Origin: an uncultured virus (IMG/VR IMGVR_UViG_3300025849_000024)
Taxonomy: Duplodnaviria > Heunggongvirae > Uroviricota > Caudoviricetes > Crassvirales
Length of the DNA: 64,000 bases
Reading direction: 5' to 3' (one strand)
IMG/VR virus record: IMGVR_UViG_3300025849_000024
The notes beneath the pieces are model-generated. The model was not told where the DNA came from. It was given only the letters and a program-made list of their open reading frames with translations, and searched no databases. Position 1 is the stretch's first letter. Each line of letters opens with the position of its first letter. Made by a program: the position numbers and the translations under genes. Of this stretch, positions 1 through 64,000 are shown one piece after another.

Positions 1-7
1 CATGATT

Positions 8-2806
8 TTAATTTTTACAGTTACAGTTACAGTTACAGTTACAGTTACAGTTACAAGCTGTTTTATTACAAGCAGCCATTTGTGACTTTAGTTCGTCTAT
101 TTGTTTTTGTTGTTCTTTTATCGCTTCTATTAAATATCCAGTTAAGTTACCGTAAGCAACTCCCAACGTACCGTCATCATCGCTTACAAGTTCAGGAGCT
201 ACCTTTTGCATCTCTTGTGCTATTACACCAGAACTTGATATACCAGTATCTTTTCTATCAAAACTAACACCTCTCATTTGTAGTACTTTACTACCGTCTA
301 ATGTTTTTACATTTTCTTTTAATCTAGCATCAGAATAAGCTATAACATCTGCACTAGCTGTTACAGATCCCAAAAAGTTTCCTGGTCCAGAATAAAAATT
401 TTGCCATCTATAAGCTGAAGTACCTAATCTAGTGTTATTTCCTATAGTAGTACTATTAGGTATAAGAGCGGTAGGACAATAAACATGTATATGGTTATTA
501 TCTCCACTTTTACCTATAGTACAATTACCAAATTTTATACCTGCATTAAATACTTTTTGACCAGAAAATGTTTGAGTACCACTTAAGTGAGCAGTATCTG
601 CATCTAGATTTGCTGAAGGAATTACATGTGAGTTGTCAAAGATTTGTCTCCAACCAGAATATTCATCGTTGTTCCACCCTGTTTGATACCATAAAGTTCC
701 TGTATGCGGAGCATATAATTTAAATGTTGAATTTGTTAATTGCCAAGATAGTACTCCACCAAAAGAGTAAGCCCCTGTAGGATAATTAGAATGAGCACCC
801 GAACCAGTACCTGCAATTATATTTTGCACTTCATATATACCCATGTGTCCGTCAGTAGTACTAAAAATAGTATCCCAGTCTCCTGCTATTATTCCTTTAT
901 AGCGCATAACATTTTCACTTCCTGTGTGAAAATAAGTTACAGAGCCTCCAGTCGAATTTGTTCGTGTGTGCTCACCTCCTAAAAATTGATGTGTATAATA
1001 TGCAGTTGGAGATCCATCCCAACCATCTTGCAAATCAGTTATTAATTGTATACTGTTATCACTAAGCATATAGATTTCTTCTCCATCTGCATTTATATTA
1101 GTGCCTGCAAAACTTCTACCTACATCTCCATTAGCTAAAATAAGAGAATCATCTGATGATGTTAGCATTAATCCAACTCTACCAGATACTTGAGATAAAC
1201 TACCATTGCCTCCAAAGGTAATATAATCATGCTGTTCTGTACTTGGGTTGTCTGGAATAGAGGAGTTATCAGGGAAAATTATTTGACTTGCTGCTGACAT
1301 GGTTATGTCTCCTGAAAAAGAAGCTCCTTGTGCATTTAAATCACCAACAAGAGCTAAATCCCCTGTTATACCATTAGACATATTTCCTCCTACTCCAGTT
1401 ATATTTAATCCAAATTTAGTAACATGTTCGTGTGTTGCTGTAGTAGAGGGAGTAGTAGTTGGACCCTTAGTTAAAGTTAGCCTATCTGTTAAAGCCTCTA
1501 TAGTAAAATAATAAGTAGGAGTACTTGTTGCTACTATACTTTTTATAGATAAATGATAGTCTTCATTACCATCACTTTCAACTTTTATGCTAACCTGTGT
1601 ATAGTTACCACTAAAAGATTTAACTAGTATATCACCAGAGTGATTAACAACAACATAAGCTGTAAAATTAGAAACATGACTTCCTCCATGCGCAGTACCG
1701 CTGATTCTAACTGTCCCCGCTATTTGACTAGATGTTCCTTCTGCTCTATATACTTTTACATAAGTAGCTCCTATTGCGGCTGAATGATATATTTTTTGAG
1801 GAGATGATATTCTACCACCTGCGTGAATAGTACCTCCTGTTACAAGACCTCCATGTATTGATGTGTTACCTGTACCATCTATTCCTAAAAATATATCAGT
1901 ACCACTATGTTTAGTTATACCAAAATTAGTATTACCTGCAGAACCGTTTATATTTTTACCTAATCTCCAGTCTGTACCAGACGAAGCTCCTATGTACATA
2001 TAACTACTAGTAGCGCCTGATGCTACGTTTACAATCCTAGCCATTTCTTGGGGGCTACCATTTGCAGCTCCATTAGCATTTGAAGCTGTTATAAAAGGAG
2101 CAGATAAAGTACCTGCAAAAGTTCCAGCACCATCAGTATTATTTAAACGAATCATTACACTGTTAGATCCTCCACCAACATTAGTTGTAACAGCCCCCGT
2201 TACAGATCCAGATCTAGTAAAATCAAAACTATTTGTTGGATTGTTGTGCCATATACCCCAAGAGCTAGTGTTTTCTTTATAAATCCAGGGAGATGTTTCT
2301 CCACTTGCTGGATTAATAGATCTTAAAAAAACAGGATAAGTCGTAGCAGAATCAGCTGTCATTCTGATTCCTTCAGCCCCTGCAGCACCGTCCATTATAA
2401 AATTAGTACCTGCTTTAGAACTAGTTATAGTATCGTTAACAAGAATATCATTATAGAAAACATGATTTACTGCTTCATAGTATATATTATTATTTGCATG
2501 TAAGTTTATATATTTACCGCCAGCATTTTTAAGAATCATTTGCCCAGTAAGCATTTGTATGCTTGTTCCTACATCACCTTCATGTTTTATAAACTCTGAT
2601 ACATGTAAAGTTCCATCTAATGTAACTAAACCGCTAGAGTTTACATTTAATATTGGAGCACCTGATATGTCAGATACAGAAAACAAATCTCCAGTTAAAC
2701 TATCTGTAACTGAAAATAGCTGACCATAATCTCCTTGAACATCTAACAGGGTACCTAGAGATCCATATACCTCTAACCCTTTTTTTATTTTAAATTTATT
2801 TTCCAT
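8..2806 (-). CDS. Tail fibre / receptor-binding protein with pyocin-knob-like segment and C-terminal intramolecular chaperone (peptidase S74), ending in a (CN)n tract
   Basis: 932 aa, G/S/T-rich; C-terminal YSDARLKENV...GVIAQE...VAYGNL...LIEAIKEQQKQIDELK is the typical autocleaving chaperone pattern; YPTGAYSFG...LYAPH...WYQTGW...GWRQI is knob-like. Confidence 0.85.
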   Translation of the reverse strand: MENKFKIKKGLEVYGSLGTLLDVQGDYGQLFSVTDSLTGDLFSVSDISGAPILNVNSSGLVTLDGTLHVSEFIKHEGDVGTSIQMLTGQMILKNAGGKYINLHANNNIYYEAVNHVFYNDILVNDTITSSKAGTNFIMDGAAGAEGIRMTADSATTYPVFLRSINPASGETSPWIYKENTSSWGIWHNNPTNSFDFTRSGSVTGAVTTNVGGGSNSVMIRLNNTDGAGTFAGTLSAPFITASNANGAANGSPQEMARIVNVASGATSSYMYIGASSGTDWRLGKNINGSAGNTNFGITKHSGTDIFLGIDGTGNTSIHGGLVTGGTIHAGGRISSPQKIYHSAAIGATYVKVYRAEGTSSQIAGTVRISGTAHGGSHVSNFTAYVVVNHSGDILVKSFSGNYTQVSIKVESDGNEDYHLSIKSIVATSTPTYYFTIEALTDRLTLTKGPTTTPSTTATHEHVTKFGLNITGVGGNMSNGITGDLALVGDLNAQGASFSGDITMSAASQIIFPDNSSIPDNPSTEQHDYITFGGNGSLSQVSGRVGLMLTSSDDSLILANGDVGRSFAGTNINADGEEIYMLSDNSIQLITDLQDGWDGSPTAYYTHQFLGGEHTRTNSTGGSVTYFHTGSENVMRYKGIIAGDWDTIFSTTDGHMGIYEVQNIIAGTGSGAHSNYPTGAYSFGGVLSWQLTNSTFKLYAPHTGTLWYQTGWNNDEYSGWRQIFDNSHVIPSANLDADTAHLSGTQTFSGQKVFNAGIKFGNCTIGKSGDNNHIHVYCPTALIPNSTTIGNNTRLGTSAYRWQNFYSGPGNFLGSVTASADVIAYSDARLKENVKTLDGSKVLQMRGVSFDRKDTGISSSGVIAQEMQKVAPELVSDDDGTLGVAYGNLTGYLIEAIKEQQKQIDELKSQMAACNKTACNCNCNCNCNCNCKN
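15..55. repeat. Hexanucleotide tandem repeat (TTACAG)6 plus TTACA, encoding CNCNCNCNCNCNC on the minus strand
   Basis: Read directly: perfect units start at 15, 21, 27, 33, 39 and 45; partial unit at 51. Confidence 0.95.
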
Positions 2807-2830
2807 AATTATTACCTTTCATTTTCCAGG

Positions 2831-4027
2831 TTATATATTAAATCTATTTTTATAAGATTTGTAGTTTTGTTTTATCTGGGTAGCTGTTAAAAAACTATTG
2901 TAAAATCTTAATACAGGCATATTACCGTCAAGCTCATATTGTAGATCGTTTCTAGTTCCAATATAAAGAGGTTGTGTAGTTAAACCTGTATAATGTCCTC
3001 GTGAAGAATCTGCATTTTTTAATTCGCCATTTACATAAACATTAGTTGTACCGTTTTTAAATTGCCAAACTATATGATTATACTCAGACGGAGTAAAGTC
3101 TATAGTTACATTTGTATTTGTCCAACCAGTTGTTGTATTTTGTATTCTATAGTGTAAATAAGAATAATTGTAAAGAGCAAATAAATATTGATTTCCGCTT
3201 CCACTTGATGAACTGCCTTCTCCCCAAATTAAACCTCGATAGCTACTATTGTTATTATTAAACTTTACAACCATTTCATATGTCCATGTATTAGTGTAAA
3301 ATTTTTCTGCCTCTTCTATTTCTATGTAATCATTTGTGCCATCAAAATGAGGTTGACCTAAAGTATCAAAAGACATATTAGCTAAATCTATATTTATATC
3401 TTTTTTTAAATCTACTAAAGAATTTGTGGTAGACCTAGTTCCTGAGATTCCTGCAAAAGGAGTTGTTTGATCACCAAGCTCAAATTGTATGTCTTCTATT
3501 TTAATATTCATGTCATCACTATACTGATACCCCTGTAGATTTATAGAAGATGTAGTAGACTCTGTGGTAAATGTTCTGTGTGCTCTATACCATCCATCGC
3601 CTAGATCAATTAAAAAACTAGTAGAAAATTTTCCACTTTCGGTTATTTGTGATCCGTTATGATATTGTCTAACATAAAACAAATTTGGATGAGGACTTGT
3701 ACTGCTACCAGTATATTTAACTTTAGCACTTATTGTATATTGAGTGCTGCTACTAATATTAGTTATTGTAGGTATATAATAAAATTGTACACCACCTCCA
3801 TTTTGTGTTACTAAGTGAATACCCCTTCTTCCTTCTGATGTTGTATAATATTCTGAAGTTCCGCCCATACCACTCCAATTACTAAAAACAGGAACAGGTT
3901 CTCCAGCAAGATTAGTAGCAGGTCTTCCTTTGTAATTTTTTGTTGCAACAGCGGTATTGTTAACACCGTATCCAGTGTCAAATCCAAAAACTAAATTTTT
4001 CTTTTCTATGTTAGGTCCTGTATGCAT
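2831..4027 (-). CDS. Virion-associated lectin-like protein, paralog 3 (carbohydrate-binding-like domain plus LamG/ConA-like domain)
   Basis: 398 aa; FDGTNDY...WTYEMVVK...YNHIV...VYVNG...YIG...LRFYN...LTATQIKQNY is a LamG pattern; shares three blocks with 4027-5241 and 5577-6788. Confidence 0.75.
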   Translation of the reverse strand: MHTGPNIEKKNLVFGFDTGYGVNNTAVATKNYKGRPATNLAGEPVPVFSNWSGMGGTSEYYTTSEGRRGIHLVTQNGGGVQFYYIPTITNISSSTQYTISAKVKYTGSSTSPHPNLFYVRQYHNGSQITESGKFSTSFLIDLGDGWYRAHRTFTTESTTSSINLQGYQYSDDMNIKIEDIQFELGDQTTPFAGISGTRSTTNSLVDLKKDINIDLANMSFDTLGQPHFDGTNDYIEIEEAEKFYTNTWTYEMVVKFNNNNSSYRGLIWGEGSSSSGSGNQYLFALYNYSYLHYRIQNTTTGWTNTNVTIDFTPSEYNHIVWQFKNGTTNVYVNGELKNADSSRGHYTGLTTQPLYIGTRNDLQYELDGNMPVLRFYNSFLTATQIKQNYKSYKNRFNI

Positions 4028-5241
4028 TATATATCAAATCTTTTTTTAAAAGCATTATAGTTTTGTTTTATCTCTGCTGCAGTAAGAGGTTTGCTGTAAA
4101 GTCTTGCAATTGGTATGTGTCCATTCCAATATCTAGAGTAACCTCCGTATTCGTACCTACCAATATACCTAGCAAAAAAAGCACTTTTATCTGCAGTCCA
4201 AGTAAAAGAAGCATGGTCTCCTCCCTCAGCAACGCCATTTACATAAAACTGCATACTAGTTCCAGTTTCTTGTACAAACACTACATGATACCAAGTATCG
4301 CTAGCAAATACAGTATCTCCGTATTTCCAAACATTAGCACTTCTATCCCAAACAGCCATCTTACTACTTAGCAATGCTAACCATCCTGCATTGTGCACAT
4401 CCTCTTCACATCCGTTAAAATGTTGAAGTGTAGAAGCTGAATCTGTATTAACTACATATTCGGCTGTCCAGCCCTGGTTCATATCTGCTATTTCTATGTC
4501 CGTCCCTAAATCTACATAATCATTAGTTCCATCCATTTCAGGCTGTCCCGTTGAATCAAAAGACATATTGCCTAGACTTATATCAACTGTTCTTTTTAAG
4601 TCTATTAAACTAGCTGTATTAGATCTTGTTCCGTTAACAAAAGGAGACGCAACACTACCTACTTCTAATTGTACATTAGCTATGTACACTTTACTTGCAT
4701 CGTAAATTATATGACGAAACTGCCAATCAGTTGATGTTGTCCCTGTATAAGTAAAAGTATGCGTATATCTTTGCCAATAAGTTTTTAAACTAACATTACT
4801 ACCTACAATATAAGTATTATCTGAGTCTCTATTACAACTACAAATATGTGCACTTGCACTACGTTCATCATCTGCTTTAGCCCACCAACTTCTTGTATAC
4901 GTTACTCCGTTTGTTAACGTATATCTAGTAGATGGAAAATCAGTATACGTACCCCCACTTCCAGCAGGACTAGAAGTATTATGATTTATAAACATCAATC
5001 CACCTCCTGGAGGACTTGTATTAACCTCAAAAGAACCTTGACCAGTATCACCACCCCAAGTACTTAGACTTATAGTATCTCCCGCGCTTTTTGTAGAGTG
5101 ATAAGGATCTGCATTTAAATTAGTAGTAGGCATGCCTGGATACAATCTAGTCGCTGTATTATTATCAGCTATACCATATCCTGTGTCATACGCGACAACT
5201 AAAGCGTCATCTATTATATTTGGTCCTGCTACTGTTCCCAT
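4027..5241 (-). CDS. Virion-associated lectin-like protein, paralog 2 (CBM-like plus LamG)
   Basis: 404 aa; DGTNDY...WYHVV...FYVNG...YIG...RLYSKPLTAAEIKQNY; central TYTRSWWAK...WQRYTHTF...IANVQLEVG is CBM-like. Confidence 0.75.
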   Translation of the reverse strand: MGTVAGPNIIDDALVVAYDTGYGIADNNTATRLYPGMPTTNLNADPYHSTKSAGDTISLSTWGGDTGQGSFEVNTSPPGGGLMFINHNTSSPAGSGGTYTDFPSTRYTLTNGVTYTRSWWAKADDERSASAHICSCNRDSDNTYIVGSNVSLKTYWQRYTHTFTYTGTTSTDWQFRHIIYDASKVYIANVQLEVGSVASPFVNGTRSNTASLIDLKRTVDISLGNMSFDSTGQPEMDGTNDYVDLGTDIEIADMNQGWTAEYVVNTDSASTLQHFNGCEEDVHNAGWLALLSSKMAVWDRSANVWKYGDTVFASDTWYHVVFVQETGTSMQFYVNGVAEGGDHASFTWTADKSAFFARYIGRYEYGGYSRYWNGHIPIARLYSKPLTAAEIKQNYNAFKKRFDI

Positions 5242-5242
5242 A

Positions 5243-5572
5243 TTATTCCATATCGTTTACTGACCACTCGTCAGTTTCAAGTAATTCTTTTATTTCAGAG
5301 TAATTATATTCTTGATAATCTTCACTGTAAATAGAAGGTCTTCCGTATACTCCTGCTTCTATAGTTAAATAAGTTTCTTCTCCTGTTTCAGCAGCTTCTA
5401 TAGTTTCTGTATACGTTTTTTGTACAACTTTAACTTCGTATTTAACAAAAGTTTTAGTTCCATCAACAGATTTTCTCAAACTGTCTTTTTCTCCTTCTAA
5501 TACTTCATTGAAGTTTATATCGTCTATTTTATCAGTTGGTATTACCAACCATCGTCTGTTTTTAAATTCCAT
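5243..5572 (-). CDS. Hypothetical protein within the LamG gene cluster
   Basis: 109 aa acidic ORF, tightly packed between paralogs on the same strand. Confidence 0.65.
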   Translation of the reverse strand: MEFKNRRWLVIPTDKIDDINFNEVLEGEKDSLRKSVDGTKTFVKYEVKVVQKTYTETIEAAETGEETYLTIEAGVYGRPSIYSEDYQEYNYSEIKELLETDEWSVNDME

Positions 5573-5576
5573 AGTT

Positions 5577-6788
5577 TTATATATTAAATCTGTTTTTATA
5601 CACTTTGTAATTTTGTTTTACTTCATCTGCTGAAAGAGTTGTATTGTAAAGTTTTGCAACAGGTTGATGCCCATTTAGATAATAAGTTTGAGTAGCTATA
5701 CCCCATGAATATGCTCCAATAATTAACGTTGAATCTGAAGCAGTTTCACCTGAAAGCCCGGTTCCAGTTTGCTGCAAAGCTCCATTTAAATAAAGTTTGT
5801 TAGATCCATCTTCATACGTATACACTAAATGAATATACTTATTTGAATTATTTGCCCTAAATCCAGATATATTTATTGGGTTTATAAGAGTAGTAGAATT
5901 ATTCTTTGTATAAATTTGCAAATTTCCACTAGGGTCCAATCTTAAAACCCATCCATTTCCTACACCACTATATCCACTAGCGTCTGATTTATAATTAGAG
6001 CCAAAACCACTATAAGAAGAATCTGCGCTGTTTATTTTTACAACTGTTTCATATGTGTAAGCGCCTATTGATGTTTGATCTGCTATTACAATTTTATCAT
6101 CAGTGCCATCAAAAGTATGTTGTGCTGTAGAATCAAAAGAAACATTTGATAAATCTATATTTGCTGTTCTTTTTAAATCTATTAATGATTCTGTATTAGA
6201 TCTAGAACCAGTCGTTGATCCTGATTTAACATATGGAGTAGCATGACTATTTGCTTCTGTCTGTGCATCAGTCATATAAAAAACAGTACCAGGAGTTAAT
6301 CCCTCTCCTCCCCAATAAGGAAAGTTACTAGAAGAAGATGTTGTTGCACTTACTGTGTAGGTTATGTACTGCCAGTCTCCTGTCATAGTAAATTGTGTAT
6401 TACCTCCCCAATGTGATTTACCCCACATTGTTCCATATCCTTTTACCCAAGCAGATTGAGTGTAAGCATTACCGCTAGTGTATTTATTATTGTTATACTG
6501 GTGAAAGTGCGAATAACTAGAAGCTGAATTTACTGTAAATTTTACAGCAGAAACAGTATTTCCATAAGGTCCTTGAACAGTTGTTGCTGTGTGAGATATG
6601 TTTCCATCCCAAGAAGAAAAAGTCCAATCAGATTCACCGTTACTAAAATCTGAATTAGTGTACATATTTGTTGTAGGCTCACCTGGATTATACCTGGTTG
6701 CTACGCTATTACTAGAAACTCCATAGCCTGTATCATAGCCGAAAACTAAACCTTCTTTTATTAAATTTGGACCTCTGTATATTCCCAT
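5577..6788 (-). CDS. Virion-associated lectin-like protein, paralog 1 (CBM-like plus LamG)
   Basis: Start placed at 6788 (MGIYRGPNL), overlapping the upstream stop as TAATG and aligning with the paralog N-termini; LamG pattern FDGTDD...YIHLVYTY...LYLNG...IIG...KLYNTTLSADEVKQNY. Confidence 0.75.
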   Translation of the reverse strand: MGIYRGPNLIKEGLVFGYDTGYGVSSNSVATRYNPGEPTTNMYTNSDFSNGESDWTFSSWDGNISHTATTVQGPYGNTVSAVKFTVNSASSYSHFHQYNNNKYTSGNAYTQSAWVKGYGTMWGKSHWGGNTQFTMTGDWQYITYTVSATTSSSSNFPYWGGEGLTPGTVFYMTDAQTEANSHATPYVKSGSTTGSRSNTESLIDLKRTANIDLSNVSFDSTAQHTFDGTDDKIVIADQTSIGAYTYETVVKINSADSSYSGFGSNYKSDASGYSGVGNGWVLRLDPSGNLQIYTKNNSTTLINPINISGFRANNSNKYIHLVYTYEDGSNKLYLNGALQQTGTGLSGETASDSTLIIGAYSWGIATQTYYLNGHQPVAKLYNTTLSADEVKQNYKVYKNRFNI

Positions 6789-9700
6789 TACAATGCTCGT
6801 ATTAAAGATTTTATACTCCAATCATTTGTTTGTGTAGTTGCTTGAAGAACTACATTACCTCCAGATAAAACAGCTGTTAAAACTACTTCTGTAGTGTCAC
6901 CTATATCAACAGTAGATGTTTCTGCAAACTCTATACTAGTTCCATCATGACACACGGTAAGGGTACCTGCTCTAACATTACTTTGTTTTTTTATAAGAAA
7001 ATCAAAGAATACTCCAAATGATGCGTCGTCTACAGAAGCTATTGTTCTTGCTGCTCCTGAATCTACGTCTGTATTTTCTTGTTTATGTTCGTATGTTGTT
7101 GAATATACATTTTCATAACTTGCATAAGCCGTACTAGATCCAAAGTTTTGTTGCCAAATCCTCATTCCAATACCACCCTTTTTAAACATTACTAGGTTAT
7201 CTTTCCCCCCAGAGGAATCTGAATAACTTCGCATGTGTAAAAAATCGGCGTATGGACCTGAGTTGTTATTATCCCAACTAGTAAAACCAAACCTCATTCT
7301 ACTAGCTGCGTCTTCACTAGGAGCAATAACTCTATTATCCCTACGCAGCATGTAATTTGCGTAATCACTAGCATAGTTTGCTGAAGCTGCATTACCAGTA
7401 CACGAAGCAGATGACCCTGTTGTATTTTGGTTCCATGTAGGTACTGTACCTGTTAAACCAGTATATGGTACAGAAGAAGCTGTACCTGCAGTTGTAGCAT
7501 TTTTAGCCTGTGGTAAATTACCTGTTTGAGTTTCATCAACTCCAGATAATGTTGTTGTTTCAGTACTTATAGCCCAACCATCTATATAATGCTCAACGTC
7601 ACCTCTATAAGAACATTGGAAATCTCTAACAACTATACTAGGATGCGACCAAACACTGTTTGTTTCACCAATAGCAACGTAAAAATTAGTTCCATCATTA
7701 CCAAACCTTACATCAAAATCTTTTGCTGTAAGTTTAGTATTTATTATAGCAGTACAGTTATACCAGTAACTTGAAGCAGTTCCTGTTGATCTATATATAT
7801 AACCCCCTACAAAAACAGAAATCATTTCATTAGTAGTATAATCATATATATCTACATAGAACGACATCATATCATCTGGTGTACTACCTACATCTGTTGG
7901 TAATTTTATTAGTATATATCCAGTGTCACTGTTACTGTCACTTCTATATTGAGCACCTCTTGGATGAGGTACAAATCCCATGTGTGCATCACCTGTGTAA
8001 TACAAGCCACCTGCTGCTTCAATAGGCATATTAAATTTAGACTTATCGCTTCCTGCAAAATCTAGTGTTGTATAATTGTAGCCTATATTGTGAGTTCTGT
8101 GCTTTATAGTAGCATACTTAGATACTGCAGTTCCATCAGATTGTTTAGACCTAGTGTGAAACTTTAATTGAGCAGACTCTCTTGTAGTATCATCAGCTGT
8201 AGGAGTTTCTGTCATAAGGTAAATTGACTGAGAATTTGCTCCTTCAAAGAAACTTAATGCACCAGTTTCATCTGGTCTAATATACATAGTTTCACCTGAT
8301 GTATGTTTGATTCTCATTTGACCTGTGCCTGTACCTCGTATGTAAGGACTATTAGCTTCTATAGTAAAAACGTTTCCTCCAACATTTAAATTACTAGCAA
8401 CTTTTAGTTTATTTGTTAAATCCCATGTGTCATCACCATCATCAAATATTAAACTTGCTTGTGTTATAGCTACGTTATTTGAATCGACTCCTCTATAAAC
8501 AGATATACCTGATGTAGTAGCAGTTGCTGTGTCTGTTGATGCTTGTGTTGTATTAAGTTGTAATATATTATCTTCAACTTCTATAGTTGCTGTGTTTAAA
8601 GTAGTTACTGTTCCTTCTACTGTTAGGTTTCCTCCTACAGTTAAATTACCTGCAAGACTTGCGTTACCTACGTTAGTAACTTCAAAAAGCCTATCACCAT
8701 CTACCTCACCCTGCCAAATAGTAAAATCATCATAGCTGTTTTCAACAGCTCCAGTCCCACCGTCTGTATTTACTACAAAGTGATGACCTCCTTTAGCTCC
8801 ATATTCTAACCAGTACCTGTCATTTGCAGGGGTTCCACTATCGTCGTACCCTTCTGAAACATATTGTTGAGATCTAATATAGTTAGAGTAATTTGCGCCG
8901 TCTCTTTGAAATTTAAGTTCTGAGTTTAGTTTTAAATCGCCTGTTAAAATACCACCACCTAAAGGTAAATAGTGACCAGTTATTAGATTAGCTCTAAAAG
9001 TTGCAGGAGTTATGTACCTAATATAATTATCATCAGATACATATATTTTATTAACAACCGCAGTTGTTAATCCAGAAGTTGTGTTTATCCAACCAAAGTT
9101 AGCATAGCCATTAGCGTCTCTAACAGGCACGGTGTTAGCCTCATTTCTGACGGTTGATAAATGGTAGCCATCTAACATATCTGCATCAATCCATCGTTCT
9201 CTTGATGTTAAAGATTTATCATCACTACCTGCTGTTGGTGTAGACCCACCTGCTGTAGTTGGGTACGTTATTATACCAGCATCTGTATGTGTTTTCCACC
9301 ACTCAGCGTGAACAGTAAAACTATCTTTCCAAGCCCCGTCTATCTGTACATAAAGATCGTAAGTATTATCTAAGCCAGAAGATGCTGATCTAATTGATTT
9401 AACTGCTTTAAATAAAGTTGGAATTTGATCTCCTTTATACCAATGTAAAATATGACCCTCCTGCGCACTGCTATGATTTTCATATAAAACATTTATTCTT
9501 TCATCACCTCTAGCGTTATCATCGTAAGACCCAATAGTAAACTGTATTTTTACTTTTTCATATCCCGAACCTATGTCTACACTTGATATATGAACCCATT
9601 TATCTCCTGTGTCTGCACCGCTACCACCTACCACTCTTACAAATCTATCGTCACCCCAATAGTCTGTTTTAAACTCTCTATTAAGTTTGTTTAAAATTTG

Positions 9701-11734
9701 AGCATCACCACTTGTAGCGTTCCAATCTGATTGAACATTTGCCTCTGCGTTAGTAGGTGCAAAAGATGTTGGTAATCCAGATATATCTACACCGTCTACT
9801 GTAGCGTTAGCAGCCATTGCAATATTACCTGCAAAAGTTGCGTTTGAAGATGCATCTAGAGTTAATCCAATTGTCATGGTACCTCCTTCTCCTGACCAAG
9901 AGGAGCCGTATCCAAGTTTTAATTGACCATTAACACCTCGTATCATCGCAGGTTTGTCAACACCTGCGGAATCTTGATTTCCGATTAATATATGCTGTGC
10001 AGTTCCTGTTTCTGTAATTTTTATTGCTCCTGCAAAAGTAGAACCTGTTGCCGTAGAAATTGCACCACTAAAAGTTGAAGCACCTGTGTTATTAACAGTA
10101 AACTTACTAGCGCCTCCAACTTGTAGATCAATAAGATTTTTAGTTCCAGAACCAGTAGCTGTTTCAGTTACGTTAAGTTTTATACCTGTGTAACCTGCTG
10201 TAGAAGTTTGATTAATTGTTGGATTAATCTGCATCATGGTTTGATCACCACTTGATCCAGTAAAACTGTTATTTAAGTGTTGAAATCTATGACCAATTGT
10301 TTGAGTTAATGTACCACCTTTGTAAGTAAAAATACCACCACCTCCTCCTAGAGTGTTATTGTAAGAAGTTAAGCTACCCCAAAAAATACCATTACCATAG
10401 CCGTTTATAATAGCTTTTTGTGCTCCGCCAGCAGTAACGTTTATTCTATCATTTACGCTATCTAAATCTATGTCTAAACTATAAGCAGGAATATTATTAT
10501 TTATTCCAAGCTTACCATCTATATCTACATTTCCGTTAGAGTTAACATTAAGTATTGGTAATCCCGAAATATCAGATACGCTAAATAAATCACCTGTTAA
10601 AGAATTAGTAACAGAAAATAATTGTCCTAGTGATCCTTGCACATCTAAGATTGTACCTGTATCTCCAACTATATTAACATCGCCTGCAAAACTTGCTGTG
10701 TTATCTCCATCAAGTCTTAACGCTGTAGTTGCATTGCTTCCATCATATGTTTGAAGTGATAGACTATAGTTATTAATTAATCCTTCAACTATTCTTGCAT
10801 CACCATTTGCCCAGTCAAGCTTACCACCTGATGGTAAATCAAACTCACTAGCTGAAACACGACCAGTAGCAACTACTTCTCCGGTTACATTTGTTCCTGT
10901 ATTAGAAGTTGCTATTTTTGTAACGCCTCCGTATTTTAAAGTAACTGCGGTAGTACCTACGCCTACTCCTCTAACACCTCCTGCTACTAACGAAACGTTG
11001 TCAGCTGAGGTTCTAGTCATACCTGTGTTTACGTCATCGTAAAAACCGTAACCAACTTCTGAAGAACTATTAGCACTAGAAACAACCACTCTTCCAGAAG
11101 AACCGCTTGCGCCTACAACTAAAGTATGATCATTTTCTCCCGTAAGATGAAAAGAAGACCCTCCACCTTGAGATGCACCATCAGAATGATAGTATGTTAT
11201 TCTACCATTTTGAGTTGCTGCAGAACTGGCAATGTCGTTAAACTCAATACCTGCTCCTCCTCCGTTGGTTGTATTCCTTATCTTTATTAAAGGACTCACA
11301 GAGTTTTCTATAGATAAAGGATCTAAGGGAGCTGTTATTCCCATACCTATGTATGTACCTGTAGTTGCTCCTGTAGATCCTGCAGCGTGTTGAGATAAGG
11401 TTAACCCATCAGTTAACTCGCTACCATCATATTGTATTAAATTAAAATGTGAGTTTGCTCTGTTACTAGACCCTCTTCCGGCAGATATTAATAGCCCTCT
11501 ATCATTACCTGCATTAATTAAAACAGAAGAACCACTATTATCTTGGTCTTGGTCTGTACCAAATCTAGCAACAAGGTTGTAGGAACCTGTAGTTCCGGTT
11601 TTTAAGACTTGTAGTATTGGTGATCCATTTGCTGATCCTTCTTGACCTGCAAGTGTAGAAACACCAATACCAACAATATCTGTAGTAAATAATTTACCAG
11701 AAACTTCTATATCCGTTAAGAACTTTTGTGCCAT
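6788..11734 (-). CDS. Long tail fibre protein (mosaic)
   Basis: 1648 aa, G/T/S-rich with repeated beta-strand motifs (ATFAG, GNLTVGGNLTV); shares modules with 8-2806 and 11763-13088. Confidence 0.8.
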   Translation of the reverse strand: MAQKFLTDIEVSGKLFTTDIVGIGVSTLAGQEGSANGSPILQVLKTGTTGSYNLVARFGTDQDQDNSGSSVLINAGNDRGLLISAGRGSSNRANSHFNLIQYDGSELTDGLTLSQHAAGSTGATTGTYIGMGITAPLDPLSIENSVSPLIKIRNTTNGGGAGIEFNDIASSAATQNGRITYYHSDGASQGGGSSFHLTGENDHTLVVGASGSSGRVVVSSANSSSEVGYGFYDDVNTGMTRTSADNVSLVAGGVRGVGVGTTAVTLKYGGVTKIATSNTGTNVTGEVVATGRVSASEFDLPSGGKLDWANGDARIVEGLINNYSLSLQTYDGSNATTALRLDGDNTASFAGDVNIVGDTGTILDVQGSLGQLFSVTNSLTGDLFSVSDISGLPILNVNSNGNVDIDGKLGINNNIPAYSLDIDLDSVNDRINVTAGGAQKAIINGYGNGIFWGSLTSYNNTLGGGGGIFTYKGGTLTQTIGHRFQHLNNSFTGSSGDQTMMQINPTINQTSTAGYTGIKLNVTETATGSGTKNLIDLQVGGASKFTVNNTGASTFSGAISTATGSTFAGAIKITETGTAQHILIGNQDSAGVDKPAMIRGVNGQLKLGYGSSWSGEGGTMTIGLTLDASSNATFAGNIAMAANATVDGVDISGLPTSFAPTNAEANVQSDWNATSGDAQILNKLNREFKTDYWGDDRFVRVVGGSGADTGDKWVHISSVDIGSGYEKVKIQFTIGSYDDNARGDERINVLYENHSSAQEGHILHWYKGDQIPTLFKAVKSIRSASSGLDNTYDLYVQIDGAWKDSFTVHAEWWKTHTDAGIITYPTTAGGSTPTAGSDDKSLTSRERWIDADMLDGYHLSTVRNEANTVPVRDANGYANFGWINTTSGLTTAVVNKIYVSDDNYIRYITPATFRANLITGHYLPLGGGILTGDLKLNSELKFQRDGANYSNYIRSQQYVSEGYDDSGTPANDRYWLEYGAKGGHHFVVNTDGGTGAVENSYDDFTIWQGEVDGDRLFEVTNVGNASLAGNLTVGGNLTVEGTVTTLNTATIEVEDNILQLNTTQASTDTATATTSGISVYRGVDSNNVAITQASLIFDDGDDTWDLTNKLKVASNLNVGGNVFTIEANSPYIRGTGTGQMRIKHTSGETMYIRPDETGALSFFEGANSQSIYLMTETPTADDTTRESAQLKFHTRSKQSDGTAVSKYATIKHRTHNIGYNYTTLDFAGSDKSKFNMPIEAAGGLYYTGDAHMGFVPHPRGAQYRSDSNSDTGYILIKLPTDVGSTPDDMMSFYVDIYDYTTNEMISVFVGGYIYRSTGTASSYWYNCTAIINTKLTAKDFDVRFGNDGTNFYVAIGETNSVWSHPSIVVRDFQCSYRGDVEHYIDGWAISTETTTLSGVDETQTGNLPQAKNATTAGTASSVPYTGLTGTVPTWNQNTTGSSASCTGNAASANYASDYANYMLRRDNRVIAPSEDAASRMRFGFTSWDNNNSGPYADFLHMRSYSDSSGGKDNLVMFKKGGIGMRIWQQNFGSSTAYASYENVYSTTYEHKQENTDVDSGAARTIASVDDASFGVFFDFLIKKQSNVRAGTLTVCHDGTSIEFAETSTVDIGDTTEVVLTAVLSGGNVVLQATTQTNDWSIKSLIRAL

Positions 11735-11762
11735 AATTTACTAAAGGTTTAAAAGAGCGTTA

Positions 11763-13088
11763 TTACGCTACTTTTTGTATTAAAACTGTAATTTGTTCAT
11801 CTGATGCAGGTGCTGCATTAAAGCTAACTTTTATATGGTCTGTTGATGCTGTATTACTTGCATCACTAACGCCGCGTCTAACTTCCGCTATTACAGTATT
11901 ACCAGTAGCATCATATAATTGAACGATAACTTTGTTAGAACCTAAACCGTGATCTATATAAAAAACAGTTGCAGTATCATCACCAACAGTCGTGCTTGCA
12001 CTTACAGCACTTAGAATTGTTGCAGTTACACTAGCTATAGGGAATTTTTTAGTAGCGTTACTTGCACCTGTACCAGCTAAAGAGATTATACCTGACGTTG
12101 CATTTGTTAGCTCATTTAAATCTAGAGTTAACGAGTGAGTAGTCCCTTCACCAGATGTTGCAGCAGAAGAATCAATACCTGTACTACCTGTGATAGTAGC
12201 AACATAGTCTCCAACAGTATCAGTACCTAAAGTAATATCGCCTTCTGTAGCAATAACTTTAGCAGTACCATCATTTACCATCCATTTATCTGTACTCTCA
12301 TCCCAATAAATAAGTACATCACTTTCATTTCCTCTAAGAACTTCAAGACCTGCATTTTGAGAAGGAGCAACATTACCGGCTATATTACTGTTCAAAGTAA
12401 TAATATTATCTGCTAGGTTAATTGTTTCAGAGTTAACTGTTGTAGTTGTACCCGATACAATTAAGTTTCCAGTAAGAACAATAGTATCACCAGAATCAGT
12501 ACCTATTGTAATTTGTTGATCTGTTGCACCTCCAGCTGATTCTAAGTTAGCTAAAGCTGTAAGTAAATGTGCATTAGAGACATTTAAAACATCAGTATCT
12601 CCTTCAAGAGCTGTACCTGACGCTGTACCTAAACTAGGTAAAGTAACATTAGTTGTTGTAATTGTATCAACGTGACCTTCAGTTGTGTAAGAGGTAGATA
12701 CATTATCAAAATTACCTCCAAATGCTAATGTTACAGCTGTTCCAGCACTTGCTGTTGCCGATACAGCATCGTGATTAATTGTAAATGCTTTATCAGCAGA
12801 TTGATTTAAAGTAAGAGTTCCGTTTTCTCCAGATCCAAAACTTAAAAGAGTTCCTGCAGTAACAGTTAATGTTGCATCATAAACAGGGTCGCCTACTTCT
12901 AACCATCCTCCTGTAGATCCACTATAAACTTTAAGTCTGTAGTCGGCTTCTGCGCTAGGTGAGGTGTCAAAATATATACGACCTGCTTGTAGACTTGCGC
13001 TAGGAGCAGCCCCTAAAGGGTGTATAGATGCGTTTTGTAGTTGATTACCATTAAGGTTAATATCAACAAGATGTTTAATTTCAGCCAT
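11763..13088 (-). CDS. Tail fibre-related structural protein
   Basis: 441 aa, T/A/G-rich; GNLIVSGTTTTVNSETINLADNIITLN...GLEVLRG...WDESTDKW fibre module; C-terminal IDHGLG..VIVQLYD domain. Confidence 0.7.
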   Translation of the reverse strand: MAEIKHLVDINLNGNQLQNASIHPLGAAPSASLQAGRIYFDTSPSAEADYRLKVYSGSTGGWLEVGDPVYDATLTVTAGTLLSFGSGENGTLTLNQSADKAFTINHDAVSATASAGTAVTLAFGGNFDNVSTSYTTEGHVDTITTTNVTLPSLGTASGTALEGDTDVLNVSNAHLLTALANLESAGGATDQQITIGTDSGDTIVLTGNLIVSGTTTTVNSETINLADNIITLNSNIAGNVAPSQNAGLEVLRGNESDVLIYWDESTDKWMVNDGTAKVIATEGDITLGTDTVGDYVATITGSTGIDSSAATSGEGTTHSLTLDLNELTNATSGIISLAGTGASNATKKFPIASVTATILSAVSASTTVGDDTATVFYIDHGLGSNKVIVQLYDATGNTVIAEVRRGVSDASNTASTDHIKVSFNAAPASDEQITVLIQKVA

Positions 13089-13117
13089 GATTATTTATTT
13101 TTAATTATATTATACAT

Positions 13118-13450
13118 TTAGTTTAAATATGCTTTTCCCGAGAACGTTGCCTCGAAGCTTACTGTGAGTCTGCTATTTGTATTATAAACAACTTCCCCTA
13201 CCACTACTGTATCTGCTGAATCAACTATTGTTACTGATGGTTTTTTATTTAGTGAATGATTAATAACCCATTCATTAGATGCTACTGCTTGAGTGAAAAC
13301 TTCAGAACTAGATGCTGTACCTGCAGGTCCCTGAGTACCTACACTGGTAACTACCACCTGGTTTTGCGAAGTTACAATTTTATTTTTAGTTGAGGAATTA
13401 ACATGTACCTCATTATTTGCGGGTGTAGATATTTTTACATATTTAGCCAT
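13118..13450 (-). CDS. Small structural protein (fibre-associated)
   Basis: 110 aa; FTQAVASNEWVINHSLNKKPSVTIVD resembles the C-terminal domain of 11763-13088. Confidence 0.6.
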   Translation of the reverse strand: MAKYVKISTPANNEVHVNSSTKNKIVTSQNQVVVTSVGTQGPAGTASSSEVFTQAVASNEWVINHSLNKKPSVTIVDSADTVVVGEVVYNTNSRLTVSFEATFSGKAYLN

Positions 13451-13794
13451 TATGCTACAGATTTTATAATTTGTATTTGTCCGGATATTAATCTTTCTGT
13501 AGTAGATGATAAAGTAAGATCTAAATCAAAATCAGCTCTATTCCAAGTATAATTAGCTGTAGTAGAAGAAGGAATACTAATACTAAACTCACCTTGAGTT
13601 GCATTTGTAATAGTTATTCCATTTCCTACACTTAAGTCAACAACAAGTGATGTGTCACTTCTATTGTCTTTAGCCTTTAAAGTAATAGTCGCTCCTGTAA
13701 TATCTACTGGAGTATCATCCGCCTGTTTGTAGGTAATTGTATTACTAAAGGTAGTGCCTTGTTCAATTTTAAAATTATGAGATCCTGCAGCCAT
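13450..13794 (-). CDS. Putative fibre-attachment / baseplate-like beta-sandwich protein
   Basis: 114 aa; NFKIEQGTTF...PVDITG...GITITNATQGEF...DFDLDL...RLISG pattern typical of phage adaptor proteins. Confidence 0.55.
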   Translation of the reverse strand: MAAGSHNFKIEQGTTFSNTITYKQADDTPVDITGATITLKAKDNRSDTSLVVDLSVGNGITITNATQGEFSISIPSSTTANYTWNRADFDLDLTLSSTTERLISGQIQIIKSVA

Positions 13795-15017
13795 TATAAA
13801 GAGTAATCAAAAATATTAGGTTTACCATTACCATTGTTTTCAATCAAACTAAACCCAGCATTACTGGTCCATCCATTTGATTCACTGTAAAAGTTCCCGG
13901 TAAACAATGGGGCAATATCTACAGCTCGATAGTTTGCTTGATCTAGGTATGTTTCGTTTAAAGTATGAAAAACCTTTTTTGATTTTCTAGAATGCCAATG
14001 CCCTCCTAGTAAAACATTATATGATTTTTGATCTCCGTATTCAAAAAACACTTTACCTATATCTCCTTTTGATACTCCGTGGTGGTTATGTGTCATTACG
14101 TAAAAAATACCATCTATCATTCTATTTAAAATAATAGAAGAAAACTCTACGTTAACGTTGCTATTTAAATAGCTTTGTCTAACCATGTAAGATAACAGTC
14201 CAGCAACATCACCTTCGTTATCGTGTTTGGCGTCTGAGGTAGATCTATCATGATTACCTGCAACCATATACACGTTAGTTAAATTATTAACTGATGCTAA
14301 AAAGTCCCTTACTATTTCATAAGCTAAAATAACGACGTGGTGCCCATATAATCCTTTCCCCATGCTTTTCCATGAGTTAATGTGATTAAGTCCCGTAAAA
14401 GACTCTATAAAGTCTCCTAAGAAAATTATGGATACCTTTTCATATCCTCGCTCGTTTACTTTATCAGCTATCTGTCTTAAATACTTAATTACAGTTTTGT
14501 AATTAAAGTCTTGGGTTTTTGCTAGTTTCTGTATATCTGCTCCAATATGTAAATCTGCCAGACAAAGAACTCCGTGATTAGTGCCGGGCGTTCTTTTTAT
14601 ATTTGCTGTAGATATCGCAGAGTCTAGTTTTTTCCTAAGTTCTAGATAGTCAATTTCTTTTTCACGTGGTTTTAAAGTAAGCTTAACTTGATAGTTAGTC
14701 TTCTTTCCTTTTTGCGAAGTAACATCCCACGCATTACATGTGTAACCAGTTACTTCAAATTTTTTTAAATCAATTCGAAAAAACTCTACTGCCTCTGCTA
14801 AAGAAGTTATAGGTTTTTCTCCTTTGTAATTGTATGTTGTTGGTACTCTAGTGTCTTCTATTGTGGTTTGTTTTGCCACTTTAGCTACTTTTCTTCTTAG
14901 TGTTCTATGAGAAAACATGTCTCCCATGTGATGGTTTTGTACTATTTCTGCTATTTTACTGTAACTTAAATCTGGATTTTTTTGGAGTTTTTCTCTAATT
15001 ATGTCTTCTAGTTTCAC
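13794..15017 (-). CDS. Calcineurin-like metallophosphoesterase with N-terminal extension
   Basis: 407 aa, GTG start; motifs DLH, LGDFIE, GNHD, MTH and GHWH in canonical order. Confidence 0.85.
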   Translation of the reverse strand: MKLEDIIREKLQKNPDLSYSKIAEIVQNHHMGDMFSHRTLRRKVAKVAKQTTIEDTRVPTTYNYKGEKPITSLAEAVEFFRIDLKKFEVTGYTCNAWDVTSQKGKKTNYQVKLTLKPREKEIDYLELRKKLDSAISTANIKRTPGTNHGVLCLADLHIGADIQKLAKTQDFNYKTVIKYLRQIADKVNERGYEKVSIIFLGDFIESFTGLNHINSWKSMGKGLYGHHVVILAYEIVRDFLASVNNLTNVYMVAGNHDRSTSDAKHDNEGDVAGLLSYMVRQSYLNSNVNVEFSSIILNRMIDGIFYVMTHNHHGVSKGDIGKVFFEYGDQKSYNVLLGGHWHSRKSKKVFHTLNETYLDQANYRAVDIAPLFTGNFYSESNGWTSNAGFSLIENNGNGKPNIFDYSL

Positions 15018-15080
15018 GATTTTTTGTTTTATGGTTTTCTTAAAAATACTAAAATTAATGTAATTGTTTATTTTATAAAC

Positions 15081-15108
15081 AAAAAGGGAGCAGTTTTAAA
15101 CCGCCCCC
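15081..15108 (-). terminator. Rho-independent terminator after the auxiliary capsid gene
   Basis: Minus strand GGGGGCGG-TTTAAAA-CTGCTCCC-TTTTT. Confidence 0.8.
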
Positions 15109-15159
15109 TCCTTGAACTAACAATAAAACTAACAAACAATTATATTATAAGTGTGCTTA

Positions 15160-15945
15160 TTATTTAAGTTTTTCCACCTCCGTTACAATAGCGGCTGGTG
15201 TAACAGTAGCGTTTCCGTCTTTTACGTATACCTCAATAATGAAGCTATCGTAATTTCTTGCGTTTCCAACTGCTTTAGATGCTGTAACTTTTTCAGCTTC
15301 TATTAAAACTAAATCGTAGTTTCCTGATACTTGAGATACCGGTTGTTTGATGTTTGTTCCACCAAGACCGAATAACCCACCGTCAATAAATCCAGCTTTT
15401 TCAGCTTCAGCTACTTTAGCCTCAGTTCCTACAGAAGGAACAGCAGCAGTACCGTAAACAAATGAACTAGAGTCATTACCAGCTAATCTGAAATGAGAAT
15501 CGATAGGAGCTGTAATTGTAATATCAGCACCTGAAACACTTGCACCAAAACCATAGAACTCAGAGCTTGACTTAGCAAACTCGATATCCATAAGAGCTTC
15601 AATAGCTGCAGCACTTGCACCTTCGAAGGTTTTTACTGGAAGGTTCATTGTACCTTTAGTAGTGTTGATTACTTTTACATAAGCACTTCCTGAATCTAAT
15701 GCAATAGTTGCAGTAGAGGATTGTGCAGTACCAGCGCTATACGCAATAGAAGTAACTTTTTTGATGTTACCTTCGCTGATTGGACCTACGTTTTTTGTAC
15801 CGTAGAATAAAGATGCGTTGTCATCTCCGCTTGATAAAGTAGCTGAAAAAGTTGCGCCATCTTTGACGTAACCAAATTTAGCTGCTTCAAAAGCAGAAGC
15901 GGCAGCAACATCACTGTTGATGATTAGGACTTCTTTTTTTGCCAT
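15160..15945 (-). CDS. Putative auxiliary capsid (stabilisation) protein
   Basis: 261 aa, Ala-rich; position after MCP and ring gene as in crAss-like capsid modules; identical leader to MCP; followed by a terminator. Confidence 0.6.
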   Translation of the reverse strand: MAKKEVLIINSDVAAASAFEAAKFGYVKDGATFSATLSSGDDNASLFYGTKNVGPISEGNIKKVTSIAYSAGTAQSSTATIALDSGSAYVKVINTTKGTMNLPVKTFEGASAAAIEALMDIEFAKSSSEFYGFGASVSGADITITAPIDSHFRLAGNDSSSFVYGTAAVPSVGTEAKVAEAEKAGFIDGGLFGLGGTNIKQPVSQVSGNYDLVLIEAEKVTASKAVGNARNYDSFIIEVYVKDGNATVTPAAIVTEVEKLK

Positions 15946-15970
15946 GATAAATAAATATTAAAGATTAAAA
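15940..15970 (-). promoter_or_regulatory. 31-bp leader/start region identical to that of the MCP gene
   Basis: TGCCATGATAAATAAATATTAAAGATTAAAA at 15940-15970 and 19026-19056. Confidence 0.8.
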
Positions 15971-15980
15971 ATTAAATTAA

Positions 15981-16709
15981 TTACTCAGATTGAGATCCCT
16001 CAATTGAATTAGTTTGGTATCTCGGAGCCTCTGTTGCTTCTAATAAATGTTTAACTGTTAAATCTACTATCTCTTGGTGTGTATGTTCTGCTAGCTCGCA
16101 ATCCAGGTTCGAAGATAATGAAATTTCTGATGGCTCCCTAATGTAATCTAAGCCTACACCTTTTAATAGGAACCTTTTGTCAGTAAATACCTTTATAAAC
16201 GTATCTGAAATTATGCCCATTGGGCTTTTATGTGTTGATTGTGAAAAGGGACTTGCAAGTAAATTATAAGCATCGTCAGGCTCAACAATTCGTAGAACAA
16301 CTTCTTTTTTGTATTTGTCTACCTCTATTTCTATTTCGCCTGCAGACACATCAGCACCTAGCTTTGCTCTTCCGCAATCATCGTAATATATTTTTACTCT
16401 TGAATTAACTAAAAACATGTAGTCAGTTGGTAAATCAAAATCTTCATGATCTACAGTGGCATCCATTGTGTTAACGTCATCACTGTAATCTAATACTGTT
16501 AGTACACGTAAATCGTCAATACGTTTTTGTGTACCATAGTATCCAGATTGTTTAGGATCTGATTTAGACCAAAAGCGTTGTTTTACAAAACGCTCTTGCA
16601 TTTTATTTAAAGCAAAGTCCAATTCCTCTGGTAAAAAAGTATCAAAGGAATTAGAACCTACTTTTTGTAGACCTTGTTCTACAGCAAAATGCATTTCTGC
16701 TACCGTCAT
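15981..16709 (-). CDS. Tail ring / head-tail connector protein (crAss-like conserved gene)
   Basis: 242 aa; MTVAEMH...FLPEELDFALNK.Q...LPTDY...YIREP...CELAEHTHQEIVDLTV resembles crAss-like ring proteins; synteny. Confidence 0.7.
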   Translation of the reverse strand: MTVAEMHFAVEQGLQKVGSNSFDTFLPEELDFALNKMQERFVKQRFWSKSDPKQSGYYGTQKRIDDLRVLTVLDYSDDVNTMDATVDHEDFDLPTDYMFLVNSRVKIYYDDCGRAKLGADVSAGEIEIEVDKYKKEVVLRIVEPDDAYNLLASPFSQSTHKSPMGIISDTFIKVFTDKRFLLKGVGLDYIREPSEISLSSNLDCELAEHTHQEIVDLTVKHLLEATEAPRYQTNSIEGSQSE

Positions 16710-16711
16710 AA

Positions 16712-17521
16712 TTAACTAAAAGTTTTTAAACGTGCTTTTAAGGTTGTTAATACATCAGAATTTTTCTTGTCTTTTATAAACAAGATAGCCTCTTCCATAG
16801 AGTCTCCTAAAGACACATCTCCGTTTAATATAGTGTTACCTACCTTACGCAGGACTTCTGTCGTTAGACAGTCGTTTATGAAAGCTTGATGCTCTAAATT
16901 CTTGTCAGTAGCGTATTGTAAAAACTGAGTTGGGTCTGCTTCTACTTCCCCTTCTAAAGTTATTTCTTTCTGCGCTTCGTCCATAGTATTAGGCTCATAC
17001 CCATAAACTTTTAATAATTGATCCATTTTGGATGCATTAGAGGTAACCTTAATAAATTCTTTATATGCCTCTTTTCTTTTCTTAACTCCAGATAGTTTTT
17101 TTACTTTTTCAATTTCGGTATCATAGATAAAGTACTTGTAACCTCTGTTTGTTGACATTTCTTTTTCATCTTTTGCTACGTACGGGTGCGCACATGCAAA
17201 CTTCCATCTAATGTAATCCATTAAGTTTAACGGATCTCCATTGCTGTCTACTCCTACTTCTAAATCAGTTCCTCTAGAATCGATAGTAACAGTCATGTTA
17301 TGAAAATATTTTTTTACCTCTTTCATAAAATTAATGTCAGTTGAATCGACACCAATTATTTGAGGCATGTATTTTTTTTGTTCTGCAAAGGAGAGACCTG
17401 TTTGAGAGTCTCCATTACTAGAAAAAGTGGAACCTATTTTTCGTTTAGCTTCTGCATAAACGTGTTCCGGTAAATTTGTTGCGTTAGCTTTTCGTTTTAA
17501 AACTACTTTTCTTGAACTCAT
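16712..17521 (-). CDS. Conserved crAss-like capsid-module protein directly downstream of MCP
   Basis: About 269 aa (alternative start 17545); synteny with the crAss-like capsid module; function not recognisable. Confidence 0.6.
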   Translation of the reverse strand: MSSRKVVLKRKANATNLPEHVYAEAKRKIGSTFSSNGDSQTGLSFAEQKKYMPQIIGVDSTDINFMKEVKKYFHNMTVTIDSRGTDLEVGVDSNGDPLNLMDYIRWKFACAHPYVAKDEKEMSTNRGYKYFIYDTEIEKVKKLSGVKKRKEAYKEFIKVTSNASKMDQLLKVYGYEPNTMDEAQKEITLEGEVEADPTQFLQYATDKNLEHQAFINDCLTTEVLRKVGNTILNGDVSLGDSMEEAILFIKDKKNSDVLTTLKARLKTFS

Positions 17522-17550
17522 GATTTTATTTTCTATGTTAAACAAAACAG

Positions 17551-17577
17551 TAAAGGGGAAGTAGTATTACTCCCCCC
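17551..17577 (-). terminator. Terminator/attenuator after MCP
   Basis: Minus strand GGGGGAGTA-ATAC-TACTTCCCC-TTTA. Confidence 0.7.
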
Positions 17578-17591
17578 GACTGCTTATAAAT

Positions 17592-19031
17592 TTATGATTT
17601 TACACATTCTAAGTGTAGACAGTTTGTAGCTCGTCTAATTGCGATACCACATTCTTTCATAAAGTGAACTGATGCACCATCAACGTCGTTAGCTCTTAAA
17701 GAGTTACCGCTGTTGAATCCTGGAGGTACTGAAGCACCTGCAACTGCCCATCTTACTAATTCTCTACCTTTTCTAGATACCATCTGTACGTTGGTTTCAC
17801 CATCGTAAGTTGACATGTCTAAGAAAATCATTCTATAAGATTCCATTGGTAATCCAGTCACTGGGTGTTTTGGACTATTCAATGCTCTTGCACCATGATC
17901 AAATAAAGGTAAATGTCTCACTGTTACTGTGTGACCATCAATATGTCTGTATGAAGTAAAGAAACCTCCTAATTGCAATGTTGAACCTGACCCTGTAACA
18001 AAGTTAGAAGGATCTGTGTTCTTGATATAAGTACCAGAACTTAGTTCAGATTTCATTGCGTTATCGAATTCTTCCATACCACCTAAACCTGTAAACAATA
18101 CAATGTTCATGTCCTGAGCATCAGAAGCACCATATAATGCATCTCTTACTACAGACTTGATTTTTGTAGCTGTTAATGTAGAGTAAGTATCTACGTTAGG
18201 AATCTGCTCTAATACACCAGAACCAAGTGGAATTGGTTTTCCGTTGTCGTCTTTCATGTGAATAACACCTTCAGAAGATCTGTTGTATTTAGAATACCAA
18301 AGAGCGTATTCAGTTTCTTCTTTCCATCTTAACATGTGTTGGTACTCTTCGAAGTCATACCATAAAGCAGTTTTTCTACCGTCTACGTTAAACTCAAAGT
18401 TTACAACTCTATCAGGAGCATTACCTTCATAACGGTAAGACTTTCTGATAAGAGAAATTTGATTTCTCATTTTAGATGGAGCAACCCAATTGCTCTCATT
18501 ACCAACTGATCCAGAGATCGCTGTTGGCGCGAATAATTGTACCCAGTTTTTTCCAGCTACGTCAGATGCTCCGATTGAATCGCTTTCATCTGCAGTAACT
18601 AATTGTAAAGTATAAACCCACTGTCCACTTGCGTTTTCATAAGGCTCATCCATTACTCTTGCTTGGATTCCATTTTCACTTTCAATAATGTATTGTTTGA
18701 TAAACCATTTGCTATCAAATGCTACTTTAAAGCGTGTGTAATTTGCACCTGTTCCAGAAACTAATGCACTGGATCTAACTGCTTTGTTTAGTCTACCCAT
18801 TACTGGATAATCGTACTCAATGTCATTGATATACTTTACTGAACCAGTTCCTTCAGTAAGAAAAGAAAGAGGAAACCTCTTATCTTCTTTTCCTGCTAAG
18901 TGAGTGATCACAGGTGATAGTACATCAGGCTGAGTAAGAAGAGCGCTCGCTAACGAGTTCTCATCTGTCATTCCTTCGGCGTTGAAGAAATCTTCGTATA
19001 AACGAAGTCTTTTTGCGTTGTCTGCTGCCAT
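17592..19031 (-). CDS. Major capsid protein (crAss-like, HK97 fold)
   Basis: 479 aa; MRNQISLIRKS, IPLGSGVLEQI, LFTGLGGMEEF, HLPLFD and HPVTGLPMESY match crAss-like MCP patterns; follows portal and an acidic gene. Confidence 0.9.
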   Translation of the reverse strand: MAADNAKRLRLYEDFFNAEGMTDENSLASALLTQPDVLSPVITHLAGKEDKRFPLSFLTEGTGSVKYINDIEYDYPVMGRLNKAVRSSALVSGTGANYTRFKVAFDSKWFIKQYIIESENGIQARVMDEPYENASGQWVYTLQLVTADESDSIGASDVAGKNWVQLFAPTAISGSVGNESNWVAPSKMRNQISLIRKSYRYEGNAPDRVVNFEFNVDGRKTALWYDFEEYQHMLRWKEETEYALWYSKYNRSSEGVIHMKDDNGKPIPLGSGVLEQIPNVDTYSTLTATKIKSVVRDALYGASDAQDMNIVLFTGLGGMEEFDNAMKSELSSGTYIKNTDPSNFVTGSGSTLQLGGFFTSYRHIDGHTVTVRHLPLFDHGARALNSPKHPVTGLPMESYRMIFLDMSTYDGETNVQMVSRKGRELVRWAVAGASVPPGFNSGNSLRANDVDGASVHFMKECGIAIRRATNCLHLECVKS

Positions 19032-19056
19032 GATAAATAAATATTAAAGATTAAAA
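19026..19056 (-). promoter_or_regulatory. 31-bp leader/start region of MCP, identical to 15940-15970
   Basis: Exact match read from the sequence. Confidence 0.8.
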
Positions 19057-19071
19057 TTAAAAAATTTGCGT

Positions 19072-20199
19072 TTAGCCTAATAGCTTGTCTAAAGTTGGAA
19101 TATTAGGTCGACCATTGCTAGTCTTGTTATACCCTCCTTTATTGCCTTTCATTCTTCTAGAAGCTGTCGGTTTGCTTGATTTCAATTTAGATTTCAAACT
19201 TGCCGCTTGCTTTGTATTTACTTTGGCGCTTACTAATTTAGATATATCAAGTCCCTTATACATAAGGTATTCCATTGCTAGAATTGACTCTTGATCTAAT
19301 TTTTCTCTATCTATAAGTCTCTGGCTTCTTCCGTTGTTATCTACCGGCGTTGCCATCCAACTATAAAACTTCTTTTTGTCACTCTCAGGAATTGTAAAGT
19401 CTCTTAATCTACCTTTGTTAATTATAGATCCAATCTGACCCCAAGTTTCTTGAGTTTGTTTTGCAGTCTCCTGTGCCTGCTTTTGTTGTTCTTGTACTAA
19501 AGACTCTTTCTGTTTTATTTGATGTGCTGCTAATTTCTTAACAGCTCTTTCAGAGTTCTTTAATAAAAGACCTGCATCTTCATAATCTTGAATTGCTTCA
19601 GTTATTTCTTCTGCTTCAAAACCCTGCATCTGCATAAAACTTTCTACAACTTTACGTTGCATTCCTTTGTCTTCTTTGTTTAAAGAAAGCTTTGCAAAAT
19701 CTATTTCTTTTGCTGCTACTTTAAAGAACTTGTCTGGATCACCTCCAGATACTCTGTAATTTAAATATTCCTGGATATCAGGAAACGACTGAAACACAGA
19801 TCTAAATTGCTCTTCAGCAATTTTTTCTGCCATAGCTTTAGTTAAACCGGCTATGCCATCGTAGTCATCTTCAAAATCTCCTTCTATTTCATATCCTAAT
19901 CTTTCTTTAAGAGTAGATATAATACTAGCTTCTGTTTCTTCTGCTTGTAATTCTGTTTCTAATGATGAATCTGCATCTTCTTGCAAACTATCATTAGGCT
20001 CTTCTGATTCTGTAGCATCTTCTTGAATATCTTCAGATGTTTCTTCTGTAGTTTCTTCAGATGTCTCTTCACTAGTAGGAGTTTCAGTTTCTACGGCTTC
20101 TGATGTTTCTTCTGTAGTTTCTGTACTTGGGATTTGCTGGTCGTCTAAAAGTTCGCTTACGCTAATCTTTGATAGATCTAAGTTGTCTTCTTTACTCAT
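19072..20199 (-). CDS. Putative scaffolding protein (crAss-like gene between portal and MCP)
   Basis: 375 aa; very acidic low-complexity N-terminus and helical/coiled-coil body; synteny. Confidence 0.65.
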   Translation of the reverse strand: MSKEDNLDLSKISVSELLDDQQIPSTETTEETSEAVETETPTSEETSEETTEETSEDIQEDATESEEPNDSLQEDADSSLETELQAEETEASIISTLKERLGYEIEGDFEDDYDGIAGLTKAMAEKIAEEQFRSVFQSFPDIQEYLNYRVSGGDPDKFFKVAAKEIDFAKLSLNKEDKGMQRKVVESFMQMQGFEAEEITEAIQDYEDAGLLLKNSERAVKKLAAHQIKQKESLVQEQQKQAQETAKQTQETWGQIGSIINKGRLRDFTIPESDKKKFYSWMATPVDNNGRSQRLIDREKLDQESILAMEYLMYKGLDISKLVSAKVNTKQAASLKSKLKSSKPTASRRMKGNKGGYNKTSNGRPNIPTLDKLLG

Positions 20200-20201
20200 G
20201 T

Positions 20202-20231
20202 CAAAATTAATTAAATTATACTAAATTTCAA
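20202..20231 (-). promoter_or_regulatory. Bacteroidota-type housekeeping promoter (TTG-19-TAnnTTTG)
   Basis: Minus strand TTG (20229-20231), 19-nt spacer, TAATTTTG (20202-20209) just before the ATG at 20199. Confidence 0.55.
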
Positions 20232-20274
20232 TATATAAAAACTAAACTTTTGTGTGTGTTTATATAGAGTCTTT

Positions 20275-22542
20275 TTATGTTGATTTCTTACTTAATGCCT
20301 TCTTCTGAAGGTCTAATTTCTTGTTTTCAAGGCGTTCTTTTGATTGCATTTCTCTTTCTTTTTGTGATAGTTTGTCTCTTTCGATTCTAACCCTTTCAAG
20401 ATCTACTGCATCATTTATGCCATTGTTATTCATATCTTGATCTACAGTTTTAGCTGCAATTTCAAGTTCTTTGACTTCAATTTTATTATCTCTGTCAAGT
20501 TGGTTTTGAGTAGCTTCAAATTCTTGAGCTGCTTGCGCGATTGCTTGTTGAGCTTGTAATTGCTCAGATTGCATTTGCTGTGCTTGTTGTTGTTGCGCTG
20601 CTTGTATTTTCTTTTCAGCAGCATCAACTTCATTTAGCTTTTCTTTTATTTGTGCAAAATTACTAGAGTCTAATATCTCTGCAATTGTTCCAGGTTGTGA
20701 TCCATTTTGTGCAAATGATAATGTAAGTTGTTTTAACTGTTGTATTTTATCATTTTCAATAGAATTGTTTTTAACAAACACACCATATTCTGCTTCTTGG
20801 AATAATTCAGCATCTATATCTAATATAGCCTCTCTGTAGTCTCCCGTAATGTATTGTGTCTTCTTTCCGTCTTTCCATGCAACTTTAGATGTATCAAGAA
20901 GCCCATTAAACTCTCTTTCTACATATTTATCGAAACGTCTAAACAATTCTTCTGTCATAACAGAGCTTTGGAAAACGGCTCTTTCTGTGGCTCCAATACC
21001 ATCAGATGCTTGCACTTGTCCTTTTCTCTGTCTAGATATACCAATGAGTTCTTCCCATTCTTGTTTAACAGACTGAAGCAATTGAAACTGAGCGGCTATG
21101 TATTGACCTAAACTCATGTCCAATACTTGGAATTGATTAAACGTAACAGCTTCCCCTCTTTTACCTTCTGCTGTAGAATCTATAAAAGCATATCCCATCG
21201 CGTCTGCGTAGTACATAAACTTTTCTTCGTCCCAACCATGTCTTTTAGGAATTGTATTCATTTCCATTAACATGATCTTGTCCTTATTCTTAGCAATAGA
21301 AAGCTCTAATCTATAGTGGAAGATATTATATAAAATTTGGTAAGGTACCCCCATCGAAACGACGGATATTTGATCTGAATGTCGATTTGAGTAGATACGA
21401 CCGTTATAAGGGAGCTTACAAACGGATAAGTTTGACATTTCGTTTCTTTGTACTTGATGGGGACGAATATTAACGAAAATGTCTCCGTCTATTCTATACC
21501 CTTCCCAAACTTGGTTAACCCAGTAGTATTCAATAGATTCTTCTTTATCTGAATCTAATTTATATTTCTCATCTACTATCATTTGTTGTTCTTGACCTAC
21601 TTCATCGTAGTAGGTTAGAATTCCTATTCTAGCAAATGATTTCCATGTTACATGTAGTACCTCAGCAAATCGCTCAGTATCCATAGATCTTGAATCTCTG
21701 TTAAACGGAGATAAAATCCCATTAAGTGTTTTACCACTAGGATTTTCTAGTCTATCTATTTCATCTGGTTTTAAAACGTCATAAAAAGAATCTACAATAG
21801 CATTAACACTCATCATCTTTCTTCTGATTGCCCAATCACCGTCTTCAATAAACTGAATGTCCGGAGATTTTTCGTAATCTAAATCTAATGGTGATACTAT
21901 TTCATATTCTACCTCATTCATACAAATGTCCTTATACGAATAGACTTCACCAGAAACTAACCAGTCAAAGAACCCCATTTGTAAATGATCCGGTAGTTCT
22001 AGTTTATCTATCATATAATCTAAAGCCTCTTGTCCCATAATAGCTCTTGCATCTTTGTAGTTAGTAAGAATTTCTTCTTTCAACTCTTCTAATGGCATTT
22101 GCTCTTGAGAAGGCTCTCCTGTATCCATACCCATTTGATTAAGTTCATTAATAAACTTTTGTTCTAGGTATTTCTTAAGCTCTTGTTGTAATAGTATTTG
22201 TTGATTATCCTTCATGTCAGAATTACGGATAACAACCTGATGAGCAAAAGGTCTTTTAGATTTTTCCCCTAATAATAAATCTACAACAGGTTTAATAATG
22301 TTGTAGCTTCGTAATTTAGCAGGGAATCCTTTTACTTTATGTTTTTCAGAATTGTACGGGTTTGTAACGTAGTTGTAATCTGCTTCAACTAAGTTTCCGT
22401 TATATGCGTCGTAGTAGTTATGCAATTGGGCTTTGTGCTGACTGGAAAAAGAGCTCCTGTCTATAAAAGCTTCAATTGTATTTTTCCCCCATTCTTTAGT
22501 CTTTCGACTACGAGGAATTTTTTGTTTCGGGATTCTACTCAT
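20275..22542 (-). CDS. Portal protein (crAss-like)
   Basis: 755 aa downstream of terminase; YNIIKPVVDLLLGE, WVNQVWEG, KLPYNG, LIGISRQRKGQ; Q-rich coiled coil and C-terminal DMNNNG. Confidence 0.9.
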   Translation of the reverse strand: MSRIPKQKIPRSRKTKEWGKNTIEAFIDRSSFSSQHKAQLHNYYDAYNGNLVEADYNYVTNPYNSEKHKVKGFPAKLRSYNIIKPVVDLLLGEKSKRPFAHQVVIRNSDMKDNQQILLQQELKKYLEQKFINELNQMGMDTGEPSQEQMPLEELKEEILTNYKDARAIMGQEALDYMIDKLELPDHLQMGFFDWLVSGEVYSYKDICMNEVEYEIVSPLDLDYEKSPDIQFIEDGDWAIRRKMMSVNAIVDSFYDVLKPDEIDRLENPSGKTLNGILSPFNRDSRSMDTERFAEVLHVTWKSFARIGILTYYDEVGQEQQMIVDEKYKLDSDKEESIEYYWVNQVWEGYRIDGDIFVNIRPHQVQRNEMSNLSVCKLPYNGRIYSNRHSDQISVVSMGVPYQILYNIFHYRLELSIAKNKDKIMLMEMNTIPKRHGWDEEKFMYYADAMGYAFIDSTAEGKRGEAVTFNQFQVLDMSLGQYIAAQFQLLQSVKQEWEELIGISRQRKGQVQASDGIGATERAVFQSSVMTEELFRRFDKYVEREFNGLLDTSKVAWKDGKKTQYITGDYREAILDIDAELFQEAEYGVFVKNNSIENDKIQQLKQLTLSFAQNGSQPGTIAEILDSSNFAQIKEKLNEVDAAEKKIQAAQQQQAQQMQSEQLQAQQAIAQAAQEFEATQNQLDRDNKIEVKELEIAAKTVDQDMNNNGINDAVDLERVRIERDKLSQKEREMQSKERLENKKLDLQKKALSKKST

Positions 22543-22549
22543 ATCTTTA

Positions 22550-22557
22550 CAAAACTA
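22550..22557 (-). promoter_or_regulatory. TAnnTTTG (-7) element upstream of portal
   Basis: TAGTTTTG on the minus strand, overlapping the terminase stop codon; no clear -33 element. Confidence 0.4.
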
Positions 22558-24516
22558 CGTAAAAAATTTACGATTAAAAAAAGAATCTTCAGTTTGCTCC
22601 ATTTCTGCCTCGAACTCTTTATTATAGAGATCTTTCATATGAAACATTCCAACTAATAGAGCTGATACCCTATCAAAATTCCCTTTAGTATTATATTTAA
22701 TTAATTCATCTATAAGTGCAATATCATAGATATAATGCAGATTTAATTTTCTTTCTCCATTTTCTTGCTGTCCTCTTGGTGTTTTTAACCAATCTCTTAA
22801 ATATATTTCTGCTTGATTTTTTCTTTGCTTAGATCCCATAGACGTACCATAAGTTCTATTTAGTTTTTTTATTCTTATTCCAGAGGTTTTGTCAAATAAC
22901 TCAGCTTCTGGTAATAAATAATGTAAAAGCTTTTTACGTTTAGCATAAGGTATAACTTCTCCCCTATCATTTTCAAATCCTATACGTGCATTGTAATACT
23001 GAGCAAGTAAAAATAAGTTATAGTTATATTCATCTTGTGATTCAGGTCTACCTACGTATGAAGCTACAATCATATCATCTGGTTTAGACATATTGTTAAT
23101 TCTTTTCATAACATATGCAGAACCTAAAGAAGCACCGTAACCATCTGAACCATATGGATCATGTACTATAAAATACAAGTCATCCGGTATTGCTTCTTGT
23201 TTATATGCAGGTGATTGATAGACAACTACAGCACCTGTAGAGTCATCTGTTTTATTTAGTGGAAACTTTTCTATAGGTCTCACGCGCGGGTCAGGTCTAA
23301 ACTCTATTCCTTCTGGCGCTTCAACTAAAACTCCGGCTACTGCCATTTGTTTGTATAAACCTGTTCTCATTAACTGATTACGCCAATCTACAAGAGTGGC
23401 ACCAGGGAACATGTTACCTCTTTGTTGTAAAAAGGCTTCTTTGGGCATCCAAGGGTATTCCGTAATGTATCTATCTAAAGTAGAAGCGTCTTTAGCTTCT
23501 TTTTTTAACTGATCTCGTTTTGCTTCTTCTTCCTGCTTTGCTTGTTGGGACAAGGAGTTACCCTCTTTATCCATGTATCCTATTTTGTTTTGGTAAGACG
23601 GAAAGAAAAACCCACAGTTACTTCCCTGAGCACCTTCATCCCAAATATTATCAAATGGATATAGATCATAGGCTTCTGGATTGTAAAACATAGATTCAAA
23701 ATCTATTGTACCACCATCCATATCACCACCTGTCCCAAACAATACAATCTGTCCGGTAACTACACCACCGTCTTCAACACAAGGACGTGTTGCTAAATAA
23801 GAAGCTTTAAGATTGTCAAAGGCACCACATTCTTCAAAAATAACAAGACTTGCATCCTTACCCCTTGCGGCATCTGGGTTATCTTTAAATGTAATAGCCT
23901 CAACCTCAGACTTATATCCTTTCTCAACGCCTTGTTTATTAATATACTCTAAATAGCTTGCGCGTTTGTGGTTTATTTTATCAACTCCTTGACGGCGTTT
24001 TTGCCATCCAGTATGTTCGTTAAGAAAGTTCATGTAATCTGTAACCATGGTCATAATACCTTTTGGATACAAATACTTTTTATCGTGAGCACATAATAAC
24101 GTGTAAGAATTTTTTGTAGTGTTGTATATGTTTGCTGCTATGGCAGCGTTTTTGTAAGAAAATCCTTTACGCCGAGCTTTAGCAACAATGAGGTGCTTGC
24201 CTTCGGCAGCGGCTTTTTCCATAGCATGAAAATACTCATAATCACCATCCCAGAATCCAGGAAAAGAAACAGTTTTAAAGCCACCGGCTTTTTTACCTTG
24301 TACTGCTTCAGTTAGTTTTATTTGACAAAAGTTCATGTAAAAATAGTGATGTCCTGTAATTCTTACATCACCTACAGTAAATCCTTCTTTACATCTTCTT
24401 AATTGTTCATACCAATACTCGTAATATGGCGCACTACCTACAGGATCTCCACAATATAATCCATACTTTAGAAATTTTAGTCCTTCTCTTCTAAACTCAT
24501 TGGTGTTTACAAACAT
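22555..24516 (-). CDS. terL: Terminase large subunit
   Basis: 653 aa; Walker A KARRKGFS, Walker B VIFEE, coupling motif FGTGG, nuclease HDPY and NFDRVSA. Confidence 0.93.
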   Translation of the reverse strand: MFVNTNEFRREGLKFLKYGLYCGDPVGSAPYYEYWYEQLRRCKEGFTVGDVRITGHHYFYMNFCQIKLTEAVQGKKAGGFKTVSFPGFWDGDYEYFHAMEKAAAEGKHLIVAKARRKGFSYKNAAIAANIYNTTKNSYTLLCAHDKKYLYPKGIMTMVTDYMNFLNEHTGWQKRRQGVDKINHKRASYLEYINKQGVEKGYKSEVEAITFKDNPDAARGKDASLVIFEECGAFDNLKASYLATRPCVEDGGVVTGQIVLFGTGGDMDGGTIDFESMFYNPEAYDLYPFDNIWDEGAQGSNCGFFFPSYQNKIGYMDKEGNSLSQQAKQEEEAKRDQLKKEAKDASTLDRYITEYPWMPKEAFLQQRGNMFPGATLVDWRNQLMRTGLYKQMAVAGVLVEAPEGIEFRPDPRVRPIEKFPLNKTDDSTGAVVVYQSPAYKQEAIPDDLYFIVHDPYGSDGYGASLGSAYVMKRINNMSKPDDMIVASYVGRPESQDEYNYNLFLLAQYYNARIGFENDRGEVIPYAKRKKLLHYLLPEAELFDKTSGIRIKKLNRTYGTSMGSKQRKNQAEIYLRDWLKTPRGQQENGERKLNLHYIYDIALIDELIKYNTKGNFDRVSALLVGMFHMKDLYNKEFEAEMEQTEDSFFNRKFFT

Positions 24517-24517
24517 T

Positions 24518-24919
24518 CTATTTTTTTGTAGTTTCTCTTTTTTGTTGCGTATAATCTTTTCTATCTATTTCATGTTTACCGTCTTTTACAGTAGATACTA
24601 ATAGATAAAAACTTTCCCCATGCTCATACTGATAATGACAATATTCTTTTAACCCCTTGAGATCAGATTCATTTTCTATTGTGCCGCTAAAGTTTTTACC
24701 TTCATTATCTGGATACATAAAATGAGCTGCGCCATAAGGAGCATGCTCTTTTTCTTCTATGTTAGGCATAACTTTGTATATAATTGTCGTCGCGCCACAG
24801 GCGGGACAAAATTTTTCTAGTAATACATTGCCTTCATTTATCTCAGTAATGTTGAGGTTACTTTGCTCACATTTACATAGTTGATCTGAATTTGCAGTTA
24901 GTTGAATATCTTCTTTCAT
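24518..24919 (-). CDS. Hypothetical protein with possible Zn-ribbon
   Basis: 133 aa; CKC...CPAC. Confidence 0.6.
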   Translation of the reverse strand: MKEDIQLTANSDQLCKCEQSNLNITEINEGNVLLEKFCPACGATTIIYKVMPNIEEKEHAPYGAAHFMYPDNEGKNFSGTIENESDLKGLKEYCHYQYEHGESFYLLVSTVKDGKHEIDRKDYTQQKRETTKK

Positions 24920-24928
24920 TGTTTTATT

Positions 24929-25501
24929 TTAATCTTCAAACAAACCTTTAGTCCCTCCTCCTCGAATTTTAGATTCGTTAGCTTGTTCCTTTTTAACTTT
25001 TTCTTCTAGAGAGTTTATAGTGTCAATTGCTTTTGGTAGTTGTTCTGAAACTTCTAGTAGCCTTTTAACATCTCTCATAATAGATCCTACGTCTTTTCCC
25101 TCTTCTCCATCTACAACACTTAATGCAATTTCTATTTGTTCGTTAAGAGCGCTTATAACTTTAGAGCTAGTAAGTAGTCCTTCTCGAATTGCCTTTAAGG
25201 CTGAGATCGTAGGTGTTCGCTGTAAGTTATTGTACTTGTCCATCCCTCTGACAATATCATTTGTGATAGGCTCATCTTTAGTAAAGTTGAGGTCTTCAAG
25301 CAATCTTCGCTTTCGTTCTGTTTCAGGATATATTGAATAGGGTGATCTGTAGTCGCACATGAAGTATATGAAGGATAAATACTTATAGGCAGTTCTTTTT
25401 TTTCTGTCTTTGTCATTTACTATTATTTTTTTAAACTCAGGTATTATCTTAGCCTCAGTCTCTATTACTACTTGGAAATTTTCTTCTTTGAAAAGTTTCA
25501 T
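24929..25501 (-). CDS. Conserved crAss-like protein upstream of terL (small terminase candidate)
   Basis: 190 aa helical protein; FIYFMCDYRSPY and C-terminal IRGGG; position only. Confidence 0.5.
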   Translation of the reverse strand: MKLFKEENFQVVIETEAKIIPEFKKIIVNDKDRKKRTAYKYLSFIYFMCDYRSPYSIYPETERKRRLLEDLNFTKDEPITNDIVRGMDKYNNLQRTPTISALKAIREGLLTSSKVISALNEQIEIALSVVDGEEGKDVGSIMRDVKRLLEVSEQLPKAIDTINSLEEKVKKEQANESKIRGGGTKGLFED

Positions 25502-25703
25502 GATTTAAATTTTTTACTCGATTAGGATTACAATGGAATAAACCGAAGTATGGAAGTCTAATACCCTCAAACTCTCCTTTACCCATTCTATACGCTACAT
25601 ATTCAAACTGAGATTCTATAATAGACTTCAGCTCTTTTGTAGTGCCTCCCATTTCTTCTTTGATTTCTTTTATAAGTTTTTCTTTTACTTTGTTCTGTGC
25701 CAT
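25455..25703 (-). CDS. IHF/HU-like DNA-binding protein
   Basis: 82 aa; two helices followed by IRLPYFGLF, matching the HU/IHF signature; crAss-like capsid modules carry such a gene. Confidence 0.7.
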   Translation of the reverse strand: MAQNKVKEKLIKEIKEEMGGTTKELKSIIESQFEYVAYRMGKGEFEGIRLPYFGLFHCNPNRVKNLNHETFQRRKFPSSNRD

Positions 25704-25849
25704 TATCTAGAATTGTTATTCTTATGGAATTTATGAGAAAATTGTTTTTTCTTTCTTCTTGACAAGGCATATTCAATCTCTTGCTCAAGCTGAACATCAT
25801 TAACATAAGAAAAATCTTCTTTTTTAATTCTTTTTTTAGTCTTTGCCAT
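25703..25849 (-). CDS. Small basic hypothetical protein (48 aa; below the ORF-track cutoff)
   Basis: MAKTKKRIKKEDFSYVNDVQLEQEIEYALSRRKKKQFSHKFHKNNNSR; fills the gap, and its stop overlaps the next ATG (TAATG). Confidence 0.6.
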   Translation of the reverse strand: MAKTKKRIKKEDFSYVNDVQLEQEIEYALSRRKKKQFSHKFHKNNNSR

Positions 25850-26030
25850 TTTCTTTGTACTTAATGTAATACCTTATAGACCATTCGTCAGTGCTATCAA
25901 GAACTGCATATATGTCGTAGTCAAAATCAATACCAAGCTTAGTAAGCTCCACTTCTTGGATTTCGATAAATTTAAACACTGCTTCAAGTGTGCTAATCGC
26001 AACTTCAATAAAGTATTCATTATTCTGCAT
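25836..26030 (-). CDS. Hypothetical protein
   Basis: 64 aa; overlaps both neighbours in operon-like packing. Confidence 0.55.
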   Translation of the reverse strand: MQNNEYFIEVAISTLEAVFKFIEIQEVELTKLGIDFDYDIYAVLDSTDEWSIRYYIKYKENGKD

Positions 26031-26373
26031 GTATTTTAAATTCTAGACTAAGAATATAACTAACTAAAGTTGTATCTCCTTCGGGGATTTTATAAACTAG
26101 TGGATGAAAAGAATAATTTCTAGTTTCTTTGTCGTACAGTAAAACATTTTTATCTTTTAAAGATTTGATAGTATTATTTAGCACAGCTCTACTCCATCCC
26201 AATTCAGATGCTGCTTTTATACGATTGTTTTTTGTACAGGGTTTGTCTTTATCTATAGAAAACAAAATGTATACTACGTTTAACTCTGTAGGAGTTAGTT
26301 TTAGTATTCCATTAATAACTGATAAATAGTCTTTTCCTATCTTCTGCCTAGTTGTTGGTATCTGTATTTTCAT
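26020..26373 (-). CDS. Winged-helix DNA-binding protein
   Basis: 117 aa; LTPTELNV...AASELGWSRAVLNNTIKSLKDKNVL...YSFHP. Confidence 0.65.
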   Translation of the reverse strand: MKIQIPTTRQKIGKDYLSVINGILKLTPTELNVVYILFSIDKDKPCTKNNRIKAASELGWSRAVLNNTIKSLKDKNVLLYDKETRNYSFHPLVYKIPEGDTTLVSYILSLEFKIHAE

Positions 26374-26647
26374 TGTACTTAATTACTTTTTCTATTTTTC
26401 TTGATAGCCTTTTTGCCATCAATTGTCTAACGTTCTTTAACAAAAGAATGATACATTGATTTTCTGCGCTGAAGTTCTTTTTTTGTAATGTGTAGAAACG
26501 ATCAATAAGAATATTTATTACCTCTTCATTTGTAGTTCCTTCTTGGAAAGCTCCTGCTAGTTTCTCTGTAAATTTTATAGTTTGGAATCTTTCGTTATCT
26601 GCAAAATCAGTAACTTGGTATTCGACTCCTGGTTTAATTATTTTCAT
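26348..26647 (-). CDS. Acb2/Tad1-like signalling-nucleotide sponge (divergent)
   Basis: 99 aa; PG.EY...QTIKF...GTTNEEVINILIDR...FSAEN resembles the Acb2/Tad1 helical hairpin family as I recall it. Confidence 0.6.
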   Translation of the reverse strand: MKIIKPGVEYQVTDFADNERFQTIKFTEKLAGAFQEGTTNEEVINILIDRFYTLQKKNFSAENQCIILLLKNVRQLMAKRLSRKIEKVIKYNENTDTNN

Positions 26648-26712
26648 TGGTTTCTTTTTTTTCGTAAATGGCTCAGTTTACAATATATAAATAATGTAAA
26701 CGTCTATATTTA

Positions 26713-26742
26713 CAAATATATCAATAAATGGTATAAAACAAA
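26713..26742 (-). promoter_or_regulatory. Bacteroidota-type promoter upstream of the Acb2/Tad1-like gene
   Basis: Minus strand TTTG (26739-26742), 18-nt spacer, TATATTTG (26713-26720). Confidence 0.55.
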
Positions 26743-26765
26743 AGACTAAAACATAGGCACGTGTA

Positions 26766-27056
26766 TTATAGAGATTTTTTGTTACTCTCCTCCATTTTCA
26801 TCTGTGATACTTTTTCTACTAGGCTGCCTGGCGTGTTTTTCATAATAGAAACCCAAAACTCTGGATCCAAGTTGTAAATAATTTTGCTCATTTCAACCCA
26901 GCCTTCTTCTGTAGCCTCTTTTGTTTTTAAATCTAATTTAGTTCCAGTACCTAAGTTTGCCCAGTTAGTTGCATTTTTTTCTAGAACTTTGTCTATTGCT
27001 TTTCTAACTTTTTTATTTGTCATGTATGGTGACAGATTTACTCCTTTTTTTTTCAT
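26766..27056 (-). CDS. Hypothetical protein
   Basis: 96 aa; ATGA overlap with the upstream gene. Confidence 0.65.
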   Translation of the reverse strand: MKKKGVNLSPYMTNKKVRKAIDKVLEKNATNWANLGTGTKLDLKTKEATEEGWVEMSKIIYNLDPEFWVSIMKNTPGSLVEKVSQMKMEESNKKSL

Positions 27057-27505
27057 TGTTTAAATTTTAATAAGTCCTCACGAACTAGATTTTCTATTAA
27101 TTGTATTCGTTCTTTGTTTTCGTTTTTAGAATAGTAAACAGGATTAACTATGTAAGTACCGCGTTTATCTCCTTTTAAAAGTAAGTTCTTATTTACCAGA
27201 GCATAAAACGCCCTTTTTATAGTGGCATCTTGATAGATAGTTTTAAACCCACTGACATTGTAGATGATTTCTTTAAAGCTGTCTCTTACCTTTGCATTGC
27301 TAAAGACAATGTTGTTGGAATCCATTCTCTCACATAAGTAGTCGAGGAGATCTCTAGGGCAAGCAGCTAAACCAGCTAGTGCGTACATACTTCCATGATA
27401 TCTTCGTGTGCTCCTGCAGGGAATGCTTTTATATTTGTAGATAGGAACGGTAATACCATCCTCGTGCTTTATTCCTGTCATATACTTTATTTTATAATTC
27501 TTCAT
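27053..27505 (-). CDS. RepL-like winged-helix protein
   Basis: 150 aa; LLDYLCERMDSNNIV...TIKRAFYALVNKNLL...RGTYIVNPVYY is a RepL-like pattern. Confidence 0.7.
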   Translation of the reverse strand: MKNYKIKYMTGIKHEDGITVPIYKYKSIPCRSTRRYHGSMYALAGLAACPRDLLDYLCERMDSNNIVFSNAKVRDSFKEIIYNVSGFKTIYQDATIKRAFYALVNKNLLLKGDKRGTYIVNPVYYSKNENKERIQLIENLVREDLLKFKQ

Positions 27506-27655
27506 TTACTCTTCTATGATCACTAACCCTTTAAGTTCGCCAGTACATGAATAAACTATTTCTATATCTACATGAACCTTAGCGTGCTTTTGCTCAAATA
27601 CTGCTTTTATGTGTCCTGCTGATGCACTTACGTTAAGTAGTGACCAATCCTCCAT
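27506..27655 (-). CDS. Small hypothetical protein (49 aa; below cutoff)
   Basis: MEDWSLLNVSASAGHIKAVFEQKHAKVHVDIEIVYSCTGELKGLVIIEE; abuts the RepL-like start and follows a TATTTTTG element (27660-27667). Confidence 0.55.
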   Translation of the reverse strand: MEDWSLLNVSASAGHIKAVFEQKHAKVHVDIEIVYSCTGELKGLVIIEE

Positions 27656-27728
27656 GTATCAAAAATAGTAAAAATTTTTCTTGCAGATGTCATTTGTGTT
27701 TGTTATATTCTGAGTTGTTCATAAGTTA

Positions 27729-27782
27729 GGTACACCTCAGTCACCTTTAAGGTACATCCCAGTCACCTTTAAATCACCTTAA
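27729..27782. repeat. Tandem 22-bp iteron-like direct repeats (2 copies plus a partial)
   Basis: GGTACACCTCAGTCACCTTTAA (27729-27750), GGTACATCCCAGTCACCTTTAA (27751-27772), ATCACCTTAA (27773-27782). Confidence 0.85.
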
Positions 27783-27880
27783 CATACTATTTATTAGCGC
27801 ATTAACCTCTTTTCTATTATCATTATATAGTTATTTATGTGCGTTATAATAATTATGTTTATTATATTTATACTCTTCTT

Positions 27881-27952
27881 GGCTCTATAGTTAAACGGAT
27901 ATAACAAAACTCTTCTAAAGTTTAGTTCTAGGTTCGATTCCTAGTGGGGCTA
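27881..27952 (+). tRNA. tRNA-Arg(TCT)
   Basis: Cloverleaf: acceptor GGCTCTA/TGGGGCT, D arm GTTA/TAAC, anticodon arm AAACT-CTTCTAA-AGTTT, T arm CTAGG-TTCGATT-CCTAG; CCA not encoded. Confidence 0.9.
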
Positions 27953-28070
27953 CAAATTCTAAAAAAATTTTTACTATCTAAAATTGTGAATGCATATACC
28001 ACCTAATGTAAACTCCCCCTCCTAAATATGGCGGAGGAACTACCCCGAGCCTTAAAATCTCACTTATATT

Positions 28071-28262
28071 ATGGAAAATGTATTTAAAATTGCAAACGTA
28101 ACAGACATTCGTCAAGACAAGAACGGCGAAGACTATTTCTTAGTGGCAACTACTGGCTACTTTGACGAAAACGATGTGTACTTCATGGGTCAATCTGTGT
28201 TCTTAAGAGATGTGGATAACCACTCGAAGTTCAAAGTTGGCGGTAGTATAGTAGTATCGTAA
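28071..28262 (+). CDS. Small beta-rich early protein
   Basis: 63 aa; A/T-rich leader and a strong terminator immediately after; N-terminus resembles 29758-30297. Confidence 0.7.
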   Translation: MENVFKIANVTDIRQDKNGEDYFLVATTGYFDENDVYFMGQSVFLRDVDNHSKFKVGGSIVVS

Positions 28263-28267
28263 ATTAT

Positions 28268-28293
28268 GGGGAGCCTTCGGGTTCCCCTTATTT
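28268..28293 (+). terminator. Rho-independent terminator
   Basis: GGGGAGCC-TTCG-GGTTCCCC-TTATTT. Confidence 0.8.
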
Positions 28294-28311
28294 GGGGCTG
28301 TGCTTATTATA

Positions 28312-28348
28312 CAACAACCTACTGTATAAACTCCAACAACCTACTGTA
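28312..28348. repeat. 15-bp direct repeat with 22-bp period
   Basis: CAACAACCTACTGTA at 28312-28326 and 28334-28348. Confidence 0.85.
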
Positions 28349-28527
28349 ATCTCCACCTTACAACATTGTTCTGGGTGTATTTACGACAAGCAGGTCAATA
28401 CACTGTACAATCCACCCATTTACACACCAACATCATAATGTACTATTAATTATATAGACATTATTATACAACACCTTATAAACACACCTTACAATTTACT
28501 CACTTATTAATCCTTTAATTTACAATT

Positions 28528-28749
28528 ATGTCAGATCCAATCGTAAAAAAGTACAAACATCATATCTTATTAGATACAGGTGTAATATGTGTACACTACC
28601 ACAACAGTCAAGAAGTCAAAGTCTATAATGACTACAGATCCTTTGCAATAGACCATCCTAAACCTGCTTACCAACACTCACAGTTTTGGATTAAAGTAAA
28701 ACAATATCTACAAAGCGTAGGTATCTCACGTAATACCACCTCATCATGA
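28528..28749 (+). CDS. Hypothetical early protein
   Basis: 73 aa; ATGA overlap with the next gene. Confidence 0.65.
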   Translation: MSDPIVKKYKHHILLDTGVICVHYHNSQEVKVYNDYRSFAIDHPKPAYQHSQFWIKVKQYLQSVGISRNTTSS

Positions 28750-28952
28750 AAAATACTAAACTAATGTTAGCAGTTATCTCAACCTTTCTATTAACATGGC
28801 TATTTATAGCAACCGTTGGTTATTTATTATCTAACCATTACACTATCCAGCAATGCTTAACAGATAATGTTACTATCACAGTAATGTTAATGTTTGGTTG
28901 GATACCAACTATTCCTGTGTTACTTGACTTAAGCAATAGATATGAATTATAA
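28746..28952 (+). CDS. Small membrane protein (2 TM)
   Basis: 68 aa with two hydrophobic segments. Confidence 0.65.
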   Translation: MKNTKLMLAVISTFLLTWLFIATVGYLLSNHYTIQQCLTDNVTITVMLMFGWIPTIPVLLDLSNRYEL

Positions 28953-29118
28953 TGATGCTGCAATTGAGGCTTTGCGAAAAGAATTAACAAAGCTTCAGGC
29001 TGAGAACAAACAGCTCGAGAAAGAAAATATATTACTACTTCAATCAACAGTTAGACTGCGTGAGAAGATCAGTAAGCTTAAACCGACAACAATATCATCG
29101 TCTAATCTTAATATTTAA
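28942..29118 (+). CDS. Small coiled-coil protein (58 aa; below cutoff)
   Basis: MNYNDAAIEALRKELTKLQAENKQLEKENILLLQSTVRLREKISKLKPTTISSSNLNI; heptad leucines. Confidence 0.65.
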   Translation: MNYNDAAIEALRKELTKLQAENKQLEKENILLLQSTVRLREKISKLKPTTISSSNLNI

Positions 29119-29121
29119 TCT

Positions 29122-29262
29122 ATGGAAACATTTCAATTTATAGCAATGCATTTTGCTCTATTATTATACTTCCTATGCTTAACCGCTTTTGCACTACTAT
29201 TTCCTGTTGCAATGTATAGGTCAATCAAATCACACTTAAAGAAAAAGAAAACTCTGTCCTGA
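29122..29262 (+). CDS. Small single-pass membrane protein (46 aa; below cutoff)
   Basis: METFQFIAMHFALLLYFLCLTAFALLFPVAMYRSIKSHLKKKKTLS. Confidence 0.6.
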   Translation: METFQFIAMHFALLLYFLCLTAFALLFPVAMYRSIKSHLKKKKTLS

Positions 29263-29293
29263 TAACAGAATCTAGTGAGATAGATATAGTAAT

Positions 29294-29322
29294 GAGAGTG
29301 GGTCAGGCTGCTCTCTTTTTTT
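29294..29322 (+). terminator. Probable terminator
   Basis: GAGAGTGG-GTCAGG-CTGCTCTC followed by T7. Confidence 0.55.
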
Positions 29323-29350
29323 AAATCAATTTTTTAAATCAATAAATAAC

Positions 29351-29578
29351 ATGTTCGCAAAACTTCCAGAAGACACCATTCTTCAGAGCATCGAGACAGG
29401 ACGTTTCAGTGTTTTAAAATTGGACAATGACAGCAGGTATACACAGCTTATTCAAGTGTATCCTAAATCATGGCACTCACACATTAAACATGCATTTAGA
29501 ATGCAGTGTGAAGACATGATAAGTGAATTAGTAACATACTCTAGTAGTTTCAAGAATCAATTAGTCTTGTCAGTATGA
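29351..29578 (+). CDS. Hypothetical early protein
   Basis: 75 aa with an A-rich leader. Confidence 0.65.
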   Translation: MFAKLPEDTILQSIETGRFSVLKLDNDSRYTQLIQVYPKSWHSHIKHAFRMQCEDMISELVTYSSSFKNQLVLSV

Positions 29579-29691
29579 AGAGAGTGTTAATCCTATTAAT
29601 TCTATCACTAGTACTAGGTGCTTGTGTTAGTACAACGACATGCACAACCAAGGCGACTAATCGTGGTGGTGGATGGATAATAAACAGATAA
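29575..29691 (+). CDS. Small lipoprotein (38 aa; below cutoff)
   Basis: MKRVLILLILSLVLGAC-VSTTTCTTKATNRGGGWIINR: basic N-terminus, hydrophobic core, lipobox LGAC; ATGA overlap with the upstream stop. Confidence 0.7.
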   Translation: MKRVLILLILSLVLGACVSTTTCTTKATNRGGGWIINR

Positions 29692-29757
29692 GTATTTGGC
29701 TAACGGTTCTGCCTAAGTAATAAGAACCATTTATAAATCAACAAAATATAATTAATT

Positions 29758-30297
29758 ATGGTACGAGTACAATCAATTTCAGAAGTTTATCAAGACACAA
29801 ATGGTAAGAACTTCAAAGTAGTAACATTAGAATCTCCAGGATTCAGAGAAGTAGCTGATCCAATGACAGGAGAAATAGTTTATGCATTAGCAGCACCTAA
29901 AGTCACAAAGAAATGTGTGTGGGAAGCATCTTATTTAGATGAATCAAAACACTATCTTTATGACGCGACAAATGGTCAAGCGGTTTACGGTACAATTGTA
30001 ACAGCTCAAACAGATGAGTATACAATTACGGGAAGCGATGGTGTAGAGAGAACAGTAAGCACTTACACTGGTTTCGTAGAAGGAACTAATGAAGATGCAA
30101 ACTTTGAGTCTCTTATCTCTGCAATGTTAAGATCTGCTGGACGTGAAACTCCAGAGAATGCTGTTCCAAAGCAAGAAATTGCTAAAGAACACATTGCTGC
30201 TACAAAAGCAGGAGAGCAAATCGATATGGTCAATCAAATAGATGAGTTAGCTAAAGTTTCTGTAGAAGAAGCTGGAGACATCGAAGACCAATTCTAA
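29758..30297 (+). CDS. Hypothetical beta-rich protein with acidic tail (possible ssDNA-binding protein)
   Basis: 179 aa; ends EEAGDIEDQF; has its own terminator. Confidence 0.5.
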   Translation: MVRVQSISEVYQDTNGKNFKVVTLESPGFREVADPMTGEIVYALAAPKVTKKCVWEASYLDESKHYLYDATNGQAVYGTIVTAQTDEYTITGSDGVERTVSTYTGFVEGTNEDANFESLISAMLRSAGRETPENAVPKQEIAKEHIAATKAGEQIDMVNQIDELAKVSVEEAGDIEDQF

Positions 30298-30306
30298 TTA
30301 CTAACC

Positions 30307-30343
30307 GAGAGGGGTGTCACACATCGTGATGCCTCTCTTATTT
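30307..30343 (+). terminator. Rho-independent terminator
   Basis: GAGAGGGGTGTCAC-ACATC-GTGATGCCTCTC-TTATTT. Confidence 0.7.
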
Positions 30344-30359
30344 ATAAAACCACAACATT

Positions 30360-30575
30360 ATGAATGAATTATTTGATTACTGTGTAGAGTTCCTACACTG
30401 GCTAAAACCATACTTTGGTATGAGTTACCAGGAAATAAACATCTGGATATTTATTATTATTGAGCCTATCATATTCTTTGTAATGTGTTGGTACATAATA
30501 AAACTTAAAAAAACAAACAAAAGCTTATTGCTAAATATAAGAGTATTTGAACAGAAGCTTAAACATCGTAAATAA
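30360..30575 (+). CDS. Small membrane protein
   Basis: 71 aa; GMSYQEINIWIFIIIEP followed by a TM segment and a basic tail. Confidence 0.65.
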   Translation: MNELFDYCVEFLHWLKPYFGMSYQEINIWIFIIIEPIIFFVMCWYIIKLKKTNKSLLLNIRVFEQKLKHRK

Positions 30576-30592
30576 ATTAATAACAATAAGAT

Positions 30593-30895
30593 ATGTCAGA
30601 ACTATTTATTACAAACACAAAGCGGTCTGGTAGACCAAGAAGAAACTATACAAGAGGTCCATTAACAAAAGCAGAAAAAAGTTTTGTTACTAAATTCGTA
30701 GATAGTATGGTTAGAGATAAACAACGTTTTAGTGTAGTAGAGCTACAAAGCTCTTTATATGCTATAACCGGTAAGATAAGGAACACAACAACTATTGTTA
30801 AAATGGTTAATGTGTTACTAGATGATCCTAAGATAGGATACAAACCAAGCTGGTTTAAAAGACAAGCAACTAAATTATTAAATCTAATAAACTAG
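30593..30895 (+). CDS. Basic hypothetical protein (possible DNA binding)
   Basis: 100 aa; KRSGRPRR AT-hook-like motif. Confidence 0.6.
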   Translation: MSELFITNTKRSGRPRRNYTRGPLTKAEKSFVTKFVDSMVRDKQRFSVVELQSSLYAITGKIRNTTTIVKMVNVLLDDPKIGYKPSWFKRQATKLLNLIN

Positions 30896-30897
30896 CT

Positions 30898-32745
30898 ATG
30901 AACTATTTAATAAGTAACAACCCGGATCAAAAAACGTACGACGGATTAGTTTCCATTACATTACAGGATGCTATACCTCATCTCAAACAACAAGATATAA
31001 TTGGTTTCGATACAGAAACAACAGGTCTGCGGTTTGACAGTGAAGAGTTGTTACTTGTTCAAATATCGTCTAGAGAACATAACTATCTTATTGATGCACA
31101 ATCCGTTGACTTACAGCCTATCAAAGGTTTGTTTGAATCAACACGTGTGATTAAGATAGCACACAACGTTAAGTTTGACTACAAGTTTCTTAAGTTTAAC
31201 GGTATTACATGTGAGAATACATATGATACTATGCTTGCAGAACAAGTACTTAACTGTGGTAAGACAAGCTTACGTAATTCATTAAAAGCGCTGTTGGAAA
31301 GGTATCTGGATATATTTATGGACAAGAACACACGTTCTTCATTTATAGGACACAAGGGTACATTTACAAAAGCACAACTATTTTATGGTATTGAAGACAC
31401 TGCTAATTTAATTAAGCTTAGAGAACTACAACTGGAGAGCATCAAAAATTTAGGGCTTGAAGAAGTTGTACAACTGGAGAATGATGCAGCATTAGCATTT
31501 GCTGACATAGAATACAATGGTATTTATCTTGACAAAGACAAGTGGGAAGAGAATTATAAAGGTGTAAAAATAGATCTTGACAATGCTGTAGAAGAATTAG
31601 ATATGTTTATTGAACATGATCCAATCTTCAAAAAGCATAAGCTACCTTTTTTACAGATGGATATGTTTAAACCTATTGAAGAGATACGTAAAACAGATAT
31701 ATTATGGTCTTCACCAGCACAAGTACTTAATTTATTTCAGACTGTATCACCTCTATTAGAGAGTGTCAACGGTAAGTTATTGTTAATGCACACTGATGAT
31801 CATCCTATTATAAGTAAGTATATTAAATATAAAGAAAAAGCAAAGCTTTACAACGCCTATGGTCCTGATTTCTATAAGTATCTACATAACGATGGATGTG
31901 TCCACACAAACTTCAAACAAATACTTAATACGGGTCGAGTTAGTTCGTCTAAACCTAACATGCAACAGATACCTGCCTCCAACTCGTATAGAAATGCCTT
32001 TACTCCTGGACACAAGAATTGGGTATTTGTATCATCCGATTTTTCTTCACAAGAGCTATGTATTATTGCCTACGGATCTCAAGATCCAGTCTGGCTCGAT
32101 GCTCTTAAAGAAGGAAAGGATTTACACTCAATATGTGCTGACTTGATATTTGGTCAAGTGTGGCGTGATGCAGAAGGAGACGACAAGGAACGTAAAAGAC
32201 TACGTACAGCTGTAAAAGCTATTAATTTCGGTCTTGCTTACGGCATGTCAGAGTTTAAACTTGCTGATACACTGCAAATTACAACAGAAGAAGCTAAGGA
32301 AATGATAGACAAATACTTTACAGTGTTTCCATCTATTAAAAAGTTTCTTACTGCTCTCGGTAATTTTGGTAAAGACAAGGGTTATATCAGGACATTTAAG
32401 CCTTATCGTAGAATAAGATGGTTTGAAGAATGGGAGAATAATAAGAAAGATTTTGCTATTCTTGGTTCTATTGAACGTGCTTCTAAAAATACACCAATAC
32501 AAGGTACAGGTGCTGACATGACTAAGCTAGCTCTTATAAAAGTAAGAGAAATAATAGCTGTTAATAAATATCCAGTAAGACTTGTAATGACTGTACATGA
32601 TCAAATAGATACTGTATCACACAAAAATTTTGCTGAAGAATGGTCTGGTATTTTAAAGAATACAATGGAGGAAGCAGCTTTGCATATTATAGACAACGGC
32701 TTGTTAAAAAGCGACACAAACATCTCACAAGCGTGGGAAAAGTAA
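30898..32745 (+). CDS. polA: DNA polymerase family A with 3'-5' exonuclease
   Basis: 615 aa; Exo I FDTETTG, Exo II HNVKFD, TGRVSS.KPNMQQIP, motif A DFSSQE, motif B RTAVKAINFGLAYG, motif C VHDQI. Confidence 0.95.
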   Translation: MNYLISNNPDQKTYDGLVSITLQDAIPHLKQQDIIGFDTETTGLRFDSEELLLVQISSREHNYLIDAQSVDLQPIKGLFESTRVIKIAHNVKFDYKFLKFNGITCENTYDTMLAEQVLNCGKTSLRNSLKALLERYLDIFMDKNTRSSFIGHKGTFTKAQLFYGIEDTANLIKLRELQLESIKNLGLEEVVQLENDAALAFADIEYNGIYLDKDKWEENYKGVKIDLDNAVEELDMFIEHDPIFKKHKLPFLQMDMFKPIEEIRKTDILWSSPAQVLNLFQTVSPLLESVNGKLLLMHTDDHPIISKYIKYKEKAKLYNAYGPDFYKYLHNDGCVHTNFKQILNTGRVSSSKPNMQQIPASNSYRNAFTPGHKNWVFVSSDFSSQELCIIAYGSQDPVWLDALKEGKDLHSICADLIFGQVWRDAEGDDKERKRLRTAVKAINFGLAYGMSEFKLADTLQITTEEAKEMIDKYFTVFPSIKKFLTALGNFGKDKGYIRTFKPYRRIRWFEEWENNKKDFAILGSIERASKNTPIQGTGADMTKLALIKVREIIAVNKYPVRLVMTVHDQIDTVSHKNFAEEWSGILKNTMEEAALHIIDNGLLKSDTNISQAWEK

Positions 32746-32767
32746 TAACATTTTAAAACAATAAACA

Positions 32768-33367
32768 ATGGGATTTGATATTTACGGACTTAAACCACAT
32801 AACCCTCAACATTTAGTTAAACCTGAGCTTGATTTTTCTAGTGACACTACAGAAGAACAGAAAGAAGAATATTTTAATAGAATGGAACATTACGAGAAAA
32901 ATGTACCAGGACATTACTTTAGAAACAATGTGTGGTGGTGGAGACCCTTATGGACTTACGTATGTACTTATACAGAAGTGTTAAGTGTGCAACAACAAAA
33001 CGAAGGAAGCAGTAACAGCGGTGCTGAGGTTAATGAAAAAGATGCTATTGAATTAGCAACTCAATTACATAAGCTTATAGATTCTGGACACACCAGAGAT
33101 CATGAAGAAGCACATATGAGAGAGTATGAGCTAGCACAGATACGTAACAACGAGCTTGAAGAAGCACGTAAAGTTTTACACGAAGTAGTTATAGCAGAAA
33201 CAGGAGATGATTCTATTGTACCTGCTAACTATCCAGATCCTTTTAAAGAAGATTGGGATAAACTGTGGGAACAAAAACAATGGGCAGGTAGCTACCCTTT
33301 TAGCACCGATAATATTAAAGAATTCGCTAATTTCTGTTATGAATCAGGCGGATTTCAAATTTGGTAA
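32768..33367 (+). CDS. Conserved phage hypothetical protein
   Basis: 199 aa; MGFDIYG...YFRNNVWWWRPLW...EFANFCYESGGFQIW. Confidence 0.7.
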   Translation: MGFDIYGLKPHNPQHLVKPELDFSSDTTEEQKEEYFNRMEHYEKNVPGHYFRNNVWWWRPLWTYVCTYTEVLSVQQQNEGSSNSGAEVNEKDAIELATQLHKLIDSGHTRDHEEAHMREYELAQIRNNELEEARKVLHEVVIAETGDDSIVPANYPDPFKEDWDKLWEQKQWAGSYPFSTDNIKEFANFCYESGGFQIW

Positions 33368-33370
33368 ACT

Positions 33371-34090
33371 ATGAATGGATTTAAGACAACAAGAGACGCA
33401 GTACTAGCACAGCCGGTACCGCAAGCTACTAACACTTATGGACCTGTAGCGCATGAAACACTATTTGAACGTGTAGAAGCTGAGATACAGCGAAACAACT
33501 GGGAAGTAGAGGATGTCAGTTATAGAGGTGCAATGAATAACGATGTTGTTATTGCATATTATACTTTAGCAACCAAGTCTAACCTACCTGTTAAACCTAT
33601 GATAGGTATTATAAATTCATACAACAAGACACGACGTGTAGGTATTGCATGTGGTGCAAGAGTTATGATTTGTATGAACGGTATGATATCAGGTGAAGCT
33701 ACAGCAGCCAAAGTACATCGTTCTAAAGTAATGGACCATTTAGATCAAATGATACATGTTACTTTAGGATCATTAAGAAAGACCTTTGGAGATATAAACA
33801 ATGATATAGTCAATTTAAAAGAGCGTAAACTAGATGGAATGACAGAAGTGTCTCATATTCTTGGAGAGCTTTACGTACGTGATAGTATACTAACACCTAC
33901 ACAAGCCTCTGTAGTTAAAACTGAGATAACTGATTCAATACACTTTTCTATGAAAGAAGACACAGAGTCTTTCAACTCTTGGAATCTTTATAATAATGTA
34001 ACTGAGGCTTTAAAACGTTCACATCCTTTGAATGAGTTTAAAGATTATCACAAAGTGCATGATTATTTTAAAAATTACATAAGCGTATGA
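33371..34090 (+). CDS. DUF932-family protein
   Basis: 239 aa; YGPVAH...IINSYN...GARVMICMNG...H...WNLYNNVTE. Confidence 0.75.
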   Translation: MNGFKTTRDAVLAQPVPQATNTYGPVAHETLFERVEAEIQRNNWEVEDVSYRGAMNNDVVIAYYTLATKSNLPVKPMIGIINSYNKTRRVGIACGARVMICMNGMISGEATAAKVHRSKVMDHLDQMIHVTLGSLRKTFGDINNDIVNLKERKLDGMTEVSHILGELYVRDSILTPTQASVVKTEITDSIHFSMKEDTESFNSWNLYNNVTEALKRSHPLNEFKDYHKVHDYFKNYISV

Positions 34091-35322
34091 AAATAGATCC
34101 AAAAAAACTTGCACGACAAAGACGTGTTATAGATGTTTGGAAACAATCAGGATACAAAGGTACTCTCGAAGCTGTAACAGGCTTCGGGAAAACCTATGTA
34201 GCGTGTCTAATTATACAAGACATGAATAAAAAACTTCCTGACAATACAACTTTAGTTGTAGTTCCAACCAGATATTTATACGAACAATGGCAGGCTGTTG
34301 TTAAAAGCCTTGAATTACTTAATGTAAAAATACAAGTTATTAATACTGGTGTTAAAAGCATAAGTAGCGTAGATCTTCTTGTTTTAGACGAGGTACATAA
34401 CTATGCATCTGATGTATTTAAAACTATATTTTCTAATGTACACTATCATTACATACTAGGATTAACTGCAACTCTAGAACGTAATGACAAGAAACATTAT
34501 ATTATAGAGCAGTATTGTCCTGTTGTAGATACAGTGAGTATGAAAGAAGCTCTTGCTAATGGTTATGTATCTAATTTTAAGGTGTATAATCTAGCAATAG
34601 AGCTGAACGACAAGGATAGGTATACGTATGAAAAATTACACGATGGTTTTAATAAGTATTTTAAGTGGTTTGATTTTAATTTTCAAGCAGCAATGAAATG
34701 TTTACAATCACAAGAGTATAGAGAACACTACGCAGCTAAAACAGGATACGATGTAAATGGTATCATGGCAGCTGCAGTACAGTGGTCTAAAAATATGCGT
34801 AATCGTAAGACTTTTTTATACAATCATCCATCTAAGTTTTTGGCTGCGAAGGAATTAATTGATACCTTTGATGTCCCGACAATCACATTTTCAGAGACTG
34901 TTAAGTTTGCTAATGAGCTTACAAAGACGTTACAACCTTGGGCAGTTTCTTATCATTCTAAAATGAAGCCTTATGCCAAGAAAATGGCAATTGAGAACTT
35001 CAAAGATCCGAAAAGCGATATCAAGGTTATATCAACGGCTCGTGCTTTAGATGAAGGGTTTGACATTCAAGGTGTATCTATGGCTATAGTATGTAGCGGT
35101 ACCTCAACGTCTAGACAAGATCTTCAACGTACAGGTAGAGCTATTCGCTGGGCTCCGGGTAAAACTGGTTTAATGATAAACTTGTACATTGCAGATACAC
35201 AGGATGAGAAGTGGTTAAGGCAAAGACAGAAGAAAACGATTAACGCTACTCACGTTAATTCTATAGAACAAATAAAAGAGGCTCTGAGTAAAGCTTCTCT
35301 AGAATATTTAAACGTTATTTAG
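34087..35322 (+). CDS. Superfamily 2 helicase (UvsW/XPB-like)
   Basis: 411 aa; TGFGKT, DEVH, GLTAT, LDEGFD, QRTGRAIR. Confidence 0.9.
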   Translation: MKIDPKKLARQRRVIDVWKQSGYKGTLEAVTGFGKTYVACLIIQDMNKKLPDNTTLVVVPTRYLYEQWQAVVKSLELLNVKIQVINTGVKSISSVDLLVLDEVHNYASDVFKTIFSNVHYHYILGLTATLERNDKKHYIIEQYCPVVDTVSMKEALANGYVSNFKVYNLAIELNDKDRYTYEKLHDGFNKYFKWFDFNFQAAMKCLQSQEYREHYAAKTGYDVNGIMAAAVQWSKNMRNRKTFLYNHPSKFLAAKELIDTFDVPTITFSETVKFANELTKTLQPWAVSYHSKMKPYAKKMAIENFKDPKSDIKVISTARALDEGFDIQGVSMAIVCSGTSTSRQDLQRTGRAIRWAPGKTGLMINLYIADTQDEKWLRQRQKKTINATHVNSIEQIKEALSKASLEYLNVI

Positions 35323-35323
35323 T

Positions 35324-35887
35324 ATGCTATTAAACACTCCGAAACAGTACGTAGACTATTTGTGCAAGCATAATATTAGTCCAGAACAATTCTTATTTCT
35401 TTACATTATTTATGAAAACGACTACGCTTCTCTGTATAAGTACGTAAACGAGAACGGTGGTTTTGAGCTTAAAAGTTTAGAAGATTTAGAAAACCGGGGG
35501 TATTTAATTAACGAGGGAGGTAGTGATACCTCATGGGCAGATAACTATCGTGTTACAAATAAATTCATAAAAGAGCTTTATAACACTGATATATCTACGG
35601 CATATGATGAGTTCTTTGAAGCTTATCCATTACAAATATACATTAACGGTAAAAAGCTACCTGGCAGAAATGCTACAATGAAAACACGTAGTTTTTACAA
35701 GAAAAGTATAGCGCCTAAACGTGCTTTGCACACAAAGGTTATGGAATGTCTTGAATGGGCTGTTAACAATGCACAAATACACATGGGCATGGAACGATGG
35801 CTAGAGACAGAACAATGGAAAACAATAGAACAATTAATGAAAACAGATATAGATGGATTTGAATCTCCAAACGACAAAGTTTACTAG
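35324..35887 (+). CDS. Putative replication initiator / helicase loader
   Basis: 187 aa; N-terminal wHTH-like segment and YDEFFEAYP motif; directly upstream of DnaB. Confidence 0.5.
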   Translation: MLLNTPKQYVDYLCKHNISPEQFLFLYIIYENDYASLYKYVNENGGFELKSLEDLENRGYLINEGGSDTSWADNYRVTNKFIKELYNTDISTAYDEFFEAYPLQIYINGKKLPGRNATMKTRSFYKKSIAPKRALHTKVMECLEWAVNNAQIHMGMERWLETEQWKTIEQLMKTDIDGFESPNDKVY

Positions 35888-36815
35888 TCTACAAATAAAG
35901 ACAGCACAACAAGCTATTAAAGAAGCCGATCAGTTTTTGCACGAAGGTGCTACTGGTAAACGTCCTTACTTAGCTACAAGATGGCAGAAGGTAAACACAA
36001 TGTTGCTTGGTGGTTTTCATTTTGGTCAGACCTATATGCTATGTGGTGCATCAGGTCATGGTAAATCATTTTTTGCTAACATGTTGCACACTGATTTTAC
36101 GTCTAATTATCTAGGTAACCAAGATGTGAAAGTGTTACATTTTTCTTTCGAGATGCATGCAAAAGACGAAATGATTCGTAAGATGAGTCAGTTAGGTAAA
36201 GTAGACTATAGAAAATTAGTCTCTTCTGACAATCCCTTATCTTTAGATGAATTAGAGTCTTTACGTAATGAGTATAGTAAGATGAAAAATGAAAATGTTT
36301 TTTATGTAGAAACCCCCTCTAACAGAGATAGAATTTATGCAACTATTAACGATTTTTGCAAGGAGTTTAAAGACTCTAAAATAGTTATCTCGTTAGATCA
36401 TACCTTGTTAGTAGCCCCAAACCCAGGTGAAAACGAAATACAATCTCTTGCTGAACTTGGTAAAATGTTTATACAAGTCAGAAAAGAGTTTCAAACATGT
36501 AATATTCTGATTGGTCAGATGAATGACAAGATGGAGAGTAAGGAGAGGAGAGATCCAACTAACCCTGCATTACATTATCCAACTAAGACAGACATACATG
36601 GTTCAAAACAAATCTATCATGCAGCGGATGTAGTGATGGTATTACACCAGCCGATATTGTTAAACATAGAGCACTATGGTAAGAAAAGATTTCCTACCAC
36701 TGATCTTGTTGCATTGCACTGTTTAAAGAACAGGACAGGTGTAGCAGGTTTAGTACGCCTTAAGAATAACCTATCTCACGGTAGATTTGATGATTACAGT
36801 TCAACTTTATTTTAA
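35853..36815 (+). CDS. dnaB: Replicative DnaB-like helicase (ATPase domain)
   Basis: 320 aa; GASGHGKS, FSFEM, LDH, GQMN, GSKQIYHAAD, LKNRTG. Confidence 0.9.
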   Translation: MDLNLQTTKFTSLQIKTAQQAIKEADQFLHEGATGKRPYLATRWQKVNTMLLGGFHFGQTYMLCGASGHGKSFFANMLHTDFTSNYLGNQDVKVLHFSFEMHAKDEMIRKMSQLGKVDYRKLVSSDNPLSLDELESLRNEYSKMKNENVFYVETPSNRDRIYATINDFCKEFKDSKIVISLDHTLLVAPNPGENEIQSLAELGKMFIQVRKEFQTCNILIGQMNDKMESKERRDPTNPALHYPTKTDIHGSKQIYHAADVVMVLHQPILLNIEHYGKKRFPTTDLVALHCLKNRTGVAGLVRLKNNLSHGRFDDYSSTLF

Positions 36816-36825
36816 AAACAATTAT

Positions 36826-37497
36826 ATGGAATTACCAACTCAAGTAGTAAAATCAAAAACAGTAAATCCTAGCTTGCTGACTATATTTGGTCAGTCAAAA
36901 GCAGGTAAGACAACTATGTTGTCAAAGCTCGAAGGGTGTCTTATTATAGACACAGAACGAGGTAGTAAATACATCGATGCCTTAAAGGTAGAGGTAGGTA
37001 CAACTAATGAATTAAAACAGCTTGTTGGTGCTCTGAAAACAGAGTCTAACAAGTATAAATATATTGCGCTCGACACAATTGACAATGTAGTATCATGGAT
37101 AGAGAGAGACATAGCCAGAGAGAATAATTTAGACTCTTTTGCTAAACTTCCTTTCGGTGACGGTTACAATCAAGTGCGTACAAGAGTTATGGGGCTTATT
37201 GATGCTCTATTAACATGTAGTGAGCATATTATTCTCGTTGGTCACCGTAAGAAAACAATCATTGGTACAGACTCAGTAGAAGTCAATGTAAGCAGCTTAG
37301 ATCTTTCAGGTAAACTCAAGAATTATATCATGGCTAAATCCGACGCAATAGGATTTGTATATAGAGATGAAGAAGGTGTTCTTAGCATATCTTTCGAATC
37401 TTCTGACGAAGTGGAAGCAGGTACAAGATTACCTCATTTAGCAGGTCAAATCATGAACTTTGACTGGAAACACATATACAAAACAAGTATTAAATAG
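36826..37497 (+). CDS. Sak4-like AAA ATPase (single-strand annealing family)
   Basis: Start at MELPTQ; GQSKAGKTT, IDTERG, IALDTID, ILVGH; followed by SSB. Confidence 0.8.
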   Translation: MELPTQVVKSKTVNPSLLTIFGQSKAGKTTMLSKLEGCLIIDTERGSKYIDALKVEVGTTNELKQLVGALKTESNKYKYIALDTIDNVVSWIERDIARENNLDSFAKLPFGDGYNQVRTRVMGLIDALLTCSEHIILVGHRKKTIIGTDSVEVNVSSLDLSGKLKNYIMAKSDAIGFVYRDEEGVLSISFESSDEVEAGTRLPHLAGQIMNFDWKHIYKTSIK

Positions 37498-37569
37498 AGG
37501 CTATCTCCTTAATATTTTGTATATTTATATTAACAAACAGTAAAACAATTTAATTTTTAAAAATCAATT

Positions 37570-38196
37570 ATGTATCAATTACAAGAAACACAAACAGGTG
37601 CTCCAAGCTATAAGCTAATGAGCCCAGGTATCAACGAAAACGTTAAATTAGTAGACGTAACTTTTGACACTTTAAGACAAGACGGTACAGGTGGTAACGT
37701 TATTAGGTTCTATTTTCAAGACGAGGAAGGAGCTAAATTTACACATACACAAATGGAAGTTACAAGTTTAGAAAGACTACAAGAGTCATCTAAAAATGCA
37801 GCCTCTGCAGGAAGAAGCTGGTCTTCTACTCCCGAACAATTACATGCAGACCTAATTAGAAACACAGGAGAGGTATTACACCACGTTTTATCTGCTTTTA
37901 TTCCTAAAGAACGTGTAGCTATTGGTGGTAAATCGTGGGATGACTTAGGTAAGAATGTTATCGATCTTATTGGTAACTCCTATGAAGGACATAAATTCAA
38001 GATCAAGTGTGTATATGACAAGCAAGGTAAGTATTTACAATTTCCTTCTCGTCCAGTACAGCCGTTTTGTTTACCTCAAGACTCTTCACAACAGTTAGTT
38101 GTAGGATATAGAGACAACATTACGCCTGCACAGCCTACTAATGAAGCAGAAATTAGTTCAAACACTAACAACTCTACAGCAGGAGACAGCTGGTAA
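37570..38196 (+). CDS. Putative single-stranded DNA-binding protein
   Basis: 208 aa between the Sak4-like ATPase and primase; flexible tail ending in DSW; followed by a terminator. Confidence 0.6.
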   Translation: MYQLQETQTGAPSYKLMSPGINENVKLVDVTFDTLRQDGTGGNVIRFYFQDEEGAKFTHTQMEVTSLERLQESSKNAASAGRSWSSTPEQLHADLIRNTGEVLHHVLSAFIPKERVAIGGKSWDDLGKNVIDLIGNSYEGHKFKIKCVYDKQGKYLQFPSRPVQPFCLPQDSSQQLVVGYRDNITPAQPTNEAEISSNTNNSTAGDSW

Positions 38197-38221
38197 TATT
38201 TAAATACTAATCAGACATTAC

Positions 38222-38245
38222 AGGGGGCTTCGTGCCTCCTTTTTT
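38222..38245 (+). terminator. Rho-independent terminator
   Basis: AGGGGGC-TTCGT-GCCTCCT-TTTTT. Confidence 0.8.
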
Positions 38246-38263
38246 GTCTCTAAACTATAGTAA

Positions 38264-39289
38264 ATGTACAATTTAAACCCAGTAATAACGAAAGAATACA
38301 TACTGAAGCATTTAGACCAAGCACAGATACTAGAGTATTATTTAGGGGTTAAAGTTGATGTTAACACAAAAGTAAAGTCACCTCTGCGAAAAGATAATAA
38401 TCCTTCTTGTTCATTTAAAATGATCAACGGGACTATTTACTTTAAAGATTGGGCACAAGGTTTTTCCGGCGATTGGATTAGAATCATACAATATAAGTAC
38501 GGAATTACGTACGCAAAAGCACTAGAAAAGTGTGCTATAGATTTTGGTCTTACTAACGGGAGTGTTAATGAAACAGTTGTTAAAATAGAATACAAACCAG
38601 AGAAGCTAGAACCAAAGGAGTCTAAAATAGAAATCAAAGTTAGACCTTGGGATCAGTATGACAGAGAATTCTGGTCTAAGTATGGAATTAACAAATCAAT
38701 TCTAACTCTTTATAATGTATACCCTTGTGAGATTGTGTTTTATAACTCTAAGGTAGTCTATACAAGACGTAAAAATGATATTGCATATGCGTATAGATTT
38801 GGTCCTGGTAAATATAAGATTTACATGCCTCAACGTAATGCATTTAGATGGCTATCTAATTATAATAGCTGGCAAGGTCTAGAACAACTACCTCAATTTG
38901 GTGATCACATTGTAATTACAAAGTCTATGAAAGATGTTATGGCACTAAGACAACTTGGTGTTGTATCTGCAGCTCCCGCCTCAGAAGCAGTTATACCTGA
39001 AGATAGTATAATGACAGAACTTTCTAGACGCTTTACAAATATTTACTCTTTTATGGATTTTGATTTAACCGGTGTTAAGATGGCTAATACTTTACTTAAG
39101 AGGTATAATATACAGCCTCTGTTTTTAACTGACGGTAGGTTTGGTACCAAAGATTATGGTGCTAAGGATATATCAGATTATATAGAAGTTAACGGTACTA
39201 CAGAAACATTAAAATTAATTAATCAGTGCAAATATGATAGAAGCAATCGGTTGGCTAGCAATAGCTATAGTAGTAATGATAGTAAGTAA
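38264..39289 (+). CDS. DNA primase (DnaG/Toprim, crAss-type)
   Basis: 341 aa; SPLRKDNNPSCSF...FKDW...GD N-terminal domain; Toprim ITKSMKDV and MDFDLTG; AKDISD. Confidence 0.88.
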   Translation: MYNLNPVITKEYILKHLDQAQILEYYLGVKVDVNTKVKSPLRKDNNPSCSFKMINGTIYFKDWAQGFSGDWIRIIQYKYGITYAKALEKCAIDFGLTNGSVNETVVKIEYKPEKLEPKESKIEIKVRPWDQYDREFWSKYGINKSILTLYNVYPCEIVFYNSKVVYTRRKNDIAYAYRFGPGKYKIYMPQRNAFRWLSNYNSWQGLEQLPQFGDHIVITKSMKDVMALRQLGVVSAAPASEAVIPEDSIMTELSRRFTNIYSFMDFDLTGVKMANTLLKRYNIQPLFLTDGRFGTKDYGAKDISDYIEVNGTTETLKLINQCKYDRSNRLASNSYSSNDSK

Positions 39290-39344
39290 GGAAATAGCAA
39301 AGAAAATATTTCCAGAAGATTGGGACAATAATCCATTTGAATAA
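39234..39344 (+). CDS. Small membrane peptide (36 aa) overlapping the primase 3' end
   Basis: MIEAIGWLAIAIVVMIVSKEIAKKIFPEDWDNNPFE; ends 11 nt before the next ATG. Confidence 0.5.
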   Translation: MIEAIGWLAIAIVVMIVSKEIAKKIFPEDWDNNPFE

Positions 39345-39355
39345 AAGCTAAAAAT

Positions 39356-39958
39356 ATGATAACATCAATAGAGATACCACAGTTCATCAAGAAAGTGATG
39401 GTAGCTAAAGCGCGTAGAATTAAATACTATAAAAAAGGTGGTAAAATACCTAAAAAGTACGCTAATAATAAATTTGACAAAAAAGGACGCATGATTGATA
39501 GTGAAGGTAACCATGTAGTTGCTAACCCTAGAACTATAGGTACAGCTAGATATCTTACAATAAACGGTCAACAGCTGTATAATGCTCGTATGAGCCCTCA
39601 TATGAGGAGTAAAATAGTAAATGCAGTAAAAGATAGTTACATGCCTCATGTTAAAGATGTGAAGCCTATCAAAAAACTGCCAGTAACTATATCATTAGAT
39701 TTCTATGACACAACTAGACAAGCTAATTGGGATTTAGATAATCAATGGTTGTATGGCAAGTGTTTTCAAGATTTAATAGTAAAGTTAGGTATAATACCTG
39801 ATGACGATATTAAATATATAACTCAAGCTAGTGCTCCGCGTTTCTTTCCTGTTGATACAGAAGAAGAAAGAAAGTTGATATTTCATATAAAAACAGAAAC
39901 TCGTGTAGAAATACTAAAACATAAATTTTATGATACATTTTACAGGAAAGGTAAGTAA
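39356..39958 (+). CDS. RusA-like Holliday junction resolvase
   Basis: 200 aa; WDLDN...K.FQD...GIIPDDD matches the RusA acidic triad pattern. Confidence 0.75.
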   Translation: MITSIEIPQFIKKVMVAKARRIKYYKKGGKIPKKYANNKFDKKGRMIDSEGNHVVANPRTIGTARYLTINGQQLYNARMSPHMRSKIVNAVKDSYMPHVKDVKPIKKLPVTISLDFYDTTRQANWDLDNQWLYGKCFQDLIVKLGIIPDDDIKYITQASAPRFFPVDTEEERKLIFHIKTETRVEILKHKFYDTFYRKGK

Positions 39959-40403
39959 TGGTAGAATAGTACCAGACGATCCTATTATGGTTAACGATGA
40001 TCTTAATAAACTACATGATAAAGATGTAGAAGTTACGATCAAAAAGACCAAAACAAGAAGCAATCCACAGAACAGATATTACTGGGGTGTTGTAGTTTAT
40101 CTTATTAAAGAACGCTTTAAAGAGTTAGGCTATACACGTACAGATATCCAACAAGAACATGTAAGTAGTCCTATAACTAGAGACGATGTACATACTTTTC
40201 TTAGAGAGAACTTTCTAAGAGATGATTGGATTGTGAGAGATACCGGTGTAGTAATCGGAACTGTAGCAAAATCAACCACGGAGTTATCTACGGATGAGTT
40301 TGTTATATACTTAGAAAATGTGAGAAATTGGGCAGCAGAAACTCTAGACATAGATATACCTGATCCAAATACTCCTATTAACACAAATATAGAAATCAAA
40401 TAA
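39930..40403 (+). CDS. NinB/Orf-like recombination mediator
   Basis: 157 aa; RSNPQNRYYW...H...STTELSTDEF..Y.E.V...AAE.L.I.IPDP. Confidence 0.75.
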   Translation: MIHFTGKVSNGRIVPDDPIMVNDDLNKLHDKDVEVTIKKTKTRSNPQNRYYWGVVVYLIKERFKELGYTRTDIQQEHVSSPITRDDVHTFLRENFLRDDWIVRDTGVVIGTVAKSTTELSTDEFVIYLENVRNWAAETLDIDIPDPNTPINTNIEIK

Positions 40404-40413
40404 ATCAATAATC

Positions 40414-40644
40414 ATGGGAAGAATGAAAGAGTATTATCTTAATAACATAGACTGGGAACATGAGCACATAAATCAACCACCAATGGAAGAACCATTGTAT
40501 TGTAGTGATCAAATACCACACATAGCATGTCCTAACTGTTTTAAAGGGCGTATAAACATGAACTACACTACTAAAGAAGGTGAATGTGAAAGTTGTGGGC
40601 AAGAGTTTGTATTAGTAGGAAATAACACAGTTAGATATAAATAA
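40414..40644 (+). CDS. Small Zn-ribbon protein
   Basis: 76 aa; CPNC...CESCG. Confidence 0.65.
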   Translation: MGRMKEYYLNNIDWEHEHINQPPMEEPLYCSDQIPHIACPNCFKGRINMNYTTKEGECESCGQEFVLVGNNTVRYK

Positions 40645-40655
40645 AACAATAAAGA

Positions 40656-42941
40656 ATGAAAATAGTAAGCAACGCAGACATACAACATGTCGGTACCGTA
40701 TCAGAGTCAATAGATTTTGGTATAGACAGTAGTAATATTGGTATATTGTTTAGGGGTTTCTCTGATACTTTATATTCTAATAAGATAGGATCTATAGTTA
40801 GAGAAGTAACTTCTAACTGTTTCGATTCTCACAGAGAAGCTAACATCAAAGATGATGTAGTTATATTATTATCAAAAGCGGACCCTCTCACAGGTAAATC
40901 AGGTAAAATCTGTTTTAAAGATGTAGGTGTAGGATTAAGTCCTGACAGAATCAAAAACATTTATTCTAAGTATTTTTCTTCTACAAAAAGAGGATCTAAC
41001 AACGAAATAGGTGGTTTTGGTATAGGTGCAAAGAGTCCTTTGGCTTATACAGACGCTTTTGAGGTAAAAACTATTTATGATAAAGTAGAATATCATTATA
41101 TAGTACATAGAGGTGAACAAGTTCCTAGAATAGAACTTTTAACAAGACATAATACAGATACTAGAAATGGTACAGAGGTTATATTACCTGTAAGAACAGG
41201 AGACGAAGATAAGTTTATTACAGAGTGTAAAAGACAACTGCGTTTCTTTGATAATATTTCTTACAGAGGTATGGGTATAAACAATAACTACAAAGTTATG
41301 TCTGGTAACAGCTGGATAGCAACTGGTAGTACTGGTTATACAGACTTTAAGCTTTCTATTTGTTTAGGTGGTGTAAGTTATCCTCTTGATGCAAATCAAG
41401 TAGGTCTTGGTAGATATGGAGAAGACATAGATTATTTAGATACATACTCACAAACTACAGTAGCACTGAAATTTGAAGTAGGTGATATTGATGTTACTAT
41501 GTCTAGAGAGGCTATAGAATATAACGACAGAACTATACTAGCAATTAAAACAAAATATAGAGAAGCTAGAGAAGAACTAAGAGAGCTTTATTATAAATCA
41601 TGGAAAGAGGAAACTGATTTTAAACGTTACATAGATTTATGTGAAGAAAGCAGAGGAACTCCTACTATACCGGTTACAAAAGAAGAAAGCATTAGCATAG
41701 ACTTTTGTATACCTGGATCAGATAGACCAGAGTTTGCTCCTTGGGGTATGTCTGTTACACCTACTGATATTGATTTTATATTTAAAGGCTATTCTGTTAA
41801 TGATGGTAAGCGAAATACTAAGAAATATAGTAATAGCGCTTCTCATCACTTTGCTAGAAAACCTATCACAGCTTTCTTTAGAAAGAGAGGTAAGTTAAGT
41901 AGTATAAAGAATGAGTATATAGAACAAGCTCTTGTAGGAACTAATAGCTTTGTTTGTTTAGAGTTATCTGATGACGATACATGGAAAAACACTTTGCAGG
42001 AAAGCAAAGTAATAATGCTAGAGAAGTTAAAACCTTTGTTATTGCGCTATATTATAGACAATACACAAAGCTATGATGATCTTGTAGTCCCTGATACGTT
42101 TAAACCTTCTGTTAAAGCAATAGCTAAAACTAAACCTCCTAGAGATTTGGTATGTGCTAGACAGCTGAAATGGTACAACGACTATGACAGAAAACTTGAT
42201 TATGTTAGATTTTATAAAACAGAAGTGTATTACAAAGATCTAACTAAGCTAGTTAACCAAGGTGTAAGTATTGTTTATGCATCTTCAGAAGAAGAAGAGC
42301 AGCTAAAACGACTGGGTCTTGTTTTGTATAACAGTAAGTTTAATACAGGCAAAAACAGATTAGGTAAAGCTACTTATGGACCTCTTTATAATATTTCTAG
42401 AATACAAGTGCATAAAATTGCTAAGTCTCACTTAAAGTGGTATAAGCAAATAGGTGCTCTGACTATTAAAGAATTTTTAGTAAAGAACTATAACTATTTT
42501 ATGTGCACTAAGTCCATAGAGTATTTACATGGTCTTGTAAACAGGCATCCTGTTTTATTAGGAGAAGGATCTAATGTGTCTCCTATTTCTAGAAAGTATC
42601 GTACTGATTTTGCAACTATTATTACAGATGTAAATACCCAAAACAGAACTGATCAACGTGTAGAAAACGTGACAAGTCTGTTTAATCATTACAATATAGT
42701 TATGGCTGATACTAATGCTACTGCTTATGGTAAACAAGGAGGTTATTATATGAACGGTTTGTTAGAGTTTCTTAAGGAACAAGCAGACGAGTTGGTGTTC
42801 TTAGAAAAATATTTCTTGACTCAGAATACAACACGAGACGACAAAGCGGAAAATATTATTAAAAATATTATTCCACAATTTTATTCAAAAAACAATTTTA
42901 AAATTAAAAACTATTTCAATGAATCAAGTATTTGCAATTAG
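40656..42941 (+). CDS. rIIA: rIIA-like protein (GHKL/HSP90-type ATPase)
   Basis: 761 aa; LYSNKIGSIVREVTSNCFDSH, DVGVGLS, STKRGSNNEIGGFGIGAKSPLAY, NGTEV; paired with rIIB. Confidence 0.88.
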   Translation: MKIVSNADIQHVGTVSESIDFGIDSSNIGILFRGFSDTLYSNKIGSIVREVTSNCFDSHREANIKDDVVILLSKADPLTGKSGKICFKDVGVGLSPDRIKNIYSKYFSSTKRGSNNEIGGFGIGAKSPLAYTDAFEVKTIYDKVEYHYIVHRGEQVPRIELLTRHNTDTRNGTEVILPVRTGDEDKFITECKRQLRFFDNISYRGMGINNNYKVMSGNSWIATGSTGYTDFKLSICLGGVSYPLDANQVGLGRYGEDIDYLDTYSQTTVALKFEVGDIDVTMSREAIEYNDRTILAIKTKYREAREELRELYYKSWKEETDFKRYIDLCEESRGTPTIPVTKEESISIDFCIPGSDRPEFAPWGMSVTPTDIDFIFKGYSVNDGKRNTKKYSNSASHHFARKPITAFFRKRGKLSSIKNEYIEQALVGTNSFVCLELSDDDTWKNTLQESKVIMLEKLKPLLLRYIIDNTQSYDDLVVPDTFKPSVKAIAKTKPPRDLVCARQLKWYNDYDRKLDYVRFYKTEVYYKDLTKLVNQGVSIVYASSEEEEQLKRLGLVLYNSKFNTGKNRLGKATYGPLYNISRIQVHKIAKSHLKWYKQIGALTIKEFLVKNYNYFMCTKSIEYLHGLVNRHPVLLGEGSNVSPISRKYRTDFATIITDVNTQNRTDQRVENVTSLFNHYNIVMADTNATAYGKQGGYYMNGLLEFLKEQADELVFLEKYFLTQNTTRDDKAENIIKNIIPQFYSKNNFKIKNYFNESSICN

Positions 42942-44049
42942 AAGTAACAGAGATGTTACAGCACTAGTAAATGGTAGTAGCTTTTACAAAACAGCTAACA
43001 CTAAAGAAGAAGCACAAACACTGTACGAACAAGTTAAAACTGTAGCTTTAAATCCCAAAGATCTTTTGGTAAAAGAGCTAATAGAAAAGTTTGATCCAGT
43101 TTCTAGAGTGTATAACAACCAAGATCTTGTTAAAGACAGTCTTGGTAATTGGTATTTAAAGGGCTTCAGCGAGCCCTTACCTACCAAACTGTTGACAAAG
43201 ATGAAATCATTCTTAGATGCAGGTCATCCTATAACTCCATTAGTTAATTTTTGGAAGCTATTAATGTTAAACCCAGCGGAACATGTCAAACGTGATCTTT
43301 ACAATTTTATGGATCAATATGATTTTCCTATTACGGACTCCGGTTATTTTATTGCCTATAAATCTGTGAAGAAAACAAAGAAAACATACAAAGCTGTAAA
43401 TATGTGGGTACCTAAAGAGTACATACAAATGAAAGCCTCTGGAGAAGATCCAAAAGACTACACTGTAATGGATGTAGACGGTGAATTTTCTATTGTTAAA
43501 ACAGAAATTGTAGCAGATAAAAACGGTAATTTTATTGCACCTCAGCATGTTGCTGGTAATCTAGATGAAATGTTTAATAGCATGAATGATCTAGGAGGTG
43601 ATGTAGATGCGCCAGAGTTTACTGATTGGCATGGTGGTAGTACACAAATCCGTTTAGGATCTCCTGTATCTATGCCTAGAAGCTCTTGCGACAGCAACCC
43701 AGACAATACATGTTCAAGTGGTTTGCATGTAGGTGCTCCTGGGTATGTCAAAGGATTTGGCGGTGGTGATAATGTTTTCTTAGCTACTTTAGTAAATCCT
43801 ATGAATATTGTAGCAGTTCCTGCTGATTATTCTTATCAAAAAATGAGATGTTGTGAGTATTACGCATATGGTATTGTAGACTTAAACAATGACATGGCAA
43901 TTACAACGCCTTATTTCGAGCATGATTATAAAACATGGGAGACAGAATCGTTAGAAGAACAACTAGCAGAAATAGGACAGTATAGCACTTCTGCTCAATT
44001 GGCAGAAAAAGCTAATATCGTACAAGAAAGACTTGTAATGGTAGCATAA
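42919..44049 (+). CDS. rIIB: rIIB-like protein
   Basis: 376 aa; LVNFW...LNP...LYNF...PITDSGYFIAYK, MPRSSCD...TCSSGLHVG, VNP..IVAVPADY...KMRCCEY. Confidence 0.88.
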   Translation: MNQVFAIRSNRDVTALVNGSSFYKTANTKEEAQTLYEQVKTVALNPKDLLVKELIEKFDPVSRVYNNQDLVKDSLGNWYLKGFSEPLPTKLLTKMKSFLDAGHPITPLVNFWKLLMLNPAEHVKRDLYNFMDQYDFPITDSGYFIAYKSVKKTKKTYKAVNMWVPKEYIQMKASGEDPKDYTVMDVDGEFSIVKTEIVADKNGNFIAPQHVAGNLDEMFNSMNDLGGDVDAPEFTDWHGGSTQIRLGSPVSMPRSSCDSNPDNTCSSGLHVGAPGYVKGFGGGDNVFLATLVNPMNIVAVPADYSYQKMRCCEYYAYGIVDLNNDMAITTPYFEHDYKTWETESLEEQLAEIGQYSTSAQLAEKANIVQERLVMVA

Positions 44050-44052
44050 TTT

Positions 44053-44111
44053 AGAAGAGGGGTCAATCGTAGTAATACGTGCAGGGTTACCGAGTCCCAA
44101 CCCCTCTTTTT
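44053..44111 (+). other. Structured intergenic element (three-way junction; terminator or ncRNA)
   Basis: 11-bp stem AGAAGAGGGGT/ACCCCTCTTTT enclosing CGTA-GTAA-TACG and GGG-TTACCGAGT-CCC. Confidence 0.55.
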
Positions 44112-44126
44112 ATTAAAATTTACAGT

Positions 44127-44363
44127 ATGAAAATTATATTATTAATATTTAGTGTTATTTGGATTTTTATAGGCTTTAATGTTTTAAATGTAGATGTTTA
44201 CGATGAGAAGGGAAATCTTATAAAAGACACACCTCAATTTAGAAGAAAATCACAAGGGAGAAGCCCTAGACAAATGATTAGTAATTATAAGATTTTTGGC
44301 ATATCAATTATAACAGGTTCTATAATTTCTACTGTTTATTTATTATATAAAATATTTATTTAA
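44127..44363 (+). CDS. Small membrane protein (2 TM)
   Basis: 78 aa from MKIILLIFSVIW; two hydrophobic segments flanking a charged loop. Confidence 0.55.
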   Translation: MKIILLIFSVIWIFIGFNVLNVDVYDEKGNLIKDTPQFRRKSQGRSPRQMISNYKIFGISIITGSIISTVYLLYKIFI

Positions 44364-44365
44364 TT

Positions 44366-44578
44366 ATGACAATAAAAGAAGAACACACAAGACTTATATG
44401 CAAGGCATTAAATAGAACCTACGGACATAGAGAAGAAGCAGCAAAACTTTTAGGAATTACAGCTAGAACTTTATACAGATATTTAAGAGATTATTCTATA
44501 ATCAAAGTAAAAGGAAAATATATAGAAAATGATAAAAACGCAGAAAACAAAGACCCTGGTAACAAAACCAAACAATAA
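44366..44578 (+). CDS. Fis-like helix-turn-helix protein
   Basis: 70 aa; ALNRTYGHREEAAKLLGITARTLYRYL. Confidence 0.8.
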   Translation: MTIKEEHTRLICKALNRTYGHREEAAKLLGITARTLYRYLRDYSIIKVKGKYIENDKNAENKDPGNKTKQ

Positions 44579-45371
44579 CAGCGCAAATTGCATAGCCCCT
44601 AATCTTATTTATGGATGTTTTGGTGGTTGTGTTAACACTTATTGTTATATGTCACGTTACAATGGCACTAGAGTGTTTGTCAACACTAATGTTGATGAAA
44701 TCTTTCAATCAGTTGTTGAATGGGAGAAGACTTACAATAAAGTGCCTGACCAACAGGATCCTGTATACACAATGGTAGACATTGCATGCAATACAGACTT
44801 GGTACTTATGCAGAAACATGTAAAAAAAACTGGAATTTCTTTACACGATTACTTGCTTATGTATGATAAACACGAAAATCTTAACACAACGATGGCTACT
44901 AAGTATCCAGGACTACTAACAACAGACGTAAATTCTTTCAAAAAACGCCCTCGTATACGTGTTTCTCTTATGCCGCAGGTATATTCTACCGTCTTAGAGC
45001 CTAATATGCAGGATATTTACTCTCGTATTGAAGATATTAATAGATTGAAAGATTTAGGATGGGAAGTACACATAAACTACTCTCCTCTTATATTTCATCA
45101 CCACTGGGATGAGTTTTACGAAGAGTTATTTCAAGAAGTTTCTGCAATTGCTGGTGAAAACAAGTGTGAAGTAATAGTTTTAACTAATCATGTTAATCAA
45201 ATGGCAAAAGCATCACCAGAAGCAAGACACTTAATGCAATATAGCAATGAGGTAAAAAACAAAAGCGGTGTAATGCGATATCCGCTAAAGCATAAAAGTA
45301 GATTGTTAAACGAATGGACAGATCTCTATTGTAAATACTTTAGCAGAGAGTCTATTAGATATATATTTTAA
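44529..45371 (+). CDS. Spore photoproduct lyase-like radical SAM protein
   Basis: 280 aa; IAPNLIYGCFGGCVNTYCY, DIACNTD, ATKY, RIRVSLMP, GWEVHINYSP, MRY match the SP-lyase-family pattern. Confidence 0.78.
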   Translation: MIKTQKTKTLVTKPNNNSANCIAPNLIYGCFGGCVNTYCYMSRYNGTRVFVNTNVDEIFQSVVEWEKTYNKVPDQQDPVYTMVDIACNTDLVLMQKHVKKTGISLHDYLLMYDKHENLNTTMATKYPGLLTTDVNSFKKRPRIRVSLMPQVYSTVLEPNMQDIYSRIEDINRLKDLGWEVHINYSPLIFHHHWDEFYEELFQEVSAIAGENKCEVIVLTNHVNQMAKASPEARHLMQYSNEVKNKSGVMRYPLKHKSRLLNEWTDLYCKYFSRESIRYIF

Positions 45372-45373
45372 TT

Positions 45374-45499
45374 ATGGACCCAGTAGATTACGGAAACCCG
45401 GCATATGACAGTGATGATTACACATGTTCACACTGCGAAAAGCCTATGTCAAAACCAGGATATTGCAGTAATGCTTGTTTTGAAGCAGATATGCTATAA
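45374..45499 (+). CDS. Small Zn-finger (treble-clef-like) protein (41 aa; below cutoff)
   Basis: MDPVDYGNPAYDSDDYTCSHCEKPMSKPGYCSNACFEADML; CxxC-x9-CSxxC; starts 2 nt after the upstream stop. Confidence 0.7.
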   Translation: MDPVDYGNPAYDSDDYTCSHCEKPMSKPGYCSNACFEADML

Positions 45500-45559
45500 A
45501 AATTTAAAAGAATCTTGTATATTGCATACAGTATATACAGTTAAAAAGAAATTAATAAT

Positions 45560-46465
45560 ATGGATTATTATAAAAGTACAAAAATCAGCAATTCTTCTTT
45601 AAGTTACATAAACCCAGAACAAGGAGGATCACCAAGAAAATTTAAAGATTATATAGATGGTAATACTAACAACATTAGTACACCTTCTTTGTACACAGGT
45701 ACAACTATTCATCAATACTTTTTAGAACCAGAAACTTTTATGGTATCAGACGTCGACAGACCTAGTGATACTATAGTAAAAGTAATAGATAAAGTTTACG
45801 AAGTCACTAGAGGTGAGTTAAATACGGACATAGAGTCTCATGATTTATACTTACTAGGAGCAGCTAAAGAGTTTGGTTATGGACAGTCTTGGAAACCAGA
45901 AACATTACTTAAAAAAATCATCGATCAAGGTAAAGAGTACTATAACTTTTTACACAGAGCGGATGGCAAGATTTGTATAGATCAAAAAATGGCTGCTATG
46001 TTAGCAAACATAAAAGAATCTGTAAATAATCATGCAGGCGTTAAAAAACTGTTGTTTGATACACCAGGAGTTAACGAAGAGGATGTATATTGGGGACCGA
46101 ATGAAGCATACAAATCTAAAATAGATAGGTATACTTCTAATGCGCTTATAGATTTAAAAACAACATCAAAGTCATTATCTTTCTTTAGAAGCTCTTTTGA
46201 TTACTATCATTATGATAGACAGCTTGCCTTTTACAAAGACGCTTTAGAGTGGATAGGAAAGCCTGTAGAGCAATGTTATATTATAGCTATAGAGACAACC
46301 GGTTACAACCAAGTACGTATCTTTGAAGTTGGTGAGAAATTGATTGAAGAGGGTAGACAAAAATATAAAGATCTACTTAACAGAATAGAGTACCATCAAC
46401 AAACACAACAGTGGATAGAACCACAAGAAGTGTATGAAAATAATGGTATAACTTTATTTAACTAA
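45560..46465 (+). CDS. PD-(D/E)XK nuclease (RecE/ExoVIII-like)
   Basis: 301 aa; ISNSSL, GTTIH, E...KSKIDR...IDLKTT, Y.RQLAFY. Confidence 0.85.
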   Translation: MDYYKSTKISNSSLSYINPEQGGSPRKFKDYIDGNTNNISTPSLYTGTTIHQYFLEPETFMVSDVDRPSDTIVKVIDKVYEVTRGELNTDIESHDLYLLGAAKEFGYGQSWKPETLLKKIIDQGKEYYNFLHRADGKICIDQKMAAMLANIKESVNNHAGVKKLLFDTPGVNEEDVYWGPNEAYKSKIDRYTSNALIDLKTTSKSLSFFRSSFDYYHYDRQLAFYKDALEWIGKPVEQCYIIAIETTGYNQVRIFEVGEKLIEEGRQKYKDLLNRIEYHQQTQQWIEPQEVYENNGITLFN

Positions 46466-46469
46466 ATCA

Positions 46470-46718
46470 ATGATCAAAAGAGAAGAAAAACTTAAAGGTA
46501 GAAGAGAAGCACATAAAGCTTTAGAAAGAGCAAAGGCTTTAGTACAAGAACGAAGAAAAAATAAAGATACAGCTGGTCCTTTTTATAAGGACGGTTGTAT
46601 TATTTATTGTAGTAAAGACAGAGTAGAAGAAGTTTTAGAAAAGTATAACATAGATAACGATGCTCCTATAAAAAGGTATGATCCGTTCGAAAAAAAGAAA
46701 AAAGATGCCAAAAAGTAA
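46470..46718 (+). CDS. Hypothetical protein
   Basis: 82 aa, charged, operon-like packing. Confidence 0.6.
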   Translation: MIKREEKLKGRREAHKALERAKALVQERRKNKDTAGPFYKDGCIIYCSKDRVEEVLEKYNIDNDAPIKRYDPFEKKKKDAKK

Positions 46719-47067
46719 AGCAGAAGATCGAAAAGAAACTCCAATATTTACCGGAGTATTAAAGTACTTTCCTGATGCTATTAAATGCATATCAAAAGTT
46801 TCGTTACAAGGAAACTTACAACACCATCCAGACAAACCCTTACATTGGGACAAATCTAAGTCCGCGGATGATCTTGATGCGTTAACTAGACATCTTATGG
46901 ATGCAGGTACAATAGATGATGACGGTATCAGACACTCAGCAAAAGTTGCTTGGAGAGCTCTTGCTAATTTACAACGTGAGTTAGAACAAGATGTAAAAGA
47001 ACAACAGTGGTATATTGATCAGTATAACAGAAACAGAAAACCAGAGAAACATCATGGAAAAAACTAA
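46705..47067 (+). CDS. dATP/dGTP diphosphohydrolase-like protein (DUF5664)
   Basis: RKETPIFTGVLKYFPDAI...VSLQGN..H...LHW...DALTRHL...D.DG..H.AKVAWRALA. Confidence 0.8.
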   Translation: MPKSKAEDRKETPIFTGVLKYFPDAIKCISKVSLQGNLQHHPDKPLHWDKSKSADDLDALTRHLMDAGTIDDDGIRHSAKVAWRALANLQRELEQDVKEQQWYIDQYNRNRKPEKHHGKN

Positions 47068-47206
47068 AACAATACTTAAACAAATATCTTTTTTAAAACA
47101 ACTAAAAGGGGTTGATAATAAAAAAAGAATACAGAAATTACAGCAAAAATTAGATAATATAGTACAAAAATATGGAAGAAATTCAGATACAGCCCCTAAG
47201 ACCTGA
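47054..47206 (+). CDS. Small basic hypothetical protein
   Basis: 50 aa from MEKTK; bridges the two neighbouring genes. Confidence 0.5.
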   Translation: MEKTKTILKQISFLKQLKGVDNKKRIQKLQQKLDNIVQKYGRNSDTAPKT

Positions 47207-47657
47207 AATAGGTCAGATTAGTCTAGAAGAAATTGAACGTATAGTATTAGAAACAGGTAGAATAGATATACGTGTTGTATCTAGAAAAAGAAACTATGTA
47301 TTACATAGAGGTATCTTTTTTATGTTAGCTGTTGCTTATACAAGACATTCATTAGCTAGTATTGGTTTGCATTTAGGAAAAGACCACGCAACGGTTATTC
47401 ATGCAAACAAAACAACACCTTGGACATTAGCACAAGACAAAGATGCAAAAAATATGTTTCGTGCAATTCATGCTAGAGTTAGACATAAAATTGACACTAG
47501 ACTAAAAGAAATTGATTTTATTAAAGATAATAGAGTAGACTCTGCAACAGATTATATGAATGTTTATGATCGAGTTGATAGACTTTTAATAGAAGTAGAA
47601 CATTTGAAAACGCAATTAGCAAAAGAAATAACAGTAGAATATGATACAGCAATCTGA
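47172..47657 (+). CDS. DnaA domain IV (C-terminal HTH) protein with coiled-coil tail
   Basis: 161 aa; SRKRNYVLHR...SLASIGLHLGKDHATVIHA matches the DnaA signature; no AAA+ domain. Confidence 0.8.
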   Translation: MEEIQIQPLRPEIGQISLEEIERIVLETGRIDIRVVSRKRNYVLHRGIFFMLAVAYTRHSLASIGLHLGKDHATVIHANKTTPWTLAQDKDAKNMFRAIHARVRHKIDTRLKEIDFIKDNRVDSATDYMNVYDRVDRLLIEVEHLKTQLAKEITVEYDTAI

Positions 47658-48741
47658 TATATTAGAAATAGTAGACAAATTTAACAACAAGCTCCTTATA
47701 AATAAAACCAGTCCATACACTATAAAGTTACATCAAGATAACGAAAACAGACTCAGAGACTTAGGATTTTTAGTGCAAGTAACTCCAGAAAAAGTTATAT
47801 ATAAAAAGCACGAGAAAGAAGCAGACATTTATAGAAAAACAAAAGCATGGAGTGTACATGCTAGAATTTTAGATTTTGCAAACGAGATAGAATACGAAAC
47901 TGCTACAGCAGTGTATAGAATTAGCACACAAGATGCAAAGAGTAAATCTGGTAAAATAGTATATAAAAATGCAAGTTATACTCAAAAAATCTATATTCCA
48001 ATAAAGTATTGGACTGTTGAGTATAAAAATCCTGCTAACCAAAAGTTATATGAGTATTTAGGGTATGAATGGTATAGTGAACTTAGAGATCTATTTGACA
48101 AAGACTATATGAAAAACATAGGACACTCAGTTAATAAGCTAAGAGCTACTAATATTGTATATCCTGCAAAAGATGAGGTGTTTAATGCTTTTAAGTATTG
48201 CAGCTTCCTGGATACTAATGTAGTTATCATAGGACAAGATCCGTACCATGACGGCAGTGCTCACGGTTTGGCTTTTTCTATACGAGAAGGTCAGACTAAA
48301 GTACCTCCTAGTTTACGTAACATACTTAAAGAAGTTCAAGATGATTATTACTCTGGTAACTTTGCTTTTAAAAGCGCTCATAGTCCTACACTAACACGTT
48401 GGGCGTCGCAAGGAGTATTAATGATAAACAAAACTTTAACAGTTAATAAGAGTCAAGCTAACTCTCATTCTAATCTAGGATGGAATAAGTTTACCCAGGA
48501 CGTTATAGACAAGCTTATAGCTTCTAAAACAGCCTCAAAAAAACCACTTGTATTTATATTGTGGGGTAAAGAATCACAGAAATTAGCACCAGAAGAGTCT
48601 GAATACATAAAAGTAATCAAAGCTCCTCATCCTGCAGCAGAAGTATATGCTGGAGGTAAAGCAGGTTTCTTTGGGTCTAAGCCTTTTACAAAATGCAACG
48701 AATTCTTAGAAGAATTTAAACTTCAAGGAATTATATGGTAA
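47641..48741 (+). CDS. ung: Uracil-DNA glycosylase (family 1) with N-terminal extension
   Basis: 366 aa; GQDPYH, HGLAFS, VPPSLRNI, WASQGVLMIN, FILWG, HP. Confidence 0.93.
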   Translation: MIQQSDILEIVDKFNNKLLINKTSPYTIKLHQDNENRLRDLGFLVQVTPEKVIYKKHEKEADIYRKTKAWSVHARILDFANEIEYETATAVYRISTQDAKSKSGKIVYKNASYTQKIYIPIKYWTVEYKNPANQKLYEYLGYEWYSELRDLFDKDYMKNIGHSVNKLRATNIVYPAKDEVFNAFKYCSFLDTNVVIIGQDPYHDGSAHGLAFSIREGQTKVPPSLRNILKEVQDDYYSGNFAFKSAHSPTLTRWASQGVLMINKTLTVNKSQANSHSNLGWNKFTQDVIDKLIASKTASKKPLVFILWGKESQKLAPEESEYIKVIKAPHPAAEVYAGGKAGFFGSKPFTKCNEFLEEFKLQGIIW

Positions 48742-48772
48742 AAATAAGCCTCGCTATATGCGGGGCTTTTTT
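48741..48772. terminator. Bidirectional terminator between convergent early and late blocks
   Basis: AAAAATAAGCCTCGC-TATAT-GCGGGGCTT-TTTT. Confidence 0.8.
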
Positions 48773-48777
48773 CTTTC

Positions 48778-51700
48778 TTAGTTGGTTAACTTAGTAAAGT
48801 TCTTCCAAGCTGTCTCAGGATCGAATTGTACTCCACCACTGTACCCTAAAGATTGCAATACTCTTACTTTAAATTTACTTTCTCCTTTTTTCCACACACC
48901 ACTATCTCTTTTATATTCTGCAAATGGATCTGACAATTGTGCAATAAGCTTTTCAGCACGTAGTATAGAATTAGTCATTGCTGTAGGTGATCTTAAAATT
49001 CTAAGTAAATCCGATACTGCTCCAAAGGTTGGTGCAAATGCATTAATCTCTCCTTTTAACGTAGTCATTAGATACAATAAATAATAAGCACTTGTTGGTA
49101 TTTCATCATCATCATCTTCTACCATTTGTGTTAATATACCTACTAGTGTACTAAGTATTGCTAACGTTCCTATTTCATACAGCGCTCTAAAAGCCTTCTC
49201 TTTATCTTTAGCTGTTACAGTAGATCGTTTGTATGCATCTTTTAACTTTTCTAAAGTCTTAGCTTCAGTACTTGTTTTCCAGTTATCCATCATATTATTA
49301 ATAAACCATCTGTAGAATCCTCCATCTACTTGATTTGTCTCATGATTAACAAATTGTGTTCTGTATCTGTTTAACAATGTAGGTACAAGAAATTTTCTAA
49401 AAAGCTCTAACATTCTACCTCCTGAAGATTGAGACAAAACTGATTTGTCCATACGTCTGTAGTTACCATTCAGCCTTCTATTCATTTCTCTTATCTCTGA
49501 AATTGTCTGAGTTACAAGTTTTTGTGCTTTTGCTTGTTCCGCTTCTGTACCTCCTACTAGTTCTAGTAATCCGGTTTTAGGGTTTACATAAAAAGCATTA
49601 TACAAGTTATATTTTTTACCGTCTAAAATTACTTCTTTATTTTTAAGATGTGCGATCATAGCTCCTCCTTGTGCCGCTACCTCACCAATATGATAGTTAA
49701 TTAACAATGTATCAGTACTTAAAAACTGTCTCATTGCAGTTCTACCTGATACTTGTTTACCTACTAGATCTTCAAAGTTACCTTGTATACCATCAAACTT
49801 GATTAACATTTGTCCTATAAAAGATCTGTTACCCAGTTTATTGTATTTGTCGTCATACAAGTCTTTTATACGAGTCATCATTTCTTTATGACCATCAGCA
49901 AACTGAGATGCATTTATAAGAGCTGAGTTACCTCGACTTGCACCAGATTCAAAGAGTTGTTGAAAAGAAGCAGTCAAATAGTTACGTGTACCTTTTAAAA
50001 AATCAAGCCCTAATGTAGTTACAGCTGTATATCCTAGTATAGTATCAATAATTTTATCTACTTGTATTTCTTTAGTACCAACAGTTACTTTTTCTATTTT
50101 TTTAGTCTTACCTAAAAGTACCATTTCAATGTATTTCTCTAGTCTCTTCTCTATTATACTTTCTCCTTCTTGTATTTCAGATCTCTTTTTACCAAATTTA
50201 GCTAGTGCTGTTTTATTTAGTCTTTTAGGATCCTGTACTTGTCTATTAGCAAACGTATCTTGTAATAAATATGCAATTTGTAATAACTCATTGTTCTTTT
50301 CAGCAGTAAGAGCGCCGTTAGAAAACATACTAAGAGACGTCATTACGTCTAAAGAAACATCATTAGAGTCTATATCGTCCATAAACATTACAGGAGCGTA
50401 TTGTTCTGATTGTTTATCTAATGCAGCTATACCATATGCAATTGCATCATCCTGGTCTACAGTAAATAATCTAGAGTATGCTTCTTTGATTTCACTCAAC
50501 GTTCCTTTTTCAAGAACTCTATCTAAAGCTCCTTTACGTATAGAAGGCAATGCCATGTTTACACTTTGTTTTTTATATACAAGTGCTAAAGACTGGTTAT
50601 AAATATCAGTAAACTCTTGGTGTGCTCTACCGTTTTGGTTTTTAGGAAAACCGTCGGAATCATATAAAGAAGTCCATTTTTTATTTATGTAAGATTTGTT
50701 AGGTCTAGTTACCATATATCCAAAGTATGATGCAGAAGATTTACCTTTAAACTTACTGTTTGCTTTTTCTACAGCCTCTATAGCATCAAACTCTTCTTGG
50801 TCAATAAATCCATTTTCTAACGCTGCTTGTGCATTCATTTGTGTAAGAGCCCAAGCTTTAACATCTCCTCCAGCTTTACGTGCAGCATTTTGTATTTCTT
50901 CTGTGTTTTTTGCAACAGTGTTATTTTTAAACCATCCAGATCTTCTAAGACCAAATCTTACAAGTTCTTTTTCTGTAGGACCATTAACTTTAATAGTCTG
51001 CAGTCTTTTTAGATTATTTTGTAAACTGTTTATAACAAATGATACAGTTTCTTTGTTTTCTAGCTGATCGTATTGAGCTAATTTGTTTTCTACTTTAGTG
51101 ATGTCTTGTTCTATTTTTGCTAAATAATCTATACGAAGATCTAACAAACTTGCTTTAAGCTCAGACTCTGCTTTTTCCTGTGCTTTATCAAAAGCTGTAT
51201 CATCGTATTTAGTAACGAGAGTCCACACATCTTTATTACCAGTTGTTCTATTATTTTTTAATTCAATAATAGGTTCGTAGATTTTACTTACGTCATTACC
51301 TATATTCTTTCCTTCTATTAATGTGTCATATGCATCCTGTAGTCTGTTGTGCACAGCAAGCATTCTCATTCTCTGCTGATCATTTAACTGATGGTTCATA
51401 TTTATTAGACCCGCAAGTGTAGGATCAGAAGATGTAGACGGAGATGTCAACAAATACATAAAATAAGAATCATCTTGTAAACTGTAACGTAATGCTCTTG
51501 CAAATGCCTCTTCAGACTGCGGTGCCTGACCTACTATTAATTTTAATTTTTCTACTCTATTGTTTAATACGCCAAGCATTTTAGCTTTTTCTTTTTGTGT
51601 CTTAGAGCTAGCTTTTATTTTTTCTCTTTGTTTGTTTATTTGATCTAGTTGTATGTCTACATATTCTTTAGTAGCCGGACCAGACGCTTCTACAAATGGG

Positions 51701-54700
51701 TATAACTTTTCAGCAAGTACTGGTATATATTCGTCTTGTAATTTGTTACGTAATTTATTTAACAATGCAACAGAGTCATTAAGCTTACTAACTTTACTTC
51801 TGTTGTCTTTATCGTCTTTTAACTCCCCTGCTTCTATTTGTTTAATAAGTGCTCCAGGTAGTTCATCTAAGAAAGTAAAACTGTTTAATAAAATTCTATA
51901 TTTATTAAATCCTTCTATACGTTCTTTTATATCTCGTTTATCATTTGCTAGAAATAAATCTAACAAATCACTAGATTCTTTTACCTCTTCGTAAAATGAA
52001 TCAACAGATACAAAAATATCTTTAGCCGCTTTGATATCAGCAATTTGTTTTGCTAATCGTGCTTGTCTGTTTTTAACAAACGTTGTGTTTTTAATATTCT
52101 GTTTTGTTTGAGCTAACTGGTTCTCAAGAATAATAAGAACGTTATTTAATAAATTGTTATATGGATCTACAGTATTCATAGACTCAATCTGTTCAGTGCT
52201 ATTAGCAACAAACGGTTCTAGTCTAACAATTGTAGCCTGTGATGATTTAAATATAAAGTCTGCAAGCTTACCTTTAGCTTGTTTTTTCATATCAGTAAAA
52301 GAACTATAACCTAATTCTTTAGCTAGTTTCTCTTTACTTATTGTAGATAGATCATTGATGTTGTTAATAGGGGTCTTTCTAATAATAACTGCTTTACCAA
52401 AATCCTTACTACCGTTTGTAATGTTTACAACAGCATCCTGATTTGGTATTAGTCGACCACTAAAGTCTATGTACACAGTAGGATCTCCTGCTGCTAGATT
52501 TGCAGTTGCATTTGCATCTACTTTAAGTGCTATGTCATCAAACAAAGTACCATCACTAAGTGCATACATATTTCCAACATTGGATTGTGTACCATACTGG
52601 AAACCTTCAGCACCTATTAACCTGTCTACAGGTTGTAGTATTTTTGCTAGTTGCTCTAACTCAGATCCTTGTTTAATATCAATACCAAACATATTAGCAA
52701 GTAGCTTAACAAACTTACTCCACATGCTTTCTAATATACCCTGCTCGTTAGGAGACATAAGCTCATTAAGATCATTTATTAGCTTATTATCTTTGTATAA
52801 TAAATTTGTTATGATCTCTTCTGCTGCTAATTCTTCAGGATTAGGCTGACCCTTACCTTTATAAAGATTTACATATTGGTTAAAAATCTTTTGAATCCTT
52901 TTTGCATTTTCATCTCCTTTGTGATTTTTAACTAATTCTTTGTACCAACTTAAAACATCACGTCTTAACTTTTTCTGATCGCCGTCAGGTAACAAATCAA
53001 GACCTGCGTGTAATGCTTCTTCTAAAAATTTAGTTTTATCTAACTGTCCAAGAACAATAGTATTAGATTTACCGTTATAGTAAGTATCACCCCCTGGAGA
53101 ATAGTCAACTTTAACGTCTTTAATCTTATCTAAAAGATTAGACATTTCATCAGTTTTAAAACCAAATTGCTCTTTCATCTGCGCTACAGTGTAAATACCT
53201 GCAGAAAATACTGGTGTTCTGTCTTGTTCTACCTGTTGCTCAGGTAAAGATTCGCCTTGATAAGCAGTTGTTTTATTTTTTGCTTTTTTATAAACTTCTT
53301 CTAAATCTTTTAAATTTTCTTCTGTTGCTTTGGTTGCTGTATCTAGCGCATCAGAAAATCTTTTAAAACTACTAGCAGGCATGTATCTAATAAAAGAGTT
53401 TGCACTAAACTCTAACATACTAGATGCCATTAAATATTTTAACAAGTTGTCAGATAATGTAGGAAAGTCTTCAAACAAATCTTCTAACTGACCCATAAGT
53501 TGTGCAGATACCTCATTACTCATTTTGGTAAATGAGTCTGCTACAAGTACTTTTTTGCCTTGATCATTACTTTCTATTTGTAACAAACTATGCAATGCTA
53601 TGTTGTAGTTATATTTAGGATCTTTTTTAAGGTTCTCTATCTGTTGTATAGTAGCTGCTAAGTCAGAAGAACTAGACTCTCCATATTCTTTTACAAAAAC
53701 ATTATATACTTCCGCAGGTTTTAAAAAAGTGTCTGCAAGATTACCAGCTAGGTAATTCATTGCGTTACTGTTATTTTGATATACTTTATGATTAGCAATT
53801 ATTTGTTTAATAAGTGCACTTGTTTCAGGATTCTTATCACTTTCAGTAAAAGCTTCACGAATTCTATCTAAAGCTACTTTATCTTTTACTCCTCTAGTTG
53901 TAGCAAGTAACCCTGTAGCGTTTAATCCAGTAACACCAGTCCAAGCTAAAATAGAATTAGCATTTAGCATTACTATTTTTTGTACAGCAAGAAAATCTCT
54001 CTCATCTTGTGTAAGCTCTTTTCTTTCTAGAAGTTCAGTAATATTATAATCAGCTAATAAAGCTTTATCTAACGCCTCCGTAGTAAGTGCTACAGCATCA
54101 AACTCAAACGGACTAAATTTTTGTAATAAATTATGTCTAATACGACTTTGTCTTTCTTTCTTTTTAGTAAGAGATAGTGTATCTAAATCCGATTGCAGGT
54201 TTTTTAACCTAGAGTATTCTTTTAATATAGGTTGATTAACAAACATAAATGCTCTAGACTGTCCTGCTGCAAGACCAATAATGTGTCCCGCAATACTAGT
54301 CATATCGTCATCCAGGTTTAACTTAGGTGCAATACCAAGTTTAACGTTATCTACAAATAATGTAATCAAAGAAGATATAGAATCAAACTTACTACGTGCT
54401 TCTTCTTCAACATTCAATCCTGTTTTAAGATTTACGTCGTCTTCATATATAGGCTCAAAGCTATTGTAGTTTACACCATCAATTTCAAAACCAACTTCTG
54501 GTTTATATTTCATTTGTGTAAGCATTGATACAAGAGCGTTTAAGTTAGCTGCAATACCAATGTTAGCCTCACCAATTTTATTTGCAAGGTTAAAATCTAA
54601 GTTACCTACTACAGTAAATATAGACTCTTTAGTAAAATCAAAGTTATATTTATCTATTACGTCTTGTGCAACACCTTCAGTAGCAGGAGTAAACATCATC

Positions 54701-57700
54701 TCTGCAATTTCAGGTTGACTAAATATATCTAACATGTTATCTAACATGTCATTTTGTAGTACTGCCGGGTTATCGGTAGCACCTATATTTAATCTTTCCA
54801 TTGCCTCTTTAACAGAAATAGCATTACCCTCTTCATCTTTATAAGATCTTCTCATAGATTTTATAAGAGGTTGCTGTGCCCAATATGCTTCAGTAGCTTC
54901 TGCACTATTAGCAGGAGTTACTACCTGGTTACCAGATACAACAGTAGATGCATATCTATGTAAAAATAATTTATCTAAATCGTAATCAGATCCTGCAAGA
55001 GATGGTAGCTCTAAAGGCGTAACCATTGTATCTCCTTTACTATCTGGCAAAAACCCTACAACCTTAATAGGTAACATAGAGTGATATGTTTGTGTAGGTA
55101 TACGTGCTGCAAATGCTGTAAGCAATCTATCCGGTATGTCTTCTATATTATCAAACTTAGTTAAGTTAAAGAATTTTTTAGATACAAGTACCTCAGCAAA
55201 TTCTACAACTCCATTGTTTAGTCTGTGTATTTTTAACGGCTCACCTGTTTGTGGATTTAAGTAATGTGTACCAGAAGCTAGCGTAGCTATACCTCCTGCA
55301 ACATTAGATCTTAATGCTCCTTTATTATACAACGATATCATAGTTTGTTCTATAACCGGTTGTATGTGTGGTAAGTTGTAATTATATGTTTTTCCGTCTT
55401 CAGTCAATTGTAACAACTCAAGCACTTCAGGACCCCTAGTATTTTCATTCATACTGTATACCATGTCCTTAAATGCCTGATTGTTTTCAGGTTGTAATAA
55501 AGACTGTACAGCTTCTAAAAATATTTTTTTCTGATCCGCGTTTGCATTGTTTATGTTGTCAACTAATTCTCTAGAAGAACTTTCAGTCAGCATAGATCCA
55601 AACAAATCATGTACTTGCTTTGCTAGCACTGATTCTGTCTCTCTACCTTTTTTAGATTTTGTTCTATTGATTACTTGGTCGCGCTCAAACTGCATTTCAC
55701 CGGTGTGAATTAGTCCTTCGTCGATAGTAGTATCAAAACCTTCAATCATTTTATCTGACTTACGCTTAGATGCACTCTCTGGAATTAAATACATAATTCT
55801 ATTTGCATTAAGCATGTCGTATATCTTACCTAGTTCAGGGTGTGCTTCCGCTTCTTCCTGTGTAATAATATTATCAGACTTCTTAAAATATCTATTACCG
55901 TCTTCGTAAACAGTTTTTGTAGAATTTAAATCTAAGGAGTTTATTTCTTGCGGTGTAAGCTCTATAGATGGATCATCTAAACGCTGTACTAATTTTTCGT
56001 AAGCTCTTTTTTGCGTGGCACTGGTAAAATTACCAGATTGCAGTTCTCTAAATGCATACATCTCTTGTGTCATTAACACCTGCGCATCATTAGAGGCTGC
56101 CTCTACTCCTTGGAATGTAACATTAGAATCAGCATACATAAGGTATTTGTACTTCATACGCCCTTTAATATCTCCAGAAGCATGAAAACCAGCTAGACGT
56201 TTATTAAAATCAATGTCATCTACAAAGTTACTATCACCATGAAAGAGCTGTGTAAAACTTGCACTATTTATTAAATGGTTAATTGCAAGCTGACCAATCT
56301 TGTCATTAGCAGACATGTCTGTATCTTTAGCACTAGGTGTTAGTTGCTCCAGGTTTAATCCTAACATCTCTGTTCTAGTTGTAAGATCTGCTACCACTTT
56401 TTCTAACATAGGTCGTATAACCTCTTCTTTCATCTTAGTCTCAAACGCAGCTGTGGCATTTTTTCTAGATTTAAGATAGTCAACTACGCTTGTACCGTCT
56501 GCTAACATAGCATTATTAAGTACAGATAAAATACCAAAATAATTTGGAGTTCCTTTTTTACTTTTAAGTTGTTTATTTGGATCCTGGTTTCTTTTAAACT
56601 CACTAAGTAACAATCCATATGCATCTTCTATAGCTGTAGGTGTAATACCTGAAATTCCATCATAGTAGTTTTTAATAGGTAATCTTACAGTGTATAACGA
56701 GCTTTTAGATTCAATAACATGTGGTATGTAATAACCGTAACCTTTTACATCTTCGTTCATAAACAAAGAGTACATAAGCATAAGTCTCTGTTTATCACTT
56801 AGTTGTTTATTAGTAGCTGTTGATTTTGTAGTAATAGGATTTCCATTACCATCAAAATCTGAATCAGTAATAGAAACATCTCCTGCAAAAGCAACTGTTA
56901 GATTACTTAATACCTCATCGTTATTTAAAACGTTGTTTGGATTAGTGTCTAAAGAACCATTCTCAGCTAGTTTTATTATATTCTCTAAGTAAAGATTTTT
57001 AGCTACGTATCTATAGTGCGACTTACCCTTTGAATCTCTATAGTTTGCTTCATAGGTAGACATGTCAAAAGCTTGTGCAATATTAGCAAGCTCCATAACT
57101 TTTTTAGATCTTACATTTACTCCTTTAGCTTTATCAAATATATTTTGGTCTCCTATTAAGTCAGTTAAGTACCCTTCAGAGTCTAACCCGTCAGGTAATA
57201 ATTCAGGAAAAGCCTCTCTTAGTTTTGTATCACCTAATAAGTAAGCAGCAAACGCAGGAGTTACATCCCAACCTGCTTTAGCAAAAGATTTTACAATTGC
57301 ATCTACACCTTCTTGTGTAAATCCATCTTGTCCTAACCTTTTTGATATTTTAGCTAGTTCTTGGTTAAGTACTTTTCTGTTTGTTTTACCCTTCCATCTA
57401 TTAAAGATCTGATTAGCACCAGAGCTTTCTACAGGATTTACAAAGAAAAAGTTTCTTTTTGGTCCTGTTATAAAACGTAAGTAATCAACAGAAAATTTGT
57501 TAAAAGCATTTAAGAATTGTGTTTTAATATCTTCATTACCTTTTGCATTTATTGCACCAAGTACTGCAGCTTCTATAGATTCATATTGCGCAACAGCTTC
57601 TAAACGTTTTATCATATCTCCCTCTGTAGATTGATTAGATAAAAGCTTCATAAGATGACCAGATAGTGTGTGACCATCCATAGTCTTTCTTATAATTGTT

Positions 57701-60700
57701 TTAACTTTTTTGCCGTGAAGTTCTCCTTCCCATTTAGTTCTACCAAAGAAATCTGTCTCTGGCATTATAATGTAAGATAAGAATCGTTTTACTCTAGCAG
57801 GTAAAGATTTAACTCCCCCAAGCTCTGTAAAGCTTACGTCAAACCTTCTAAACATTTCCTTATCCTCATCCGCAATATTTTCTTCTTCTGCTAGCTGGTC
57901 TTCTACAGGTTCTTCTGTGTAACGTAGTTGTTTTATTGCATCATCAATAATATTTTCTCTTACTGAGTCATTTGCTAATAAAATATTTTTAGCTTTTGAA
58001 GCTTGTCTTGCCTTTTGTCTTATTGCTTCAACTTCGGCAGCTGTCATATTTTCTTGCTCAATAAAAGAGGCAAGAGTAAGACCTGCAATGTATTTATCTA
58101 GTATGTATGCTAGCTCTAGTTCATCATATGGTGTGTCTTTAAGAACAGCACTCATAATTTCTTGGTTTGATCTAAATCCTAGACCTGCTTGATACTGTGC
58201 AACAACTTGTCTTACAATATCTTTATGCACCTCAGACTTTAATCTTTCAGAGGGCAGAGCAAGCTGTCCATTAAATTCGTCTTCTAAAAGCTTTTTAATT
58301 TCTTCCGGGGTATATACATCCTTCTTTGTTGTAAGAGTCTTAGCGTCGTCAACACCTTGGTTAAAGTCTGCTTTACTTATTACAATAGGAGCATCATCAA
58401 CCTCACTAGTTTGTTTTAGTTCACCTAAAGAGTCTTTCATTAAAGAAACAATGTCCTCATTGCCTAAATATACTCCATCATTACCAAACTCAGCTTTGTT
58501 AAACCTTTCCATAGTGCTCATGTTAATCTCCATATTTGAAGTACCAACTTGATTATTTCCTAAATCTAACAATCTAGAAACAACACTTCCATCAGAAGCA
58601 GAAACTCTATCTATAATTCCATATTGATAAGTAGTTCTTACAGCCTTTCCTTTTTCATAATTAACAATAGACTCGTTTATTTTTTTACCTAAATAATCTT
58701 CTATAACTTTTGGATCATCGCTTCTTAGTATTTTACTAATCTCTTTTCTGTCATATTCTTTTAAAACATCTTGACTATCTAATATAGACTCATTTTCTTT
58801 AACCTCACTAGTTTGTTGTGTTGGTGCTTCAGATACTTCTGATTCAACTGCTTCTCCTGCATCTAATGCATGTAACCCTTCCAGGTTAGGAGTAATAAAA
58901 AGGGTAGGATTATAAAAACCAGACGACCCTGCAACAATTGTAGAGCTAAACATATCAGGAGATGGTGTACTATCTTTAGGTACAAACTCTCTAAAACTTT
59001 CTTTAGTAACTTCTAACCCGTAAGCTTTAAGCACTTCTTTATTCATTCGAGTCATAATAGACTCTAGGTTTTGACCAGTAAGAAATGGAATGTTTTTAAC
59101 TAGTGCTTTTTTCTTTGTATTATGATTTACATAAGAGTTTAGTCTAAATTTTCCCTGATATCTTTCTACTCTAATATTAAAGTCAATGCCTTTACCAAGA
59201 GCTACAAAAATCCCTAACTTTTCATTTAATTGTTTAGTATAGTTTGCTCTAGCCCCTCTGTCTTTGTTGTTATAGGCTTTTGCTTCTTTAGAATTAGGGT
59301 CATTAAGTTTAGCAATCGTTTCGTTTATTTTGTTTATACTTTGTTGAACAGATTCGAATGCTACCGTTGCTGGCATAATTCGAACCCATTTAACTACACT
59401 GCCTCTTTTAACTAAAGCAAAGTATCTACCGTCAAAGTCCGGTAAAGTTGCTGTATGATCCGCTGCAATGTCCTCCCCTATAATAGTCTCACCTTGCTTA
59501 CGATCGTAGATTCTATATTCTCCGTCATAAGTATGGTCATCGTTTTCAGTAATTTTATATCTTTTAAATACGCCTTCTTTAAGGCTGTTTAACCCGGCAT
59601 CAGTATTAAAACTGTATAACTCAGAGTTTAAAACAACAGGTTCACCGTTTGTAGCATTTGGATAGGCTTTTTCTAAAGCTTCAATCATAGACTTAAGCTG
59701 TAAATAGCCCTGCTTAAATTCTTCAAACTGGTCATTAGTAAACATAGAACTTCTATGCATGTTATTGTAAAAGAATTCTTCAGTTATTTGATCTCCTTCG
59801 ATTAATTTACCTTGTTTATCGTAAAACCTGTTAGGTGTACGAACTACAGATACAACTTCATTAGTACGTTTGTCTCTTAATTGCAAATAAGAACCGTTCA
59901 TGTTAATATCCATGTTCGTTTCTTTAATAGATGTTTTAGGATTAAGCTCTCTTTTTATATTAATGAATTCAATTTGTAAATTGTTAATTAAGTCGGGATC
60001 AGTTACTATAAGTTTAGCTAGTTGATCTGATTGTGCTTTGTTCAACCCAGTAGCTTGAAGCCAATACGATGTTAAAAAATTACCTTCATGTCGTAAACCT
60101 TGTGAGTATGGAAATAGTTTAGAGGCTACTTCATTTGCAGGCATTTCTCTATTAGGTTTACCCGCTATCAGGTTTTTAACTTCATAGTGTAACTTGCCGT
60201 TTTTCATAAACTGATTTACAACCTCGTAGGTTTTACCAGTTTTACTTTTAACGTGTGTTGGTAGTTCTGCATTAACCTGACCATAGTTTTGATCAAAAGT
60301 TTCTTGTTCTGCTATAGATTGTGCATTTGCGAGCTGCTGTTGTTTTCTTTCTTCTGCTAAAACACTCTCAACTTCTGAGTCCTTTACAGCTTTAACCGGA
60401 TTACTTACAACTTCTTTTACTTTCTTTGCGGCTTTTTTTACTCGCTCTTTTGTTGTCTGCTTTTCTGATGGCGGTGTCTCGTTCTCTGTTTTTTTGTCTT
60501 CGTTCTTTTTAATATTTTCCTTAACGGATTCTTCAAACGTAGCTCTTTTAGCAGGGTCATATACAAGATCTTTTAAGTCTCTATTTATTTTTTTAATCTT
60601 AGCTTCTTGCTTTTCTATTTCTTTTTGTACCTGTTCATCAAGCTTTTTTTCATACTGCTCATCATTAACCTTAGTAGAATCTGTTTCTTTTATACCAAGA

Positions 60701-62946
60701 GCCTTACGCAAATCTCTCATAGCAGTCATGCTGTTACCAGCTTCTGCTTGTCTTTGCTGTAAAAACTTTATATGTTGTTCTGAAATACTTTTGTCTCTAA
60801 GTAACCCTCGAGCTCCTCTTAATACAGTGCCTGATAAGTTTTCCAAGTCAAACTCTTTTACTTGTTCAGGATCCGCTAAAGATTTTAATACATCATTAAT
60901 AAACTTGTTATTATTATTGTTGTACGTCTCTTTCATGTCAAGCTCTAAAAGTTTTTGTTCTTTCTGAGCCTCTGTTAGATTTTCATTACTAATTATTCTA
61001 GCACGAGTTCTTGCAGTTTTATCTGCAGTGTCTCTATTGCTTTGTTCATACATTAGTAATCCTCCTGCTAACGCCTGTCCTTTAGGACCTAAGTAACTGT
61101 ATTGTACAGCATTTTCCTGCCATAACCCATTTAAATCAGATACTCTTTTTCTAAGTTTGTTTGCTTGATACTTACTAAGAGCTTCTTGCGCTTCTAGTGC
61201 ATCTATTTGATTTAAAACATCCTTAGATTTTCCGTTAGATATGTACTGCATCATTGTACGATCTGCAGTATGATTTGTAACAAAACGGGATCCTCCACCT
61301 AGTATAGCACCTAAAGCTGCTTCTTCTAAATGGTTACCCATGTCATATTTTTCCCATTGGAATTTACCTTTACCGTAATCTTTACCTTCTCCCCTTAGCA
61401 TGTTATACGTCTGCTTTGCACCGTATACAACATGTCCTTGTATAAATTCTTCTGTTGCTTCTTCAAGAGCAGATCCTGTACTTCTTAAAAGTCTTCCTCC
61501 AATTCCTTTAGCTGTATTACCAGTAGCTTCTAAAGCATTAAACACCTTTCTTAATAAAGGTCCTGTAGCTTTATCTAGGAAAGTCATATCATCAACTCTC
61601 ATCCCAGACTTTTTAGCGTAGTCTAATATAGTCTTAGAAATTATTCTACCTCCCCCGGTACCCATTGCTTTGTTAGCTAATGCGTTTGTTCCTACTCCGT
61701 ATTCTATAAGTGAATTAATAAACCCGGTAGTTAATGCTAATGCAGCAGCCTCTTCTTCATCAATACCATCACGTTTTGCTTGCTTGTATACTTCACCAGA
61801 GTTGATTACCATACCGCCTCCTAAGTGACCTACCATACTTGCTAGTTTAGCTGAATGTGCTACACCAAAAAGTTTAGCTGCTTTCAATGATACAGCTCCT
61901 ACACCCTTAGCTATAGCTCCTCCAAGTCCCCAAAATTGTACAAGACTTGCTAAACCACTACCTATACCATCTGCTAGCGCTTCACCGTTAGCAAACATGC
62001 TGTCTGTATTAGCTGCAGCAGATTTTTGTAGTTTATTAAACTCCTGCCCAAATCTATAGTCAGCTGCTACACGATCCGTCTCCCCTACTTGTGCTTCTCC
62101 TACGGTAGCCCATTCATATAGATCACCAGTCATTTCTGCAAAGTCTAATATGCTAGAAGATAAACTAGAAAAAGTATCACTAAACGCATCAACAGAAGAA
62201 GAAATGCCTCCTTTACGTGCTACTCTAGCTCCATAAGGATTTAATAACGCTCCTTGTAAATCATAAAAGTTTTTTTCATCAAGCTCAGTTTCTTGGAGTA
62301 CCCATTCTTCTGTCTCTTTGTCAAAGACTGGATAAAAACCATTTTGTTTGTAGGTCCCATCTTGTAGGTATCTTTGCGCTCCATGAAAAAATAAGACTTG
62401 ATTATCTTTTTCTCTTGTTTTTTGTATTCCTTCTTCGGAAGATATATCACCCCAAGCAAAAGCATCCCAGTCAAGTTTATCTCCTGGTTTTGTTTTGGTT
62501 TGATCTGCATAAAAGCTATCTGTTAAACCTCTAGTACGTCTTAATAACTTACCATCAGTATCAACACCCATAAGTTTGTCATACCAAGAAGCATTATCAA
62601 ACTCACCATTCTCATAATCTCCATCTCTGAAGTCTTCAAACTCTCCATCAATATTTTTTACTTTACCTATACGTGCTAATTCTAGACCAATTTGTTGTAG
62701 TTGAGTGTTAACATCATCTCCTCCTTGTCTATTGTTATAAGTAGTTGAATCTACATCTCCTATATTCCAAGACGACGGTGCATATTCTAAAGGTATCTCT
62801 TCATTAAAAATTGTATTATTATTAAAGTCTTGAACATCTGAGTCAGAACGTATAACACCCTCTAAGTCAATAGGTTGTAGATTAACAGGTTGTTCCTGCG
62901 GATCCGTAACTTGTCCACCGCCTTGATACTTTTTAGTTCCTTTCAT
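48778..62946 (-). CDS. Giant virion RNA polymerase / ejection polyprotein (crAss-like vRNAP)
   Basis: 4722 aa; ARIPTQ..HSM...VGFLP...GD...P...AGSDYDLDK catalytic region (DYDLD at 54973-54987); G/A-rich hydrophobic N-terminal region; zincin-like segment; hydrophobic C-terminal helices. Confidence 0.9.
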   Translation of the reverse strand: MKGTKKYQGGGQVTDPQEQPVNLQPIDLEGVIRSDSDVQDFNNNTIFNEEIPLEYAPSSWNIGDVDSTTYNNRQGGDDVNTQLQQIGLELARIGKVKNIDGEFEDFRDGDYENGEFDNASWYDKLMGVDTDGKLLRRTRGLTDSFYADQTKTKPGDKLDWDAFAWGDISSEEGIQKTREKDNQVLFFHGAQRYLQDGTYKQNGFYPVFDKETEEWVLQETELDEKNFYDLQGALLNPYGARVARKGGISSSVDAFSDTFSSLSSSILDFAEMTGDLYEWATVGEAQVGETDRVAADYRFGQEFNKLQKSAAANTDSMFANGEALADGIGSGLASLVQFWGLGGAIAKGVGAVSLKAAKLFGVAHSAKLASMVGHLGGGMVINSGEVYKQAKRDGIDEEEAAALALTTGFINSLIEYGVGTNALANKAMGTGGGRIISKTILDYAKKSGMRVDDMTFLDKATGPLLRKVFNALEATGNTAKGIGGRLLRSTGSALEEATEEFIQGHVVYGAKQTYNMLRGEGKDYGKGKFQWEKYDMGNHLEEAALGAILGGGSRFVTNHTADRTMMQYISNGKSKDVLNQIDALEAQEALSKYQANKLRKRVSDLNGLWQENAVQYSYLGPKGQALAGGLLMYEQSNRDTADKTARTRARIISNENLTEAQKEQKLLELDMKETYNNNNNKFINDVLKSLADPEQVKEFDLENLSGTVLRGARGLLRDKSISEQHIKFLQQRQAEAGNSMTAMRDLRKALGIKETDSTKVNDEQYEKKLDEQVQKEIEKQEAKIKKINRDLKDLVYDPAKRATFEESVKENIKKNEDKKTENETPPSEKQTTKERVKKAAKKVKEVVSNPVKAVKDSEVESVLAEERKQQQLANAQSIAEQETFDQNYGQVNAELPTHVKSKTGKTYEVVNQFMKNGKLHYEVKNLIAGKPNREMPANEVASKLFPYSQGLRHEGNFLTSYWLQATGLNKAQSDQLAKLIVTDPDLINNLQIEFINIKRELNPKTSIKETNMDINMNGSYLQLRDKRTNEVVSVVRTPNRFYDKQGKLIEGDQITEEFFYNNMHRSSMFTNDQFEEFKQGYLQLKSMIEALEKAYPNATNGEPVVLNSELYSFNTDAGLNSLKEGVFKRYKITENDDHTYDGEYRIYDRKQGETIIGEDIAADHTATLPDFDGRYFALVKRGSVVKWVRIMPATVAFESVQQSINKINETIAKLNDPNSKEAKAYNNKDRGARANYTKQLNEKLGIFVALGKGIDFNIRVERYQGKFRLNSYVNHNTKKKALVKNIPFLTGQNLESIMTRMNKEVLKAYGLEVTKESFREFVPKDSTPSPDMFSSTIVAGSSGFYNPTLFITPNLEGLHALDAGEAVESEVSEAPTQQTSEVKENESILDSQDVLKEYDRKEISKILRSDDPKVIEDYLGKKINESIVNYEKGKAVRTTYQYGIIDRVSASDGSVVSRLLDLGNNQVGTSNMEINMSTMERFNKAEFGNDGVYLGNEDIVSLMKDSLGELKQTSEVDDAPIVISKADFNQGVDDAKTLTTKKDVYTPEEIKKLLEDEFNGQLALPSERLKSEVHKDIVRQVVAQYQAGLGFRSNQEIMSAVLKDTPYDELELAYILDKYIAGLTLASFIEQENMTAAEVEAIRQKARQASKAKNILLANDSVRENIIDDAIKQLRYTEEPVEDQLAEEENIADEDKEMFRRFDVSFTELGGVKSLPARVKRFLSYIIMPETDFFGRTKWEGELHGKKVKTIIRKTMDGHTLSGHLMKLLSNQSTEGDMIKRLEAVAQYESIEAAVLGAINAKGNEDIKTQFLNAFNKFSVDYLRFITGPKRNFFFVNPVESSGANQIFNRWKGKTNRKVLNQELAKISKRLGQDGFTQEGVDAIVKSFAKAGWDVTPAFAAYLLGDTKLREAFPELLPDGLDSEGYLTDLIGDQNIFDKAKGVNVRSKKVMELANIAQAFDMSTYEANYRDSKGKSHYRYVAKNLYLENIIKLAENGSLDTNPNNVLNNDEVLSNLTVAFAGDVSITDSDFDGNGNPITTKSTATNKQLSDKQRLMLMYSLFMNEDVKGYGYYIPHVIESKSSLYTVRLPIKNYYDGISGITPTAIEDAYGLLLSEFKRNQDPNKQLKSKKGTPNYFGILSVLNNAMLADGTSVVDYLKSRKNATAAFETKMKEEVIRPMLEKVVADLTTRTEMLGLNLEQLTPSAKDTDMSANDKIGQLAINHLINSASFTQLFHGDSNFVDDIDFNKRLAGFHASGDIKGRMKYKYLMYADSNVTFQGVEAASNDAQVLMTQEMYAFRELQSGNFTSATQKRAYEKLVQRLDDPSIELTPQEINSLDLNSTKTVYEDGNRYFKKSDNIITQEEAEAHPELGKIYDMLNANRIMYLIPESASKRKSDKMIEGFDTTIDEGLIHTGEMQFERDQVINRTKSKKGRETESVLAKQVHDLFGSMLTESSSRELVDNINNANADQKKIFLEAVQSLLQPENNQAFKDMVYSMNENTRGPEVLELLQLTEDGKTYNYNLPHIQPVIEQTMISLYNKGALRSNVAGGIATLASGTHYLNPQTGEPLKIHRLNNGVVEFAEVLVSKKFFNLTKFDNIEDIPDRLLTAFAARIPTQTYHSMLPIKVVGFLPDSKGDTMVTPLELPSLAGSDYDLDKLFLHRYASTVVSGNQVVTPANSAEATEAYWAQQPLIKSMRRSYKDEEGNAISVKEAMERLNIGATDNPAVLQNDMLDNMLDIFSQPEIAEMMFTPATEGVAQDVIDKYNFDFTKESIFTVVGNLDFNLANKIGEANIGIAANLNALVSMLTQMKYKPEVGFEIDGVNYNSFEPIYEDDVNLKTGLNVEEEARSKFDSISSLITLFVDNVKLGIAPKLNLDDDMTSIAGHIIGLAAGQSRAFMFVNQPILKEYSRLKNLQSDLDTLSLTKKKERQSRIRHNLLQKFSPFEFDAVALTTEALDKALLADYNITELLERKELTQDERDFLAVQKIVMLNANSILAWTGVTGLNATGLLATTRGVKDKVALDRIREAFTESDKNPETSALIKQIIANHKVYQNNSNAMNYLAGNLADTFLKPAEVYNVFVKEYGESSSSDLAATIQQIENLKKDPKYNYNIALHSLLQIESNDQGKKVLVADSFTKMSNEVSAQLMGQLEDLFEDFPTLSDNLLKYLMASSMLEFSANSFIRYMPASSFKRFSDALDTATKATEENLKDLEEVYKKAKNKTTAYQGESLPEQQVEQDRTPVFSAGIYTVAQMKEQFGFKTDEMSNLLDKIKDVKVDYSPGGDTYYNGKSNTIVLGQLDKTKFLEEALHAGLDLLPDGDQKKLRRDVLSWYKELVKNHKGDENAKRIQKIFNQYVNLYKGKGQPNPEELAAEEIITNLLYKDNKLINDLNELMSPNEQGILESMWSKFVKLLANMFGIDIKQGSELEQLAKILQPVDRLIGAEGFQYGTQSNVGNMYALSDGTLFDDIALKVDANATANLAAGDPTVYIDFSGRLIPNQDAVVNITNGSKDFGKAVIIRKTPINNINDLSTISKEKLAKELGYSSFTDMKKQAKGKLADFIFKSSQATIVRLEPFVANSTEQIESMNTVDPYNNLLNNVLIILENQLAQTKQNIKNTTFVKNRQARLAKQIADIKAAKDIFVSVDSFYEEVKESSDLLDLFLANDKRDIKERIEGFNKYRILLNSFTFLDELPGALIKQIEAGELKDDKDNRSKVSKLNDSVALLNKLRNKLQDEYIPVLAEKLYPFVEASGPATKEYVDIQLDQINKQREKIKASSKTQKEKAKMLGVLNNRVEKLKLIVGQAPQSEEAFARALRYSLQDDSYFMYLLTSPSTSSDPTLAGLINMNHQLNDQQRMRMLAVHNRLQDAYDTLIEGKNIGNDVSKIYEPIIELKNNRTTGNKDVWTLVTKYDDTAFDKAQEKAESELKASLLDLRIDYLAKIEQDITKVENKLAQYDQLENKETVSFVINSLQNNLKRLQTIKVNGPTEKELVRFGLRRSGWFKNNTVAKNTEEIQNAARKAGGDVKAWALTQMNAQAALENGFIDQEEFDAIEAVEKANSKFKGKSSASYFGYMVTRPNKSYINKKWTSLYDSDGFPKNQNGRAHQEFTDIYNQSLALVYKKQSVNMALPSIRKGALDRVLEKGTLSEIKEAYSRLFTVDQDDAIAYGIAALDKQSEQYAPVMFMDDIDSNDVSLDVMTSLSMFSNGALTAEKNNELLQIAYLLQDTFANRQVQDPKRLNKTALAKFGKKRSEIQEGESIIEKRLEKYIEMVLLGKTKKIEKVTVGTKEIQVDKIIDTILGYTAVTTLGLDFLKGTRNYLTASFQQLFESGASRGNSALINASQFADGHKEMMTRIKDLYDDKYNKLGNRSFIGQMLIKFDGIQGNFEDLVGKQVSGRTAMRQFLSTDTLLINYHIGEVAAQGGAMIAHLKNKEVILDGKKYNLYNAFYVNPKTGLLELVGGTEAEQAKAQKLVTQTISEIREMNRRLNGNYRRMDKSVLSQSSGGRMLELFRKFLVPTLLNRYRTQFVNHETNQVDGGFYRWFINNMMDNWKTSTEAKTLEKLKDAYKRSTVTAKDKEKAFRALYEIGTLAILSTLVGILTQMVEDDDDEIPTSAYYLLYLMTTLKGEINAFAPTFGAVSDLLRILRSPTAMTNSILRAEKLIAQLSDPFAEYKRDSGVWKKGESKFKVRVLQSLGYSGGVQFDPETAWKNFTKLTN
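58399..58817. repeat. Identical 17-bp direct repeats, 402 bp apart and in frame, inside the vRNAP gene
   Basis: AACCTCACTAGTTTGTT at 58399-58415 and 58801-58817; both copies encode QTSEV. Confidence 0.9.
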
Positions 62947-62948
62947 AA

Positions 62949-64000
62949 TTAATTCATCGGATTACTTGCCTGTGACGCATCCTCTTTAGTAGCTTGTTCA
63001 AACGAAGTTGCTTCGAATACTAAAGGCATAAGTCTTTGATCATATTGCTGTACTTGTGCTTTTTCTGCGCCTGTTAATTTTTCACCTCTTCTGACTTTTT
63101 TATAGACTTTATTCATTACATCTTGTGCGTTAGCTTTCAGTATAAGCATCTCTTGTGTTGTAGGATTATACTGACTTAATCTTTGTAAAGATACTTCTAA
63201 ATTTCTACCGTTGTTATTTTCCATACCAGTAGAGTCTAGTTGTAAACTACTCCATCCCAAGTCTTCACCAAAACCTGCTTTAGATGCAATGTCTGGAGAA
63301 ACATCAGAATAAATTTGTTCTCCTGTTGCTGCTCCTTCATCATCAACTATATCATAAACGCTTTGTGATTTACTTTCTACAAAAATAGGCTCTCCATCTT
63401 TTATAATATAGCTAGCAGTTCCTTCGATATCATTACCTTTAGAATCCTGACCATAATTTAATACAAGTTTTTGAGGAGTAAAGTTTTCTACATCTCCCCA
63501 TCTACCGCCACCAAAACCAATTACTCCAGATATTTTACCTTCATACGGCATCTCATCTTTAAATTCGTTTTGTCTTGCTACGTTATATTTAAGATCTAAT
63601 CCTTTATCTGCAAATGCTTTGTTTATAATATCAGCATTATAACCAGGGTTGTGCCCTACTACAAAAGGAGTTACTACCAGTTCACCAGTAGACATTGTAT
63701 TAAAAGTATCTGCATAACTAGCTGACTTTAATCTTTTACCGCTTTTTCTATCATTACCTAATACTACAATATTACCATCAAACTTACGCTGTCTTGCTTC
63801 AGTATCACGGTAAGTAGGATTAGTAGCGGATTTTTGTACATTAACACTAAAAGTATCATTATTAAGAAGGTCCGGATCTAATTTTTGAATCATACCTGAT
63901 CCGCCAGCTCTCCACTGTGTAGTATTATTTGTAGGTGCAGCTGCTTTTCTTTTAGCCGCTATTCTTGCATTAAATAAAGCACGATTAGGATTTCTATCTT
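62949..64000 (-). CDS. Putative virion cargo/ejection protein, 5'-truncated by the window edge
   Basis: Frame remains open upstream of 63893 to the end of the window; immediately precedes vRNAP. Confidence 0.6.
   Translation of the reverse strand, partial: DRNPNRALFNARIAAKRKAAAPTNNTTQWRAGGSGMIQKLDPDLLNNDTFSVNVQKSATNPTYRDTEARQRKFDGNIVVLGNDRKSGKRLKSASYADTFNTMSTGELVVTPFVVGHNPGYNADIINKAFADKGLDLKYNVARQNEFKDEMPYEGKISGVIGFGGGRWGDVENFTPQKLVLNYGQDSKGNDIEGTASYIIKDGEPIFVESKSQSVYDIVDDEGAATGEQIYSDVSPDIASKAGFGEDLGWSSLQLDSTGMENNNGRNLEVSLQRLSQYNPTTQEMLILKANAQDVMNKVYKKVRRGEKLTGAEKAQVQQYDQRLMPLVFEATSFEQATKEDASQASNPMN

Follow-up and report, generated by a model that had tools for sequence, protein, structure and literature searches.

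A DNA word of about 24 bp, read in frame, quite probably acts as a recombination anchor in the giant virion RNA polymerase gene of an uncultured crAss-like phage, and sequence comparisons suggest that a mobile domain of 134 codons entered a one-copy word site in this gene by short-homology recombination. The window, that is the whole analysed stretch of 64,000 nucleotides, is part of an 85,787-bp genome (IMG/VR record IMGVR_UViG_3300025849_000024). The features at the slot and in the gene that carries it are as follows.

48778..62946, minus strand: giant crAss-type virion RNA polymerase gene, 4,722 aa, which carries the slot (open reading frame and core matches)
58801..58824, minus strand: upstream word copy PTQQTSEV, with the exact 17-bp repeat at 58801-58817; equal to the consensus of the word in other phages
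58414..58803, minus strand: body of the mobile module, 130 residues (aa 1382-1511); absent from close relatives and present in unrelated giant genes
58399..58422, minus strand: downstream word copy ELKQTSEV, with the exact 17-bp repeat at 58399-58415
54973..54987, minus strand: DxDxD catalytic motif, GSDYDLDK at aa 2654, a motif known for crAss RNA polymerases (PMC7886860)

The first-pass annotation of this DNA described two identical 17-mers that bracket an in-frame segment, and this description holds. The copies at 58399-58415 and 58801-58817 are exact, lie 402 bp apart and both encode QTSEV in frame on the minus strand with the flanks given there, at aa 1378 and aa 1512 of the open reading frame, so the module cassette between the word copies comprises 134 codons. 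No further copy of the 17-mer with up to three mismatches was found in the 64-kb window, and no third copy of the word with up to six mismatches in 24 in the whole genome. When the codon order of the gene is shuffled, an exact repeat of at least 17 bp appears in 23 of 300 shuffles, and within 1 kb in 4 of 300; given that the peptide is present twice, the identity of the codons has a probability of about 0.021. The repeat by itself is only modestly above chance, and it is the comparison with other phages that makes it real. The unit is better defined as a word of about 24 bp (PTQQTSEV), over which the two copies in the window differ at five positions. A longer in-frame repeat of 18 bp (ALIKQI) is also present in the gene at 51835-51852 and 53800-53817, 1,965 bp apart; it recurs in a relative (L130/L131) and behaves as a chance-like word in the collection scan.

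Presence and absence of the segment in relatives had been named as a check, and such variation was found: relatives are empty, filled or doubly filled at the slot. The slot is the only indel of at least 8 aa in comparison with all four close full-length relatives (P0014, P0015, P0017 and P0018, with 93, 90, 88 and 80% identity respectively). An allele with neither word nor module is found in L073, P0014, P0017 and P0018, of which L073 and P0014 may be one phage, and in a contig from run X9 position 58390 is joined to 58823 by 15 other letters, a net difference of 417 bp that keeps the frame. A one-word allele without the module, reading SEAP-AQQT(T/S)EV-(E/N)AAP-VEGEGP, is found in L077/L078 and P0015. 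Two words with the module are found in the window, in L074 and in 517-bp contigs in X9, X13 and X18. Finally, a single contig in X8 (record 19) carries three words: it is identical to 58200-58824, continues with 411 other letters and resumes at 58804, which gives an extra 432 bases (144 codons) upstream of the module. Filled and empty forms occur together in the same runs (X9, X13 and X18). This survey is based on contigs, not raw reads, from seven of the 20 runs listed as containing the region, 19 of which are marine, seawater or viral metagenomes; one run, X3, may be the source of the window DNA itself. Apart from this slot the protein has no large indels, and as a set of alleles from wild phages found together the locus is exceptionally clear-cut.

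The exact 402-bp deletion allele that had been proposed as a target was not seen among the contigs of the seven runs or the relatives, where the differences in the empty alleles amount to 384 or 417 bp. Compared with the product of a clean excision, the one-word allele has six additional codons on the downstream side, and the allele without a word resembles the outcome of another small deletion, between EAP and AAP. Because four empty alleles lack the word, the linker also appears to change by small deletions at other microhomologies, and the relatives without any word keep a full-length open reading frame. As judged from these alleles, insertion into a one-word site fits better than excision. 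In L074 and in the filled contig of X13/X18 the downstream word has the Thr variant, like the empty site in L077, and the upstream word has Ser, a split that would be expected if a crossover inside the word divided a one-copy site. The same split in other filled alleles means that the perfect 17-base identity is peculiar to the window allele.

The module is also found in genes that are otherwise unrelated to the window gene. In L001 (same record as L075) it has 90.8% DNA identity over 402 nt and lies in the open reading frame upstream of the RNA polymerase gene; in L076 it has 87.3% identity over 432 nt and is followed by a NADAR domain. Neither locus has any other blastn match to the window gene, and the module match stops at the word. 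Further carriers are P0016 (95 of 115 residues, with QTSEV on either side of the module) and P0005 (69 of 115), both in distant proteins of 4.7-5.7k aa. When the window is compared with L074, pS is 0.015 in the module and 0.21-0.29 in three flanking stretches, a difference which indicates that the module crossed backgrounds recently. Between carriers the module has pS of 0.19-0.25 and pN of 0.04-0.05, that is purifying selection, and it is therefore a maintained protein domain, yet a dispensable one.

Nine distant relatives of the module were found in the representative library, eight of them in proteins of 2,289-5,724 aa, and an HExxH motif is present in six of the nine proteins. Only two of the nine have word-like flanks; the domain family thus extends beyond the word. 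L002 (E 6e-4) was excluded as a likely chance match. The module has no match in cultured or deposited phages, and no stand-alone version was found among 1,316 candidates of 66-237 aa or 536 candidates of 245-2,000 aa, which are weak negatives.

An exact scan of IMG/VR for the word gave 40 viral contigs, with the word in the QTSEV frame of a long open reading frame in all 40. The control 17-mer, taken from the other repeat of the gene, gave 58 loci but only six of these in its frame. The raw number of matches was rejected as evidence because the control had more, and the weight of the scan lies in frame and context. The surplus of control matches, the 23 shuffles with such a repeat and the chance-like 18-bp repeat elsewhere in the gene would all suit a scenario in which a single illegitimate insertion into a linker that tolerates such changes left the repeat, as a target-site duplication or by chance, and no wider system exists. 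This explanation is contradicted by the word-carrying module in unrelated phages, by the frame and context shared by all 40 matches and by the other slots described below, and it is highly improbable.

A scan at the peptide level, with synonymous positions free, gave 30 loci. Two (L061 and L064) were dropped because of a stop in frame and a GC content of 52%, and the remaining 28 represent 19 contexts. Consensus codons number 142 in these contexts compared with 75.0 expected from the codon usage of each open reading frame, and the first six codons are all consensus in 17 of the 19 (0.33 expected). Of 66 further copies with up to six mismatches in 24, counted over the loci of both scans without dereplication, 65 are in frame. 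A scan for spaced pairs added one more locus, L081, with a module of 145 codons. One protein (L036:1501-2067, minus strand) has a second linker word, TQPSTSV, beside the QTSEV word, which may mean that a single phage pool contains two overlapping families of linkers.

The 33-base word region gave 72 records in deposited phages, all at E 0.3 or worse and none crAss-like in a tally of the organisms, which were rejected as chance. In prokaryote genomes a 19-mer of the word gave two matches in 596 Gb, which is about chance level and gives no sign that hosts act as a reservoir of the word. One of these matches is out of a long frame. The other lies on L080, a 3.2-kb contig from a genome record, where the word is in frame within a long, AT-rich open reading frame; this is probably a phage contig binned into a genome.

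Conservation of the repeat at the DNA level beyond the peptide, another check named at the outset, was found both as fixed synonymous codons and as pN not below pS. In 34 distinct copies outside the scan selection, pS is 0.072 and pN 0.153 for the eight codons of the word, and 0.098 and 0.118 for the last five codons, unlike the module and the flanks where pS is about 2.4-11 times pN. Third-codon bases are near invariant at six positions (32-34 of 34 copies), and the core Gln is conserved in 32 of 34 copies while Glu changes to G, D, V, K and L. With pN no lower than pS and third positions almost constant, an element kept only for its protein sequence becomes less plausible. Common ancestry of modules that spread recently appears to account for part of the codon fixation, inseparably here from selection on the word.

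The word might instead be kept as a peptide, either as a protease site (for example after the near-invariant Gln) or as an unfolding spacer that frees the modules after ejection, with the DNA identity as a by-product of shared descent. The conserved Gln agrees with this, as do the HExxH motifs of zincin type found near many word-bearing loci, the proposal by Iyer et al. that polyvalent proteins are processed by zincin peptidases (PMC5512222) and the view that passage through the tail requires partial unfolding of the cargo (PMC10172136). However, the relation of pN to pS, the variable Glu and a codon choice fixed far beyond codon usage all speak against a peptide role, the zincin-like motif of the window protein is EEALH and not HExxH, and relatives without the word keep a full-length open reading frame. 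We consider this explanation unlikely, and the protease site suggested in the first-pass annotation is disfavoured by the finding that pN is not below pS in the word. A cleavage role may be added to the role of the word as DNA.

The slot in the window is one of several. Shared segments were analysed in 56 loci (one per contig) from 29 backbone groups, and 11 DNA segments are common to different groups. Of their 21 internal ends, 18 lie within 20 nt of a word copy compared with a background of about 3% of positions per locus, an enrichment that is inflated by the choice of loci that carry the word. Series of empty and filled forms were found at three more slots. The first is empty in L004/L015 and filled with 137, 168 or 171 codons in L062, L041 and L048, the second is empty in L033, holds a NADAR module in L054 and an array of at least three modules in L056, and the third is empty in L035 and filled in L044. 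The NADAR-bearing slot of L054 recurs in L045 (2500-2990, plus strand) with a frameshift and a stop inside the module, which may be a sequencing error or a decaying insert.

Altogether, 32 distinct word-bounded modules of 72-196 aa were cut from the 56 contigs. Four of them pass the Pfam cut-off (cpYpsA, NADAR and, twice, DUF7831), five have weaker matches (ART-PolyVal, AAA_18, NADAR, DUF7831 and one that is likely noise) and 23 have no Pfam match. Many of the word loci are in proteins related to P0005 and P0012, which bear the DxDxD motif.

The genome of the window phage is equipped with genes for recombination of the annealing type.

36790..37497, plus strand: Sak4-like single-strand annealing protein, candidate agent of the exchange (PHROG 124, E 3.9e-33; Pfam AAA_24, E 1e-29)
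39356..40403, plus strand: genes for a RusA-like resolvase and a NinB/Orf-like recombination mediator (PHROGs 4632, E 2.4e-12, and 72, E 4e-14)
45560..46465, plus strand: exonuclease VIII-like gene, candidate partner for resection (PHROG 412, E 4.2e-34; Pfam DUF3799)

The gene neighbouring the Sak4-like gene has no family match. In phage HK620, Sak4 anneals single strands together with its SSB and is a weak annealase alone (PMC5928155), a pair of AAA and DUF669 proteins repairs phage DNA by recombination (PMC13687109), and T4 recombines at homologies of 2-10 bp (PMC9391042). Searches for tyrosine and serine recombinases (PF00589 and PF00239) gave no match in the genome, which is rated complete; the control for the PF00589 search gave a signal in 14 of 14 genomes. 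No hairpin was found at the word copies (z -1.07 and 0.57 in 61-nt stretches).

These results bear on the idea that a dedicated integron-like, site-specific system acts on the word, in which modules excise as circles with one word and integrate through an unrecognised recombinase of phage or host. The modules start right after a word and end with a word, the third-codon bases are nearly invariant, and insertion at a one-copy site would yield two copies, as in L074 and X13/X18 where the downstream word has the base of the empty site and the upstream word is of donor type; the mini-circles of PeSLs provide a precedent (PMC2839356). But the split-site pattern fits short-homology recombination equally well, the copies tolerate up to six changes in 24, and the genome has one slot only, with neither a recombinase match nor a hairpin at either copy. 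A dedicated system of this kind is improbable. The annealing-type genes, the lack of a recombinase and the unfolded copies favour short-homology exchange over both a site-specific system and a role of the peptide only, although 17-24 bp is short for homologous recombination, which counts against this explanation.

Exchange by short homology would take place in co-infected cells, between phages that have the word in common, and would be driven by the annealing machinery of the phage itself (the Sak4-like protein, the exonuclease, RusA and NinB). Insertion of a module at the word would add a domain in frame to the polymerase polyprotein, which is probably injected, and the peptide rich in Q, T, S and E would be a tolerated spacer. 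Each module would bring one word, so arrays could grow, and the modules would be delivered with the polymerase before early transcription. The notion of a recombination anchor, first proposed from the repeat pair, has gained from the variation at the slot, the module transfer that ends at the word and the conservation at the DNA level, while the exchange itself is deduced from the comparison of contigs. A broader reading is that the word is a community-wide in-frame cassette standard in aquatic crAss-like phages, actively recognised by a phage recombination protein, that lets any phage plug a pool of counter-defence domains of 70-200 residues, many of unknown fold, into its injected polymerase in the manner of an integron within one reading frame. 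We hold this broader reading to be possible but doubtful.

The identity of the host gene rests on its core, which matches 105 phage records with RNA polymerase as annotation in the top rows (best E 2e-10, 24-29% identity); no RNA polymerase match was found among PDB sequences by phmmer. The protein has both the DxDxD motif and homology to the crAss RNA polymerase core, as crAss-like virion RNA polymerases do. Portal, terminase and capsid are recognised by PHROGs in the same phage, which places it among the crAss-like phages, and the records nearest to its terminase are crAss-like ones and those of Flavobacterium Fpv3/FpV4 (37-39%). A profile built from four related RNA polymerase regions matches the protein from aa 1657, which puts the slot about 140 residues N-terminal to the matching region; the DxDxD motif follows the slot at a distance of 1,140 residues. 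Neither Pfam nor PHROGs gave a family for the whole protein or for the module.

The polymerase polyprotein is probably injected with the DNA, by analogy with crAss001, where three RNA polymerase-associated proteins were detected in virions (PMC10172136), and with phi14:2, whose RNA polymerase is a precedent for virion cargo (PMC7886860). The zincin-like segment at 53008-53022 (aa 3309) reads EEALH, without HExxH, in the window and in all four close relatives, which suggests an altered or inactive peptidase site. A motif Y-[QA]-x-G-G is located near the N-terminus of the polymerase (62910-62946; aa 7) and of two genes upstream in the same block (G000 C1 64831-68696; at aa 86 in one and at aa 12 and 78 in the other) and is a possible shared signal for packaging or processing.

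A structure prediction for the enclosed segment followed by Foldseek had been suggested as a way to identify it. The model from an alignment of 12 sequences is confident (pLDDT 81.3, pTM 0.75; pLDDT 37 from the single sequence), and no PDB or BFVD match was found at E 0.001. The predicted fold is compact alpha/beta, with three helices, a meander of four strands plus a short strand, and further helices. The best match by VIA-align has Z 5.0 at an rmsd of 8.8 Å, which is too weak to decide on a known fold, and the top hit in the ESM Atlas (0.85) is unnamed, with no match for P0007. At the sequence level the best E is 0.08 against Pfam and 0.011 against PDB sequences, neither of which counts as a match.

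Most invariant positions of the module are Gly or hydrophobic residues; one Tyr and one Asp are also invariant. Since no catalytic motif can be recognised, the module is taken as most likely a binding domain that would act on a host factor. Whether it counters a host defence has about even odds: NADAR proteins give other phages a means against DarTG1 (PMC11825919), and this precedent, the one piece of functional support for the anti-defence idea, concerns other modules. Self-removing elements were considered as well. Inteins have a terminal Cys or Ser and His-Asn as junction residues. These residues are absent from the module, no Hint domain was matched by Pfam and no Rfam family in 56000-61000, and an intein or a self-splicing intron was ruled out on these grounds.

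Polyvalent proteins are large phage proteins composed of several domains; they are presumed to enter the cell with the injected DNA, their sets of unrelated domains vary, and virion RNA polymerases fused to zincin peptidases are one example (PMC5512222). The window protein resembles them in having an RNA polymerase core and a variable module, and the word-bearing proteins carry NADAR, cpYpsA and DUF7831, with an ART-PolyVal-like module below the cut-off among the word-bounded ones. The module in the window, on the other hand, appears to belong to no listed polyvalent family, as judged by Pfam and PHROGs. In the defining paper, recombination of cassettes is raised as a possibility for one kinase locus only and without a shared DNA boundary, and its main text does not contain 'crAss', 'linker' or 'direct repeat', although its supplement might list such linkers (PMC5512222). 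The system described here can be viewed as a putative polyvalent-protein variant whose modules are bounded by a sequence read in frame. It would provide a testable mechanism for the gain and loss of domains in these proteins, which the defining paper left open, and the 24 bases are a search handle that cuts candidate early-acting phage domains from metagenomes with exact boundaries.

Described crAss-like virion RNA polymerases (phi14:2 gp66; crAss001 gp47/49/50) share the DxDxD core and the place in a block of large genes beside virion genes, but the window gene differs in being one open reading frame of 4,722 aa with a variable slot. The accounts of these polymerases in PMC7886860 and PMC10172136 deal with divergence, introns and recoding and, in the parts available, not with repeat-bounded modules. 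The shuffling of PeSLs in T4-type phages is similar in that a short conserved repeat mediates gain, loss and replacement of accessory sequence; PeSLs, however, are intergenic cassettes of promoter and terminator that move whole genes, whereas the word is in frame, unstructured and moves domains (PMC2839356). The word lies inside an open frame in all 40 loci and does not fold, unlike the intergenic promoter and terminator stem-loop that define a PeSL. In T4, recombination at short homologies likewise reshapes the counter-defence content, and the injected proteins IPI and IPIII act against host defence, but the microhomologies are unique chance matches of 6-10 bp and the IPs are separate genes, whereas here one word is used across genomes (PMC9391042).

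The word-bounded modules also invite comparison with other cassette systems, and they are internal and stackable as opposed to C-terminal replacements. Integron and polymorphic-toxin cassettes are arrays of exchangeable units with one boundary element each. Integrons have a tyrosine recombinase as integrase and an attC hairpin with an imperfect palindrome, and nothing like either was found here. No description of an in-frame boundary system of the word type, or of its motif strings, was found in the literature, with subscription papers and supplements largely outside the search; the available part of PMC12386605 has nothing on such a system.

Some further observations concern the rest of the genome. 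The whole genome lacks the sequence CCTAGG, of which 7.3 copies would be expected, a hint that the phage avoids a host restriction site. A tandem array with a 6-bp unit is located at 15-55, near the end of a tail-fibre-like gene (8..2806), and a change in its copy number would keep the frame. A radical SAM gene resembling spore photoproduct lyase is found at 44529-45371 in this marine phage (Pfam SPL, E 6.6e-15). Two genes on the minus strand, 15160..15945 and the major capsid gene at 17592..19031, have an identical stretch of 31 bp over the start codon and upstream leader (15940-15970 and 19026-19056), which looks like a shared late promoter or leader.
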